From: a virus | UHGV virus genome: UHGV-0296494 | Strand: one strand, 5' to 3' | DNA: 29,054 nucleotides | Shown here: positions 1 through 29,054 of the stretch, one piece after another | Numbering within the stretch: the stretch's first letter is position 1 | How the letters are laid out: every line of letters begins with the position of its first letter | Program-made: the position numbers and the translations under genes | Notes under the pieces: generated by a model | Seen by the model: the letters and a program-made list of their open reading frames with translations, nothing else | Told to the model about the DNA's origin: nothing | Database searches by the model: none

Positions 1-298
1 CCACCAGACTCTGCAGGTCTTCCGCCATCCCGGTGACCATGCCGTGCAGGTTAGAGACCGTCAGTGTCGGACGGGCAGCACTGCCCTTACCGTTCAGTTC
101 AAATCCCGTCCCCTGAATGGGGTATGCCTGATACTGCCGCCCCTGCCAGGTGACCGGTTCACCTTTTTCGTTCTGCTCATTACAGAAGAAATAACGATCT
201 CCGCCGACCTCTGTCAGATCAATTTCCCAGAGCACGATCAGCGCGGATTGCTCCGTTTTAGTGCACTCATTGAGTGTTTCCTGCTGTATATCCTGCAT
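1..298 (-). CDS. Minor tail protein L, N-terminal 99 codons (gene runs off the window start)
   Basis: Minus-strand translation from ATG at 298-296 reads MQDIQQETLNECTKTEQSALIVLWEIDLTEVGGDRYFFCNEQNEKGEPVTWQGRQYQ..., about 85% identical to the lambda-type L at 28001. Start overlaps the stop of the upstream M gene as TGATG. Confidence 0.85.
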   Translation of the reverse strand, partial: MQDIQQETLNECTKTEQSALIVLWEIDLTEVGGDRYFFCNEQNEKGEPVTWQGRQYQAYPIQGTGFELNGKGSAARPTLTVSNLHGMVTGMAEDLQSLV

Positions 299-639
299 CA
301 GTGAGTGACCTCTTCAAAGGTACAGTTAAAATCGGTATACATGGCATTATCCGAAATGCTCCACTCCCTGCAGACAACCCGGACAGTCCTGTTGTGTTTT
401 GGCGGACGCCACAAAAAAGCACGAATCCCGGCATGACGGGATAAAAAACTGTCCAGCGCGGCACGGGAATATTCATCTGTGACACGAAATACCGGTTTAA
501 ACGTTTTCAGATCCGCATTCAGACCACCAGCCCGTCTCTGTTCATATCCGTCACCAAACTTTACCGTAATAACTGATGGCTTTCGTGTCGTCTCCATCCC
601 CTCACGGGGGATCCAGTTAAAAACTTCAGGCTCAGGCAC
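298..639 (-). CDS. Minor tail protein M (lambda gpM family)
   Basis: ORF 298..684(-) contains FNWIPREGMETTRKPSVITVKFGDGYEQRRAGGLNADLKTF, aligning with lambda M (FRWKVKPGMDVASVPSVRKVRFGDGYSQRAPAGLNANLKTY). Start uncertain: GTG at 639 has a GGAGGA SD 7 nt upstream; alternative ATGs at 654 and 597. Confidence 0.75.
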   Translation of the reverse strand: MPEPEVFNWIPREGMETTRKPSVITVKFGDGYEQRRAGGLNADLKTFKPVFRVTDEYSRAALDSFLSRHAGIRAFLWRPPKHNRTVRVVCREWSISDNAMYTDFNCTFEEVTH

Positions 640-3600
640 TGTACAATCCTCCATCCCGACGCGATGACTGCATAATTGACACAACCCTGCTGTCGATCAG
701 ATCCACCAGTCCCCTGGCTGAGCGCGCATCTATCTCGCCATTGCTCCCTTGATTCTGAATGCTGATGTGATACACGGGAGAATAAACAACCCCCCCGCCA
801 CTATTCACATTGCCAATGGCTCTGACCCCAAGAGAGCCGTCCGCTGCCCGTGTCAGTGGCATGATAGCTTCAGGCCCGGCCTCGCCCATCAGCCCGGCAC
901 CTTTCGCAAAAGCAAAATACGTCGGTGTATCCACAATAGTGTTACTGTAAGCACTCAGATTTGCCGATGTGTAAACACCACCTTTTGCGTTTGCCACCGC
1001 CCCCGAAATCCATCCGCCGACCGTACCAAGCCACCCTCCGGCACCGGAGAGTGACTTCAGTCCGTTAACAATGGCCGCATTCATCAGAATTTTTGAAACT
1101 TCCTGGAGAATTGAACTCCCCCAGTTTCTCCAGTCCACAACATTTCCGGCCAGCGCATCGGAAATATTTGATACCAGCCCGTCCATAGTGGAAACGACAG
1201 CATCTGCCGCCTGCGAAGCATAATCGGTGGCACTGTCTGCCCAGTTGGTCAGCCCCTCCTGGAGTCCTGCATTCCAGTTATTACGTAAAGCATCGGCCTT
1301 TGCATAATAATCCTGCTGATCGCTGAGACGCTCTTCCAGATATTTTTTATTCAGTTCTTTCTCCTGTTTCCACAGGGCTTCTTCAATTTCTCCGGCCTGA
1401 TACTGTCTCAGCAGCTCGTTATTTTTCTGCTCAAACTCATGCCGGATACTCCACATTTCCTGGAGTCGTTCACGCATCCGTGAGCCTTCACCATATCCCA
1501 GTAACTGCGCGTCGTTAGACGCCCGGGTACTGGCATTACTGTCCGCCAGGCTGCTTTCATACGCAGCAAGCTGCTCACGAATCTTTTTCTGGTCGATGAG
1601 TGCTGCATTCTGCAAAAGCGTTTTTTTCTGCGCTTCTGACAGGGTTGATAATTCGCCCTGACTGACCTGATATTTCATCTTAGCCAGTTCAGTATTCTGC
1701 CCTGCCAGTGCTATCTGTTCTTTTTGCTGTTTAATCAGCCGTTTATAAATATCTTCTGTTTTTTCCGCTTCGGTCTTTTTATGCGCTTTGGGTTTATTTG
1801 CCTGGTTATTTCGCCAGGCATCCAGTGAGTTATTGATATAATTCTGTCTGGCTGTCTGATACGCCTCTCCCACAAAGCCGAGATCATCCGCAGCATAGCC
1901 CAGTCGGGCACGCTCACGCGCTTCCCCCTTAAGGCGGGACAGAGCCAGTTCGCGCTTGCTGTTATTCAGTGCGGTCTGCTGTTTATCATCCAGGGTTGCC
2001 TGTGGTAGCCGTAACGGTACATTCACCAGCCCCTGTCGCTGCTGAAGTAATTCATTACCAAGCCCAAGAAGGCGATTAAACTCGGTATGCTGCCCATTCA
2101 TGATCAACAGGGACTGATACGCTTTGTTTTGTTCCGCCGCCTGTTGACGGATCAACGCAACCCGCCGCTCCTCCAGCCCGGCAAGCACATCCTGAATGGA
2201 TTGCGCTTTGCCCTGCATTTGTGTGAGACGGGACTGTTCAACTGCCAGTTGATTTGTTGCTTCTGCAAGCCCTTCTGTGACTGTTTTTACCGACGTCATG
2301 TGGTTAATCATAAAACCGTTATCGGTTGTCCAGCCCGGGTTTGCCAGCACATACTGATAGCCAGCAATTTTTTCCTGTAAGGATTTAATCTTACTTTTCT
2401 GCTCGTCAATTAACCTGTTTTGCTCATCAAGTGCCTGCCGCGTCTTTTCCTCATTATCTGACGCTTCAGGAAGCGACATTGCCGACGTTTTCTGGCGAAT
2501 TTCGTCGATTTTTGCGGCATACTGGCGTGCAGATTCTCTGGCCTGCTCCTGATTCTGATACATCGTGTACCAGGCCGCGGCCCCCAGCATGACAAGCCCC
2601 GGCACCCCACCAACCAGTCCCAGTGCTCCACTTAACAGACGACTTCCCACTGACGTGACAGTATTCAGCGTTGTCTGTGCTGCTGTTCTGGCCGCAATAT
2701 TACGGGTAAGTGATGCCTGGGCAGCAGCCAGTTTCGCTTCTGCGGCTGCCTGCCTTTCGGTACCGCGAGCAGCAACAACCGCCTGTTGCGCACGATAAAC
2801 CGCCGCACGCGCCCTGGCTGTTGCTATCTGTGTCCCCCGGAGCTGCGCTTCCGCAAGAGCCACTTCGTTTCTGGCTGCAGTAATTAATCCGGCAGTTGCA
2901 GATCCAGCAGAAGACGCCATATTGCCAAAATATCGGGCTACCCCGACGGCAACCAGAGCACCGGCAGCGGTTGCCACAGTGTCAATATTGCCTGCAATAC
3001 CATTCAGCACACCGGAGAGCGTCTTCGTCACTCCGCTTGCCTCGTTCGCACCACCAACCCAGGCCATAAAGGCGTTTTCAACTTTGGTTGCAGAGGATGA
3101 AACCGTATCAGGCATTGCCGCATATTCATCACGTAATGCCCCAAGCTGACTAATCAGTGCAGGAACAACCTTATCGGCGGTCAACTTTCCGTTATCCGCC
3201 ATGGCCTTCAGATCCTTACGGGCAACCCCCACTCCCGCAGCCAGCGCACGAATAACACGATCGCCGTTCTCATTCACCGAGTTAAACTCTTCACCGCGCA
3301 GCACTCCCTGCGCCAGTGCCTGACTGAACTGCGTGATCACCGAACTGGCTTCTGCTGTACTGGCACCGGATAATTTCAGGCCCGTGGAGATCGCCTCGGT
3401 GACTTTCAGTACCTCCTCAGAACTGTAACCATACTCCCGCATGGAAGCTGCAGAACGGGCAAAAAGGCTGGCGTTATCAGAAAACGCCGTCCCCGTTCTC
3501 TGGCTGATCGCCATTAATTCACGCTGTGATGCCTGAAAATCATCACTGGACTGTGAGGCCTGCTTCAGACGGGCATTTACTGAATTCCACTCATCGGCGA

Positions 3601-3865
3601 AAGAAATAAGATGACCGGTAGCAAAAGCCCCGGCAAATGCCCCCGCCATATTCAGTGCCGAAGATTTAGCTGTATTTATCTGATCCGTCACTTCTGCCAG
3701 TGCACGCCGCATTTCACGGGATGCAGCAGCGGACTGCCGGCCTCCGTTCTGCATGGTACGGTAGTAATCCTGCCCCATACGCGAAGCCCGGGAGATCTCT
3801 GACTGGAATGACCGGGAATTTGCCGAGATTTTAATAATCAGTTCACGTAATGTCGCCACACTCAT
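632..3865 (-). CDS. Tail tape measure protein, 1077 aa
   Basis: Long Ala/Gln-rich coiled-coil ORF in the position between the G/T chaperone and M. N-terminus resembles the TP901-type tape-measure N-domain; C-terminus resembles the lambda H C-terminus. ATG at 3865. Confidence 0.9.
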   Translation of the reverse strand: MSVATLRELIIKISANSRSFQSEISRASRMGQDYYRTMQNGGRQSAAASREMRRALAEVTDQINTAKSSALNMAGAFAGAFATGHLISFADEWNSVNARLKQASQSSDDFQASQRELMAISQRTGTAFSDNASLFARSAASMREYGYSSEEVLKVTEAISTGLKLSGASTAEASSVITQFSQALAQGVLRGEEFNSVNENGDRVIRALAAGVGVARKDLKAMADNGKLTADKVVPALISQLGALRDEYAAMPDTVSSSATKVENAFMAWVGGANEASGVTKTLSGVLNGIAGNIDTVATAAGALVAVGVARYFGNMASSAGSATAGLITAARNEVALAEAQLRGTQIATARARAAVYRAQQAVVAARGTERQAAAEAKLAAAQASLTRNIAARTAAQTTLNTVTSVGSRLLSGALGLVGGVPGLVMLGAAAWYTMYQNQEQARESARQYAAKIDEIRQKTSAMSLPEASDNEEKTRQALDEQNRLIDEQKSKIKSLQEKIAGYQYVLANPGWTTDNGFMINHMTSVKTVTEGLAEATNQLAVEQSRLTQMQGKAQSIQDVLAGLEERRVALIRQQAAEQNKAYQSLLIMNGQHTEFNRLLGLGNELLQQRQGLVNVPLRLPQATLDDKQQTALNNSKRELALSRLKGEARERARLGYAADDLGFVGEAYQTARQNYINNSLDAWRNNQANKPKAHKKTEAEKTEDIYKRLIKQQKEQIALAGQNTELAKMKYQVSQGELSTLSEAQKKTLLQNAALIDQKKIREQLAAYESSLADSNASTRASNDAQLLGYGEGSRMRERLQEMWSIRHEFEQKNNELLRQYQAGEIEEALWKQEKELNKKYLEERLSDQQDYYAKADALRNNWNAGLQEGLTNWADSATDYASQAADAVVSTMDGLVSNISDALAGNVVDWRNWGSSILQEVSKILMNAAIVNGLKSLSGAGGWLGTVGGWISGAVANAKGGVYTSANLSAYSNTIVDTPTYFAFAKGAGLMGEAGPEAIMPLTRAADGSLGVRAIGNVNSGGGVVYSPVYHISIQNQGSNGEIDARSARGLVDLIDSRVVSIMQSSRRDGGLYSA

Positions 3866-3872
3866 TCTCCGG

Positions 3873-3897
3873 ACGAAAAAAAACCGCCGAAGCGGTT
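3873..3897 (-). terminator. Intrinsic-terminator-like hairpin between the T ORF stop and the tape measure start
   Basis: Minus-strand sequence AACCGC-TTCG-GCGGTT followed by a run of 9 T, ending about 10 nt before the tape measure ATG. Confidence 0.45.
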
Positions 3898-3905
3898 ATG
3901 TTGAC

Positions 3906-4594
3906 TCACTGAGACACTATTAAAAGCGCGTTTTCCAGTCCGGCAAATGGATCTGATACGCCTTCTGTCTGCTCCTTCTCCCACTGAAGAAGCGCATCAT
4001 TCAGTGGCACTTTGACCCCCTGCGCACCGTAAACAGCTGAAACAATCTGGGCAGCCCGGATATCAGCCCGTTCGTCCCCCAGCGGGCTGAACCTGTCAAA
4101 TTCTGCCCACATCATGATTTCTGATGCGGACATTTCCCGGCGTAACTCTGACAATGTGCGCCCCATCCTGAGCGCCAGCATCATCAGAAAACGCATCCCC
4201 GGAAGCGCTACTTTTTTTTAACCTCGCCGGCATCACTGATCAGTTCCAGAGACTGCCGAAGAAGCCGCGCATGCACCGGGCCATACACGGCAATCACCTG
4301 TTCACGATCATCCTCTGAAAATACGGGTTGCAGTCCGGTATCACACAGAACATCAATGAACAGTTCAACATCTGCCTCCAGATTTCGGCGGGCGCGCTCC
4401 GCAACGGATAACGGTGTCTCATCATCTTTTGCTTTAACGATCTCCTGCCAGCGCAACCAGGCTTCTGCAGAAGGTTCCCGTAACACAACCGTTGCTCCCT
4501 CCCATTCAGGCACATCAACGGTTTTATGGCGAAACCCCGACATCGTTGCCAGTGCCAGATTACGGATATTTTTAGTCATCACATCCATCCTCAT
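3906..4594 (-). CDS. Tail assembly chaperone G-T fusion made by programmed -1 frameshift at 4211-4217
   Basis: Minus strand reads GTT AAA AAA AAG TAG. A -1 slip on A_AAA_AAG continues as AAA AAA GTA GCG CTT CCG GGG ATG CGT TTT (K K V A L P G M R F), exactly in frame with ORF 3906..4196 (MRFLMMLALRMGRTL...), a gpT-like domain. Confidence 0.6.
4208..4594 (-). CDS. Tail assembly chaperone (gpG-like), zero-frame product
   Basis: 128-aa ORF immediately after the major tail gene, ending GEVKKK-stop at the A AAA AAG slippery site. Start ambiguous: ATG at 4594 (TAATG overlap) or ATG at 4579 with GAGGA upstream. Confidence 0.8.
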   Translation of the reverse strand: MRMDVMTKNIRNLALATMSGFRHKTVDVPEWEGATVVLREPSAEAWLRWQEIVKAKDDETPLSVAERARRNLEADVELFIDVLCDTGLQPVFSEDDREQVIAVYGPVHARLLRQSLELISDAGEVKKK

Positions 4595-5298
4595 TAACTG
4601 ACGGTTACAGTGCAGGAAGTGGAGGTCACTTTGTTAACCGGGCTTGCTGAATCAGAAATCTCGCAGGTATATGCACCCGCATCACCGGATACTGCCGATG
4701 CCTTACTGAACGTTGCCGCCGTCTGTCCGGAAACAGGAGAACCACCTTTCTTCCAGACATAAGAATAAGGCGGCACACCACCCGCAGCCTCAACCGCCAT
4801 TTCAAGTTTCGCTCCGGAAGCAACCCGCAGCGTGCTTTTTAAATCGGCCTTCACTTTCAGCGGCTCTGTCGTCAGCACAGGTTTACCTTTCAGGCGCAAG
4901 GAAAACGTTGCAGCCACAACACCATTGGTTCCTGCAGACCAGGTATGCTGACGCACCTCTGCCATAAAGGTAAATCCGTTGCCTGACGGAAAAATAACTT
5001 TAAAGCCATACGTGGTGTCATTGTCATAGGCACTGCGCAACGCGTTCTGGGCAGCATTCAGATAAAAGTTGCCTGACATGGAAATCTCTGACGCGGCACC
5101 AAGACCGTTAATATTTTCCTGCTCAACAGAACACAGCGTGGTGACATCAATATCCTGCTTTTGTCCTGCGGTAAACTGCACCTCTTTGATTGTACAGCTC
5201 AGGCCAAGATAGCTGGCAGAATCCAGGGTTTCTGCTGTTACCGGTGCAGACGAAATCATAATTTTCGTCAGTTGCGAACGCTCAAAATTAGAGGACAT
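4594..5298 (-). CDS. Major tail protein with C-terminal Ig-like domain
   Basis: 234-aa ORF; ATG at 5298 with GGAGA SD. C-terminal segment (PPYSYVWKKGGSPVSGQTAATFSKASAVSGDAGAYTCEISD) looks Ig-like. Sits directly upstream of the G/GT chaperones as in lambda V. Confidence 0.85.
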   Translation of the reverse strand: MSSNFERSQLTKIMISSAPVTAETLDSASYLGLSCTIKEVQFTAGQKQDIDVTTLCSVEQENINGLGAASEISMSGNFYLNAAQNALRSAYDNDTTYGFKVIFPSGNGFTFMAEVRQHTWSAGTNGVVAATFSLRLKGKPVLTTEPLKVKADLKSTLRVASGAKLEMAVEAAGGVPPYSYVWKKGGSPVSGQTAATFSKASAVSGDAGAYTCEISDSASPVNKVTSTSCTVTVS

Positions 5299-5310
5299 AC
5301 TCGTCTCCTG

Positions 5311-5338
5311 AAAATAAAAAAACCCGCCAGCGGCGGGT
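5311..5338 (-). terminator. Intrinsic-terminator-like hairpin just upstream of the major tail protein gene
   Basis: Minus-strand ACCCGCC-GCT-GGCGGGT followed by TTTTTTTATTTT, then the SD and ATG of the major tail gene. Confidence 0.45.
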
Positions 5339-5358
5339 GGGTAAAATCATTAATGACC

Positions 5359-5703
5359 TCAGGCTATTACCTGAAATTCAAGCGTGGCTCTGCTCAGACG
5401 GGAGTCAGGATCATAACCCTGCGTTTTAGAAATAACGGAGGGTGCCAGTTTTCTTACCGCATCAAGCGCCTGCTCACGAATATTATCTGCGTCATCAGGT
5501 ACTGTCGCCCAGACATCGATCTGCACGGTAATTCTGGATTCAGCCTGCCCATCAAGCACATCAGATGCCGTGTCAGACACCACAGAAAACACCAGCCACG
5601 GCGGAGATACCGCAGGCTTTCCCTCCGTCAGTGGGACCACATAAGGATAAACCTGTCCTCCGGCCAGCTGAGACAACAGGGAATACAGTGTGGCCTCTCT
5701 CAT
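5359..5703 (-). CDS. Tail component, DUF3168-like (putative tail terminator/completion protein)
   Basis: 114-aa ORF; ATG at 5703 overlaps the upstream stop (ATGA). Placed between the head-completion genes and the major tail gene. Confidence 0.65.
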   Translation of the reverse strand: MREATLYSLLSQLAGGQVYPYVVPLTEGKPAVSPPWLVFSVVSDTASDVLDGQAESRITVQIDVWATVPDDADNIREQALDAVRKLAPSVISKTQGYDPDSRLSRATLEFQVIA

Positions 5704-6146
5704 TTACTTAAGACCTCATCAATAGCCTGATTCATTCGCTGTATGGCAATCCGTGCTGCCAGTTCCTCTGTCGTATCGAAAGCCGGGCGAATGAATGGAT
5801 GCGCGGGCATGTTTATCGTTCCCAGCTCCACAAAGCGCCAGTAAAATGCATTTCGGGGATCGCTGGCTTTCATGCTGTTATCACTGTTTCCGGTTCGCAG
5901 GTTCCGTCCGCGAATGTGGACACCCGAGATAATTTCCCCCCGACGCTTTGAACGCTGAGTGAGAACAACCACATTTTTCTTCAGTTTCCCGGTTCGCTCC
6001 GGCGCACGTTCAACAACTGCATCCCGCATAACTTCAGCACCGGCACGGGTGGCATCGCGCAGAACCTTATTGTTTTCTGCCCTGCTGAGCGTCTCCAAAT
6101 CCCGTGCAATATCCGCCAGGCCGGAAAAATCAAGACTGAAATCCAT
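5700..6146 (-). CDS. HK97 gp10-family head-tail joining / tail completion protein
   Basis: 148-aa ORF; ATG at 6146 overlaps the upstream stop (TGATG). Synteny and motif-level resemblance to the HK97 gp10 family. Confidence 0.7.
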   Translation of the reverse strand: MDFSLDFSGLADIARDLETLSRAENNKVLRDATRAGAEVMRDAVVERAPERTGKLKKNVVVLTQRSKRRGEIISGVHIRGRNLRTGNSDNSMKASDPRNAFYWRFVELGTINMPAHPFIRPAFDTTEELAARIAIQRMNQAIDEVLSK

Positions 6147-6484
6147 CACACATTCCCCTTCAGGCTGCAGAGTATTTCAAGCCGGGTAGCGCGTGCATCC
6201 GGTATTGGTGGACCTTCTATACCCAGAATGGCCCCTTTAAATGCACCGGTCAGCACTTTCAGACGTGAAGTCGCTGTCACATCGCGCCGGAATCTCATCC
6301 AGACTCTGACCGTAGCCTGAGCGGTTTCTGCTCCGCCTGAGATTATCTCCCTCCCGCTGATACCCTTAACTTCTGCCCATACGGTAGCTCCCTCCGTCAC
6401 CGTCTCCACCGGATGCCCTGACGGAGAGCGGGCGGTGGTGACATTCAGAATAATTACGCGATCACGTAATCTGCCCGCCTGCAT
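6146..6484 (-). CDS. Head closure / head-tail adaptor protein
   Basis: 112-aa ORF with AGGAGG SD 5 nt upstream of ATG at 6484; begins MQAGRLRDRVIIL, typical of the head-tail joining family. Confidence 0.75.
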   Translation of the reverse strand: MQAGRLRDRVIILNVTTARSPSGHPVETVTEGATVWAEVKGISGREIISGGAETAQATVRVWMRFRRDVTATSRLKVLTGAFKGAILGIEGPPIPDARATRLEILCSLKGNV

Positions 6485-6492
6485 GTCTCCTC

Positions 6493-6810
6493 CTACAAAG
6501 GAATAAAACGATAAGGCTCCAGCAGAGAAGAAAAACCAAACGGGACTGGTGCCTTGCTGACATCTGAGGAATTTTCCCGGTTTTCGTACCAGTGCCCGAC
6601 CAGCAACATGAGCGCCAGCAAAACATCATCAGCTATAAGCACCCCTTCAGGATCACCTTCCGGCACCGTCTCCTCATAAAGCTTACGGTTGATAAAATTT
6701 TCTGCCTTGCGGCAGGCAGCCCGGAAATACAGCATCAGTAACTCATCATCAGTTGCATCATCTGTATCAATACGGCACTGCGCCCTGAGTTTTTCCACTA
6801 TTGCTGCCAT
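6493..6810 (-). CDS. gp6-like head-tail connector protein
   Basis: Trimmed to the ATG at 6810, which has an AGGAG SD; the longer track ORF 6493..6990 overlaps the capsid gene. Product MAAIVEKLRAQCRIDTDDATDDELL... resembles gp6-like connector proteins. Confidence 0.7.
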   Translation of the reverse strand: MAAIVEKLRAQCRIDTDDATDDELLMLYFRAACRKAENFINRKLYEETVPEGDPEGVLIADDVLLALMLLVGHWYENRENSSDVSKAPVPFGFSSLLEPYRFIPL

Positions 6811-6842
6811 CAGAAACTCCTGCCCGCAACACTGTGCGGGCA

Positions 6843-6865
6843 TAAAAAAACCGCGTCGGCGCGGT
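6843..6865 (-). terminator. Intrinsic-terminator-like hairpin directly after the major capsid gene
   Basis: Minus-strand ACCGCG-CCGA-CGCGGT followed by 7 T, about 20 nt after the capsid stop. A second hairpin (GCCCGCA..TGCGGGC, 6822-6841) lies just before the connector SD. Confidence 0.5.
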
Positions 6866-6886
6866 CTGTAACTGAACAACGAGTGG

Positions 6887-8104
6887 TTATTTGCCAGTGA
6901 GCGCCTTGATGGCTGCCACATCTTCCAGCACACAGTCAAAACGATGGAAAGCCAGAAATGCCACCTGATCAAACTCAGCATAACGCTCAACCAGACGTTT
7001 CAGTTCCATATAAGTAACGCGGCGAATGATAAAGCGGTTGAAATCCCCCAGGAAAATGAATTTTTTTCCGGTACCAATCCCGTCAATAGCCTGATCAATA
7101 ACATAAGGGATCCCCAGCACAGTAGCCGGCGTACCGCCTGCAATATCCGGCAGCCATAACGGGCGTTTCTGTCCATCCTCCATCTCTTCAATAGTCTGCA
7201 ATGTGGCATCATTGAATGCCCAGCGGTATTTCGGCCCACCACGATATGCCGGATCAATGGCATGTTTCAGGGCATTCATTTCTTTCCAGGTGAAAGCGGC
7301 AGAGGCTACAGTCTGGATGGTTCCCGTCACCGACGCTGCCAGCCCTTTTGGCTGTAACGGTGATCCCGTTCCGGTCCCCTGAACCAGATATTTTGCCTCT
7401 CCACGACCAATACGCTGGGCAATACGGTTTGCCAGATAAGATTCAATATCCACCCCACTGTCCTGGAGCAGCTCATTGGACACACGAATTATTTTTGATG
7501 ACAGCTTTTTAGCCCCCAGAATAGCGGTCCCGAACGTCACATCCTGTTCCGTTGCGGCTGTATTTTCCGCCAGCAGTTCGCCCTCTTCAGTCGTGCCATC
7601 AGACGTTGACCAGGTGATATCCTGCCCGGTTGATGTGGTCAGAAGTTGCGCCACACTGGCAATCCCGCCATAAGCCTTCATGGTGTCAATGATTTTGTTA
7701 CGCATCTGCGTGGGCACCGTATATCCGCCCTGAGAATCCGTTGTTACACTCTGAGCCCGCAGTTCACGCATCAGATTACGCTCTTCAGCATTCAGTTCTG
7801 CAAATCCGGCACGCAGAAAACGGTTAAATGCCGCAGCGCGCTTCTCTTCCACCGCCTTTTTCCCGTTCTCCGCCTCATTATTCTGGCGCTCTTCCGGCCC
7901 GGACTCATCCACATATGCCTGATCCTGACGGCGCAACTCTTCTTCACGGGCGATTTGCTCATCCAGCGCATCCAGCTCAGCTTTCGCCCTGTTCCACTCT
8001 GCCCGTTGCTCATCAGTCCATGCGTTATCACCAATTTTTTCATGCAGTGCACGCATATCCTTTGCAATGGTGTTTCGTTTTTGCTTCATCTCATGAAGTT
8101 TCAT
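6887..8104 (-). CDS. Major capsid protein, HK97 family, with N-terminal coiled-coil delta (scaffolding) domain
   Basis: 405-aa ORF after the prohead protease. N-terminal ~100 aa are charged and coiled-coil (KAELDALDEQIAREEELRRQDQ). No separate scaffold gene lies between protease and capsid. Confidence 0.9.
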   Translation of the reverse strand: MKLHEMKQKRNTIAKDMRALHEKIGDNAWTDEQRAEWNRAKAELDALDEQIAREEELRRQDQAYVDESGPEERQNNEAENGKKAVEEKRAAAFNRFLRAGFAELNAEERNLMRELRAQSVTTDSQGGYTVPTQMRNKIIDTMKAYGGIASVAQLLTTSTGQDITWSTSDGTTEEGELLAENTAATEQDVTFGTAILGAKKLSSKIIRVSNELLQDSGVDIESYLANRIAQRIGRGEAKYLVQGTGTGSPLQPKGLAASVTGTIQTVASAAFTWKEMNALKHAIDPAYRGGPKYRWAFNDATLQTIEEMEDGQKRPLWLPDIAGGTPATVLGIPYVIDQAIDGIGTGKKFIFLGDFNRFIIRRVTYMELKRLVERYAEFDQVAFLAFHRFDCVLEDVAAIKALTGK

Positions 8105-8118
8105 CGTCAGTAGTATCC

Positions 8119-8718
8119 TTATGCATTAAGAAGGGTCAAAAGACGCTCACGCGCCATTCGTTCGTTAACAGCTTTCTTCAGCGCACCACTCGCCCGCGCT
8201 TCCTGCCAGGCTTTCATTGAGCGGACACCAGAGTCTGCGTCCTGATAGGCCGGATATGTCACCGGGCTGACGTCATACAGACGAGAAATGCGCGTGATTT
8301 CCCGGATAACAATCCCCTCGTCGTCTTCATACCAGCTCTCTCCGTCACGGGCGACACGAAACGCGAACGAGGACTGATTAATGTCACCACGCAACATTGG
8401 AGATAGCACCAGGTCACAAATAGTCGGAGTATCCGGTGCAACAATGTCATAACGTAAACCGCGTTCATCCACCGACAATGACAACGTGCCGGCAGAACTT
8501 CGTCCGAGAATGAAATTAGGATCATGATTAAACAAGCCACGTACATCATCATTCAGTACATCATCAAAAGCCCCCGGCTTGATGATTTCACGAAATCCCC
8601 ACAGAGGTTCTGAACGACTGTTAAATACCGAGCCATAGCCCAGAATGTGGGTCGGGGCATTATCATATTGTTCCGCCCGCACCTCCCCGCTGTAACAGCG
8701 CGTTTCACGGTCATTCAT
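8119..8718 (-). CDS. Prohead maturation protease (HK97 family)
   Basis: 199-aa ORF between portal and capsid genes; ATG at 8718 overlaps the portal stop by 8 nt. Confidence 0.85.
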   Translation of the reverse strand: MNDRETRCYSGEVRAEQYDNAPTHILGYGSVFNSRSEPLWGFREIIKPGAFDDVLNDDVRGLFNHDPNFILGRSSAGTLSLSVDERGLRYDIVAPDTPTICDLVLSPMLRGDINQSSFAFRVARDGESWYEDDEGIVIREITRISRLYDVSPVTYPAYQDADSGVRSMKAWQEARASGALKKAVNERMARERLLTLLNA

Positions 8719-9937
8719 CGTTCTTTTCCTCTTTGCCTTTCGTATCTTTAAAGTTATTCAACGGATTTGCTGCATTTACGCTGACCAGCATTTCATCCAG
8801 ACCGTCAACCGGGTTCATATCCTCAAATGCCCTGGCTTCATTCCGACTCATCCAGCCATCTGTAATGGCAAAGTGATAGAACTGCGCACGCTCCTGTGGG
8901 GTCCCACGGAGCAACCCCGTGAGGTTGAAACGAACGTAATACCCGGCAGCCCGTTCTGTACGGGTAAACAGGCGACGGTTAAGCTCCTGCTCCCAGTTCG
9001 CAACCCAGGGCATCATCGTGTAGCGAACAAACTGAATCGCCTGCTGCGTAATATTCGAAAATGTGGCTTTTTCCAGGTCATTAATCATGTGCGCCGGGAC
9101 ATTAAAAATCCCGGCAATCATCGACCGGTTCAGCTTGGTCATATCAATGATCTGAGCATCCACCGGAGAAACTGTCAGAGCGCGGTAATCCAGTTGCGCA
9201 GGCAGCAACATGGTTTTATTTTCCTGGCTGCGAAGCGCTGTCACCGCCCGCTGCCACATATTCTTGAGCCTGCTCCAACTCTGTTCGTTCAGTTCATTTT
9301 TCACAGAAATAATCCCGGCAGGACGGGCATTACCGTTAAAAAAAGCACTGGTATACTGCTGACCACTCATTCCCATACCAATGGTTTCAGCATGCTGCAT
9401 GATCGGACTCAGTCCCATTTTCTGATTGTTTCCCAGCGCCCTGATATGGATCATGTCGTCCGGACTTACCGCAAATGCACCCTCTTCGTTATACACACCG
9501 TAGGTATGACGCCCTCCGGTGTTAAGTAACGTGGTTTCCCATGGCATACAGCATTCAAGACTGGTAACCTCGCCACGACGATTACGTTTCACCCACGTAT
9601 AACCATTGCCCCACCCCAGCACATGACGCTGCTTCAGTTCCCGCCACTTATAGCTGGTCTGCCAGGCATTCGGTTCATCATGAACGAGCCAGAACAACGG
9701 GTGATCGCGTGCCGGCTGAACATGCTCATTCGTTTTTCGCATCACATGCAGGGGCATCTGAGCCACACTGGATGAAATAACATAAATACAGGCATAGACA
9801 GCAGCCAGCCTCATGGACGTTTCCGGACTGACATACACATCCCGGGCAAAAATATTATCCGTCTCTGCGGCCTCTCCGGTTACCGGAACCGAGGGATTTT
9901 CCAGAGGCTCACTGCGAAACAGAGCATCAAGAAGCAT
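8711..9937 (-). CDS. Portal protein (HK97 family)
   Basis: 408-aa ORF downstream of the large terminase; GAGGAG SD 6 nt upstream of ATG at 9937. Confidence 0.9.
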   Translation of the reverse strand: MLLDALFRSEPLENPSVPVTGEAAETDNIFARDVYVSPETSMRLAAVYACIYVISSSVAQMPLHVMRKTNEHVQPARDHPLFWLVHDEPNAWQTSYKWRELKQRHVLGWGNGYTWVKRNRRGEVTSLECCMPWETTLLNTGGRHTYGVYNEEGAFAVSPDDMIHIRALGNNQKMGLSPIMQHAETIGMGMSGQQYTSAFFNGNARPAGIISVKNELNEQSWSRLKNMWQRAVTALRSQENKTMLLPAQLDYRALTVSPVDAQIIDMTKLNRSMIAGIFNVPAHMINDLEKATFSNITQQAIQFVRYTMMPWVANWEQELNRRLFTRTERAAGYYVRFNLTGLLRGTPQERAQFYHFAITDGWMSRNEARAFEDMNPVDGLDEMLVSVNAANPLNNFKDTKGKEEKNDE

Positions 9938-10067
9938 GTTTTCTCCTCATGGACACCACCAGTGCATAAAGCAGCAACAAACAGCCAGACAGCATCAGAG
10001 ACGCTGGCAGACCTGCATACAGATAAACGCCAGCAGTGAGCAGACCGAAACCGATCAGCCCGGTCAT
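9927..10067 (-). CDS. Hypothetical small hydrophobic protein (46 aa) between large terminase and portal
   Basis: Hand translation of the minus strand gives MTGLIGFGLLTAGVYLYAGLPASLMLSGCLLLLYALVVSMRRKHAS. It fills the 147-nt TerL-portal gap and overlaps the portal start by 11 nt. No clear SD; not in the ORF track because it is under 60 aa. Confidence 0.25.
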   Translation of the reverse strand: MTGLIGFGLLTAGVYLYAGLPASLMLSGCLLLLYALVVSMRRKHAS

Positions 10068-10084
10068 ATCAGTAATAAGCTGTT

Positions 10085-11842
10085 TCACAGAATTAACAGG
10101 TCCTCATCAGGATCAAGCGTGGACAGAAAGTCATTCACGCCCCCGCCATTTACCAGAAAGCGGCTCATGGCTGTAAAAAGCGCAACAGGGCCGTCGATTT
10201 TGGCTTCCGGCGTGGATTTATTCGGGAAGATGTTGTCGTTTTTGTCCGGTTTTACAGTAACGTTAGACATCATCCAGTTCATGACCGGATGATTGCTGTG
10301 ATGGAAACGCCCGGCATAAACCAGTGATTCCGTTTCCTTCATGGCCTCTGACAGATTGCGGACCGTCTGCGGAACCTCCACCAGCGGTATCCCTTCTTCA
10401 GCCAGTGCCAGACTGAACTGCATTGCGCTCCACGGGTCAAATCCCAGTTCCCTGAGGTTTTCACCGCCAATCCATTCCAGTAAGTCACTTTTTATCTGAG
10501 CATGATCGATAACATCACCATCCGTCAGGATGAGCTTATCCATCTCCGCCCACTTCCGGTAAAGTTCTGCCTGCTGCCGCGAGCATCGTTCCAGCCGTCC
10601 TTCCGGAAGCCAGAATTTAAAATCAGCATGAACATGTCCGTTATCGGTTCGCCAGAGTTTTGCCGCCGCACAGATATCAATCTTATGAGCAAGGTCGACG
10701 CCGACCCACATGGGATATGTTTTCAGCTCATGTTGTGGAGCAATGTATTCGCACTTCTCCCACTTAATCATATCCATCCAGGCAGATTCGGCAGTGACCC
10801 ACACATTCATGTGTTTGGTAAAAAAATTCACCCGCGCAGAGACCTGCTCCTTCGCTTTTTTCGCCAGACGACGCAGATCATCCCAGCGTTTACAGATGCC
10901 CAGGCCAGGATTCGCTTTCTGCCAGACCGTTTCATCAAACGGATCATCTCCCTCATCAAGCGTGTAAATGATCGCAAAGTAAGAGTCGTCTTTTACAGCG
11001 CCCTCCACGTCGCTGTTATAGCCTCGCAATACCTTGATGGCGTAATCACGCTGCTCGTAACAAATCCCTTCCTTGTTAAAGCCAGCCGTGGTGATACCAA
11101 ATAACAGGGACTGCAGACGGGCACCGGTTGCCGTTTCCAGAACGTCCCACACGTCGCGGGTTTTATGTGCATGCAGCTCATCAATAATGGCGCAGTGGAT
11201 GTTCAGACCGTCCAGGTTGTTTGCATCCGAGGAAAGCGGTTCAAATTTTGATGCGCTCTGCTCCTGGTAAATCGCCAGCTTGTTGAAATCAAACAACCGC
11301 CCGAGTGTCGACCGGGCTTTTCTGACCATATTTTTGGCGTCTTCAAACACGATTCTGGCCTGGTCACGCGTGGTTGCGGCTGAATACACCTCAGCTCCGC
11401 CTTCACTATCTGCCCCCGTCATATACAGGCCGATACCCGATGACAGGGTTGATTTTGCGTTTTTACGGGCGACTTCGTTGTACGCCGTCCGGAACCGGCG
11501 CACCATCACCGGACGTCCGCTGCCATCGCTGCGCATGACAACTTCCCCGGTTTCTTCATTGACCAGCGGAATGACAAAACCAAAAATATTAATGAGGATA
11601 AATACATGCCAGTCCATCAACTCAATGGGCTGGCCTGCCAGTGCCCCTTTTACATGAGGCACAAATTTGTAGAAATTCAGGATGTGCTGCGCACGGGGTT
11701 CACTGAAATAAATCCCCCGCTTTTCGCCGTACTTCAGATCATCAAGAAAACGCTGGCAGGCCAGGCGGACAAATTCGCCAGCAACAATTTCTCCTGCAAC
11801 AACACGTTCGGCGTAGCGGATCCCGTCAGCCACTTTTGCCAT
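10085..11842 (-). CDS. Terminase large subunit
   Basis: 585-aa ORF; start overlaps the small terminase stop (ATGA). Size and position between TerS and portal. Confidence 0.9.
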   Translation of the reverse strand: MAKVADGIRYAERVVAGEIVAGEFVRLACQRFLDDLKYGEKRGIYFSEPRAQHILNFYKFVPHVKGALAGQPIELMDWHVFILINIFGFVIPLVNEETGEVVMRSDGSGRPVMVRRFRTAYNEVARKNAKSTLSSGIGLYMTGADSEGGAEVYSAATTRDQARIVFEDAKNMVRKARSTLGRLFDFNKLAIYQEQSASKFEPLSSDANNLDGLNIHCAIIDELHAHKTRDVWDVLETATGARLQSLLFGITTAGFNKEGICYEQRDYAIKVLRGYNSDVEGAVKDDSYFAIIYTLDEGDDPFDETVWQKANPGLGICKRWDDLRRLAKKAKEQVSARVNFFTKHMNVWVTAESAWMDMIKWEKCEYIAPQHELKTYPMWVGVDLAHKIDICAAAKLWRTDNGHVHADFKFWLPEGRLERCSRQQAELYRKWAEMDKLILTDGDVIDHAQIKSDLLEWIGGENLRELGFDPWSAMQFSLALAEEGIPLVEVPQTVRNLSEAMKETESLVYAGRFHHSNHPVMNWMMSNVTVKPDKNDNIFPNKSTPEAKIDGPVALFTAMSRFLVNGGGVNDFLSTLDPDEDLLIL

Positions 11843-12324
11843 CAGTCTCTCGCTTTTAAAAGCTCTGCCAGCGGATCAACATTATCCGGTCCGGCGGTAT
11901 TTACTTTTGCCCGGCTTGCCGGTGACATACCAAATTCTGCAAGCATCGCCCGGATCCGCTTCCAGGCATCCGCTTTCATCGCAGCAGCCGGGTGTGCCTT
12001 AATCAGCACATCACCGTTCTGCGTTTTCGAGCGGTAGGTGTACCCCTCAACATCGAGTGTTTCGCAGTGATGCCGGTATTCGGTATAGGCTTCCACCAGT
12101 AGCTCAAGCGCACGCGCATCAAGCTGAGAAATGATCCCTTCCGCATTCAGCTCTTCCGCCATTCGCCTGAACCAGTACTTCCCCTGCGCCCCTAAATGTT
12201 GCGGAATTTTAGGGAGACCTTTTTCATCCTTTTTAGCGGTTTTTTTGAGGTCTTTAACTGGCCGCTTTGAGGGGTTGCCTCGTATCAAATGCAGGCGTGG
12301 CGGGGTTTTCGGGGGTCCAGACAT
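11842..12324 (-). CDS. Terminase small subunit (P27-like)
   Basis: 160-aa ORF immediately upstream of TerL with a basic N-terminus (MSGPPKTPPRLHLIRGNPSKRPVKDLKK); ATG at 12324. Confidence 0.8.
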   Translation of the reverse strand: MSGPPKTPPRLHLIRGNPSKRPVKDLKKTAKKDEKGLPKIPQHLGAQGKYWFRRMAEELNAEGIISQLDARALELLVEAYTEYRHHCETLDVEGYTYRSKTQNGDVLIKAHPAAAMKADAWKRIRAMLAEFGMSPASRAKVNTAGPDNVDPLAELLKARD

Positions 12325-12471
12325 AATCGGTTTTACCTATCAATCATTTAATCACATTCCAAAAAAAAGTTTTCGAACCTGCGGCGATGCGAGGAAAGGT
12401 CAGGCGGCGGTACTGAGCAGCCAGGGTTGCAGAGATTTGGCCTGCCCCTCCCCTACAGATGGGAACTGTTA

Positions 12472-12822
12472 TCAATTGATGCGTTCGCGCGCTGTTTTTG
12501 CTTTATGACAGGGCCAGCACAGACTCTGCAGGTTACTGTCTGCATCCGTGCCACCATGAGCTTTCGGAATGATGTGGTCCACAGTTCTGGCTTCAACGGC
12601 TCTCCCATTGCGCAGGCAGTTCTGACACAGATGATTATCACGCTTCAGTATGCGCGCACGTATGGCATCCCATTTCGAGCCATAGCCACGCTGGTGGCGG
12701 CTCAGTCCGCGTTGATGCTGTACCCATCCTTCGCCACGATGTTTATCGCAGTAACCAGAACTGTCTGTGGTTGTACCTGCACATCCACGCTTACGGCAGG
12801 CGCGTGGGATTCGTGGGGGCAT
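12472..12822 (-). CDS. HNH endonuclease (phage packaging-associated)
   Basis: Contains CxxC...DHIIPKAHGGTDADSNLQSLCWPCH, an HNH motif with zinc-binding cysteine pairs. The track ORF starts at a TTG at 12921; trimmed to ATG 12822, which has a GGAG SD 6 nt upstream. Confidence 0.85.
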   Translation of the reverse strand: MPPRIPRACRKRGCAGTTTDSSGYCDKHRGEGWVQHQRGLSRHQRGYGSKWDAIRARILKRDNHLCQNCLRNGRAVEARTVDHIIPKAHGGTDADSNLQSLCWPCHKAKTARERIN

Positions 12823-12942
12823 ATGTACTCCAATGAAGAAGCCACCGACATAGCCTCCTCCATTCATAGTGAAACTATTTTCATCTACCCAGTAATGAAT
12901 TCTTTGTAGAGTTGTGATCAATACAACTCACTAATGGAGAGG

Positions 12943-12964
12943 CTTGTCCAACACGTTGGACAAG
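12943..12964. repeat. Perfect 22-bp palindrome CTTGTCCAAC-AC-GTTGGACAAG
   Basis: Read directly: 10-bp arms are exact reverse complements. Further GGACA motifs follow at 12983 and 12996. Lies in the divergent junction upstream of the HNH gene. Confidence 0.6.
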
Positions 12965-13044
12965 TTTCCTGTTTGATTTACTGGACACTATAGAAGGACA
13001 GAATGCCTTCATCACTCGAATAACATCAATTAAGGAGGTTCAAC

Positions 13045-13167
13045 ATGTTTCATTCCACAAATCATCAGGCTGTAATTATGGCTGCATCAGCTTGTGCCAC
13101 AGACCTTTTCCGCTTCACTTTGAGCCTGATTCATTTCTACCTGACCGGCTCGCCTCTATCTTTTTAA
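13045..13167 (+). CDS. Hypothetical 40-aa protein with near-consensus ribosome-binding site
   Basis: TAAGGAGGT at 13031-13039, 5 nt before ATG 13045. Translation MFHSTNHQAVIMAASACATDLFRFTLSLIHFYLTGSPLSF-stop. Not in the ORF track (under 60 aa). Confidence 0.3.
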   Translation: MFHSTNHQAVIMAASACATDLFRFTLSLIHFYLTGSPLSF

Positions 13168-13483
13168 TCCCCGCTTTATCCAAATTGCATTGCCAGAATG
13201 CCGACAACAGACTGACATTCAAATCCTGACTACCTCCGATAGGCTGAGCATCCACCTATATAGTTTTAATTTTCATCAATCCATTTAACTATCGTTTAAT
13301 TGTTGTCACATAGGATTCTGCCGTTTTTAACAATGAAGAAACAGGAAGCTGTATTACAGAAAGTGCTACTACTGTATCCCGATGCGATGTATGTAATGTG
13401 AGTCAGATAATGGCACAGGATGTGGTGATGTGGCAGTCTGGAACACAGGATATATTGTCAGAATAAGACCCGTAGGAATAAAA

Positions 13484-13810
13484 ATGAAAAGACGCCTTTT
13501 ACTACTTTTTCTGTTATCTGTCCTGGCAGTGGGATGCTCGCAGCAAAAAGCTGATGAGCCCCGGCAATTAGTGACGGTGTATCCACGATATCCGGAATAT
13601 GCTGCAGCAAATTATATCAAGGGGCTGGTTGAGGTTAAGTTCGATATTGGTGCTGATGGGACTGTGACACGGATCGTTTTTCTCCGCTCAGAGCCTCATA
13701 ATTTGTTTCGTGATGAAGTGGTGAAGGCCATGGCGAAATGGCGATTTGAAAAGAATCGCCCCTGTCAGGGAGTGAAGAGACAATTTATCTTTACGCCGTC
13801 ACGTCCTTGA
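13484..13810 (+). CDS. Lipoprotein with TonB C-terminal-like domain (putative moron)
   Basis: Trimmed to the internal ATG 13484 (AGGA SD 6 nt upstream). N-terminus MKRRLLLLFLLSVLAVGC is a lipoprotein signal with lipobox LAVG-C. The rest (YPEYAAANYIKGLVEVKFDIGADGTVTRIVFLRSEPHNLFRDEVVKAMAKWRF) matches the TonB C-terminal motif pattern. Confidence 0.65.
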   Translation: MKRRLLLLFLLSVLAVGCSQQKADEPRQLVTVYPRYPEYAAANYIKGLVEVKFDIGADGTVTRIVFLRSEPHNLFRDEVVKAMAKWRFEKNRPCQGVKRQFIFTPSRP

Positions 13811-14173
13811 TGCTTCCAGGTAGAGAGGGGCTGGAAGCAGGAGAAAAATGAAAGAGCCAGCGGTTATATTTTTGTCATGGCTGACGAGGAATGATGGAAG
13901 AAGGCGTTGTATGCCACACAACGCCTCACTGTTCATTTCTTCTTTTTCTCTGGTGGAACCCGATGAATAAGAGTTGCACTGGTTTCCGATGAGATGGCGA
14001 TATACTCGGGCAAAGTATGCTGGCAGTTTTCCAACTGGTCAAAAATACCTGCTCTCGTCTGTTGCAATGCCTGCAGCATGCGGCGGCAATGCGCCTTGCT
14101 TTTACTAACCATCTTTCCTTCCTCTATCAGTCGCTGCGTGAACTCATCATGGAATACCAGGTAAATGCGGATG

Positions 14174-14425
14174 TTATCGGTTTTGGCTACGCAGCATAGT
14201 ACAAAACGGACAGGTGCATCCCGGGACGGGGGAGGCGTCACATGTCCCTGTGATGGTTGTTCCGGGTAATGTACTGTGTGGGGCATAAAAATGTCCGATA
14301 ATTTTACTTTCTACCGCAGTTAGTTGATTCGTTGGTCCTGGTAGCACATTGGGCGAGGATTTAAATGCCAGGCAACTGAAGGATGATGTCGCAAGGGAGA
14401 TAGCGAGAATATTTCTGATTTTCAT
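14174..14425 (-). CDS. Hypothetical small secreted protein (83 aa)
   Basis: Internal ATG at 14425 of ORF 14174..14494(-) gives MKIRNILAISLATSSFSCLA-FKSSP..., a basic N-terminus plus hydrophobic core like a Sec signal peptide. Weak SD; overlaps another ORF; lies in the conserved right-end region next to cos. Confidence 0.2.
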   Translation of the reverse strand: MKIRNILAISLATSSFSCLAFKSSPNVLPGPTNQLTAVESKIIGHFYAPHSTLPGTTITGTCDASPVPGCTCPFCTMLRSQNR

Positions 14426-14573
14426 TTGATGATGCCTCTGTGTGAAATGACGGTAAACGACGCACTTGTGCCGGCACATAATAGCAAGCACCATAATAGA
14501 TCAGATTCGATTCTTGCTGTAAGTGATAATTATTCTCGTTTTCGGGTCCTTTCCGTCGATCCAACAGGTTACG

Positions 14574-14745
14574 GGGCGGCGACCTCGCGGGTTTTCGCTA
14601 TTTATGAAAATTTTCCGGTTTAAGGCGTTTCCGTTCTTCTTCGCCGTAACTTAATGTTTTTATTTAAAACACTCCCTGAAAAGAAAGGAAACGACAGGTG
14701 CTGAAAACGGGCTTTTTGGCCTCTGTCGTTTCCTTTCTCTGTTTT
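14574..14745 (+). other. cos: Lambda-type cos site: cosN 12-nt cohesive-end sequence at 14574-14585 plus cosB terminase/IHF binding region
   Basis: CAGGTTACG|GGGCGGCGACCTCGCGGGTTTTCGCTATTTATGAAAATTTTCCGGTTTAAGGCGTTTCCGTTCTTCTTCG matches the lambda right-end/left-end junction as I remember it. R-site-like repeats (CGTTTCCGTTCT; AGGAAACGACAG...CTGTCGTTTCCT) precede nu1. Confidence 0.85.
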
Positions 14746-14762
14746 TGTCCGTGGAATGAACA

Positions 14763-15282
14763 ATGGAAGTCAACAAAAAGCAGCTGGCTGACATTTTCGG
14801 CGCGAGTATCCGTACTATTCAGAACTGGCAGGAGCAGGGAATGCCCGTTCTGCGAGGCGGTGGGAAGGGTAATGAGGTGCTTTATGACTCTGCCGACGTC
14901 ATAAAATGGTATGCCGAAAGGGATGCTGAAATTGAGAACGAAAAGCTGCGCCGGGAGGTTGAAGAACTGCGACAGGCCAGCGAGACAGATCTCCAGCCAG
15001 GGACTATTGAGTACGAACGCCATCGACTTACGCGTGCGCAGGCCGACGCACAGGAGCTGAAAAATGCCAGAGACTCCGCTGAAGTGGTGGAAACCGCATT
15101 CTGTACTTTCGTGCTGTCGCGGATCGCAGGTGAAATTGCCAGTATTCTCGACGGGATCCCCCTGTCGGTGCAGCGGCGTTTTCCGGAACTGGAAAACCGA
15201 CATGTTGATTTCCTGAAACGGGATATCATCAAAGCCATGAACAAAGCAGCCGCGCTGGATGAACTGATACCGGGGTTGCTGA

Positions 15283-15308
<26 letters not shown>
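14763..15308 (+). CDS. nu1: Terminase small subunit Nu1
   Basis: 181 aa, MEVNKKQLADIFGASIRTIQNWQEQGMPVLRGGGKGNEVLYD..., essentially lambda Nu1. Confidence 0.97.
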
Positions 15309-18989
<3,681 letters not shown>

Positions 18990-19009
<20 letters not shown>

Positions 19010-20309
19010 TCTCCCGCATATTGCCAGTATGGCCTTTAATGAGCCGCTGATGCTTGAACCCGCCTATGCGCGGGTTTTCTTTTGTGCGCTTGCAGGCCAG
19101 CTTGGGATCAGCCGCCTGACGGATGCGGTATCCGGCGACAGCCTGACTGCCGGAGAGGCACCCGCGGCGCTGGCGTTATCCGTTGATGATGACGGACCAC
19201 GACAGGCCCGCAGTTATCAGGTCATGAACGGCATCGCCGTGCTGCCGGTGTCCGGCACGCTGGTCAGTCGGACGCGAGCGCTGCAGCCGTATTCGGGGAT
19301 GACCGGTTACAACGGCATTATCGCCCGTCTGCAACAGGCTGCCAGCGACCCGATGGTGGACGGCATTCTGCTCGATATGGATACGCCAGGCGGGATGGTG
19401 GCAGGGGCATTTGACTGCGCTGACATCATCGCCCGTGTGCGTGACATAAAGCCGGTATGGGCGCTGGCCAACGACATGAACTGCAGTGCAGGTCAGTTGC
19501 TTGCCAGCGCCGCCTCCCGACGTCTGGTCACGCAGACCGCCCGGACAGGCTCCATCGGCGTCATGATGGCTCACAGTAATTACGGTGCTGCGCTGGAGAA
19601 ACAGGGCGTGGAAATCACGCTGATTTACAGCGGCAGCCATAAGGTGGATGGCAACCCCTACAGCCATCTACCGGATGATGTCCGGGAAACACTGCAGTCC
19701 CGGATGGATGCAACCCGCCGGATGTTTGCACAGAAGGTGTCGGCATATACCGGCCTGTCCGTGCAGGCTGTGCTGGATACCGAGGCTGCAGTGTACAGCG
19801 GTCAGGAGGCCATTGATGCCGGACTGGCTGATGAACTTGTTAACAGTACCGATGCGATCACCGTCATGCGTGATGCACTGGATGCACGTAAATCCCGTCT
19901 CTCAGGAGGGCGAATGACCAAAGAGACTCAATCAACAACTGTTTCAGCCACTGCTTCGCAGGCTGACGTTACTGGCGTGGTGCCAGCGACGGAGGGCGAG
20001 AACGCCAGCGCTGCGCAGCCGGACGTGAACGCGCAGATCACCGCAGCGGTTGCGGCAGAAAACAGTCGCATTATGGGGATCCTCAACTGTGAGGAAGCTC
20101 ACGGACGCGAAGAACAGGCACGCGTGCTGGCCGAAACCCCTGGTATGACCGTGGAAACGGCCCGCCGCATTCTGGCAGTTGCACCACAGAGTGCACAGGC
20201 GCGCAGTGACACTGCGCTGGATCGTCTGATGCAGGGGGCACCGGCACCGCTGGCTGCAGGTAACCTGGCATCTGATGCCGTTAACGATTTGCTGAACACA
20301 CCAGTGTAA
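18990..20309 (+). CDS. C: Capsid assembly protease C
   Basis: GTG start at 18990 with AGGAGGAGAAGA SD; 20-nt overlap with B as in lambda; product TAELRNLPHIASMAFNEPLMLEPAYARVFF.... The longer track ORF 18855..20309 is not used. Confidence 0.9.
19704..20309 (+). CDS. nu3: Scaffolding protein Nu3 (in-frame internal start within C)
   Basis: ATG at 19704 in the C frame (MDATRRMFAQKV...), at the same offset from the C start as lambda nu3. Expression is inferred from lambda. Confidence 0.75.
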   Translation: MDATRRMFAQKVSAYTGLSVQAVLDTEAAVYSGQEAIDAGLADELVNSTDAITVMRDALDARKSRLSGGRMTKETQSTTVSATASQADVTGVVPATEGENASAAQPDVNAQITAAVAAENSRIMGILNCEEAHGREEQARVLAETPGMTVETARRILAVAPQSAQARSDTALDRLMQGAPAPLAAGNLASDAVNDLLNTPV

Positions 20310-20318
20310 GGGATGTTT

Positions 20319-20651
20319 ATGACGAGCAAAGAAACCTTTACCCATTACCAGCCGCTGGGCAACAGTGACCCGGCTCATACCGCAACCGCGCCCGGCGGAT
20401 TGAGTGCGAAAGCGCCTGCAATGACCCCGCTGATGCTGGACACCTCCAGCCGTAAGCTGGTTGCGTGGGATGGCACCACCGACGGTGCTGCCGTTGGCAT
20501 TCTTGCGGTTGCTGCTGACCAGACCAGCACCACGCTGACGTTCTACAAGTCCGGCACGTTCCGTTATGAGGATGTGCTCTGGCCGGAGGCTGCCAGCGAC
20601 GAGACGAAAAAACGGACCGCGTTTGCCGGAACGGCAATCAGCATCGTTTAA
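20319..20651 (+). CDS. D: Head decoration protein D
   Basis: 110 aa, [52 protein letters not shown].... Confidence 0.95.
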
Positions 20652-20670
20652 CTTTACCCTTCATCACTAA

Positions 20671-20693
20671 AGGCCGCCTGTGCGGCTTTTTTT
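20671..20693 (+). terminator. Hairpin plus T-run between D and E
   Basis: AGGCCGC-CTGT-GCGGCTT followed by TTTTTTT, then a second T-run immediately before the E ATG at 20707. Confidence 0.45.
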
Positions 20694-20706
20694 ACGGGAT
20701 TTTTTT

Positions 20707-21732
20707 ATGTCGATGTACACAACCGCCCAGCTGCTGGCGGCAAATGAGCAGAAATTTAAGTTTGATCCGCTGTTTCTGCGTCTCTTTTTCCGTGAGAGCT
20801 ATCCCTTCACCACGGAGAAAGTCTATCTCTCACAAATTCCGGGACTGGTAAACATGGCGCTGTACGTTTCGCCGATTGTTTCCGGTGAGGTTATCCGTTC
20901 CCGTGGCGGCTCCACCTCTGAATTTACGCCGGGATATGTCAAGCCGAAGCATGAAGTGAATCCGCAGATGACCCTGCGTCGCCTGCCGGATGAAGATCCG
21001 CAGAATCTGGTGGACCCGGCTTACCGCCGCCGTCGCATCATCATGCAGAACATGCGTGACGAAGAGCTGGCCATTGCTCAGGTCGAAGAGATGCAGGCAG
21101 TTTCTGCCGTGCTTAAGGGCAAATACACCATGACCGGTGAAGCCTTCGATCCGGTTGAGGTGGATATGGGCCGCAGTGAGGAGAATAACATCACGCAGTC
21201 CGGCGGCACGGAGTGGAGCAAGCGTGACAAGTCCACGTATGACCCGACCGACGATATCGAAGCCTACGCGCTGAACGCCAGCGGTGTGGTGAATATCATC
21301 GTGTTCGATCCGAAAGGCTGGGCGCTGTTCCGTTCCTTCAAAGCCGTCAAGGAGAAGCTGGATACCCGTCGTGGTTCTAATTCCGAGCTGGAGACAGCGG
21401 TGAAAGACCTGGGTAAAGCGGTGTCCTATAAGGGGATGTATGGCGATGTGGCCATCGTCGTGTATTCCGGACAGTACGTGGAAAACGGCGTCAAAAAGAA
21501 CTTCCTGCCGGACAACACGATGGTGCTGGGGAACACTCAGGCACGCGGTCTGCGCACCTATGGCTGCATTCAGGATGCGGACGCACAGCTCGAAGGCATT
21601 AACGCCTCTGCCCGTTACCCGAAAAACTGGGTGACCACCGGCGATCCGGCGCGTGAGTTCACCATGATTCAGTCAGCACCGCTGATGCTGCTGGCTGACC
21701 CTGATGAGTTCGTGTCCGTACAACTGGCGTAA
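20707..21732 (+). CDS. E: Major capsid protein E
   Basis: 341 aa from ATG 20707 (MSMYTTAQLLAANEQKFKFDPLFLRLFFRESYPF...). The track ORF begins at an upstream alternative start. Confidence 0.97.
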   Translation: MSMYTTAQLLAANEQKFKFDPLFLRLFFRESYPFTTEKVYLSQIPGLVNMALYVSPIVSGEVIRSRGGSTSEFTPGYVKPKHEVNPQMTLRRLPDEDPQNLVDPAYRRRRIIMQNMRDEELAIAQVEEMQAVSAVLKGKYTMTGEAFDPVEVDMGRSEENNITQSGGTEWSKRDKSTYDPTDDIEAYALNASGVVNIIVFDPKGWALFRSFKAVKEKLDTRRGSNSELETAVKDLGKAVSYKGMYGDVAIVVYSGQYVENGVKKNFLPDNTMVLGNTQARGLRTYGCIQDADAQLEGINASARYPKNWVTTGDPAREFTMIQSAPLMLLADPDEFVSVQLA

Positions 21733-21734
21733 TC

Positions 21735-21752
21735 ATGGCCCTTCGGGGCCAT
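21735..21752 (+). terminator. Stem-loop immediately after major capsid gene E
   Basis: ATGGCCC-TTCG-GGGCCAT with UUCG tetraloop followed by TGTTTCTCT. Could be a weak terminator or an mRNA-stabilising 3' hairpin. Confidence 0.35.
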
Positions 21753-21773
21753 TGTTTCTCTGTGGAGGAGTCC

Positions 21774-22172
21774 ATGACGAAAGATGAACTGATTGCCCGT
21801 CTCCGCTCGCTGGGTGAACAACTGAACCGTGATGTCAGCCTGACGGGGACGAAAGAAGAACTGGCGCTCCGTGTGGCAGAGCTGGAAGAGGAGCTTGATG
21901 ACACGGATGAAACTGCCGGTCAGGACACCCCTCTCAGCCGGGAAAATGTGCTGACCGGACATGAAAATGAGGTGGGATCAGCGCAGCCGGATACCGTGAT
22001 TCTGGATACGTCTGAACTGGTCACGGTCGTGGCACTGGTGACGCTGCATACTGATGCACTTCACGCCACGCGGGATGAACCTGTGGCATTTGTGCTTCCG
22101 GGAACGGCGTTCCGTGTCTCTGCCGGTGTGGCAGCCGAAATGACAGAACGTGGCCTGGCCAGAATGCAATAA
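21774..22172 (+). CDS. FI: DNA-packaging protein FI
   Basis: 132 aa from ATG 21774 with GGAGG SD (MTKDELIARLRSLGEQLNRDVSLTGTKEELALRVAELEEELDD...). Confidence 0.9.
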   Translation: MTKDELIARLRSLGEQLNRDVSLTGTKEELALRVAELEEELDDTDETAGQDTPLSRENVLTGHENEVGSAQPDTVILDTSELVTVVALVTLHTDALHATRDEPVAFVLPGTAFRVSAGVAAEMTERGLARMQ

Positions 22173-22183
22173 CGGGAGGCGCT

Positions 22184-22537
22184 GTGGCTGATTTCGATAA
22201 CCTGTTCGATGCTGCCATTGTCCGCGCCGATGAAACGATACGCGGGTACATGGGAACGTCAGCCACCATGACATCCGGTGAGCAGTCCGGCGCAGTAATA
22301 CGTGGTGTTTTTGATGACCCTGAAAATATCAGCTATGCCGGACAGGGCGTGCGCGTTGAAGGCTCCAGCCCGTCCCTGTTTGTCCGGACTGATGATGTGC
22401 GGCAGCTGCGGCGCGGCGACACGCTGACCATCGGTGAGGAAAACTTCTGGATAGACCGGATTTCGACGGATGATGGCGGAAGCTGTCATCTCTGGCTTGG
22501 GCGTGGCGTGCCGCCTGCCGTTAACCGTCGTCGCTGA
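22184..22537 (+). CDS. FII: Head-tail joining protein FII
   Basis: 117 aa, GTG start with GGGAGG SD; product ADFDNLFDAAIVRADETIRGYMGTSATMTSGEQSG.... Confidence 0.9.
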   Translation: MADFDNLFDAAIVRADETIRGYMGTSATMTSGEQSGAVIRGVFDDPENISYAGQGVRVEGSSPSLFVRTDDVRQLRRGDTLTIGEENFWIDRISTDDGGSCHLWLGRGVPPAVNRRR

Positions 22538-22548
22538 AGGGGGGATGT

Positions 22549-23127
22549 ATGGCCATAAAAGGTCTTGAGCAGGCCGTTGAAAACCTCAGCCGTATCAGCA
22601 GAACGGCGGTGCCCGGTGCCGCCGCAATGGCCATTAACCGCGTTGCTTCATCCGCGATATCGCAGTCGGCGTCACAGGTTGCCCGTGAGACAAAGGTACG
22701 CCGGAAACTGGTAAAGGAAAGGGCCAGGCTGAAAAGGGCCACGGTCAAAAATCCGCAGGCCAGAATCAAGGTTAACCGGGGGGATTTGCCCGTAATCAGG
22801 CTGGGTAACGCGCGGGTTGTCCTGTCCCGACGCAGGCGTCGTAAAAAGGGGCAGCGTTCATCCCTGAAAGGTGGCGACAGCGTGCTTGTGGTGGGAAACC
22901 GTCGTATTCCCGGCGCGTTTATTCAGCAACTGAAAAATGGCCGATGGCATGTCATGCAGCGTGTGGCCGGGAAAAACCGTTACCCCATTGATGTGGTGAA
23001 AATCCCGATGGCAGTGCCGCTGACCACGGCGTTTAAACAGAATATTGAGCGGATACGGCGTGAACGTCTTCCGAAAGAGCTGGGCTATGCGCTGCAGCAT
23101 CAACTGAGGATGGTAATAAAGCGATGA
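22549..23127 (+). CDS. Z: Tail completion protein Z
   Basis: 192 aa, MAIKGLEQAVENLSRISRTAVPGAAAMAINRVASS.... Confidence 0.95.
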   Translation: MAIKGLEQAVENLSRISRTAVPGAAAMAINRVASSAISQSASQVARETKVRRKLVKERARLKRATVKNPQARIKVNRGDLPVIRLGNARVVLSRRRRRKKGQRSSLKGGDSVLVVGNRRIPGAFIQQLKNGRWHVMQRVAGKNRYPIDVVKIPMAVPLTTAFKQNIERIRRERLPKELGYALQHQLRMVIKR

Positions 23128-23519
23128 AACATACAGAACTCCGTGCAGCCGTACTGGATGCACTGGAAAAACATGACACCGGGGCGACGCTTTTTGATGG
23201 TCGCCCCGCTGTTTTTGATGAGGAGGATTTTCCGGCAGTTGCCGTTTATCTCACCGGCGCTGAATACACGGGCGAAGAGCTGGACAGCGATACCTGGCAG
23301 GCGGAGCTGCATATTGAAGTTTTCCTGCCTGCTCAGGTGCCGGATTCAGAGCTGGATTCGTGGATGGAGTCCCGGATTTATCCGGTGATGAGCGATGTCC
23401 CGGCACTGTCAGATTTGATCACCAGTATGGTGGCCAGTGGCTATGACTACCGGCGCGACGATGATGCGGGCCTGTGGAGTTCAGCCGATCTGACTTATGT
23501 CATTACCTATGAAATGTGA
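23124..23519 (+). CDS. U: Tail terminator protein U
   Basis: 131 aa, [54 protein letters not shown]...; ATGA overlap with Z. Confidence 0.95.
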
Positions 23520-23526
23520 GGACGAT

Positions 23527-24267
23527 ATGCCTGTACCAAATCCAGTAATGCCGGTGAAAGGGGCCGGGACCACCCTGTGGGTTTATAAGGGGAACGGTGA
23601 CCCTTATGCGAACCCGCTTTCAGACGTTGACTGGTCGCGTCTGGCTAAAGTTAAAGACCTGACGCCCGGCGAACTGAGCGCTGAGTCCTATGACGACAGC
23701 TATCTCGATGATGAAGATGCGGACTGGACTGCGACCGGGCAGGGGCAGAAATCTGCCGGAGATACCAGCTTCACGCTGGCGTGGATGCCCGGAGAGCAGG
23801 GGCAGCAGGCGCTGCTGGCGTGGTTTAATGAAGGGGATACCCGTGCCTATAAAATCCGCTTCCCGAACGGCACGGTCGATGTGTTCCGCGGCTGGGTCAG
23901 CAGTATCGGTAAGGCGGTGACGGCGAAGGAAGTGATCACCCGCACGGTGAAAGTCACCAACGTGGGACGTCCGTCGATGGCAGAAGATCGCAGCACGGTG
24001 ACGGCGACAACCGGCATGACGGTGACACCCGCCAGTGCTTCCGTAGTGAAAGGGCAGAGCACTACGCTGACCGTGGCATTCCAGCCGGAGGGCGCAACCG
24101 ACAAGAGCTTCCGTGCGGTGTCTGCGGATAAAACAAAAGCCACCGTGTCGGTCAGCGGTATGACCATCACCGTGAACGGCGTTGCTGCAGGCAAGGTCAA
24201 CATTCCGGTTGTATCCGGTAATGGTGAGTTTGCTGCGGTTGCAGAAATCACCGTCACCGCCAGTTAA
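23527..24267 (+). CDS. V: Major tail protein V
   Basis: 246 aa from ATG 23527 ([41 protein letters not shown]...), with C-terminal Ig-like domain. Confidence 0.95.
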
Positions 24268-24282
24268 TCCGGAGAGTCAGCG

Positions 24283-24705
24283 ATGTTCCTGAAAACCGAA
24301 TCATTTGAATATAACGGCGTGACCGTCACGCTTTCTGAACTGTCAGCCCTGCAGCGTATTGAGCATCTTGCCCTGATGAAACGGCAGGCAGAACCGGCGG
24401 GATCCGACAGCAACCGGCAGGTTACTGTGGAAGACGTCATCAGAACCGGCGCGTTTCTGGTGGCGATGTCCCTGTGGCATAACCATCCGAAGAAGACGCA
24501 GATGCCGTCCATGAATGAAGCCGTTAAACAGATTGAGCAGGAAGTGCTTACCACCTGGCCCACAGAGGCAATTTCTCATGCTGAAAACGTGGTGTACCGG
24601 CTGTCCGGTATGTATGAGTTTGTGGTGAATAATGCCCCCGAACAGGCAGAGGACGCCGGGCCTGCAGAGCCTGTTTCTGCGGGAAAGTGTTCGACGGTGA
24701 GCTGA
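24283..24705 (+). CDS. G: Tail assembly chaperone G
   Basis: 140 aa, MFLKTESFEYNGVTVTLSELSALQRIEHLALMKRQAEP...; ends ...SAGKCSTVS across the slippery site. Confidence 0.95.
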   Translation: MFLKTESFEYNGVTVTLSELSALQRIEHLALMKRQAEPAGSDSNRQVTVEDVIRTGAFLVAMSLWHNHPKKTQMPSMNEAVKQIEQEVLTTWPTEAISHAENVVYRLSGMYEFVVNNAPEQAEDAGPAEPVSAGKCSTVS

Positions 24706-25121
24706 GTTTTGCCCTGAAACTGGCGCGTGAGATGGGGCGACCCGACTGGCGTGCCATGCTTGCCGGGATGTCATCCACGGAGTATGCCGACTGGCACCGC
24801 TTTTACAGTACCCATTATTTTCATGATGTTCTGCTGGATATGCACTTTTCCGGGCTGACGTACACCGTGCTCAGCCTGTTTTTCAGCGATCCGGATATGC
24901 ATCCGCTGGATTTCAGTCTGCTGAACCGGCGCGAGGCTGACGAAGAGCCTGAAGATGATGTGCTGATGCAGAAAGCGGCAGGGCTTGCCGGAGGTGTCCG
25001 CTTTGGCCCGGACGGGAATGAAGTTATCCCCGCTTCCCCGGATGTGGCGGACATGACGGAGGATGACGTAATGCTGATGACAGTATCAGAAGGGATCGCA
25101 GGAGGAGTCCGGTATGGCTGA
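24283..25121 (+). CDS. T: Tail assembly chaperone G-T fusion via programmed -1 frameshift at G_GGA_AAG (24681-24687)
   Basis: Slippery heptamer GGGAAAG read in sequence. The -1 frame continues as VFDGELSFALKLAREMGRPDWRAMLAGMSSTEYADWHRF..., the lambda T sequence. Confidence 0.85.
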
Positions 25122-27675
25122 ACCGGTAGGCGATCTGGTCGTTGATTTGAGTCTGGATGCGGCCAGATTTGACGAGCAGATGGCCAGAGTCAGGCGTCAT
25201 TTTTCCGGTACGGAAAGTGATGCGAAAAAAACAGCGGCAGTCGTTGAACAGTCGCTGAGCCGACAGGCGCTGGCTGCACAGAAAGCGGGGATTTCCGTCG
25301 GGCAGTATAAAGCCGCCATGCGTATGCTGCCTGCACAGTTCACCGACGTGGCCACGCAGCTTGCAGGCGGGCAAAGTCCGTGGCTGATCCTGCTGCAACA
25401 GGGGGGGCAGGTGAAGGACTCCTTCGGCGGGATGATCCCCATGTTCAGGGGGCTTGCCGGTGCGATCACCCTGCCGATGGTGGGGGCCACCTCGCTGGCG
25501 GTGGCGACCGGTGCGCTGGCGTATGCCTGGTATCAGGGCAACTCAACCCTGTCCGATTTCAACAAAACGCTGGTCCTTTCCGGCAATCAGGCGGGTCTGA
25601 CGGCAGATCGTATGCTGGTCCTGTCCAGAGCCGGGCAGGCGGCAGGGCTGACGTTTAACCAGACCAGCGAGTCACTCAGCGCACTGGTTAAGGCGGGGGT
25701 AAGCGGTGAGGCTCAGATTGCGTCCATCAGCCAGAGTGTGGCGCGTTTCTCCTCTGCATCCGGCGTGGAGGTGGACAAGGTCGCTGAAGCCTTCGGGAAG
25801 CTGACCACAGACCCGACGTCGGGGCTGACGGCGATGGCACGCCAGTTCCATAACGTGACGGCGGAGCAGATTGCGTATGTTGCTCAGTTGCAGCGTTCCG
25901 GCGATGAAGCCGGGGCATTGCAGGCGGCGAACGAGGCCGCAACGAAAGGGTTTGATGACCAGACCCGCCGCCTGAAAGAGAACATGGGCACGCTGGAGAC
26001 CTGGGCAGACAGGACTGCGCGGGCATTCAAATCCATGTGGGATGCGGTGCTGGATATTGGTCGTCCTGATACCGCGCAGGAGATGCTGATTAAGGCAGAG
26101 GCTGCGTTTAAGAAAGCAGACGACATCTGGAATCTGCGCAAGGATGATTATTTTGTTAACGATGAAGCGCGGGCGCGTTACTGGGATGATCGTGAAAAGG
26201 CCCGTCTTGCGCTTGAAGCCGCCCGAAAGAAGGCTGAACAGCAGAGTCAACAGGACAAAAATGCGCAGCAGCAGAGCGATACCGAAGCGTCACGGCTGAA
26301 ATATACCGAAGAGGCGCAGAAGGCTTACGAACGGCTGCAGACGCCGCTGGAGAAATATGCCGCCCGTCAGGAAGAACTGAATAAGGCCCTGAAAGACGGA
26401 AAAATCCTGCAGGCAGATTACAACACGCTGATGGCGGCAGCGAAAAAGGACTATGAAACGACACTGAAAAAGCCGAAGCAGTCCGGCGTGAAGGTGTCTG
26501 CGGGCGATCGTCAGGAAGACAGTGCTCATGCTGCCCTGCTGACGCTTCAGGCTGAACTCCGGACGCTGGAGAAGCATGCCGGAGCAAATGAGAAAATCAG
26601 CCAGCAGCGCCGGGATTTGTGGAAGGCGGAGAGTCAGTTCGCGGTACTGGAGGAGGCGGCGCAACGTCGCCAGCTGTCTGTACAGGAGAAATCCCTGCTG
26701 GCGCATAAAGATGAGACGCTGGAGTACAAACGCCAGCTGGCTGCACTTGGCGACAAGGTTACGTATCAGGAGCGCCTGAACGCGCTGGCGCAGCAGGCGG
26801 ATAAATTCGCACAGCAGCAACGGGCAAAACGGGCCGCCATTGATGCGAAAAGCCGGGGGCTGACTGACCGGCAGGCAGAACGGGAAGCCACGGAACAGCG
26901 CCTGAAGGAACAGTATGGCGATAATCCGCTGGCGCTGAATAACGTCATGTCAGAGCAGAAAAAGACCTGGGCGGCTGAAGACCAGCTTCGCGGGAACTGG
27001 ATGGCAGGCCTGAAGTCCGGCTGGAGTGAGTGGGAAGAGAGCGCCACGGACAGTATGTCGCAGGTAAAAAGTGCAGCCACGCAGACCTTTGATGGTATTG
27101 CACAGAATATGGCGGCGATGCTGACCGGCAGTGAGCAGAACTGGCGCAGCTTCACCCGTTCCGTGCTGTCCATGATGACAGAAATTCTGCTTAAGCAGGC
27201 AATGGTGGGGATTGTCGGGAGTATCGGCAGCGCCATTGGCGGGGCTGTTGGTGGCGGCGCATCCGCGTCAGGCGGTACAGCCATTCAGGCCGCTGCGGCG
27301 AAATTCCATTTTGCAACCGGAGGATTTACGGGAACCGGCGGCAAATATGAGCCAGCGGGGATTGTTCACCGTGGTGAGTTTGTCTTCACGAAGGAGGCAA
27401 CCAGCCGGATTGGCGTGGGGAATCTTTACCGGCTGATGCGCGGCTATGCCACCGGCGGTTATGTCGGTACACCGGGCAGCATGGCAGACAGCCGGTCGCA
27501 GGCGTCCGGGACGTTTGAGCAGAATAACCATGTGGTGATTAACAACGACGGCACGAACGGGCAGATAGGTCCGGCTGCTCTGAAGGCGGTGTATGACATG
27601 GCCCGCAAGGGTGCCCGTGATGAAATTCAGACACAGATGCGTGATGGTGGCCTGTTCTCCGGAGGTGGACGATGA
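25114..27675 (+). CDS. H: Tail tape measure protein H
   Basis: 853 aa, MAEPVGDLVVDLSLDAARFDEQMARVRRHFSGTESDAKKTAAVVEQ...; same length as lambda H. Confidence 0.97.
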   Translation: MAEPVGDLVVDLSLDAARFDEQMARVRRHFSGTESDAKKTAAVVEQSLSRQALAAQKAGISVGQYKAAMRMLPAQFTDVATQLAGGQSPWLILLQQGGQVKDSFGGMIPMFRGLAGAITLPMVGATSLAVATGALAYAWYQGNSTLSDFNKTLVLSGNQAGLTADRMLVLSRAGQAAGLTFNQTSESLSALVKAGVSGEAQIASISQSVARFSSASGVEVDKVAEAFGKLTTDPTSGLTAMARQFHNVTAEQIAYVAQLQRSGDEAGALQAANEAATKGFDDQTRRLKENMGTLETWADRTARAFKSMWDAVLDIGRPDTAQEMLIKAEAAFKKADDIWNLRKDDYFVNDEARARYWDDREKARLALEAARKKAEQQSQQDKNAQQQSDTEASRLKYTEEAQKAYERLQTPLEKYAARQEELNKALKDGKILQADYNTLMAAAKKDYETTLKKPKQSGVKVSAGDRQEDSAHAALLTLQAELRTLEKHAGANEKISQQRRDLWKAESQFAVLEEAAQRRQLSVQEKSLLAHKDETLEYKRQLAALGDKVTYQERLNALAQQADKFAQQQRAKRAAIDAKSRGLTDRQAEREATEQRLKEQYGDNPLALNNVMSEQKKTWAAEDQLRGNWMAGLKSGWSEWEESATDSMSQVKSAATQTFDGIAQNMAAMLTGSEQNWRSFTRSVLSMMTEILLKQAMVGIVGSIGSAIGGAVGGGASASGGTAIQAAAAKFHFATGGFTGTGGKYEPAGIVHRGEFVFTKEATSRIGVGNLYRLMRGYATGGYVGTPGSMADSRSQASGTFEQNNHVVINNDGTNGQIGPAALKAVYDMARKGARDEIQTQMRDGGLFSGGGR

Positions 27676-28001
27676 AGACCTTCCGCTGGAAAGTGAAACC
27701 CGGTATGGATGTGGCTTCGGTCCCTTCTGTAAGAAAGGTGCGCTTTGGTGATGGCTATTCTCAGCGAGCGCCTGCCGGGCTGAATGCCAACCTGAAAACG
27801 TACAGCGTGACGCTTTCTGTCCCCCGTGAGGAGGCCACGGTACTGGAGTCGTTTCTGGAAGAGCACGGGGGCTGGAAATCCTTTCTGTGGACGCCGCCTT
27901 ATGAGTGGCAGCAGATAAAGGTGACCTGCGCAAAATGGTCGTCGCGGGTCAGTATGCTGCGTGTTGAGTTCAGCGCAGAGTTTGAACAGGTGGTGAACTG
28001 A
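27672..28001 (+). CDS. M: Minor tail protein M
   Basis: 109 aa, MKTFRWKVKPGMDVASVPSVRKVRFGDGYSQRAPAGLNANLK...; ATGA overlap with the H stop. Confidence 0.95.
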   Translation: MKTFRWKVKPGMDVASVPSVRKVRFGDGYSQRAPAGLNANLKTYSVTLSVPREEATVLESFLEEHGGWKSFLWTPPYEWQQIKVTCAKWSSRVSMLRVEFSAEFEQVVN

Positions 28002-28699
28002 TGCAGGATATCCGGCAGGAAACACTGAATGAATGCACCCGTGCGGAGCAGTCGGCCAGCGTGGTGCTCTGGGAAATCGACCTGACAGAGGTCGGTGGAG
28101 AACGTTATTTTTTCTGTAATGAGCAGAACGAAAAAGGTGAGCCGGTCACCTGGCAGGGGCGACAGTATCAGCCGTATCCCATTCAGGGGAGCGGTTTTGA
28201 ACTGAATGGCAAAGGCACCAGTACGCGCCCCACGCTGACGGTTTCTAACCTGTACGGTATGGTCACCGGGATGGCGGAAGATCTGCAGAGTCTGGTCGGC
28301 GGAACGGTGGTCCGGCGTAAGGTTTACGCCCGTTTTCTGGATGCGGTGAACTTCGTCAACGGAAACAGTTATGCCGATCCGGAGCAGGAGGTGATCAGCC
28401 GCTGGCGCATTGAGCAGTGCAGCGAACTGAGCGCGGTGAGTGCCTCCTTTGTACTGTCCACGCCGACGGAAACGGATGGCGCTGTTTTTCCGGGACGTAT
28501 CATGCTGGCCAACACCTGCACCTGGACCTATCGCGGTGACGAGTGCGGTTATAGCGGTCCGGCTGTCGCGGATGAATATGACCAGCCAACGTCCGATATC
28601 ACGAAGGATAAATGCAGCAAATGCCTGAGCGGTTGTAAGTTCCGCAATAACGTCGGCAACTTTGGCGGCTTCCTTTCCATTAACAAACTTTCGCAGTAA
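28001..28699 (+). CDS. L: Minor tail protein L
   Basis: 232 aa, MQDIRQETLNECTRAEQSASVVLWEIDLTEVGGERYFFCNEQNEK...; TGATG overlap with M. Confidence 0.97.
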   Translation: MQDIRQETLNECTRAEQSASVVLWEIDLTEVGGERYFFCNEQNEKGEPVTWQGRQYQPYPIQGSGFELNGKGTSTRPTLTVSNLYGMVTGMAEDLQSLVGGTVVRRKVYARFLDAVNFVNGNSYADPEQEVISRWRIEQCSELSAVSASFVLSTPTETDGAVFPGRIMLANTCTWTYRGDECGYSGPAVADEYDQPTSDITKDKCSKCLSGCKFRNNVGNFGGFLSINKLSQ

Positions 28700-28703
28700 T
28701 CCC

Positions 28704-28935
28704 ATGACACAGACAGAATCAGCGATTCTGGCGCACGCCCGGCGATGTGCGCCAGCGGAGTCGTGTGGCTTCGTGGTGAGAACGCCGAAGGGGGAAAGAT
28801 ATTTTCCCTGCGTGAATATCTCCGGTGAGCCGGAGGCGTATTTCCGGATGTCGCCGGAGGACTGGCTGCGGGCAGAGATGCAGGGTGAGATTGTGGCGCT
28901 GGTCCACAGCCACCCCGGTGGTCTGCCCTGGCTGA
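28704..28935 (+). pseudogene. K: Tail tip assembly protein K, 5' portion only (codons 1-77 counted from ATG 28704); reading frame is disrupted at an inversion junction
   Basis: MTQTESAILAHARRCAPAESCGFVV...EIVALVHSHPGGLPWL matches lambda K up to 28935, after which sequence becomes the reverse complement of a later K segment. The lambda-annotated K start corresponds to ATG 28848. Confidence 0.8.
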
Positions 28936-29054
28936 ATTCGGCACCGATGAACCAAAACAGCACAGCAGCACATCGCCCGGTTGTGCTGATGACAACGGCA
29001 CCTGATACAGCCCTGTGGCCTCCAGATTATCCAGATAGAGATTCTGACCGTGAC
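28936..29054 (-). pseudogene. K: Inverted internal fragment of a K gene (encodes ...HGQNLYLDNLEATGLYQVPLSSAQPGDVLLCCFGSSVPN on the minus strand)
   Basis: Reverse complement of 28936-29054 translates in frame to a K-internal peptide nearly identical to lambda K (NLYLDNLEATGLYQVPLSAAQPGDVLLCCFGSSVPN). Abuts the forward K fragment at 28935/28936. Confidence 0.75.

What the first reader, a model, noticed from the sequence alone, without database searches (positions are those of the whole stretch)
3873..6865. Three strong intrinsic-terminator-like hairpins inside the module 1 late operon
On the transcribed (minus) strand, GC-rich stem-loops each followed by 7-9 T occur after the major capsid gene (6843-6865), immediately upstream of the major tail gene (5311-5338), and between the T ORF and the tape measure gene (3873-3897). 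In a Q-antiterminated late operon these would be read through during lytic growth but would block read-through in a lysogen. They could also act as 3' stability or processing elements that set the ratios of capsid, tail tube and tape measure. The one just before the major tail gene is unexpected, since that gene needs high expression.
Basis: seen in the sequence. Interest (0 to 1): 0.45.

Follow-up and report, generated by a model that had tools for sequence, protein, structure and literature searches.

The report
Conserved terminators inside prophage late operon
Three hairpin-plus-U-tract transcription terminators fill the only three gaps between the head and tail genes of an HK97-like E. coli prophage; they are real and strongly conserved, but putative terminators at these junctions were already annotated in the GenBank record of phage HK97, so the finding is ordinary.

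Summary
On the minus strand there are three canonical intrinsic-terminator motifs, each a GC stem with a stable short loop followed by T7-8. They lie 20 nt after the major capsid gene (6867-6844), just before the major tail gene (5338-5316), and between T and the tape-measure gene (3897-3876). A strict motif scan finds 4 sites in the whole window against 0.18 expected, all on the coding strand. The three sites fill the only intergenic gaps longer than 14 nt in this stretch of the operon.

The sites are conserved. 48 of 48 distinct relatives have the hairpin and T-tract before the major tail gene. About 42 of 45 have one before the tape-measure gene. 30 of 46 have one after the capsid gene (43 of 46 have some GC-rich hairpin there), and stems covary.

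This is not new. The HK97 GenBank record already annotates "putative terminator" at these junctions, and the window's tail genes are 51-80% identical to HK97's. The identical prophage in strain EC958 has a Q antiterminator, a pR'-like promoter and a terminator just downstream.

Most likely these are conditional terminators. They stop ordinary RNA polymerase and are read through by Q-modified polymerase. The T|tape-measure site is also the known moron slot. Interest is low.

The parts
6844..6867 (-). T1: intrinsic-terminator motif 20 nt after the major capsid gene stop. The stem is AGACCGCG/CGCGGTTT, the loop is CCGA, and U7 lies at 6850-6844.
   Evidence: -11.2 kcal/mol. In 22 Enterobacterales relatives the CCGC-loop-GCGG-T7 core is nearly invariant (A1). 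A hairpin with a T-rich tail follows the capsid gene in 30 of 46 distinct relatives, against 3.2% of random windows.
6821..6842 (-). H2: second hairpin TGCCCGCA/CAGTGT/TGCGGGCA with no T-tract. It lies between T1's U-tract and the AGGAG (6821-6817) of the head-tail connector gene (ATG at 6810).
   Evidence: -17.7 kcal/mol; T1 and H2 together -29.7, z -5.2. It is conserved in 22 loci, with 96% of cells paired and 3 pairs showing compensatory double changes.
5316..5338 (-). T2: intrinsic-terminator motif ACCCGCC/GCT/GGCGGGT followed by U7. It lies 21 nt after the gp17-like tail-completion gene stop (5361-5359) and 6 nt before the AGGAG of the major tail gene (ATG at 5298).
   Evidence: about -12 kcal/mol. 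It is the positional orthologue of the HK97 'putative terminator' at 6692-6719. It is present in 48 of 48 distinct relatives. All 6 consensus pairs show double changes.
3876..3897 (-). T3: intrinsic-terminator motif AACCGC/TTCG/GCGGTT followed by U8. It lies 8 nt after the T ORF stop (3908-3906) and 5 nt before the GGAG of the tape-measure gene (ATG at 3865).
   Evidence: -8.5 kcal/mol, with a C(UUCG)G tetraloop. The blastn alignment to HK97 starts inside the hairpin (window 3887 = HK97 8410), within HK97's putative terminator at 8398-8422. A hairpin precedes the tape-measure gene in about 42 of 45 distinct relatives. Moron genes are inserted just upstream of the identical hairpin in L098 and L142.
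6887..8104 (-). Major capsid gene (HK97-fold, PF05065), upstream of T1.
4594..5298 (-). Major tail tube gene with a C-terminal Ig domain, downstream of T2. It is 73% identical to HK97 gp12.
632..3865 (-). Tape-measure gene, downstream of T3. It is 55% identical to HK97 H.

Best explanation
T1, T2 and T3 are genuine Rho-independent terminators built into the late operon of an HK97-like lambdoid prophage. They act conditionally.

How they stop ordinary polymerase. RNA polymerase that has not been modified by the phage Q protein transcribes the GC hairpin, pauses on the U7-8 tract and releases. Such polymerase could start from spurious promoters, from moron promoters, or by read-in during lysogeny. 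Silent head and tail genes therefore stay off, and any moron transcript placed in the T|tape-measure slot ends at T3.

How they are bypassed. After induction, Q loads onto polymerase at pR', roughly 11 kb upstream in the intact prophage. The modified enzyme reads through all of them, so one long late mRNA is made.

Likely secondary effects. Residual termination, together with the 3' hairpins left after decay, probably steps mRNA abundance down after the capsid gene and after the tail-tube/chaperone block.

Shown here: the motifs, their statistics, their conservation and covariation, their orthology to sites annotated in HK97, and the presence of Q, a pR'-like promoter and a terminator in the same prophage.

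Inferred: actual termination, read-through by Q-modified polymerase, and any effect on stoichiometry.
For: Motif and statistics:
- Complete terminator motifs with perfect U7-8 tracts and stable short loops (CCGA, GCU and UUCG here; GAAA, GUAA, GAGA and UUCG in relatives).
- 4 strict sites against 0.175 expected, all on the coding strand.
- Hairpin energies of -8.5 to -12.1 kcal/mol. These bracket the prophage's own terminator after Q (-10.7) and approach the trp attenuator hairpin (-13.5; sequence from memory).

Conservation:
- T2 is in 48 of 48 distinct relatives, with stems changing as CCGCC/GGCGG, CCACC/GGTGG and GCTGC/GCAGC.
- T3 is in about 42 of 45.
- A post-capsid hairpin with a T-rich tail is in 30 of 46, against 3% of random windows.
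- The uninterrupted T-tract is conserved along with the stem. A terminator needs this; a simple exonuclease barrier does not.

Precedent and context:
- GenBank AF069529 (HK97) annotates putative terminators at gp5|gp6, gp11|gp12 and gp15|H, and the flanking genes are orthologous.
- In EC958, 7 of 7 strict terminators face the late direction.
- Q (PF03589), the promoter-like TTGATT-16-TGgTAAATT and a terminator lie just downstream of Q.
- A 113-aa moron uses the identical T3 hairpin in L098 and L142. PMC3594210 places the HK97 gp15 moron at this same junction.
- PMC8022706 notes intra-late-operon terminators in P22-like phages.
Against: - No transcript data were available, so termination efficiency and Q read-through are untested for this phage.
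- The stems are short. T1 in most relatives has only 4-5 bp. Energy z-scores against shuffles are modest.
- T2 co-segregates with the downstream tail-gene family rather than with the upstream gp17 family. It always lies 5-10 nt from that gene's Shine-Dalgarno sequence. This pattern would also fit a 5'-leader role in translation or stability.
- If Q read-through is nearly complete, the terminators cannot by themselves set lytic stoichiometry.
- The window as given lacks Q and pR'.
Confidence: 0.68

Rival explanations
1. The elements are mainly post-transcriptional. The hairpins would act as 3'-end barriers or processing landmarks that divide the long late mRNA into differently stable segments (terS-to-capsid; connectors; tail tube with G/T; tape measure onward). 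This would set protein ratios, with little real termination.
For: - The sites follow the two most abundant structural genes or blocks.
- T1 is followed by H2. A single-stranded U7 between two hairpins would be a plausible RNase E target. Cleavage would leave a 3' hairpin on the capsid mRNA and a 5' hairpin on the downstream RNA.
- High-GC relatives keep the post-capsid hairpin but often lack the T-tract: 43 of 46 have a hairpin, but only 30 of 46 have a T-rich tail.
Against: - In Enterobacterales and Pasteurellaceae relatives the uninterrupted T6-8 tract is conserved as tightly as the stem. An exonuclease barrier does not need it.
- The stems are short for a decay barrier.
- No RNase sites can be predicted here.
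Confidence: 0.15
2. The hairpin-U-tract is primarily a 5'-leader cassette of the downstream gene. In the read-through mRNA the stem would insulate the ribosome-binding site, and the U-rich tract would serve as an S1/standby platform that boosts translation. This would explain why one sits right before the highly expressed tail-tube gene.
For: - T2 and T3 always lie 2-10 nt upstream of the Shine-Dalgarno sequence.
- T2 travels with the tail-gene family across several different upstream gene ends. It is absent where gp17 homologues precede another tail-gene family.
- T3 stays attached to the tape-measure gene when morons are inserted upstream.
Against: - The same cassette precedes the low-copy tape-measure gene.
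- At T1 the U-tract is separated from the Shine-Dalgarno sequence by H2.
- Compact phage genomes would place a terminator next to the following ribosome-binding site anyway.
- No translation data were available.
Confidence: 0.12
3. The elements are evolutionary relics with no present function. They would be terminators left behind by lost morons, or junction sequences retained at mosaic module boundaries.
For: - The T|tape-measure junction is a known moron slot (HK97 gp15, PMC3594210; L098 and L142; L002 and L041).
- The sites coincide with the boundaries between head, neck and tail modules.
Against: - The elements are near-universal in relatives that carry no moron.
- Compensatory stem changes are present.
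- The T-tracts are invariant across genera whose flanking proteins are only 40-79% identical. This indicates purifying selection.
Confidence: 0.04
4. The matches are chance hairpins with no biological meaning.
For: The individual hairpin energies are only 1.3-1.9 sd below shuffled sequence.
Against: - 4 strict motifs against 0.175 expected.
- All are on the coding strand and in the only intergenic gaps.
- They are conserved in dozens of diverged phages.
Confidence: 0.01

Closest known systems
Putative terminators annotated inside the phage HK97 late operon (GenBank AF069529; Juhala et al. 2000)
   Same: The gene junctions match: major head gene|gp6, gp11|major tail gp12, and before tape-measure H. 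The flanking genes gp7, gp10, gp11, gp12, gp13/14 and H are 51-80% identical to the window's. The architecture is the same: hairpin, T-tract, Shine-Dalgarno sequence, ATG.
   Different: The window's capsid gene belongs to another HK97-fold lineage (24% identity). T1 is therefore analogous rather than orthologous, and it carries the extra H2 hairpin. HK97 has the gp15 moron upstream of its H terminator, whereas the window has an empty slot. HK97 also annotates a hairpin after gp12, which the window lacks.
Lambda-type late operon under Q antitermination (pR', tR', terminator-resistant polymerase)
   Same: The intact prophage has a Q protein (PF03589), a promoter-like site and a terminator directly after Q, and further co-oriented terminators before the lysis genes and around lom. 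Lambda itself has a hairpin plus T7 between D and E, present in the window's module 2 at 20671-20693.
   Different: Lambda's structural genes carry only one strict intra-operon terminator upstream of lom. The HK97-type tail region carries several. Q function was not tested here, and Q lies outside the window.
Intra-late-operon terminator after the procapsid module in P22-like phages (phage L, PMC8022706)
   Same: A predicted Rho-independent terminator lies within a single-promoter late operon at the end of the capsid-assembly genes. The authors propose partial termination or blocking of non-antiterminated transcription.
   Different: The phage lineage is unrelated (podovirus), and the site is single. 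That paper states that the roles of such terminators are 'not known'.
Moron elements (promoter, gene, terminator), e.g. HK97 gp15
   Same: T3 lies at the exact junction (tail chaperone|tape measure) where the first described moron sits. The identical hairpin ends a 113-aa moron ORF in L098 and L142.
   Different: The window has no ORF or promoter between the T ORF and T3, so T3 is not part of a moron here. Because T3 is present in most moron-free relatives, it looks like a resident junction element that morons borrow.
Terminators bypassed by a dedicated antiterminator in the HK97-like Caulobacter GTA cluster (PMC11150451)
   Same: It is a structural-gene cluster with internal terminators that need a processive antiterminator for full expression.
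   Different: The antiterminator (GafZ) and the host are different. Those terminators were mapped experimentally and lie downstream of the first gene of the cluster.

Membership tests
Rho-independent (intrinsic) terminator | GC-rich stem (about 4-12 bp) with a short loop (3-8 nt) | tested here: met
   T1 has 8 pairs (5 G-C) with loop CCGA. T2 has 7 pairs (6 G-C) with loop GCU. T3 has 6 pairs (4 G-C) with loop UUCG.
Rho-independent (intrinsic) terminator | Uninterrupted U-tract (at least 6) starting within 0-2 nt of the stem | tested here: met
   The tracts are U7, U7 and U8, directly abutting or overlapping the stem base. They are conserved in relatives.
Rho-independent (intrinsic) terminator | Lies on the transcribed strand in non-coding DNA | tested here: met
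   All three are on the minus (coding) strand, in the 76-, 60- and 46-nt gaps between annotated genes.
Rho-independent (intrinsic) terminator | Releases RNA polymerase, so transcript 3' ends fall in the U-tract | not testable with these tools
   No transcriptome, Term-seq or in vitro data were available.
HK97-type late-operon terminators (AF069529 annotation) | Same gene junction flanked by orthologous genes | tested here: met
   T2 and T3 meet this: gp11/gp12 and T/H orthologues are 51-73% identical, and the nucleotide alignment enters the T3 hairpin. T1 has the same position, but the capsid gene is only 24% identical, so it is analogous only.
Q-antiterminated lambdoid late operon | Q gene followed by a late promoter and a terminator upstream of the lysis and structural genes | tested here: inconclusive
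   This is met in the 100%-identical prophage of EC958: Q is PF03589 with E 1.6e-54, followed by TTGATT-16-TGgTAAATT and a terminator at L001 34017-33998. It is absent from the window itself, which breaks off at 13335. Q activity was not tested.
Moron | Own promoter, extra ORF and terminator inserted between conserved phage genes | tested here: not met
   Only 8 nt separate the T ORF stop from T3, with no ORF and no promoter-like site. Morons are present at this slot in L098, L142 and HK97.
Curated RNA families (Rfam 15) | Match at or above the family's gathering score | tested here: not met
   The best matches were isrK at 19 bits (gathering score 50) and Trp_leader at 19.1 bits (gathering score 41), both at T2. 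These are terminator-like resemblance only.

The most novel reading that the evidence does not exclude
The hairpin-U-tract units may be dual-use junction cassettes that belong to the downstream gene. They would act as terminators for unmodified polymerase. In the Q-read-through late mRNA they would also act as a fixed-distance insulating stem plus a U-rich S1/standby platform that sets translation of the next gene.

Before the tail-tube gene the U-tract would be open. After the capsid gene, H2 separates it from the connector gene's ribosome-binding site.

Morons would then insert upstream of these resident cassettes and borrow their terminators, rather than bringing their own.
Probability: 0.2. 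Interest if true: 0.4.

Novelty: already known. Interest (0 to 1): 0.17.

Why it matters
The finding matters little in itself. It confirms that HK97-type late operons carry internal terminators that only antiterminated polymerase can pass, which has been annotated since the HK97 genome.

Its modest value is comparative:
- The cassettes before the tail-tube and tape-measure genes are near-universal. They covary and stay attached to the downstream gene.
- The T|tape-measure terminator is present without any moron. This suggests that morons reuse resident terminators.
- A conserved second hairpin follows the post-capsid terminator.

These points give concrete, cheap targets for Term-seq and reporter experiments on how phages tune structural-protein ratios from a single transcript. 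PMC8022706 describes the roles of such intra-operon terminators as 'not known'.

Tried and rejected
- **Rfam** (E-value mode, 3500-7200): only sub-threshold hits (isrK, Trp_leader). Rejected as generic terminator resemblance.
- **Prophage sRNA idea:** I read the EHEC Hfq-CRAC, StxS and HnrS papers. Those sRNAs lie at the pR' moron site or elsewhere in late regions. Nothing links them to these hairpins, and there is no promoter-like site upstream of T1-T3.
- **Re-initiation promoters after each terminator:** only a weak 9/12 match at 3856-3828, inside the tape-measure gene. Not pursued.
- **The ATG directly after the T-tracts as an alternative start:** it is in frame with the connector gene in the window but out of frame in relatives (sequences). 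Rejected.
- **Alternative T3 fold that sequesters the tape-measure Shine-Dalgarno sequence** (-10.4 against -8.5 kcal/mol): no comparable complementarity was seen on reading the HK97 and relatives' sequences. Treated as incidental.
- **Covariation test on T1 within Enterobacterales:** the CCGC/GCGG core is nearly invariant. This argues neither for nor against structure. Support for T1 comes from non-homologous hairpins at the same position in more distant relatives.
- **First MTP-based locus scan:** it returned only relatives at 97-100% identity, which were uninformative apart from T-tract length variation of about 6-9 bases and the two moron-bearing loci. I repeated it with a diverged query.
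- **Papers not held:** PMC4424060 and PMC3718152. The Juhala et al. 2000 text itself was not read; only its GenBank record was.
- **Two paper searches failed on syntax**.


Full report
**What the window is.** Window positions 3-13335 are 100% identical to a prophage of E. coli ST131 strain EC958. On the minus strand they carry an HK97-like late operon. The genes, in order, are:
- terS 11842-12324
- terL 10085-11842
- portal 8711-9937
- protease 8119-8718
- major capsid 6887-8104
- gp6-like connector 6493-6810
- head closure 6146-6484
- gp10-like 5700-6146
- gp17-like tail completion 5359-5703
- major tail tube 4594-5298
- chaperones G and T, 4208-4579 and 3906-4184
- tape measure 632-3865

Pfam confirms these identities. 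From 13336 onward the window continues head-to-head into a lambda-like late operon on the plus strand.

**Checking the observation.**
- T1 is AGACCGCG-CCGA-CGCGGTTT with U7 at 6850-6844. It begins 20 nt after the capsid stop codon.
- T2 is ACCCGCC-GCT-GGCGGGT with U7 at 5322-5316. It lies 6 nt upstream of the AGGAG of the tail-tube gene.
- T3 is AACCGC-TTCG-GCGGTT with U8 at 3883-3876. It lies 5 nt upstream of the GGAG of the tape-measure gene.

Predicted hairpin energies are -11.2, about -12 and -8.5 kcal/mol. These are only 1.3-1.9 sd better than shuffled sequence, so the stems alone are unremarkable.

The complete motif is not unremarkable. A strict rule finds four sites in the whole window on both strands, against 0.175 expected; the maximum was 1 in 200 dinucleotide shuffles. 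All four lie on the locally coding strand. The three sites fill the only intergenic gaps longer than 14 nt between terS and the tail-tip genes (76, 60 and 46 nt). None has an upstream A-tract, so they are one-directional.

It lies between T1's U-tract and the connector gene's Shine-Dalgarno sequence. T1 and H2 together fold at -29.7 kcal/mol, z = -5.2.

**Comparative evidence for T1.** A scan of one genome per species with the capsid protein gave 62 loci, from Enterobacterales to Pasteurellaceae, Marinobacter, Aeromonas and beyond.
- Among 46 distinct post-capsid regions, 30 carry a hairpin with a T-rich tail and 43 carry some GC-rich hairpin.
- The corresponding rates in random 70-nt windows of the same loci are 3.2% and 19%.
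- In 22 Enterobacterales loci the CCGC-loop-GCGG-T7 core is almost invariant, although the flanking proteins are only 38-79% identical.
- H2 is kept in those loci with three pairs showing compensatory double changes and 96% of cells paired.

**Comparative evidence for T2.** Every locus with a homologous tail-tube gene has a hairpin and T-tract upstream. This holds for 48 of 48 distinct sequences from a viral-contig scan, and also for HK97, L002, L013, L014, L041 and L048.
- Stems change as CCGCC/GGCGG, CCACC/GGTGG and GCTGC/GCAGC.
- The consensus fold has double changes at all six pairs.
- gp17 homologues that precede a different tail-tube family (Pasteurellaceae) have no hairpin. The cassette therefore goes with the downstream gene.

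**Comparative evidence for T3.** About 42 of 45 distinct tape-measure upstream regions have the hairpin; 39 also pass the T-rich-tail rule. A C(UUCG)G loop is common among them. Upstream of the hairpin lies either the T ORF stop codon directly, as in the window, or one of several unrelated inserted genes.
- In L098 and L142 a 113-aa zinc-ribbon membrane protein ORF ends just before the identical T3 hairpin.
- In 80 near-identical E. coli prophages the stems are almost unchanged, and the T-tract varies only in length, about 6-9 bases.

**Comparison with what is known.** The GenBank record of phage HK97 (AF069529) already carries 'putative terminator' features inside its late operon at gp5|gp6, gp11|gp12 and gp15|H, among others.
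- The window's closure, gp10, gp17, tail-tube, G, T and tape-measure proteins are 51-80% identical to HK97 gp7, gp10, gp11, gp12, gp13/14 and H.
- The nucleotide alignment with HK97 begins inside the T3 hairpin.
- T2 and T3 are therefore positional orthologues of annotated features. T1 is an analogue, because the capsid gene is only 24% identical.
- HK97's terminator before H follows the gp15 moron. [quoted passage not shown]
- PMC8022706 notes a terminator at the end of the procapsid module inside the late operon of phage L. [quoted passage not shown]
- SPP1 late gene clusters are likewise delimited by stem-loop terminators.
- The Caulobacter GTA cluster needs an antiterminator to pass its internal terminators.
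- Lambda itself has a hairpin plus T7 between D and E. That is the fourth strict site of the window, at 20671-20693.
- Rfam holds no family for these elements.

**Mechanism.** In EC958 the same prophage encodes a Q antiterminator (PF03589, E 1.6e-54). This is followed by a promoter-like TTGATT-16-TGgTAAATT and, about 55-60 nt further on, a terminator. All seven strict terminators in that 43.5-kb locus face the late direction, and none face the other way. These seven are the one after Q, one before the holin gene, T1, T2, T3, one at J|lom and one after lom.

The best-supported reading is the classical one. These are real intrinsic terminators that stop unmodified polymerase and are overridden by Q-modified polymerase. 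The conserved uninterrupted U-tract argues for termination itself rather than only an RNA-stability role. T3 also serves as the terminator of whatever moron occupies its slot. Actual termination, read-through and any stoichiometric effect are inferred, not shown.

**What remains slightly unusual.**
- T2 and T3 are attached to the downstream gene at a nearly fixed, very short distance from its Shine-Dalgarno sequence.
- T3 is present in most moron-free relatives, so morons seem to borrow a resident terminator.
- After the capsid gene the U-tract is separated from the next ribosome-binding site by a conserved hairpin.

A dual-use reading would account for these points: a terminator for unmodified polymerase that also acts as a leader, standby or insulating element in the read-through mRNA. 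I recall a precedent in the E. coli rnd leader (from memory). I give this reading about 0.2 probability. Compactness alone could explain the spacing.

**Verdict.** The 'unexpected' remark is not supported. The feature is already known from HK97 and related lambdoid phages, and interest is low.

Noticed in passing
window 6821-6842 (-): A second hairpin, H2 (TGCCCGCA/CAGTGT/TGCGGGCA, -17.7 kcal/mol, no T-tract), lies directly after T1's U7 and abuts the connector gene's AGGAG. It is conserved in 22 Enterobacterales prophages, with three pairs showing compensatory double changes. Its function is unknown; candidates are a 5' stabiliser, translation damping or a processing landmark.
   Followed up: partly
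window 20671-20693 (+) and 21735-21752 (+): The lambda-like module 2 carries lambda's own D|E hairpin plus T7 (identical to lambda 6099-6122), just upstream of the E-like capsid gene. It also carries the E|FI hairpin ATGGCCC-TTCG-GGGCCAT, which has no proper T-tract. Lambda therefore has its own intra-late-operon terminator motif next to its capsid gene.
   Followed up: partly
window 13335/13336 and about 28930-28935: The junction between module 1 (100% identical to EC958) and module 2 (100% identical to strain B36 and others) is abrupt, with only a 1-bp overlap. None of 5426 complete E. coli genomes spans it. The last 125 bases switch orientation again relative to EC958. The window may come from a rearranged or mis-joined assembly. 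As given, module 1 is detached from its Q and pR'.
   Followed up: partly
window 4212-4219 (A8 on the minus strand): An A8 run (GGTTAAAAAAAAGTAG) lies at the end of the G chaperone gene. This is the expected slippery site for the -1 frameshift that makes the G-T fusion.
   Followed up: no
window 12941-12966: A perfect palindrome, CTTGTCCAAC-GT-GTTGGACAAG, lies upstream of the HNH endonuclease gene, near where the packaging genes start. The terminator scan flagged it, but it has no T-tract. It could be a protein-binding site.
   Followed up: no
window 3865-3892 (-): In a 41-nt context the lowest-energy fold pairs T3's loop and 3' arm (CUUCGGCGG) with the tape-measure Shine-Dalgarno region (CGUCCGGAG), at -10.4 against -8.5 kcal/mol for the terminator hairpin. 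I saw no comparable complementarity in HK97 or other relatives, so it is probably incidental.
   Followed up: partly
L098 and L142 (about 4350-4790); L002 10192-10754; L041 10121-10529: Different extra genes are inserted between the T ORF and the tape-measure terminator. They include a 113-aa zinc-ribbon membrane protein in two E. coli prophages and a small signal-peptide protein in Symbiopectobacterium (L041). This is the same slot as the HK97 gp15 superinfection-exclusion moron.
   Followed up: partly
L001 33998-34091 (-): Directly after the Q stop codon in EC958 there is a promoter-like TTGATT-16-TGgTAAATT. About 55-60 nt downstream lies the terminator AACCCGC-CGCCGA-GCGGGTT-T6, followed by two tRNA genes. 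This would give an unusually short pR' leader RNA.
   Followed up: no

What the first reader, a model, noticed from the sequence alone, without database searches (positions are those of the whole stretch)
11842..15308. Two packaging/head modules arranged head-to-head with only about 1.75 kb between them and no lysis or early genes
In lambdoid prophages the late operon runs Q, lysis cassette, cos, terminase, head, tail. Here the HNH/terminase end of module 1 (minus strand, start 12822) and the cos/nu1 end of module 2 (plus strand, cos at 14574) face each other. The gap holds only a lipoprotein gene, small ORFs and a palindrome; nothing resembles holin, endolysin, Rz, Q or an integrase. So at least one module, probably both, lacks its upstream late-operon context. 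This fits a deletion/fusion between two divergently oriented prophages or a chimeric assembly. The gap is visibly more AT-rich than the flanking structural genes.
Basis: partly seen in the sequence, partly recalled or inferred. Interest (0 to 1): 0.7.

Follow-up and report, generated by a model that had tools for sequence, protein, structure and literature searches.

The report
Chimeric join of two ST131 prophages
Two well-known E. coli ST131 prophage packaging/head/tail blocks are butted together at one non-homologous breakpoint (window 13335) seen in no other genome searched, so the head-to-head layout is most likely an assembly or library chimera, not new phage biology.

Summary
An HK97-type module (HNH, P27-family TerS, TerL, minus strand) and a lambda-type module (cosN at 14574, Nu1, gpA, plus strand) face each other across 1.75 kb. 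That gap holds no holin, endolysin, spanin, Q or integrase.

The cause is a single breakpoint at window 13335:
- Window 3-13335 is 100% identical to the serU prophage of ST131 strain EC958.
- Window 13335-28935 is 100% identical to the icd prophage of ST131 strains.
- In EC958 these prophages are convergent, and their packaging ends lie about 886 kb apart.
- In each one a complete Q-lysis-iss/bor cassette sits directly beyond the point where the window breaks off.

The join has 1 bp of microhomology and is not mediated by the shared iss repeat. It has circle or tandem-duplication topology, so a simple deletion or inversion cannot produce it. It is absent from 5,426 complete E. coli genomes, PLSDB, INPHARED, GTDB representatives, JGI metagenomes and IMG/VR.

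A second illegitimate fold-back junction lies 15.6 kb away, at 28935|28936 inside the gpK-like gene.

The most likely explanation is a chimeric assembly, concatenated contigs or a chimeric read. This has a documented precedent in the ST131 genome NA114. A real strain-specific rearrangement is not excluded. All components are ordinary, so interest is low.

The parts
3..13335 (-). Block X: structural and packaging module of the ST131 serU prophage ('A', HK97-like). It runs from the minor tail protein L gene (cut at the window edge) through tape measure, capsid, protease, portal, TerL, TerS and HNH, and ends 13 nt before where iss would start.
   Evidence: 100% identical, with no gaps, to EC958 NZ_CP138232.1 3195992-3209324.
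10085..11842 (-). Large terminase of module A.
   Evidence: 585-aa ORF. RefSeq calls it 'terminase TerL endonuclease subunit'. Precomputed Pfam hits PF03354 and PF20441 on the identical gene in other contigs.
11842..12324 (-). Small terminase, P27 family.
   Evidence: PF05119 E 5.1e-25; phrog_83 E 3e-54.
12325..12471 (.). Intergenic spacer between HNH and TerS. By analogy with HK97-type phages this is the inferred location of module A's cos site.
   Evidence: Inference only. HNH genes lie next to cos and the terminase genes in many phages (PMC3592412 abstract). No cos mapping was done here.
12472..12822 (-). HNH endonuclease, the packaging accessory of module A.
   Evidence: PF01844 E 1.9e-16; phrog_144 E 9e-42.
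12823..13335 (.). A-derived non-coding spacer that normally separates HNH from iss/bor. It contains a terminator-like hairpin at 12939-12968 and a weak Rz-like 46-aa ORF at 13115-13255 (-). Its last 75 nt (13261-13335) are the iss upstream region, an exact inverted copy of the sequence upstream of iss in prophage B.
13335..13335 (.). Junction 1. The A sequence ends ...TTTTTAACAAT[G] and the B sequence begins [G]AAGAAACAGGAAGC. The shared G is the only microhomology.
   Evidence: Base-by-base comparison with L001 and L002. No place covering the junction in any collection searched.
13335..28935 (+). Block Y: cos-proximal spacer plus packaging, head and tail module of the ST131 icd prophage ('B', lambda-like). 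Gene order is TonB_C lipoprotein, cos, Nu1, gpA, W, portal, protease, D, E, FI, tail genes, tape measure, M, L and the first 232 nt of the K-like C40 peptidase gene.
   Evidence: 100% identical, with no gaps, to strain 4/1-1 NZ_CP023844.1 1273668-1289268.
13484..13810 (+). TonB_C-domain lipoprotein (108 aa, signal peptide ending LAVGC). It is a moron-type cargo gene that normally follows Rz/bor in lambdoid prophages.
   Evidence: PF03544 E 7e-13. RefSeq WP_000830178.1 'TonB family protein'. It follows Rz or Bor in all 10 other contigs examined.
13933..14286 (-). 117-aa ORF of unknown function.
   Evidence: phrog_4843 (unknown function) E 3e-46; no Pfam hit. Called as a gene in several other contigs.
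14574..14585 (+). cosN cohesive-end sequence GGGCGGCGACCT of module B. The cosB R-site repeats follow up to about 14742.
   Evidence: Identical to the first 12 nt of lambda NC_001416. Window 14518-15372 is 96.7% identical to lambda right end plus left end. Inverted repeat at 14682-14738. The R-site labels come from my own knowledge of lambda cosB.
14763..15308 (+). Nu1 small terminase (nohD-like).
   Evidence: PF07471 E 2.9e-100.
15283..17208 (+). gpA large terminase.
   Evidence: 641-aa ORF. PF05876 and PF20454 on the same gene in other contigs. RefSeq annotation.
28936..29054 (-). Block Z: 119 nt that are the reverse complement of positions 558-440 of the K-like gene. They are joined to position 232 of the forward copy, giving a fold-back junction (junction 2, CTGGCTGA|ATTCGGCACC).
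   Evidence: 100% identical to L017 4594->4476. 99.2% identical to prophage A's K gene. No genome covers this junction.

Best explanation
The head-to-head arrangement is not a biological unit. It is a chimeric join of two unrelated pieces of an E. coli ST131 chromosome.

Shown:
- Block X (3-13335) is the HNH/terminase/head/tail part of the HK97-like prophage at serU.
- Block Y (13335-28935) is the cos/Nu1/A/head/tail part of the lambda-like prophage at icd.
- In reference ST131 genomes each block is preceded by its own antiterminator, holin, lysozyme, Rz/Rz1 and iss (bor) genes.
- The window cuts both prophages just on the packaging side of iss, so the lysis and Q genes appear to be missing.
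- The junctions are non-homologous, and neither is found in any collection searched.

Inferred:
- The join was most likely made during sequencing or assembly. Candidates are a chimeric long read or library ligation product turned into a small spurious contig, or contigs concatenated into a pseudo-molecule.
- The artefactual origin cannot be proven without the reads.

If the DNA did exist in a cell, both modules would be cut off from their Q-dependent late promoters and lysis genes. They would be silent and unable to form a phage.
For: 1. Both blocks are 100% identical, without gaps, to two separate ST131 prophages.
2. In one closed genome (EC958) prophage A lies at serU..zinT and prophage B at the icd site. 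They are convergent, with their packaging ends about 886 kb apart. Strain 4/1-1 shows the same for B.
3. In the references, iss-Rz1-lysozyme-holin-Q follow 13 nt after the A break. Q-holin-lysozyme-Rz-iss plus 332 bp precede the B break.
4. In 20 further contexts from other assemblies, HNH is always preceded by lysis genes and Bor, and the TonB_C gene is always preceded by the lysis genes, with Bor in some.
5. The junction has 1 bp of microhomology. It is not a mosaic boundary: ten other lambdoid loci all continue with the B-type sequence to the left of 13335.
6. Junction 1 is absent from 5,426 complete E. coli genomes, PLSDB, INPHARED, GTDB species representatives, JGI metagenome contigs and IMG/VR. 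The hypothetical reciprocal junction is absent from the complete E. coli genomes.
7. A second, unrelated illegitimate junction lies 15.6 kb away. It is a fold-back inside gene K with a 326-nt offset, and it is likewise absent from the complete E. coli genomes, GTDB representatives, metagenome contigs and IMG/VR.
8. The only mismatch to the references in the whole window is at base 2. Anomalies clustering at the ends of a 29,054-base sequence are what a small spurious contig would show.
9. Precedents exist. The 'complete' ST131 genome NA114 contains a region of about 160 kb of prophage and island fragments, attributed to artefactual concatenation of contigs (PMC4134206). RefSeq also holds a 17-kb linear 'plasmid' that is only a prophage fragment.
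Against: - No read data are available, so the artefact is inferred, not shown.
- The B-side break (13335) and both sides of junction 2 do not sit at repeat boundaries, at least relative to the A and B prophage loci compared. That is not what simple concatenation of de Bruijn-graph contigs predicts. Only the A-side break lies inside a repeat, 75 nt in.
- The source record could not be identified, so the assembly method is unknown.
- Illegitimate recombination with 1-bp microhomology does occur in vivo.
Confidence: 0.68

Rival explanations
1. A real, very recent, strain-specific illegitimate rearrangement in an ST131 chromosome. One version is a tandem duplication of the ~886-kb icd-to-serU segment, whose novel joint is junction 1. 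Another is a more complex replication-based event with template switching that created both junction 1 and the fold-back at 28935|28936. It would leave two orphaned, transcriptionally silent structural modules abutting each other.
For: - Junction 1 has exactly the topology of a tandem-duplication or circle joint for the segment bounded by the two breaks.
- Junctions with 1-bp microhomology and fold-back junctions are known products of illegitimate recombination and snap-back synthesis (my own knowledge of tandem-inversion-duplication work in Salmonella).
- The B-side break is not at a repeat, so it is not a typical short-read contig end.
Against: - It needs a duplication of about 0.9 Mb spanning the terminus region, or several independent illegitimate events within 16 kb.
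- There are no SNPs relative to the references, which implies an extremely recent event.
- Neither junction, nor a reciprocal one, occurs in any of 5,426 complete genomes, which include many ST131 genomes. Junction 1 is also absent from PLSDB and INPHARED, and both junctions are absent from GTDB representatives, metagenome contigs and IMG/VR.
- No selective rationale is apparent.
Confidence: 0.22
2. Two prophages were integrated next to each other in divergent orientation, and a deletion removed the early, Q and lysis regions of both, fusing the packaging ends.
For: The window alone is compatible with it: two divergent modules with nothing regulatory between them.
Against: - The two blocks are 100% identical to prophages that, in every reference examined, occupy serU and icd. 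They are about 886 kb apart and convergent.
- No genome in 5,426 has them adjacent.
- The fusion point lacks any remnant of att sites, integrase or early genes.
- A deletion between convergent prophages would fuse tails, not packaging ends.
Confidence: 0.05
3. Homologous recombination between the two iss/bor copies (or the shared tail genes) of the two prophages produced a chromosomal inversion. This is the kind of event known for lambdoid prophages in E. coli O157.
For: - iss plus about 90 bp upstream is shared between A and B in inverted orientation.
- The last 75 nt before the break on the A side are an exact inverted copy of the B iss-upstream sequence.
Against: - Recombination in that repeat would yield lysis_B-iss-HNH_A hybrids and keep iss at the joint. 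It cannot juxtapose the two packaging ends.
- The B-side break is 332 bp from iss and 215 bp outside the repeat. iss is absent from the window, and the joint is out of register with 1-bp microhomology.
Confidence: 0.02

Closest known systems
Phage lambda late region (Q - S/R/Rz/Rz1 - bor - cos - nu1 - A ...)
   Same: - Block Y has lambda's cosN 12-mer and a cos/nu1 region 96.7% identical to lambda.
- It carries Nu1, gpA, W, portal, protease, D and E in lambda order.
- In its native ST131 prophage the order Q-holin-lysozyme-Rz-iss(bor)-spacer-cos matches lambda.
   Different: - In the window everything upstream of the post-bor spacer is replaced by the other prophage.
- The spacer between bor and cos carries a TonB_C lipoprotein gene instead of lambda's p78/p79 ORFs, and it has no similarity to lambda.
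HK97-type packaging module (HNH endonuclease - cos - small terminase - large terminase)
   Same: HNH (PF01844) lies immediately upstream of a P27-family TerS and a TerL, followed by portal, HK97-family prohead protease and major capsid protein. HNH genes adjacent to cos and the terminase genes are a widespread arrangement (PMC3592412).
   Different: Nothing unusual in the module itself. In its native prophage, lysis genes and iss precede HNH. Here they are cut away.
Misassembled ST131 genome NA114 (concatenated prophage and island contigs)
   Same: It is an ST131 clade C sequence in which prophage fragments from different chromosomal sites are juxtaposed without biological meaning. Forde et al. 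2014 attribute this to contigs 'junked' and concatenated into a pseudo-molecule (PMC4134206).
   Different: - I could not show that the window comes from NA114. That record is not in the searchable collections.
- Three of the four block ends do not coincide with repeat boundaries, as short-read contig ends usually do.
Prophage-mediated large chromosomal inversions by homologous recombination
   Same: They involve two lambdoid prophages on opposite sides of the terminus that share inverted homologous segments. A and B share iss and tail genes L and K at 85-93% identity.
   Different: Those events occur in register inside the shared homology and create intact hybrid prophages. Here both joints are out of register and non-homologous, and they separate the structural genes from their regulatory and lysis genes.

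Membership tests
Lambda-type cos packaging module | 12-nt cosN cohesive-end sequence followed by cosB and nu1. | tested here: met
   GGGCGGCGACCT at 14574-14585. 96.7% identity to the lambda right-end/left-end joint over 857 nt.
Lambda-type cos packaging module | Nu1 small subunit and GpA large subunit. | tested here: met
   PF07471 E 2.9e-100. PF05876 and PF20454 on the identical downstream gene in other contigs.
HK97-type HNH-assisted packaging module | HNH endonuclease gene adjacent to the small and large terminase genes. | tested here: met
   PF01844 and PF05119. TerL PF03354 and PF20441.
HK97-type HNH-assisted packaging module | cos site between the HNH and small terminase genes. | not testable with these tools
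   A 147-bp intergenic spacer at 12325-12471 is the candidate. Confirmation needs virion DNA ends.
Complete lambdoid late operon (Q/pR' - lysis cassette - packaging genes) | Antiterminator Q upstream of the structural genes. | tested here: not met
   No Q-family hit in 12823-14760. Q is present in both parental prophages just beyond the break.
Complete lambdoid late operon (Q/pR' - lysis cassette - packaging genes) | Holin, endolysin and spanin genes upstream of cos/terminase. | tested here: not met
   None found in the gap. The only hits are a 46-aa weak Rz-like ORF and a PHROG 'spanin' label on the TonB_C lipoprotein.
Homologous prophage-prophage inversion | Joint lies in register inside a sequence shared by both prophages. 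| tested here: not met
   1-bp microhomology at 13335. The B side is 215 bp outside the iss repeat. Junction 2 is offset by 326 nt.
Assembly or library chimera | Joint between sequences that are distant in all related genomes, with no homology at the joint. | tested here: met
   The breaks are about 886 kb apart in EC958. 1-bp microhomology.
Assembly or library chimera | Joint not reproducible in independent assemblies. | tested here: met
   0 of 5,426 complete E. coli genomes carry it. No exact match in GTDB representatives, metagenomes or IMG/VR, and none in PLSDB or INPHARED.
Assembly or library chimera | Lack of read support across the joint. | not testable with these tools
   The source record and its reads are unknown.

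The most novel reading that the evidence does not exclude
The junctions are real. An ST131 isolate would then carry a recent large illegitimate rearrangement whose end points fall next to the iss/bor morons of two prophages flanking the terminus. It could be a ~0.9-Mb tandem duplication of the icd-serU segment or a template-switch event. The additional snap-back joint in a tail gene would make it a natural example of replication-based complex rearrangement seeded in prophage DNA.
Probability: 0.2. Interest if true: 0.3.

Novelty: not a real feature. Interest (0 to 1): 0.1.

Why it matters
The value is mainly in quality control.

- The apparent 'two packaging modules without lysis or regulatory genes' should not be read as a new prophage architecture, a satellite-like element or a dual-cos system.
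- Both modules are standard, fully contextualised prophages of the ST131 clone.
- Recognising the two non-homologous joints (13335 and 28935|28936) flags the source record as containing chimeric sequence. That matters for anyone using it for prophage typing, synteny or structural-variant calls.
- If the join turned out to be real, it would be a single-strain structural variant that inactivates nothing essential and creates two silent structural-gene blocks. That would be of modest interest.

Tried and rejected
- **Identifying the source record.**
  - Exact junction 28/29-mers were scanned in GTDB representatives, JGI metagenomes and IMG/VR.
  - BLAST of the junction regions was run against complete E. 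coli genomes, and for junction 1 also against PLSDB and INPHARED.
  - I looked up the only ORF of at least 30 aa that spans junction 1.
  - I searched the K-fusion peptide across junction 2 against 5.8 billion protein clusters.
  - None found a match covering a junction. NA114 (NC_017644) is not in the collections.
- **Looking for contigs with HNH next to the TonB_C gene.** An exact-protein look-up of both neighbours returned only canonical lysis/Bor contexts.
- **Natural mosaic boundary at 13335.** Rejected. Ten other loci continue with B-type sequence across it.
- **Contig ends at repeats (concatenated de Bruijn contigs).** Only the A-side end lies in a repeat, 75 nt in. The B start is single-copy in ST131. 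Both sides of junction 2 share at most 25 nt with the other prophage. The result is inconclusive.
- **iss/bor-mediated inversion.** Rejected on geometry and register.
- **A ~30-kb circle closing through prophage A's K/L genes.** Block Z matches B rather than A at the one diagnostic SNP, and about 840 nt would be missing. Not supported.
- **Guessing prophage positions.** Fixed-coordinate fetches in IPCEC48 and EC958 missed twice before the flanking-gene approach worked.

Full report
**What is in the sequence**

- On the minus strand, the window carries a P27-family small terminase (11842-12324), a large terminase (10085-11842) and an HNH endonuclease (12472-12822). Portal, HK97-type protease, major capsid and tail genes lie to their left.
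- On the plus strand, the lambda cohesive-end sequence GGGCGGCGACCT starts at 14574. Window 14518-15372 is 96.7% identical to the joined right and left ends of lambda.
- nu1 (14763-15308), A (15283-17208) and a lambda-order head and tail gene set follow.
- The 1752 bp between the HNH start and cosN contain a TonB_C-domain lipoprotein gene (13484-13810), a few family-less ORFs and two hairpins.
- Pfam and PHROGs find no holin, endolysin, Q or integrase in that gap.
- GC falls to 0.41 at 13001-13500, against 0.50-0.58 on either side.

**Where the two halves come from**

- Window 3-13335 is 100% identical, without a gap, to the prophage between serU/mtfA and zinT in E. coli ST131 strain EC958.
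- Window 13335-28935 is 100% identical, without a gap, to the prophage inserted at icd in ST131 strains. Strain 4/1-1 is one example, and the same prophage is present in EC958.
- The changeover is a single point. The A sequence ends ...TTTTTAACAAT[G] and the B sequence begins [G]AAGAAACAGG. Only the G is shared.

**What is missing, and why**

- In EC958, prophage A continues 13 nt beyond the break with iss. Rz1, lysozyme, holin, two tRNAs and the antiterminator follow.
- In strain 4/1-1, prophage B is preceded by Q, holin, lysozyme, Rz, iss and a further 332 bp.
- Both modules therefore have a completely ordinary late-operon context in every reference. The window simply cuts both prophages on the packaging side of their iss/bor moron.
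- Ten other contigs carrying the identical TonB_C gene, and ten carrying the identical HNH gene, all keep lysis genes upstream. Every HNH context and some TonB_C contexts also have Bor there.
- The AT-rich composition of the gap is inherited from these native spacers.

**Geometry**

- Flanking core genes place A and B in one chromosome. In EC958, A runs int...Q...lysis-iss-HNH-terminase...tail fibres-zinT at 3.18-3.22 Mb.
- B runs in the opposite direction at 4.054-4.10 Mb, with its tail fibres and sitABCD facing A.
- The prophages are thus convergent, tails inward. The two break points lie on the outer sides, about 886 kb apart, across the terminus region.
- Joining them in the orientation seen in the window is the joint expected from circularising or tandemly duplicating that 886-kb segment.
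- A deletion between the prophages would fuse tails instead.
- An inversion through the shared iss repeat, or through the shared tail genes, would keep lysis genes next to packaging genes and keep iss at the joint.
- The last 75 nt before the break on the A side are an exact inverted copy of the iss-upstream sequence of B.
- The B break, however, lies 215 bp outside that repeat, and iss itself is absent. The repeat therefore did not mediate the join.
- Position 13335 is also not a natural mosaic boundary. Ten other lambdoid loci all continue with the B-type sequence to its left.

**A second junction**

- At 28935|28936 the B sequence stops at nucleotide 232 of the K-like C40 peptidase gene.
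- It continues with the reverse complement of nucleotides 558-440 of the same gene. That stretch is 100% identical to B and 99.2% identical to A's homologue.
- This is a fold-back joint with a 326-nt offset and essentially no microhomology.
- The only mismatch to the references in the whole window is at base 2.

**Is either joint seen elsewhere?**

No.
- Junction 1: no place covering it in 5,426 complete E. coli genomes, which include many ST131 genomes, nor in PLSDB or INPHARED. There is no exact match in GTDB species representatives, JGI metagenome contigs or IMG/VR.
- Junction 2: no place in the complete E. coli genomes and no exact match in the GTDB, metagenome or IMG/VR collections.
- A hypothetical reciprocal joint is also absent from the complete E. 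coli genomes.
- The peptide created across junction 2 is not among 5.8 billion protein clusters.

**Interpretation**

The window shows four things together:
- two non-homologous, unique joints within 16 kb;
- perfect identity to reference ST131 DNA on either side of each joint;
- a topology that would need a 0.9-Mb duplication or several illegitimate events;
- anomalies concentrated at the ends of an odd-length (29,054-base) sequence.

These are best explained by a chimera made during sequencing or assembly. It could be a spurious small contig built on a chimeric read, or contigs concatenated into a pseudo-molecule.

There is a direct precedent in this clone. Forde et al. showed that the 'complete' ST131 genome NA114 contains about 160 kb of prophage and island fragments from different loci. 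They attributed this to artefactual concatenation of contigs (PMC4134206). Prophage-fragment contigs are also deposited as 'plasmids', for example the 17-kb linear pMY504-4.

I could not show that the window comes from NA114. Three of the four block ends are not at repeat boundaries, so the exact kind of artefact stays open.

A genuine strain-specific rearrangement cannot be excluded without reads. I give it about 0.2.

**Consequences if it were real**

- Both structural modules would be separated from their Q-dependent late promoters and from all lysis and early genes.
- cos, Nu1/A and HNH/TerS/TerL would be intact but unexpressed.
- No phage or satellite-like function would follow.

**Novelty and verdict**

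Every component is a known family member in its usual internal order. Only the juxtaposition is unusual, and it is most probably not biological. Interest is low. The practical outcome is a warning about the source record and a pair of precise coordinates to test with reads or PCR.

Noticed in passing
window 28935|28936 (to 29054): Second non-homologous joint. The K-like C40 peptidase gene runs forward to its nt 232 and is then followed by the reverse complement of its own nt 558-440. The joint reads CTGGCTGA|ATTCGGCACC and creates a GAATTC site. It is absent from the complete E. coli genomes, GTDB representatives, metagenome contigs and IMG/VR.
   Followed up: yes
window 1-2: The only mismatch to the ST131 references in 29 kb is at base 2 (C, where both prophage L genes have G). 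It could be a contig-end error or the last bases of yet another block. Block lengths then read 2 + 13,333 + 15,600 + 119 = 29,054. The near-round lengths may be coincidence.
   Followed up: partly
window 13261-13335; L002 8679-8786: iss (bor homologue) and about 90-110 bp upstream are shared by both ST131 prophages in inverted orientation (92.7% over 110 bp, 75 nt exact). This gives a potential substrate for a terminus-spanning inversion that would swap structural modules between the two prophages. I did not look for such hybrids in other genomes.
   Followed up: partly
window 13484-13810: PHROGs labels the TonB_C-domain lipoprotein family (phrog_1267) 'Rz-like spanin', although Pfam sees only TonB_C. 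The native prophages also carry a separate Rz/Rz1. This is probably a guilt-by-position mislabel in PHROGs.
   Followed up: partly
window 13115-13255 (-): A 46-aa ORF in the spacer between iss and HNH has weak similarity to Rz-like spanin families (phrog_3001, E 8e-8). It may be a relic of an older lysis-cassette end into which the iss moron was inserted.
   Followed up: no
window 14174-14494 (-): An ORF just upstream of cos has an internal start giving MKIRNILAISLATSSFSCLAFK..., which looks like a signal peptide. It has no Pfam or PHROG family. It overlaps the 117-aa ORF at 13933-14286 and a RefSeq-annotated 60-aa ORF on the other strand.
   Followed up: no
L030 (NZ_AP026906.1, whole record); also CP088398.1, CP088669.1, CP061244.1 in PLSDB: Records filed as E. 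coli plasmids that look like chromosomal or prophage fragments. One is a 17-kb linear record holding only lysis-to-tail prophage genes. Others are 0.38-1.4-Mb 'plasmids' carrying this prophage region.
   Followed up: partly
L002/L017/L018 (NZ_CP023844.1 1254329-1300064): The icd prophage of ST131 carries bulky cargo: a gene of about 4.3 kb for an inverse autotransporter between P and ybcN/Q, and sitABCD beyond the tail fibres. In some ST131 strains IS66-family elements are inserted between the TonB_C gene region and the terminase (hits H1-H5).
   Followed up: no

What the first reader, a model, noticed from the sequence alone, without database searches (positions are those of the whole stretch)
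13484..13810. TonB C-terminal-domain lipoprotein encoded near cos (candidate lysogenic-conversion moron)
The 108-aa product has a lipoprotein signal peptide with lipobox LAVG-C followed by a domain matching the TonB C-terminal motif pattern. It is transcribed independently in the AT-rich junction, at the position where lambdoid phages often carry morons such as bor near the right end. A periplasmic TonB-C-like lipoprotein could interfere with TonB-dependent uptake (for example colicin or phage entry, or iron transport), acting as superinfection exclusion or a fitness factor.
Basis: inference. Interest (0 to 1): 0.55.

Follow-up and report, generated by a model that had tools for sequence, protein, structure and literature searches.

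The report
Prophage lipoprotein that mimics TonB
A small, widespread prophage gene (also in classic phage 21) encodes an outer-membrane-anchored copy of only the receptor-binding end of TonB; it is expressed in lysogens and probably jams TonB-dependent gates, but nobody has tested that.

Summary
Window 13484-13810 (+) encodes a 108-aa protein with a lipoprotein signal peptide (MKRR, hydrophobic core, LAVG-C18) and a complete TonB C-terminal domain. Pfam TonB_C scores E=7e-13. Residues 23-103 align without gaps to E. coli TonB 150-230. The AF2 model superposes on TonB from the BtuB and FhuA complexes at about 1 Å.

The gene is already annotated. It is 100% identical to phage 21 gene CPT_21_73 and occurs in 1225 of 5426 complete E. 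coli genomes, including ST131 and LF82. It is under purifying selection (dN/dS 0.13).

In 128 phage loci, homologues down to 36% identity sit after the spanin genes and before the terminase genes, on the same strand. Published RNA-seq of LF82 shows the identical allele transcribed 8-fold above the silent prophage background, so it behaves as a moron.

Several divergent homologues carry near-perfect Fur boxes and their own terminators. This allele has neither.

The most likely mechanism is inferred, not shown: a TonB decoy held under the outer membrane that binds TonB boxes without energy coupling. I found no functional study.

In this window the gene's native upstream region (bor/iss, lysis genes) is replaced by an inverted HK97-like prophage arm.

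The parts
13484..13810 (+). CDS of the 108-aa TonB_C lipoprotein. It is identical to phage 21 CPT_21_73 / UMO75484.1, RefSeq WP_000830178.1 'TonB family protein' and LF82_160 'TonB fragment'.
13474..13477 (+). Ribosome-binding site AGGA, 6 nt before the ATG.
   Evidence: Sequence. The same site is annotated in phage 21.
13484..13537 (+). Lipoprotein signal peptide (residues 1-17) plus the lipidated Cys18 (codon 13535-13537). The lipobox is L-A-V-G-C and residue +2 is Ser, which predicts Lol sorting to the outer membrane.
   Evidence: Sequence. The Cys and lipobox are conserved in divergent homologues. Sorting is inferred from the +2 rule.
13538..13549 (+). The four residues after the lipidated Cys (S19-K22) that have no equivalent in the TonB alignment. 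Together with the non-strand residues up to about P26-R27 they form a tether of roughly 8-10 residues that would keep the domain just under the outer membrane.
   Evidence: AF2 model: pLDDT is below 60 for residues 1-20, and the first strand is at 28-30. The tether role is an inference.
13550..13792 (+). TonB C-terminal domain, residues 23-103, equivalent to E. coli TonB 150-230. It includes the YP motif (Y36-P37) and strand beta3 (residues 94-103), the strand that pairs with TonB boxes in TonB.
   Evidence: The role of beta3 comes from PMC11658791.
13456..13464 (+). Candidate extended -10 element TGtCAGAAT. It is homologous to TGtTAGAAT and TGtTAGTAT in the 72%-identity and P0037-type homologues, where an operator-like palindrome or Fur box follows directly. 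It is weak and unproven.
   Evidence: Inference only.
13336..13466 (+). Remnant of the small upstream ORF (phage 21 CPT_21_72, 45 aa). Its first two codons were lost at the junction.
13335..13336 (.). Breakpoint. To the left is the HNH-iss intergenic region of an HK97-like prophage, ending 12 nt before where iss would start. To the right is phage-21-like DNA. The microhomology is 1-2 nt.
13812..13838 (+). Hairpin with an 8-bp stem just after the stop codon and no U tract. It is not a canonical terminator.
14544..14573 (+). cosQ (14544-14550) and the right cohesive end, placed by homology with the end of the phage 21 genome.
14763..15308 (+). Terminase small subunit Nu1, the first gene of the packaging module downstream.

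Best explanation
This is a genuine, selected prophage accessory gene (a moron). [quoted passage not shown] It exposes to the periplasm, on a tether of about 10 residues, a complete TonB C-terminal domain and nothing else. It has no inner-membrane anchor, no ExbB/ExbD-coupling segment and no proline-rich rod.

The most likely mechanism is that it acts as an unenergised TonB mimic. Its beta3 edge strand would pair with the TonB boxes of TonB-dependent transporters such as FhuA, FepA, BtuB and CirA, and possibly with the TonB boxes of incoming group B colicins. That would compete with the scarce cellular TonB and uncouple these gates. The expected results are lower sensitivity to TonB-dependent phages and colicins (exclusion) and some damping of TonB-dependent uptake.

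What is shown: domain identity, fold, lipobox, purifying selection, conserved position after the lysis cassette, and expression in an uninduced lysogen. What is inferred: outer-membrane location, TonB-box binding, and the phenotype.
For: Domain and fold
- Pfam TonB_C E=7e-13 and TIGR01352 are both above their cut-offs.
- Residues 23-103 align without gaps to TonB 150-230, retaining Y163/P164, G174, F180, G186, P198, F202, W213, P220 and F230.
- The AF2 model has pLDDT 97-98 over the domain.
- It superposes on TonB in the BtuB:TonB complex (2gsk_B, rmsd 1.0 Å, TM 0.92) and the FhuA:TonB complex (2grx_C, rmsd 0.9 Å).
- Strand beta3, which binds the FhuA TonB box by beta-augmentation in TonB (PMC11658791), is present at residues 94-103.

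Precedent
- Over-expressed periplasmic TonB domain inhibits iron import through TonB-dependent transporters in E. coli. This is Howard et al. 2001, as cited in PMC9841981.

Lipoprotein signal
- It is conserved across alleles that are only 35-72% identical.

Selection and spread
- dN/dS is 0.13 against the 72% allele.
- The gene is present in 1225 of 5426 complete E. coli genomes and in 51,003 index blocks of the assembly collection.

Expression
- The identical allele in LF82 is transcribed 8-fold above prophage background without induction, while its neighbours are silent (PMC9928086).

Link to iron and TonB physiology
- Near-perfect Fur boxes (15-17 of 19; TGATAATnATTATCA) lie 9-73 nt upstream of four divergent subfamilies, one of them a chromosomal copy in Serratia.
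- Phage 21 and the EC958 prophage also carry sitABCD, a TonB-independent Fe/Mn importer.
Against: - No experiment on this protein or any homologue was found.
- There is no hit in PADLOC defence models.
- TonB residues implicated in TonB-box contact are changed: Q160 to Y33, Q162 to R35, R166 to Y39. Binding is therefore not guaranteed.
- A constitutive TonB inhibitor would be costly for iron-hungry ExPEC lineages that nevertheless keep the gene.
- Fur-induced expression of a pure inhibitor exactly when TonB is most needed looks paradoxical, especially for the chromosomal homologues.
- Expression in LF82 is modest and does not change between LB, DMEM and macrophages.
- This allele has no Fur box (best match 10 of 19) and no recognisable promoter.
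Confidence: 0.5

Rival explanations
1. The biochemistry is the same (TonB-box binding), but the role belongs to the phage's lytic cycle. The gene is read mainly as the last gene of the lysis region from the late promoter. It would make infected, not-yet-lysed cells refractory to TonB-dependent irreversible adsorption, so that progeny or competitor phages are not wasted or admitted. This is the logic of T5 Llp.
For: - The gene is co-oriented with the late genes and lies directly after the spanin genes in 87 of 128 phage loci where a lysis gene could be recognised. The lysis cassettes are of at least four unrelated types. The gap is often only 70-250 nt.
- The late transcript must cross this region to reach Nu1.
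- No consensus promoter precedes this allele.
Against: - The gene is expressed in uninduced LF82 while the adjacent endolysin, Rz and terminase genes are at background.
- Homologues carry their own Fur-box promoters and intrinsic terminators.
- Chromosomal, non-prophage homologues exist in Serratia, Erwinia and Raoultella.
- The receptor of these phages is not known to be TonB-dependent; this was not tested here.
Confidence: 0.2
2. It is an iron-starvation accessory factor, not an inhibitor. A Fur-controlled outer-membrane lipoprotein would use a TonB-like domain to organise or tune TonB-dependent transport. It might hold unliganded transporters' TonB boxes so that scarce TonB is spent on loaded ones, or dock periplasmic binding proteins under the receptor.
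For: - Fur boxes lie upstream of four divergent subfamilies, one of them a chromosomal copy flanked by housekeeping genes.
- The gene travels with sitABCD and iss in the phage 21 / ST131 / LF82 prophage lineage, a set of host-adaptation morons.
- It is retained in 23% of E. coli genomes, including iron-dependent ExPEC.
Against: - No precedent is known to me for a positive role of an unanchored TonB C-terminal domain; engineered ones inhibit.
- This allele lacks the Fur box, and its expression does not change in DMEM or macrophages.
Confidence: 0.15
3. It is an envelope or surface lipoprotein whose TonB-like fold serves another purpose, such as binding peptidoglycan or another outer-membrane protein to stabilise the envelope, or contributing to serum or host resistance like its neighbour Bor/Iss.
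For: - It is adjacent to bor/iss in 45 of 128 loci and in EC958, LF82 and phage 21.
- From my own knowledge, not verified here: TonB's C-terminal domain has been reported to associate with peptidoglycan and with Lpp and OmpA.
Against: - The whole TonB-box-binding domain, including beta3, is conserved at 38-41% identity to TonB with no insertions.
- The Fur-box association points to iron and TonB physiology.
- There is no similarity to Bor/Iss (one search lists only TonB_C).
Confidence: 0.08
4. It is a spanin component, as PHROG 1267 is labelled ('Rz-like spanin'), or a dead fragment of a captured host tonB gene, as labels such as 'partial tonB-like' and 'TonB fragment' imply.
For: - PHROG 1267 matches at E=5e-43 and carries a spanin label.
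- The gene sits next to Rz/Rz1.
- Several records name it as a fragment.
Against: - Every examined phage has its own complete Rz/Rz1 pair upstream.
- The product is a globular TonB_C domain, not a short proline-rich o-spanin.
- dN/dS is 0.13, and the gene has acquired and kept a lipoprotein signal peptide. The family spans 35-100% identity, and the gene is transcribed.
Confidence: 0.03

Closest known systems
C-terminal domain of E. coli TonB (residues ~150-239; PDB 1U07, 1XX3, 2GSK, 2GRX)
   Same: Same Pfam and TIGRFAM family. The sequences are 38-41% identical without gaps, and the alpha/beta fold superposes at about 1 Å. The YP motif, the aromatic core residues and strand beta3, which binds TonB boxes, are all present.
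   Different: The N-terminal transmembrane anchor that couples to ExbB/ExbD is absent, and so is the proline-rich spacer. The domain is instead tethered to the outer membrane by a lipid anchor. The protein ends at the equivalent of TonB residue 235. Q160, Q162 and R166 are replaced by Y, R and Y. Scores against the full-length TonB equivalog models are far below their cut-offs (69 against 315 bits).
Engineered periplasmic TonB fragments that are dominant-negative (Howard, Herrmann, Stratilo & Braun 2001, J Bacteriol 183:5885)
   Same: Both place a TonB C-terminal domain in the periplasm without energy coupling. The engineered fragments inhibit import through TonB-dependent transporters (as summarised in PMC9841981). 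This is the functional model proposed here.
   Different: Those fragments are laboratory constructs: soluble, over-expressed and made of authentic TonB sequence. This is a natural, lipid-anchored, diverged gene carried by phages. I could not read the original paper.
Phage superinfection-exclusion lipoproteins that act on TonB-dependent receptors from the periplasmic side (T5 Llp on FhuA; Cor of phi80/N15)
   Same: All are small phage-encoded outer-membrane lipoproteins expected to act on the periplasmic face of TonB-dependent transporters and block entry of other phages.
   Different: There is no sequence relationship; only TonB_C is detected. Llp and Cor are specific to one receptor and also block TonB-independent T5. 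A TonB mimic would be generic for all TonB boxes and would not be expected to stop TonB-independent phages.
Lambda Bor / Iss, the neighbouring moron lipoprotein
   Same: Both are outer-membrane lipoprotein morons at the same module boundary, between the lysis genes and cos. Both are expressed from the prophage.
   Different: The fold is unrelated and the strand is opposite. In LF82 bor rises by about 7 log2 units in DMEM and macrophages, while this gene does not change.

Membership tests
TonB_C domain family (Pfam PF03544 / TIGR01352) | Profile score above the curated cut-off | tested here: met
   PF03544 scores 49.2 bits against 24.6. TIGR01352 scores 47.4 against 27.1.
TonB_C domain family (Pfam PF03544 / TIGR01352) | [quoted passage not shown] | tested here: met
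   The AF2 model has pLDDT 97-98 over the domain. Foldseek against 1u07, 2gsk_B and 2grx_C gives TM (target-normalised) 0.91-0.92 and rmsd 0.9-1.5 Å. Y36-P37, F53, F75, W86 and F103 align with TonB Y163-P164, F180, F202, W213 and F230.
Bona fide TonB energy transducer (NCBIfam PRK10819 equivalogs) | N-terminal inner-membrane anchor that couples to ExbB/ExbD | tested here: not met
   The N-terminus is a cleavable lipoprotein signal peptide. The mature protein is 91 residues and is essentially the domain alone.
Bona fide TonB energy transducer (NCBIfam PRK10819 equivalogs) | Proline-rich periplasm-spanning spacer, and a full-length equivalog score | tested here: not met
   No spacer is present. 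The best equivalog score is 69 bits against a cut-off of 315.
Bacterial lipoproteins (Lgt/LspA substrates) | Basic n-region, hydrophobic h-region, and a lipobox ending in Cys at position 15-35 | tested here: met
   The sequence is MKRR-LLLLFLLSVLAVG-C18. The Cys is invariant in the nine closest homologues. Lipidation and outer-membrane sorting themselves cannot be tested here.
Phage moron (autonomously expressed accessory gene) | Transcribed in the uninduced lysogen, independently of neighbouring phage genes | tested here: met
   This rests on published RNA-seq of an identical allele. LF82_160 is 8-fold above prophage background, with flanking genes at background (PMC9928086 Table 1 and S1). 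It was not measured for the strain this window comes from.
Phage moron (autonomously expressed accessory gene) | Own promoter and terminator flanking the gene | tested here: inconclusive
   This allele has no sigma-70 consensus site, only a weak extended -10 candidate, and a hairpin without a U tract. Homologues have Fur-box promoters and canonical terminators.
Fur regulon | Fur box overlapping the promoter | tested here: not met
   The best match in the 120 nt upstream is 10 of 19. Divergent homologues score 15-17 of 19. LF82 expression does not change in DMEM or macrophages.
o-spanin / Rz1-like (label of PHROG 1267) | Short proline-rich outer-membrane lipoprotein paired with an i-spanin and serving as the phage's only o-spanin | tested here: not met
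   The protein is a globular TonB_C domain. Separate Rz/Rz1 pairs are present upstream in phage 21 and in all examined relatives.
Llp / Cor receptor-blocking exclusion lipoproteins | Sequence homology to Llp or Cor | tested here: not met
   Pfam at E<=1 returns only TonB_C, and PADLOC returns nothing.
Llp / Cor receptor-blocking exclusion lipoproteins | Blocks phage or colicin entry through a TonB-dependent receptor | not testable with these tools
   This needs plating and colicin assays.

The most novel reading that the evidence does not exclude
Small outer-membrane-anchored TonB mimics form a family, mostly Fur-controlled, carried both by temperate phages of Enterobacterales and by some chromosomes. 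When TonB-dependent receptors are derepressed, these proteins would occupy TonB boxes and close all TonB-dependent gates at once to phages, colicins and microcins. In the phage 21 / ST131 / LF82 lineage the cost would be offset by the co-carried TonB-independent SitABCD importer. This would be a generic form of receptor-level immunity that works by molecular mimicry of a host energy transducer.
Probability: 0.25. Interest if true: 0.75.

Novelty: new variant of a known kind. Interest (0 to 1): 0.55.

Why it matters
The gene is in about a quarter of complete E. coli genomes, including the pandemic ST131 lineage, AIEC LF82 and the classic phage 21. It is expressed from the prophage, yet it has no tested function.

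If it is a natural dominant-negative TonB, three things follow.
- It would be a new, receptor-independent way for prophages to exclude TonB-dependent phages and colicins.
- It would affect susceptibility to siderophore-conjugate ("Trojan horse") antibiotics and to phage therapy cocktails that use TonB-dependent receptors.
- It would offer a ready-made natural inhibitor for studying the TonB-transporter interaction.

The hypothesis can be tested directly with standard plating, colicin and iron-uptake assays.

Tried and rejected
- **Spanin reading (PHROG 1267 label).** Rejected. The protein is a globular TonB_C domain, and the phages have separate Rz/Rz1 pairs.
- **Dead tonB fragment.** Rejected. 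dN/dS is 0.13, the signal peptide is conserved, and the gene is transcribed.
- **Longer GTG start at 13430.** Rejected. It buries the signal peptide and no annotation uses it.
- **Known defence system.** PADLOC gave no hit.
- **Known RNA element in 12800-14900.** Rfam gave only a chance-level miRNA match.
- **Viral structural relatives.** BFVD gave no match with E <= 0.001.
- **Consensus promoters.** No + strand site was found upstream in the window or in phage 21.
- **Fur box in this allele.** Absent; best match 10 of 19.
- **Literature.** Ten full-text searches found no functional study. They found only the phage 21 genome announcement, which does not comment on the gene, and the LF82 moron table. 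Howard et al. 2001 (PMC99666) is not held.
- **The search for related loci.** Broad alignments failed because no stretch was conserved enough. Queries P0041, P0050 and P0071 found no viral loci.
- **Complex prediction with a TonB-box peptide.** Not possible, because only window or search-derived sequences may be submitted.
- **The junction at 13335/13336.** It was not found in any of 5426 complete E. coli genomes, nor in the 10 contexts shown of the 150 contigs read for the exact protein.
Full report

Yes. Window 13484-13810 (+) is an open reading frame of 108 codons with an ATG start and a TGA stop at 13808-13810. An AGGA ribosome-binding site lies at 13474-13477. A longer in-frame GTG start at 13430 is possible in principle, but it would bury the signal peptide. 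Neither RefSeq nor the curated phage 21 record uses it.

The N-terminus, MKRRLLLLFLLSVLAVG-C18-SQ, has the basic, hydrophobic and lipobox layout of a bacterial lipoprotein. Ser at +2 predicts sorting to the outer membrane; this is an inference from the +2 rule.

The rest of the protein matches Pfam TonB_C at E=7.3e-13 (49.2 bits, cut-off 24.6) and TIGR01352 (47.4 bits, cut-off 27.1). Against PDB sequences, residues 23-103 align without a single gap to E. coli TonB residues 150-230 at about 40% identity.

An AlphaFold2 model built on 26 family sequences has pLDDT 97-98 over the domain. It superposes on TonB taken from the BtuB:TonB complex (2gsk_B, rmsd 1.0 Å) and from the FhuA:TonB complex (2grx_C, rmsd 0.9 Å).

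The gene ends 763 bp before the position that corresponds to the right cohesive end of phage 21 (window 14573). Nu1 starts at 14763. GC content is 0.38-0.48 here, against about 0.53-0.55 in the flanking structural genes.

**2. What is it, and is it already known?**

The DNA from 13336 to 14573 is 100% identical to the right end of the classic lambdoid phage 21 (OL657228). There the gene is CPT_21_73, 'TonB C-terminal domain protein'. It lies after S21, R21 and Rz/Rz1 and the oppositely oriented bor, and before cosQ.

- The same gene (>=95% identity) is in 1225 of 5426 complete E. coli genomes, annotated 'TonB family protein'. These include ST131 strain EC958, AIEC LF82 and APEC strains.
- The exact protein is indexed in 51,003 blocks of the assembly collection.
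- Among phage records it is in phage 21, ev017, Perceval and three ECOR-derived phages.
- A 72%-identical allele is in Stx1a-converting phages and relatives. A 41%-identical one is in a Klebsiella phage.
- The window allele and the 72% allele differ with dS 1.37 and dN 0.18, giving dN/dS 0.13. The signal peptide, linker and domain all show far fewer non-synonymous than synonymous changes.

The gene is therefore real and selected. It is not a decaying fragment of a captured tonB, despite labels such as 'partial tonB-like' or 'TonB fragment'.

**3. The wider family**

A full HMMER scan of 1.84 billion representative proteins gave 2795 hits. Most are ordinary TonB proteins.

Among the best hits are many proteins of 105-135 residues that match end to end at 31-46% identity. 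They start with a lipobox (FLMGC, FLLGC, LISAC, LLVGC and others) or with a type I signal peptide. All of these keep the TonB_C hallmark residues.

BFVD, a library of predicted viral protein structures, holds no significant match to the model. This fold is therefore uncommon among catalogued viral proteins.

**4. Genomic position**

I fetched 127 IMG/VR loci for four subfamilies (36-100% identity) plus one Serratia prophage, 128 loci in all. I mapped lysis and packaging genes around the homologue in each.

- A recognisable lysis gene lies upstream on the same strand in 87 loci.
- A terminase or HNH gene lies downstream on the same strand in 86 loci.
- Both are seen in 70 loci.
- There is one exception, a mosaic with a second lysis cassette (L090).

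The arrangement holds whatever the endolysin type: SAR lysozyme, lambda-R-like GH24, a chitinase-like enzyme or GH108. It also holds whatever the packaging type: lambda Nu1/A, HNH with P27-type TerS and TerL, or Terminase_2. In the distant subfamilies the gene starts only 70-250 nt after Rz1.

Every examined phage has its own Rz/Rz1 pair. The 'Rz-like spanin' label of PHROG 1267 is therefore best read as an annotation carried over from the neighbouring gene.

Chromosomal, non-prophage copies exist in Serratia grimesii (between a ycgN-like gene and dsbB/nhaB), in an Erwinia species and in Raoultella planticola.

**5. Is it independently transcribed?**

Simple consensus scans find no + strand sigma-70 site upstream in the window or in intact phage 21. 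No canonical terminator follows the gene; there is only an 8-bp hairpin at 13812-13838 without a U tract. Because the gene is co-oriented with the late operon, the Q-modified late transcript must read through it on its way to Nu1.

Two independent lines nevertheless support autonomous expression.

*Published RNA-seq.* In AIEC LF82 the Perceval prophage encodes the identical protein. 'LF82_160, TonB fragment' is listed among the morons, at 8-fold above the prophage background in uninduced LB cultures (PMC9928086, Table 1). The supplementary table shows log2 values of 5.0-6.6 in all conditions, while the endolysin, Rz and terminase genes on either side sit at or near the floor of 2.3. There is no significant change between LB, DMEM and macrophages, whereas bor rises by about 7 log2 units.

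*Moron architecture in homologues.*
- Near-perfect Fur boxes lie 9-73 nt before the start codon. Examples are TGATAATTATTATCA, TGATAATCATTATCA, TGAAAATCATTATCA and TGATAATGATTTTCA.
- They score 15-17 of 19 against the Fur consensus. The background probability of >=16 is 6e-6 per position.
- They occur in four divergent subfamilies, one of them the chromosomal Serratia copy.
- Canonical rho-independent terminators follow the gene in two subfamilies.

The 72% allele has a perfect palindrome, GAATAAG-A-CTTATTC (13 of 19 to Fur), just after an extended -10 element, TGtTAGAAT. The window allele keeps TGtCAGAAT (13456-13464) but has lost the right half of the palindrome. Its best Fur match is 10 of 19. 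This fits the flat expression seen in LF82.

**6. How it most likely works**

[quoted passage not shown] The prophage protein has the whole domain, including beta3 at residues 94-103.

It has none of the parts that transmit energy. There is no inner-membrane anchor and no proline-rich rod, and full-length TonB equivalog models score far below their cut-offs. A lipid anchor and a tether of about 10 residues would instead hold it directly under the outer membrane, where TonB boxes emerge.

[quoted passage not shown] 2001, as summarised in PMC9841981). I could not read the original paper.

The best-supported mechanism is therefore a natural, membrane-tethered dominant-negative TonB. It would occupy TonB boxes and damp TonB-dependent processes, with protection against TonB-dependent phages and group B colicins as the likely selected benefit.

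I give this about 0.5, for these reasons:
- Q160, Q162 and R166 of TonB are replaced.
- An inhibitor has an obvious cost for iron uptake.
- Fur-induced expression of a pure inhibitor in the homologues is not straightforward to rationalise.
- No experiment exists.

Rival explanations:
- The same biochemistry serving the lytic cycle (0.2).
- A positive or tuning role in iron uptake (0.15).
- An unrelated envelope or serum-resistance role (0.08).
- A spanin or a dead fragment (0.03).

**7. Context peculiar to this window**

The window consists of two prophage packaging and head modules placed head to head. The left one is an HK97-like module on the minus strand: HNH at 12472-12921, P27-type TerS, TerL, portal and onward. 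The right one is a lambda-like module on the plus strand, starting with Nu1 at 14763.

They meet at 13335/13336. The left arm ends 12 nt before the point where iss starts in ordinary genomes. The right arm starts at codon 3 of the small ORF upstream of the TonB_C gene. Only 1-2 nt of microhomology is shared.

No complete E. coli genome of 5426 contains this junction. It is also absent from the 10 contexts shown for the exact protein, out of 150 contigs read.

Consequently bor/iss, the lysis genes and pR' are absent upstream of the gene here. Only 148 nt of native upstream sequence remain. The iss upstream region now points towards the gene. I cannot tell whether this is a real rearrangement or an assembly chimera.

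**8. Comparison with what is known, and novelty**

The protein is a member of the TonB_C domain family, with all tested features met. It is not a TonB energy transducer, because the anchor, the spacer and the equivalog scores are not met.

Functionally its closest relatives are the engineered dominant-negative TonB fragments and the phage exclusion lipoproteins Llp and Cor. It has no sequence relationship to Llp or Cor.

The gene itself is already annotated and has been listed as an expressed moron. What is new here:
- Its recognition as one member of a lipoprotein or secreted TonB-mimic family.
- The fixed position of that family after the lysis cassette.
- The Fur boxes and terminators in divergent members.
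- The co-carriage with sitABCD in the phage 21 lineage. All 7 phage records with this allele have sitA, but about 19 sitA phages lack the gene.

I rate it a new variant of a known kind, with interest 0.55. It is ordinary as an annotation. It is also a widespread, expressed, functionally untested gene with a concrete and easily tested mechanism.

Noticed in passing
window 12922-13484 (breakpoint 13335/13336): Two prophage packaging modules are joined head to head: an HK97-like HNH/TerS/TerL module on the minus strand and a lambda-like Nu1/A module on the plus strand. The join falls 12 nt before where iss would start and at codon 3 of phage 21 orf72, with 1-2 nt of microhomology. The junction is in none of 5426 complete E. 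coli genomes. It removes bor/iss, the lysis genes and pR' from upstream of the TonB_C gene and points the iss upstream region at it. It may be a real rearrangement or an assembly chimera.
   Followed up: partly
L084-L098, L101, L103, L104, L112-L143 (upstream of the TonB_C homologues): Near-perfect Fur boxes (TGATAATnATTATCA type, 15-17 of 19) lie 9-73 nt before the start codon in four divergent subfamilies, one of them a chromosomal Serratia copy. Canonical intrinsic terminators follow the gene in two subfamilies. The window allele has neither.
   Followed up: yes
L110 (phage 21 21967-25416) and L111 (EC958 1299152-1302601): Phage 21 and the icd-integrated ST131 prophage carry sitABCD (TonB-independent Fe/Mn import) and iss/bor as well as the TonB_C gene. 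All 7 phage records with this allele have sitA, but about 19 sitA-carrying phages lack the gene. The link may therefore be shared ancestry and not a functional coupling.
   Followed up: partly
PHROG 1267: The PHROG family containing this protein is labelled 'Rz-like spanin'. The members are TonB_C lipoproteins encoded next to genuine Rz/Rz1 pairs, so the label looks like an annotation error.
   Followed up: yes
window 13848-14286: Conserved ORFs overlap on opposite strands between the TonB_C gene and cos. They are orf74 (13848-13970, +), orf75 (14017-14199, +; PHROG 3744; RefSeq WP_000881610.1) and a 117-aa ORF (13933-14286, -; PHROG 4843). Different records annotate different ones, and all are of unknown function.
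   Followed up: no
L101 (Raoultella planticola), L102 (Erwinia sp.), L103 (Serratia grimesii): Small TonB_C lipoprotein homologues (37-39% identity) sit in apparently non-prophage chromosomal contexts. In Serratia the neighbours are a ycgN-like gene and dsbB/nhaB. In Erwinia the gene is next to an araB-like gene.
   Followed up: partly
L100 (NZ_SJEX01000172.1, 418 bp, labelled Modestobacter excelsi): A 418-bp contig in an actinobacterial assembly encodes the first 67 residues of this protein at 100% identity. This is most likely E. coli or phage contamination of that assembly.
   Followed up: no
L090 (IMGVR_UViG_2563367007_000005): This is the only locus where the TonB_C homologue is followed, not only preceded, by an Rz/Rz1 pair. 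It is a mosaic with two lysis-region remnants before Nu1.
   Followed up: no
PMC9928086 supplementary table S1 (Perceval region): In LF82 bor (LF82_0244) rises from log2 about 4 in LB to about 11 in DMEM and macrophages. The adjacent TonB_C gene stays flat. The two neighbouring lipoprotein morons are therefore regulated quite differently.
   Followed up: no

What the first reader, a model, noticed from the sequence alone, without database searches (positions are those of the whole stretch)
28704..29054. Inversion breakpoint inside tail gene K: forward K 5' part joined to reverse complement of a downstream K segment
Up to 28935 the plus strand encodes the K N-terminus (through ...HSHPGGLPWL). 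From 28936 the plus strand is the reverse complement of K-internal coding sequence; the minus strand there reads NLYLDNLEATGLYQVPLSSAQPGDVLLCCFGSSVPN. The two pieces are different parts of K, so this is not a simple hairpin. Homologous recombination between inverted K copies would give a forward-forward hybrid, so this is either an illegitimate inversion (as small as about 330 bp within one K gene, or a large one involving another prophage K), a foldback-type chimera, or an assembly artefact. The junction happens to create a GAATTC site at 28934-28939. Functionally, the module-2 K is broken (its chimeric frame stays open to the window edge), which would block tail-tip assembly.
Basis: partly seen in the sequence, partly recalled or inferred. 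Interest (0 to 1): 0.8.

Follow-up and report, generated by a model that had tools for sequence, protein, structure and literature searches.

The report
Chimeric join inside phage tail gene K
The strand flip inside tail gene K is really in the sequence, but it is one of three odd joins that stitch pieces of two well-known E. coli ST131 prophages into a ring, so it is most likely a sequencing or assembly chimera, not a biological inversion.

Summary
Window 28704-28935 is K nt 1-232. Window 28936-29054 is the exact reverse complement of K nt 558-440 of the same prophage (119/119). The join is blunt, the two ends lie 326 bp apart in the reference, and no inverted repeats flank them.

The join is not isolated. 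The window is a mosaic:
- 3-13335 is ST131 prophage A (100%).
- 13335-28935 is ST131 prophage B (100%).
- The last 119 nt are antisense K.

In strain 4/0, A and B lie about 0.87 Mb apart and face opposite ways. The A|B join at 13335 is also illegitimate (1 nt overlap). The window's first 7 nt continue antisense K from the window's end, apart from one missing G, so the three pieces appear to close a ring. That ring has no replication, lysogeny or lysis genes.

Neither tested join (K, A|B) occurs in 5,426 complete E. coli genomes, INPHARED (K only), PLSDB, IMG/VR, JGI metagenome contigs or GTDB representatives. No chimeric K protein exists among 15 billion proteins.

Best reading (about 0.65): a template-switch or assembly chimera, with K intact in the real prophage. 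A real rearrangement is not excluded without reads. Interest is low.

The parts
28704..28935 (+). 5' part of prophage-B tail gene K (nt 1-232, aa 1-77), cut inside the JAB/MPN domain between HSHPGGLPWL and SEAD
   Evidence: 100% to L001 K. Pfam Prok-JAB hit on aa 3-74, whereas intact K has JAB 3-105 plus NlpC/P60 114-224.
28935..28936 (.). Join J2: K nt 232 (+) abutted to K nt 558 (-). Blunt, 326 bp apart in the reference. Creates GAATTC at 28934-28939.
   Evidence: Absent from all collections searched.
28936..29054 (-). Segment Z: antisense copy of K nt 440-558. Matches prophage-B K 119/119 and prophage-A K 118/119 (SNP at nt 537).
13336..28703 (+). Rest of segment Y: lambda-like prophage B of ST131, from upstream of a TonB-family ORF through cos, Nu1/A, head and tail genes to L. 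100% to strain 4/1-1.
   Evidence: cosN at 14574-14585.
13335..13336 (.). Join J1: prophage A (just upstream of iss) abutted to prophage B (319 bp upstream of its own iss), with 1 nt overlap. The last 75 nt of the A side are identical to antisense B.
   Evidence: Absent from all collections searched.
3..13335 (-). Segment X: HK97-like prophage A of ST131 (L nt 296-1, M, tape measure, head genes, terminase, HNH). 100% to EC958.
1..7 (.). Probable join J3. CCACCAG equals the continuation of antisense K after window position 29054, minus one G. Position 2 (C) matches no prophage-A L allele.
   Evidence: 0 IMG/VR hits for the CC form against at least 120 for the CG form. All complete-genome matches begin at position 3.

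Best explanation
The K break is a chimeric join, not an inversion in a living prophage. It was made either during DNA amplification or library preparation (a polymerase switching to the opposite strand a few hundred bases away) or during assembly. It is one of three illegitimate joins (J1 at 13335, J2 at 28935, J3 across the window ends). Together they stitch 13.3 kb of ST131 prophage A, 15.6 kb of ST131 prophage B and 119 nt of antisense K into what looks like a closed 29-kb loop.

The window ends exactly where the antisense-K identity ends. This is what a graph-based assembler produces when a chimeric path re-enters genuine sequence. In the real genome, K of prophage B is most likely intact and colinear, as in every reference.

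Shown: the three-piece mosaic, the exact breakpoints, and their absence elsewhere. Inferred: that the joins are artefactual, and how they arose.
For: 1. J2 joins K nt 232 to antisense K nt 558 of the same gene, 326 bp away, and only 119 nt follow before the window stops.
2. J2 is absent everywhere searched:
- 0 of 5,426 complete E. coli genomes span J2, although 4,282 carry the colinear L-K sequence.
- It is absent from phage records, plasmids, IMG/VR, JGI metagenome contigs and GTDB representatives.
- No protein among 15 billion equals the chimeric K in any of three continuations.
- No protein fuses the K N-terminus to the antisense peptide.
3. The window has a second unique illegitimate join, J1, between two prophages. 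In strain 4/0 these lie at 1.272-1.288 Mb and 2.146-2.159 Mb. In chromosome terms J1 is a same-strand backward jump of 0.887 Mb, which neither an inversion nor a viable deletion can produce.
4. The window's first 7 nt continue antisense K from its last base, and position 2 fits no known L allele. I estimate the chance of this at about 1e-3. The pieces therefore appear to close a ring. That ring has two divergent structural modules and no replication, immunity, integration or lysis genes.
5. All three pieces are otherwise 100.0% identical to the references. The only differences are at the joins, apart from position 2, which lies within putative join J3.
6. No inverted repeats lie at the K breakpoints, so no recombination mechanism is suggested.
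7. An inverted sequence with an intervening deletion, joining segments less than 10 kb apart, is the signature of 85% of strand-displacement (MDA) chimeras in E. coli DNA (PMC1855051).
8. The exact antisense-K stretch is 119 nt. From my own knowledge, 119 is a default k step in MEGAHIT. Alternatively, K nt 440 is where the first 97-mer lies wholly inside the 111-nt run that K_A and K_B share. Either way, the window end sits at a graph landmark.
Against: - No reads, coverage or assembly graph are available, so artefact status is inferred, not shown.
- J2 has 0 bp microhomology, whereas about 77% of MDA chimeras have at least 2 bp (93.5% for inverted joins of segments less than 10 kb apart).
- A contig that runs straight through J1 and J2 without breaking suggests the joins were not a small minority of reads. 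A plain unitig assembler would branch if the genuine adjacencies were well covered.
- Two or three independent chimeras closing one loop is itself unlikely, unless loops are preferentially kept (for example, circular contigs selected for virus catalogues) or one chimeric circle was over-amplified.
- The ring closure lacks one G, so it is not perfect.
Confidence: 0.65

Rival explanations
1. A real complex rearrangement in the cell or culture. Illegitimate recombination between the two co-resident ST131 prophages (for example during co-induction and replication) produced a hybrid molecule or an amplified chromosomal unit carrying J1, J2 and J3. J2 could be either a local strand switch in K_B or a join of K_B to the antisense-lying K_A.
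For: - The contig passes through J1 and J2 without breaking.
- J3 shows 5-7 nt microhomology (ACCAG/CCACCAG), as template-switch or slipped-strand events do.
- A 119-nt inverted piece copied from nearby resembles the templated insertions of replication-based rearrangements.
- K_A lies antisense to K_B on the chromosome. A same-strand join of B to A would therefore look like a forward-to-reverse K junction (118/119 match).
Against: - It needs three illegitimate events with no selectable gene in the unit.
- J1 is a duplication- or circle-type join across 0.887 Mb.
- The 29-kb product has no replication or maintenance genes.
- At about 60% of lambda's 48.5-kb genome, it is below the roughly 75% minimum for cos-to-cos packaging (own knowledge).
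- The K join and the A|B join are each seen in no other genome or assembly.
Confidence: 0.18
2. A real, simple 326-bp inversion of K nt 233-558 within prophage B, with the second breakpoint 207 bp beyond the window end. This would inactivate K.
For: The geometry of J2 (head-to-head, both ends in one gene, Z 119/119 to K_B) is what one end of such an inversion would look like.
Against: - No inverted repeats or microhomology lie at the breakpoints to drive it.
- The predicted 154-aa product is not in 15 billion proteins.
- The inverted orientation is in 0 of 5,426 genomes.
- The window start continues antisense K and then switches to prophage A, instead of reading on to nt 233.
- The same window carries another unrelated illegitimate join (J1).
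Confidence: 0.07
3. The window is a pseudomolecule made by abutting separate draft contigs without spacers, so the joins are just contig boundaries.
For: - Three blocks, each 100% identical to reference, meet at sharp boundaries.
- The ends fall in tail genes L and K, which are multi-copy in ST131.
Against: - The start of Y (13335-13600) is single-copy in ST131 genomes and is not a repeat boundary.
- X ends 75 nt into an A/B-identical run and Y ends 25 nt into a 56-nt run. This gives no consistent k-mer overhang.
- A 119-nt 'contig' is below usual length cut-offs.
- The head-to-tail closure of the window is not expected from this model.
Confidence: 0.07

Closest known systems
Strand-displacement / template-switch chimeras (MDA-type 'inverted sequence with intervening deletion'; Lasken and Stockwell 2007, PMC1855051)
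   Same: The second segment is inverted, is taken from the same locus a few hundred bp away, and skips the sequence in between. Multi-segment chimeras and occasional long-range joins also occur.
   Different: J2 has no complementary bases at the join, whereas most proximal MDA chimeras have at least 2 bp. There is no evidence that the source DNA was amplified. Here the chimera is fixed in an assembled sequence, not seen in single reads.
Lambda gpK-type tail-tip assembly protein (JAB/MPN + NlpC/P60, 'C40 family peptidase')
   Same: The first 77 residues and the position just after gene L are identical to K of the ST131 lambda-like prophage. The N-terminal JAB domain is detected.
   Different: The ORF leaves K inside the HxH...S..D metal-binding motif. 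The NlpC/P60 half is absent from the plus strand. As written, the gene is not a functional K.
Prophage-mediated chromosomal inversions in E. coli (homologous recombination between oppositely oriented lambdoid prophages)
   Same: Two oppositely oriented lambdoid prophages with 96.5% identical K genes are involved.
   Different: Homologous exchange gives colinear hybrid genes at matching positions. Here nt 232 meets antisense nt 558, and J1 is a same-strand join, so this mechanism is excluded.
Tandem inversion duplications (snap-back junctions, Roth laboratory; own knowledge)
   Same: A head-to-head junction (J2) and, if its 75-nt left arm is read as antisense B, a tail-to-tail junction (J1) flank the same 15.6-kb segment, with similar spacings (326 and 319 bp).
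   Different: Beyond 75-110 nt, the left arm of J1 is prophage A, not inverted B. No quasi-palindromes lie at the joins. Copy number cannot be tested.

Membership tests
Lambda gpK tail-tip protein (JAB/MPN + NlpC/P60) | N-terminal JAB/MPN domain | tested here: met
   Pfam PF14464, E=4.3e-11, aa 3-74. It is truncated relative to 3-105 in intact K.
Lambda gpK tail-tip protein (JAB/MPN + NlpC/P60) | C-terminal NlpC/P60 peptidase domain in the same reading frame | tested here: not met
   No PF00877 hit in the window ORF, whereas intact K has it at aa 114-224. Only an antisense fragment of it is present.
Lambda gpK tail-tip protein (JAB/MPN + NlpC/P60) | Position immediately downstream of tail gene L | tested here: met
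   L (PF05100, E=3e-101) ends at 28699 and K starts at 28704.
Site-specific invertible DNA segment (Gin/Hin/Pin/Cin type) | Inverted-repeat crossover sites at both ends of the segment | tested here: not met
   No inverted repeat lies at L001 1969/1970 and 2295/2296. The breakpoint sequences are unrelated.
Site-specific invertible DNA segment (Gin/Hin/Pin/Cin type) | Both orientations found among related genomes | tested here: not met
   0 of 5,426 complete genomes carry the flipped junction, while 4,282 carry the colinear form.
Site-specific invertible DNA segment (Gin/Hin/Pin/Cin type) | Invertase gene adjacent | tested here: not met
   No recombinase is annotated in the matching reference regions that cover the window.
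Homologous-recombination inversion between inverted prophage copies | Junction at equivalent positions of the two copies, giving a colinear hybrid gene | tested here: not met
   K nt 232 is joined to antisense nt 558.
Template-switch / foldback chimera (MDA-type) | Second segment inverted relative to the first | tested here: met
Template-switch / foldback chimera (MDA-type) | Joined segments close together on the template (<10 kb) with the intervening sequence skipped | tested here: met
   The segments are 326 bp apart. Criterion taken from PMC1855051.
Template-switch / foldback chimera (MDA-type) | Short complementarity (>=2 bp) at the join (about 77% of cases) | tested here: not met
   0 bp at J2 and 1 nt at J1, but 5-7 nt at J3.
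Template-switch / foldback chimera (MDA-type) | Join supported by few reads or clipped reads, with the colinear form dominant in the same library | not testable with these tools
   No reads or coverage are available.
Tandem inversion duplication | Head-to-head and tail-to-tail junctions flanking one segment, with an inverted middle copy | tested here: inconclusive
   J2 is head-to-head. J1 is tail-to-tail only over its last 75-110 nt, and beyond that the arm is prophage A.

The most novel reading that the evidence does not exclude
The three joins are real. Two co-resident ST131 prophages, one HK97-like and one lambda-like, underwent replication-coupled template switching, for example during simultaneous induction. 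This produced a 29-kb hybrid circle or amplified unit with divergent packaging/head/tail modules. The K join, with its 119-nt inverted templated insertion, would be a footprint of that mechanism.
Probability: 0.15. Interest if true: 0.35.

Novelty: not a real feature. Interest (0 to 1): 0.1.

Why it matters
If the join is an artefact, its value is practical:
- The record is a chimera of two prophages and should not be read as a phage genome, a broken K gene or a structural variant.
- A short antisense tail at a contig end, together with other unique blunt joins, is a useful flag for such chimeras in sequence catalogues.

If it were real, it would be a single-isolate example of illegitimate recombination between co-resident prophages that kills a tail gene. 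That is of modest interest for prophage decay and is not a new kind of system.

Tried and rejected
1. EcoRI cut-and-ligate origin of the GAATTC. Rejected because neither parent sequence has a site at its breakpoint. The window holds only 3 sites against about 9 expected by chance.
2. Invertase-type or inverted-repeat-driven inversion. Rejected because there are no repeats at the breakpoints and no flipped form in any genome.
3. Homologous recombination between K_A and K_B (96.5% identical). Rejected because the joined positions differ and the product is not colinear.
4. A natural L allele explaining the C at window position 2. Rejected: 0 IMG/VR hits against at least 120 for the reference allele, and no complete genome matches from position 1.
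5. J1 as a large inversion. Rejected once strain 4/0 showed that X and Y both map to the same chromosomal strand. It is a backward same-strand jump.
6. Contigs abutted at repeat boundaries. There is no consistent k-mer overhang, and the start of Y is single-copy.
7. Tracing the source or a second instance. All of these found nothing:
- Exact 40-mers of J1 and J2 in three public collections.
- PLSDB and INPHARED.
- Exact look-ups of six junction-specific or end-truncated proteins.
- A homology search with the antisense peptide, which returned only ordinary antisense ORFs.
8. Assembler k-mer signatures (119-nt loop vertex, 97-mer in the shared run). These are suggestive only. I could not decide between them, and the literature search on k=119 was uninformative.

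Full report
**What is in the sequence**

The plus-strand ORF that starts at ATG 28704, five bases after gene L (28001-28699, Pfam Phage_tail_L, E=3e-101), reads as lambda-type tail protein K for 77 residues. It reaches ...HSHPGGLPWL and then becomes unrelated sequence that stays open to the window edge. The minus strand of 28936-29052 reads HGQNLYLDNLEATGLYQVPLSSAQPGDVLLCCFGSSVPN, an internal K peptide.

I compared the window with the ST131 strain 4/1-1 chromosome (locus L001).
- Window 26967-28935 is 100% colinear and stops at K nt 232.
- Window 28936-29054 is 119/119 identical to the reverse complement of K nt 440-558 of the same gene.
- The join is blunt. On each side, the base that would continue the parent sequence differs from what the window has.
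- The two joined bases are 326 bp apart.
- Intact K is a JAB/MPN domain (aa 3-105) plus an NlpC/P60 domain (aa 114-224). The break falls inside the JAB metal-binding motif, between HSHPGGLPWL and SEAD.
- GAATTC at 28934-28939 is created by the join, but neither parent has an EcoRI site there.

**The join is unique**

- Of 5,426 complete E. coli genomes, 4,282 contain the colinear L-K sequence, and the best matches stop at 28935.
- None spans a 195-bp probe laid across the junction.
- A 40-mer across the junction is absent from IMG/VR, JGI metagenome contigs and GTDB representative genomes.
- No INPHARED phage record or PLSDB plasmid record crosses it.
- Exact look-ups found nothing among about 15 billion proteins. 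I tried the chimeric K product in three possible continuations: stopped at the window edge, continued around a circle, and continued as a 326-bp inversion or foldback.
- A homology search with the antisense peptide returned only four ordinary antisense ORFs, none fused to the K N-terminus.

**No recombination mechanism is suggested**

- No inverted repeats lie at the two K breakpoints, and the flanking sequences are unrelated. This argues against an invertase or a repeat-driven inversion.
- Homologous exchange between the two K genes of the host (96.5% identical) would give a colinear hybrid, not nt 232 joined to antisense nt 558.

**The window as a whole is a mosaic**

- Segment X, window 3-13335, is 100% identical (13,333/13,333) to an HK97-like prophage of ST131. 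I call it prophage A (EC958).
- Segment Y, window 13335-28935, is 100% identical to a lambda-like ST131 prophage. I call it prophage B.
- Segment Z, the last 119 nt, is antisense K.
- The A|B join (J1) has one ambiguous base. It removes both iss/bor genes and everything upstream of them.
- J1 is absent from every complete genome, from plasmids, and from the three contig collections.

In strain 4/0, Y maps to chromosome (+) 1,272,062-1,287,662 and X to (+) 2,146,116-2,159,448, and the two prophages face opposite ways. J1 is therefore a same-strand backward jump of 0.887 Mb. That is a duplication- or circle-type join, not an inversion or a viable deletion.

The last 75 nt on the A side of J1 are identical to antisense B. 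In B coordinates the join looks like another local strand switch, spanning 319 bp. That is close to the 326 bp at K. I note the resemblance but cannot show that it is meaningful.

**The window ends appear to meet**

- After position 29054, antisense K would continue G-CCACCAG-TCATCC. The window begins CCACCAG-ACTCTGC, and from position 3 onward it is prophage A gene L.
- The C at position 2 fits no A-type L allele. The CC form has 0 exact IMG/VR hits, against at least 120 for the CG form. Every complete-genome match starts at position 3.
- I estimate the chance of this 7-nt agreement at about 1e-3.
- There is therefore probably a third join (J3): K nt 440 to L_A nt 298, with 5-7 nt microhomology and one G unaccounted for. 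X, Y and Z then form a closed chain of about 29 kb.

That chain carries two divergent packaging/head/tail modules and a lambda cosN (14574-14585). It has no replication, immunity, integration or lysis genes. It cannot be a phage genome, a plasmid or a simple chromosomal segment.

**Where the window stops**

The stretch identical to antisense K is exactly 119 nt, bounded by a mismatch at 28935 and another at position 1.
- One reading, from my own knowledge of assemblers, is that a chimeric loop touches the genuine K path at a single 119-mer. MEGAHIT's default k list includes 119. A loop contig carrying that k-mer at both ends would then have had one copy trimmed.
- Another reading is that K nt 440 is where the first 97-mer falls wholly inside the 111-nt run that K_A and K_B share.

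I cannot decide between these readings. Both place the window end at an assembly-graph landmark instead of a biological boundary.

**Best explanation and its weaknesses**

An inverted segment taken from a few hundred bases away, with the intervening sequence skipped, is the dominant form (85%) of chimeras made by strand-displacing polymerases on E. coli DNA. Most such chimeras involve sites less than 10 kb apart (PMC1855051). Similar foldback chimeras arise in library preparation (own knowledge).

I therefore rate a chimeric origin (amplification, library or assembly) as most likely, at about 0.65, with K intact in the real prophage.

Weaknesses of this reading:
- J2 has no microhomology.
- The contig runs through J1 and J2 without breaking, which suggests the joins were not rare in the data.
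- Several chimeras closing one loop needs either selective retention of apparently circular contigs or over-amplification of one chimeric circle.

**Rivals**

- A real multi-step illegitimate rearrangement between the two prophages: about 0.18.
- A real simple 326-bp inversion whose second breakpoint lies beyond the window: about 0.07. The apparent ring closure and the company of J1 argue against it.
- Spacer-less concatenation of draft contigs: about 0.07. The start of Y is single-copy, and there is no consistent k-mer overhang.

**Verdict**

- The functional consequence (K broken, tail-tip assembly blocked) applies only if the join exists in vivo.
- Nothing here is a new kind of system, so interest is low.
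- Read mapping, long reads or a junction PCR would settle the question.

Noticed in passing
window 13335-13336: An illegitimate join between the terminase-proximal ends of two different ST131 prophages (HK97-like on the minus strand, lambda-like on the plus strand). There is 1 nt overlap, both iss/bor genes are lost, and the join was absent from every collection searched for it (INPHARED not searched). In B coordinates it mimics a 319-bp strand switch, because the last 75 nt of the A side equal antisense B.
   Followed up: yes
window 1-7 and 29054: The first 7 nt (CCACCAG) continue antisense K from the last base of the window, apart from one missing G. Position 2 matches no known L allele. The window therefore behaves like a ring linearised at a third join (K nt 440 to L_A nt 298, 845 bp apart in prophage A coordinates).
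   Followed up: partly
window 28936-29054: The exact antisense-K stretch is 119 nt, which equals a default MEGAHIT k value. Alternatively, its end at K nt 440 marks the first 97-mer inside the 111-nt run shared by the K genes of prophages A and B. This may be an assembler signature.
   Followed up: partly
window 14574-14585 and 14682-14738: A lambda cosN sequence (GGGCGGCGACCT) lies upstream of the Nu1/nohD homologue. It is followed by a 26-nt imperfect palindrome with a 5-nt spacer, just before the Nu1 start.
   Followed up: partly
window 3-318 and 27981-28296: The 5' parts of the two L genes (modules 1 and 2) form an 84% inverted repeat spanning almost the whole window.
   Followed up: partly
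window 13484-13810: A small TonB-family (lipoprotein-like) ORF lies between the A|B join and cos. It is a moron-like cargo gene of the lambda-like ST131 prophage, annotated as such in the reference genomes.
   Followed up: no
PLSDB records NZ_CP082339.1, NZ_CP104294.1: Plasmid records of about 48.5 kb from Salmonella and Stenotrophomonas match the lambda-like module at 98%. They look like phage lambda DNA (probably spike-in or control DNA) deposited as plasmids.
   Followed up: no
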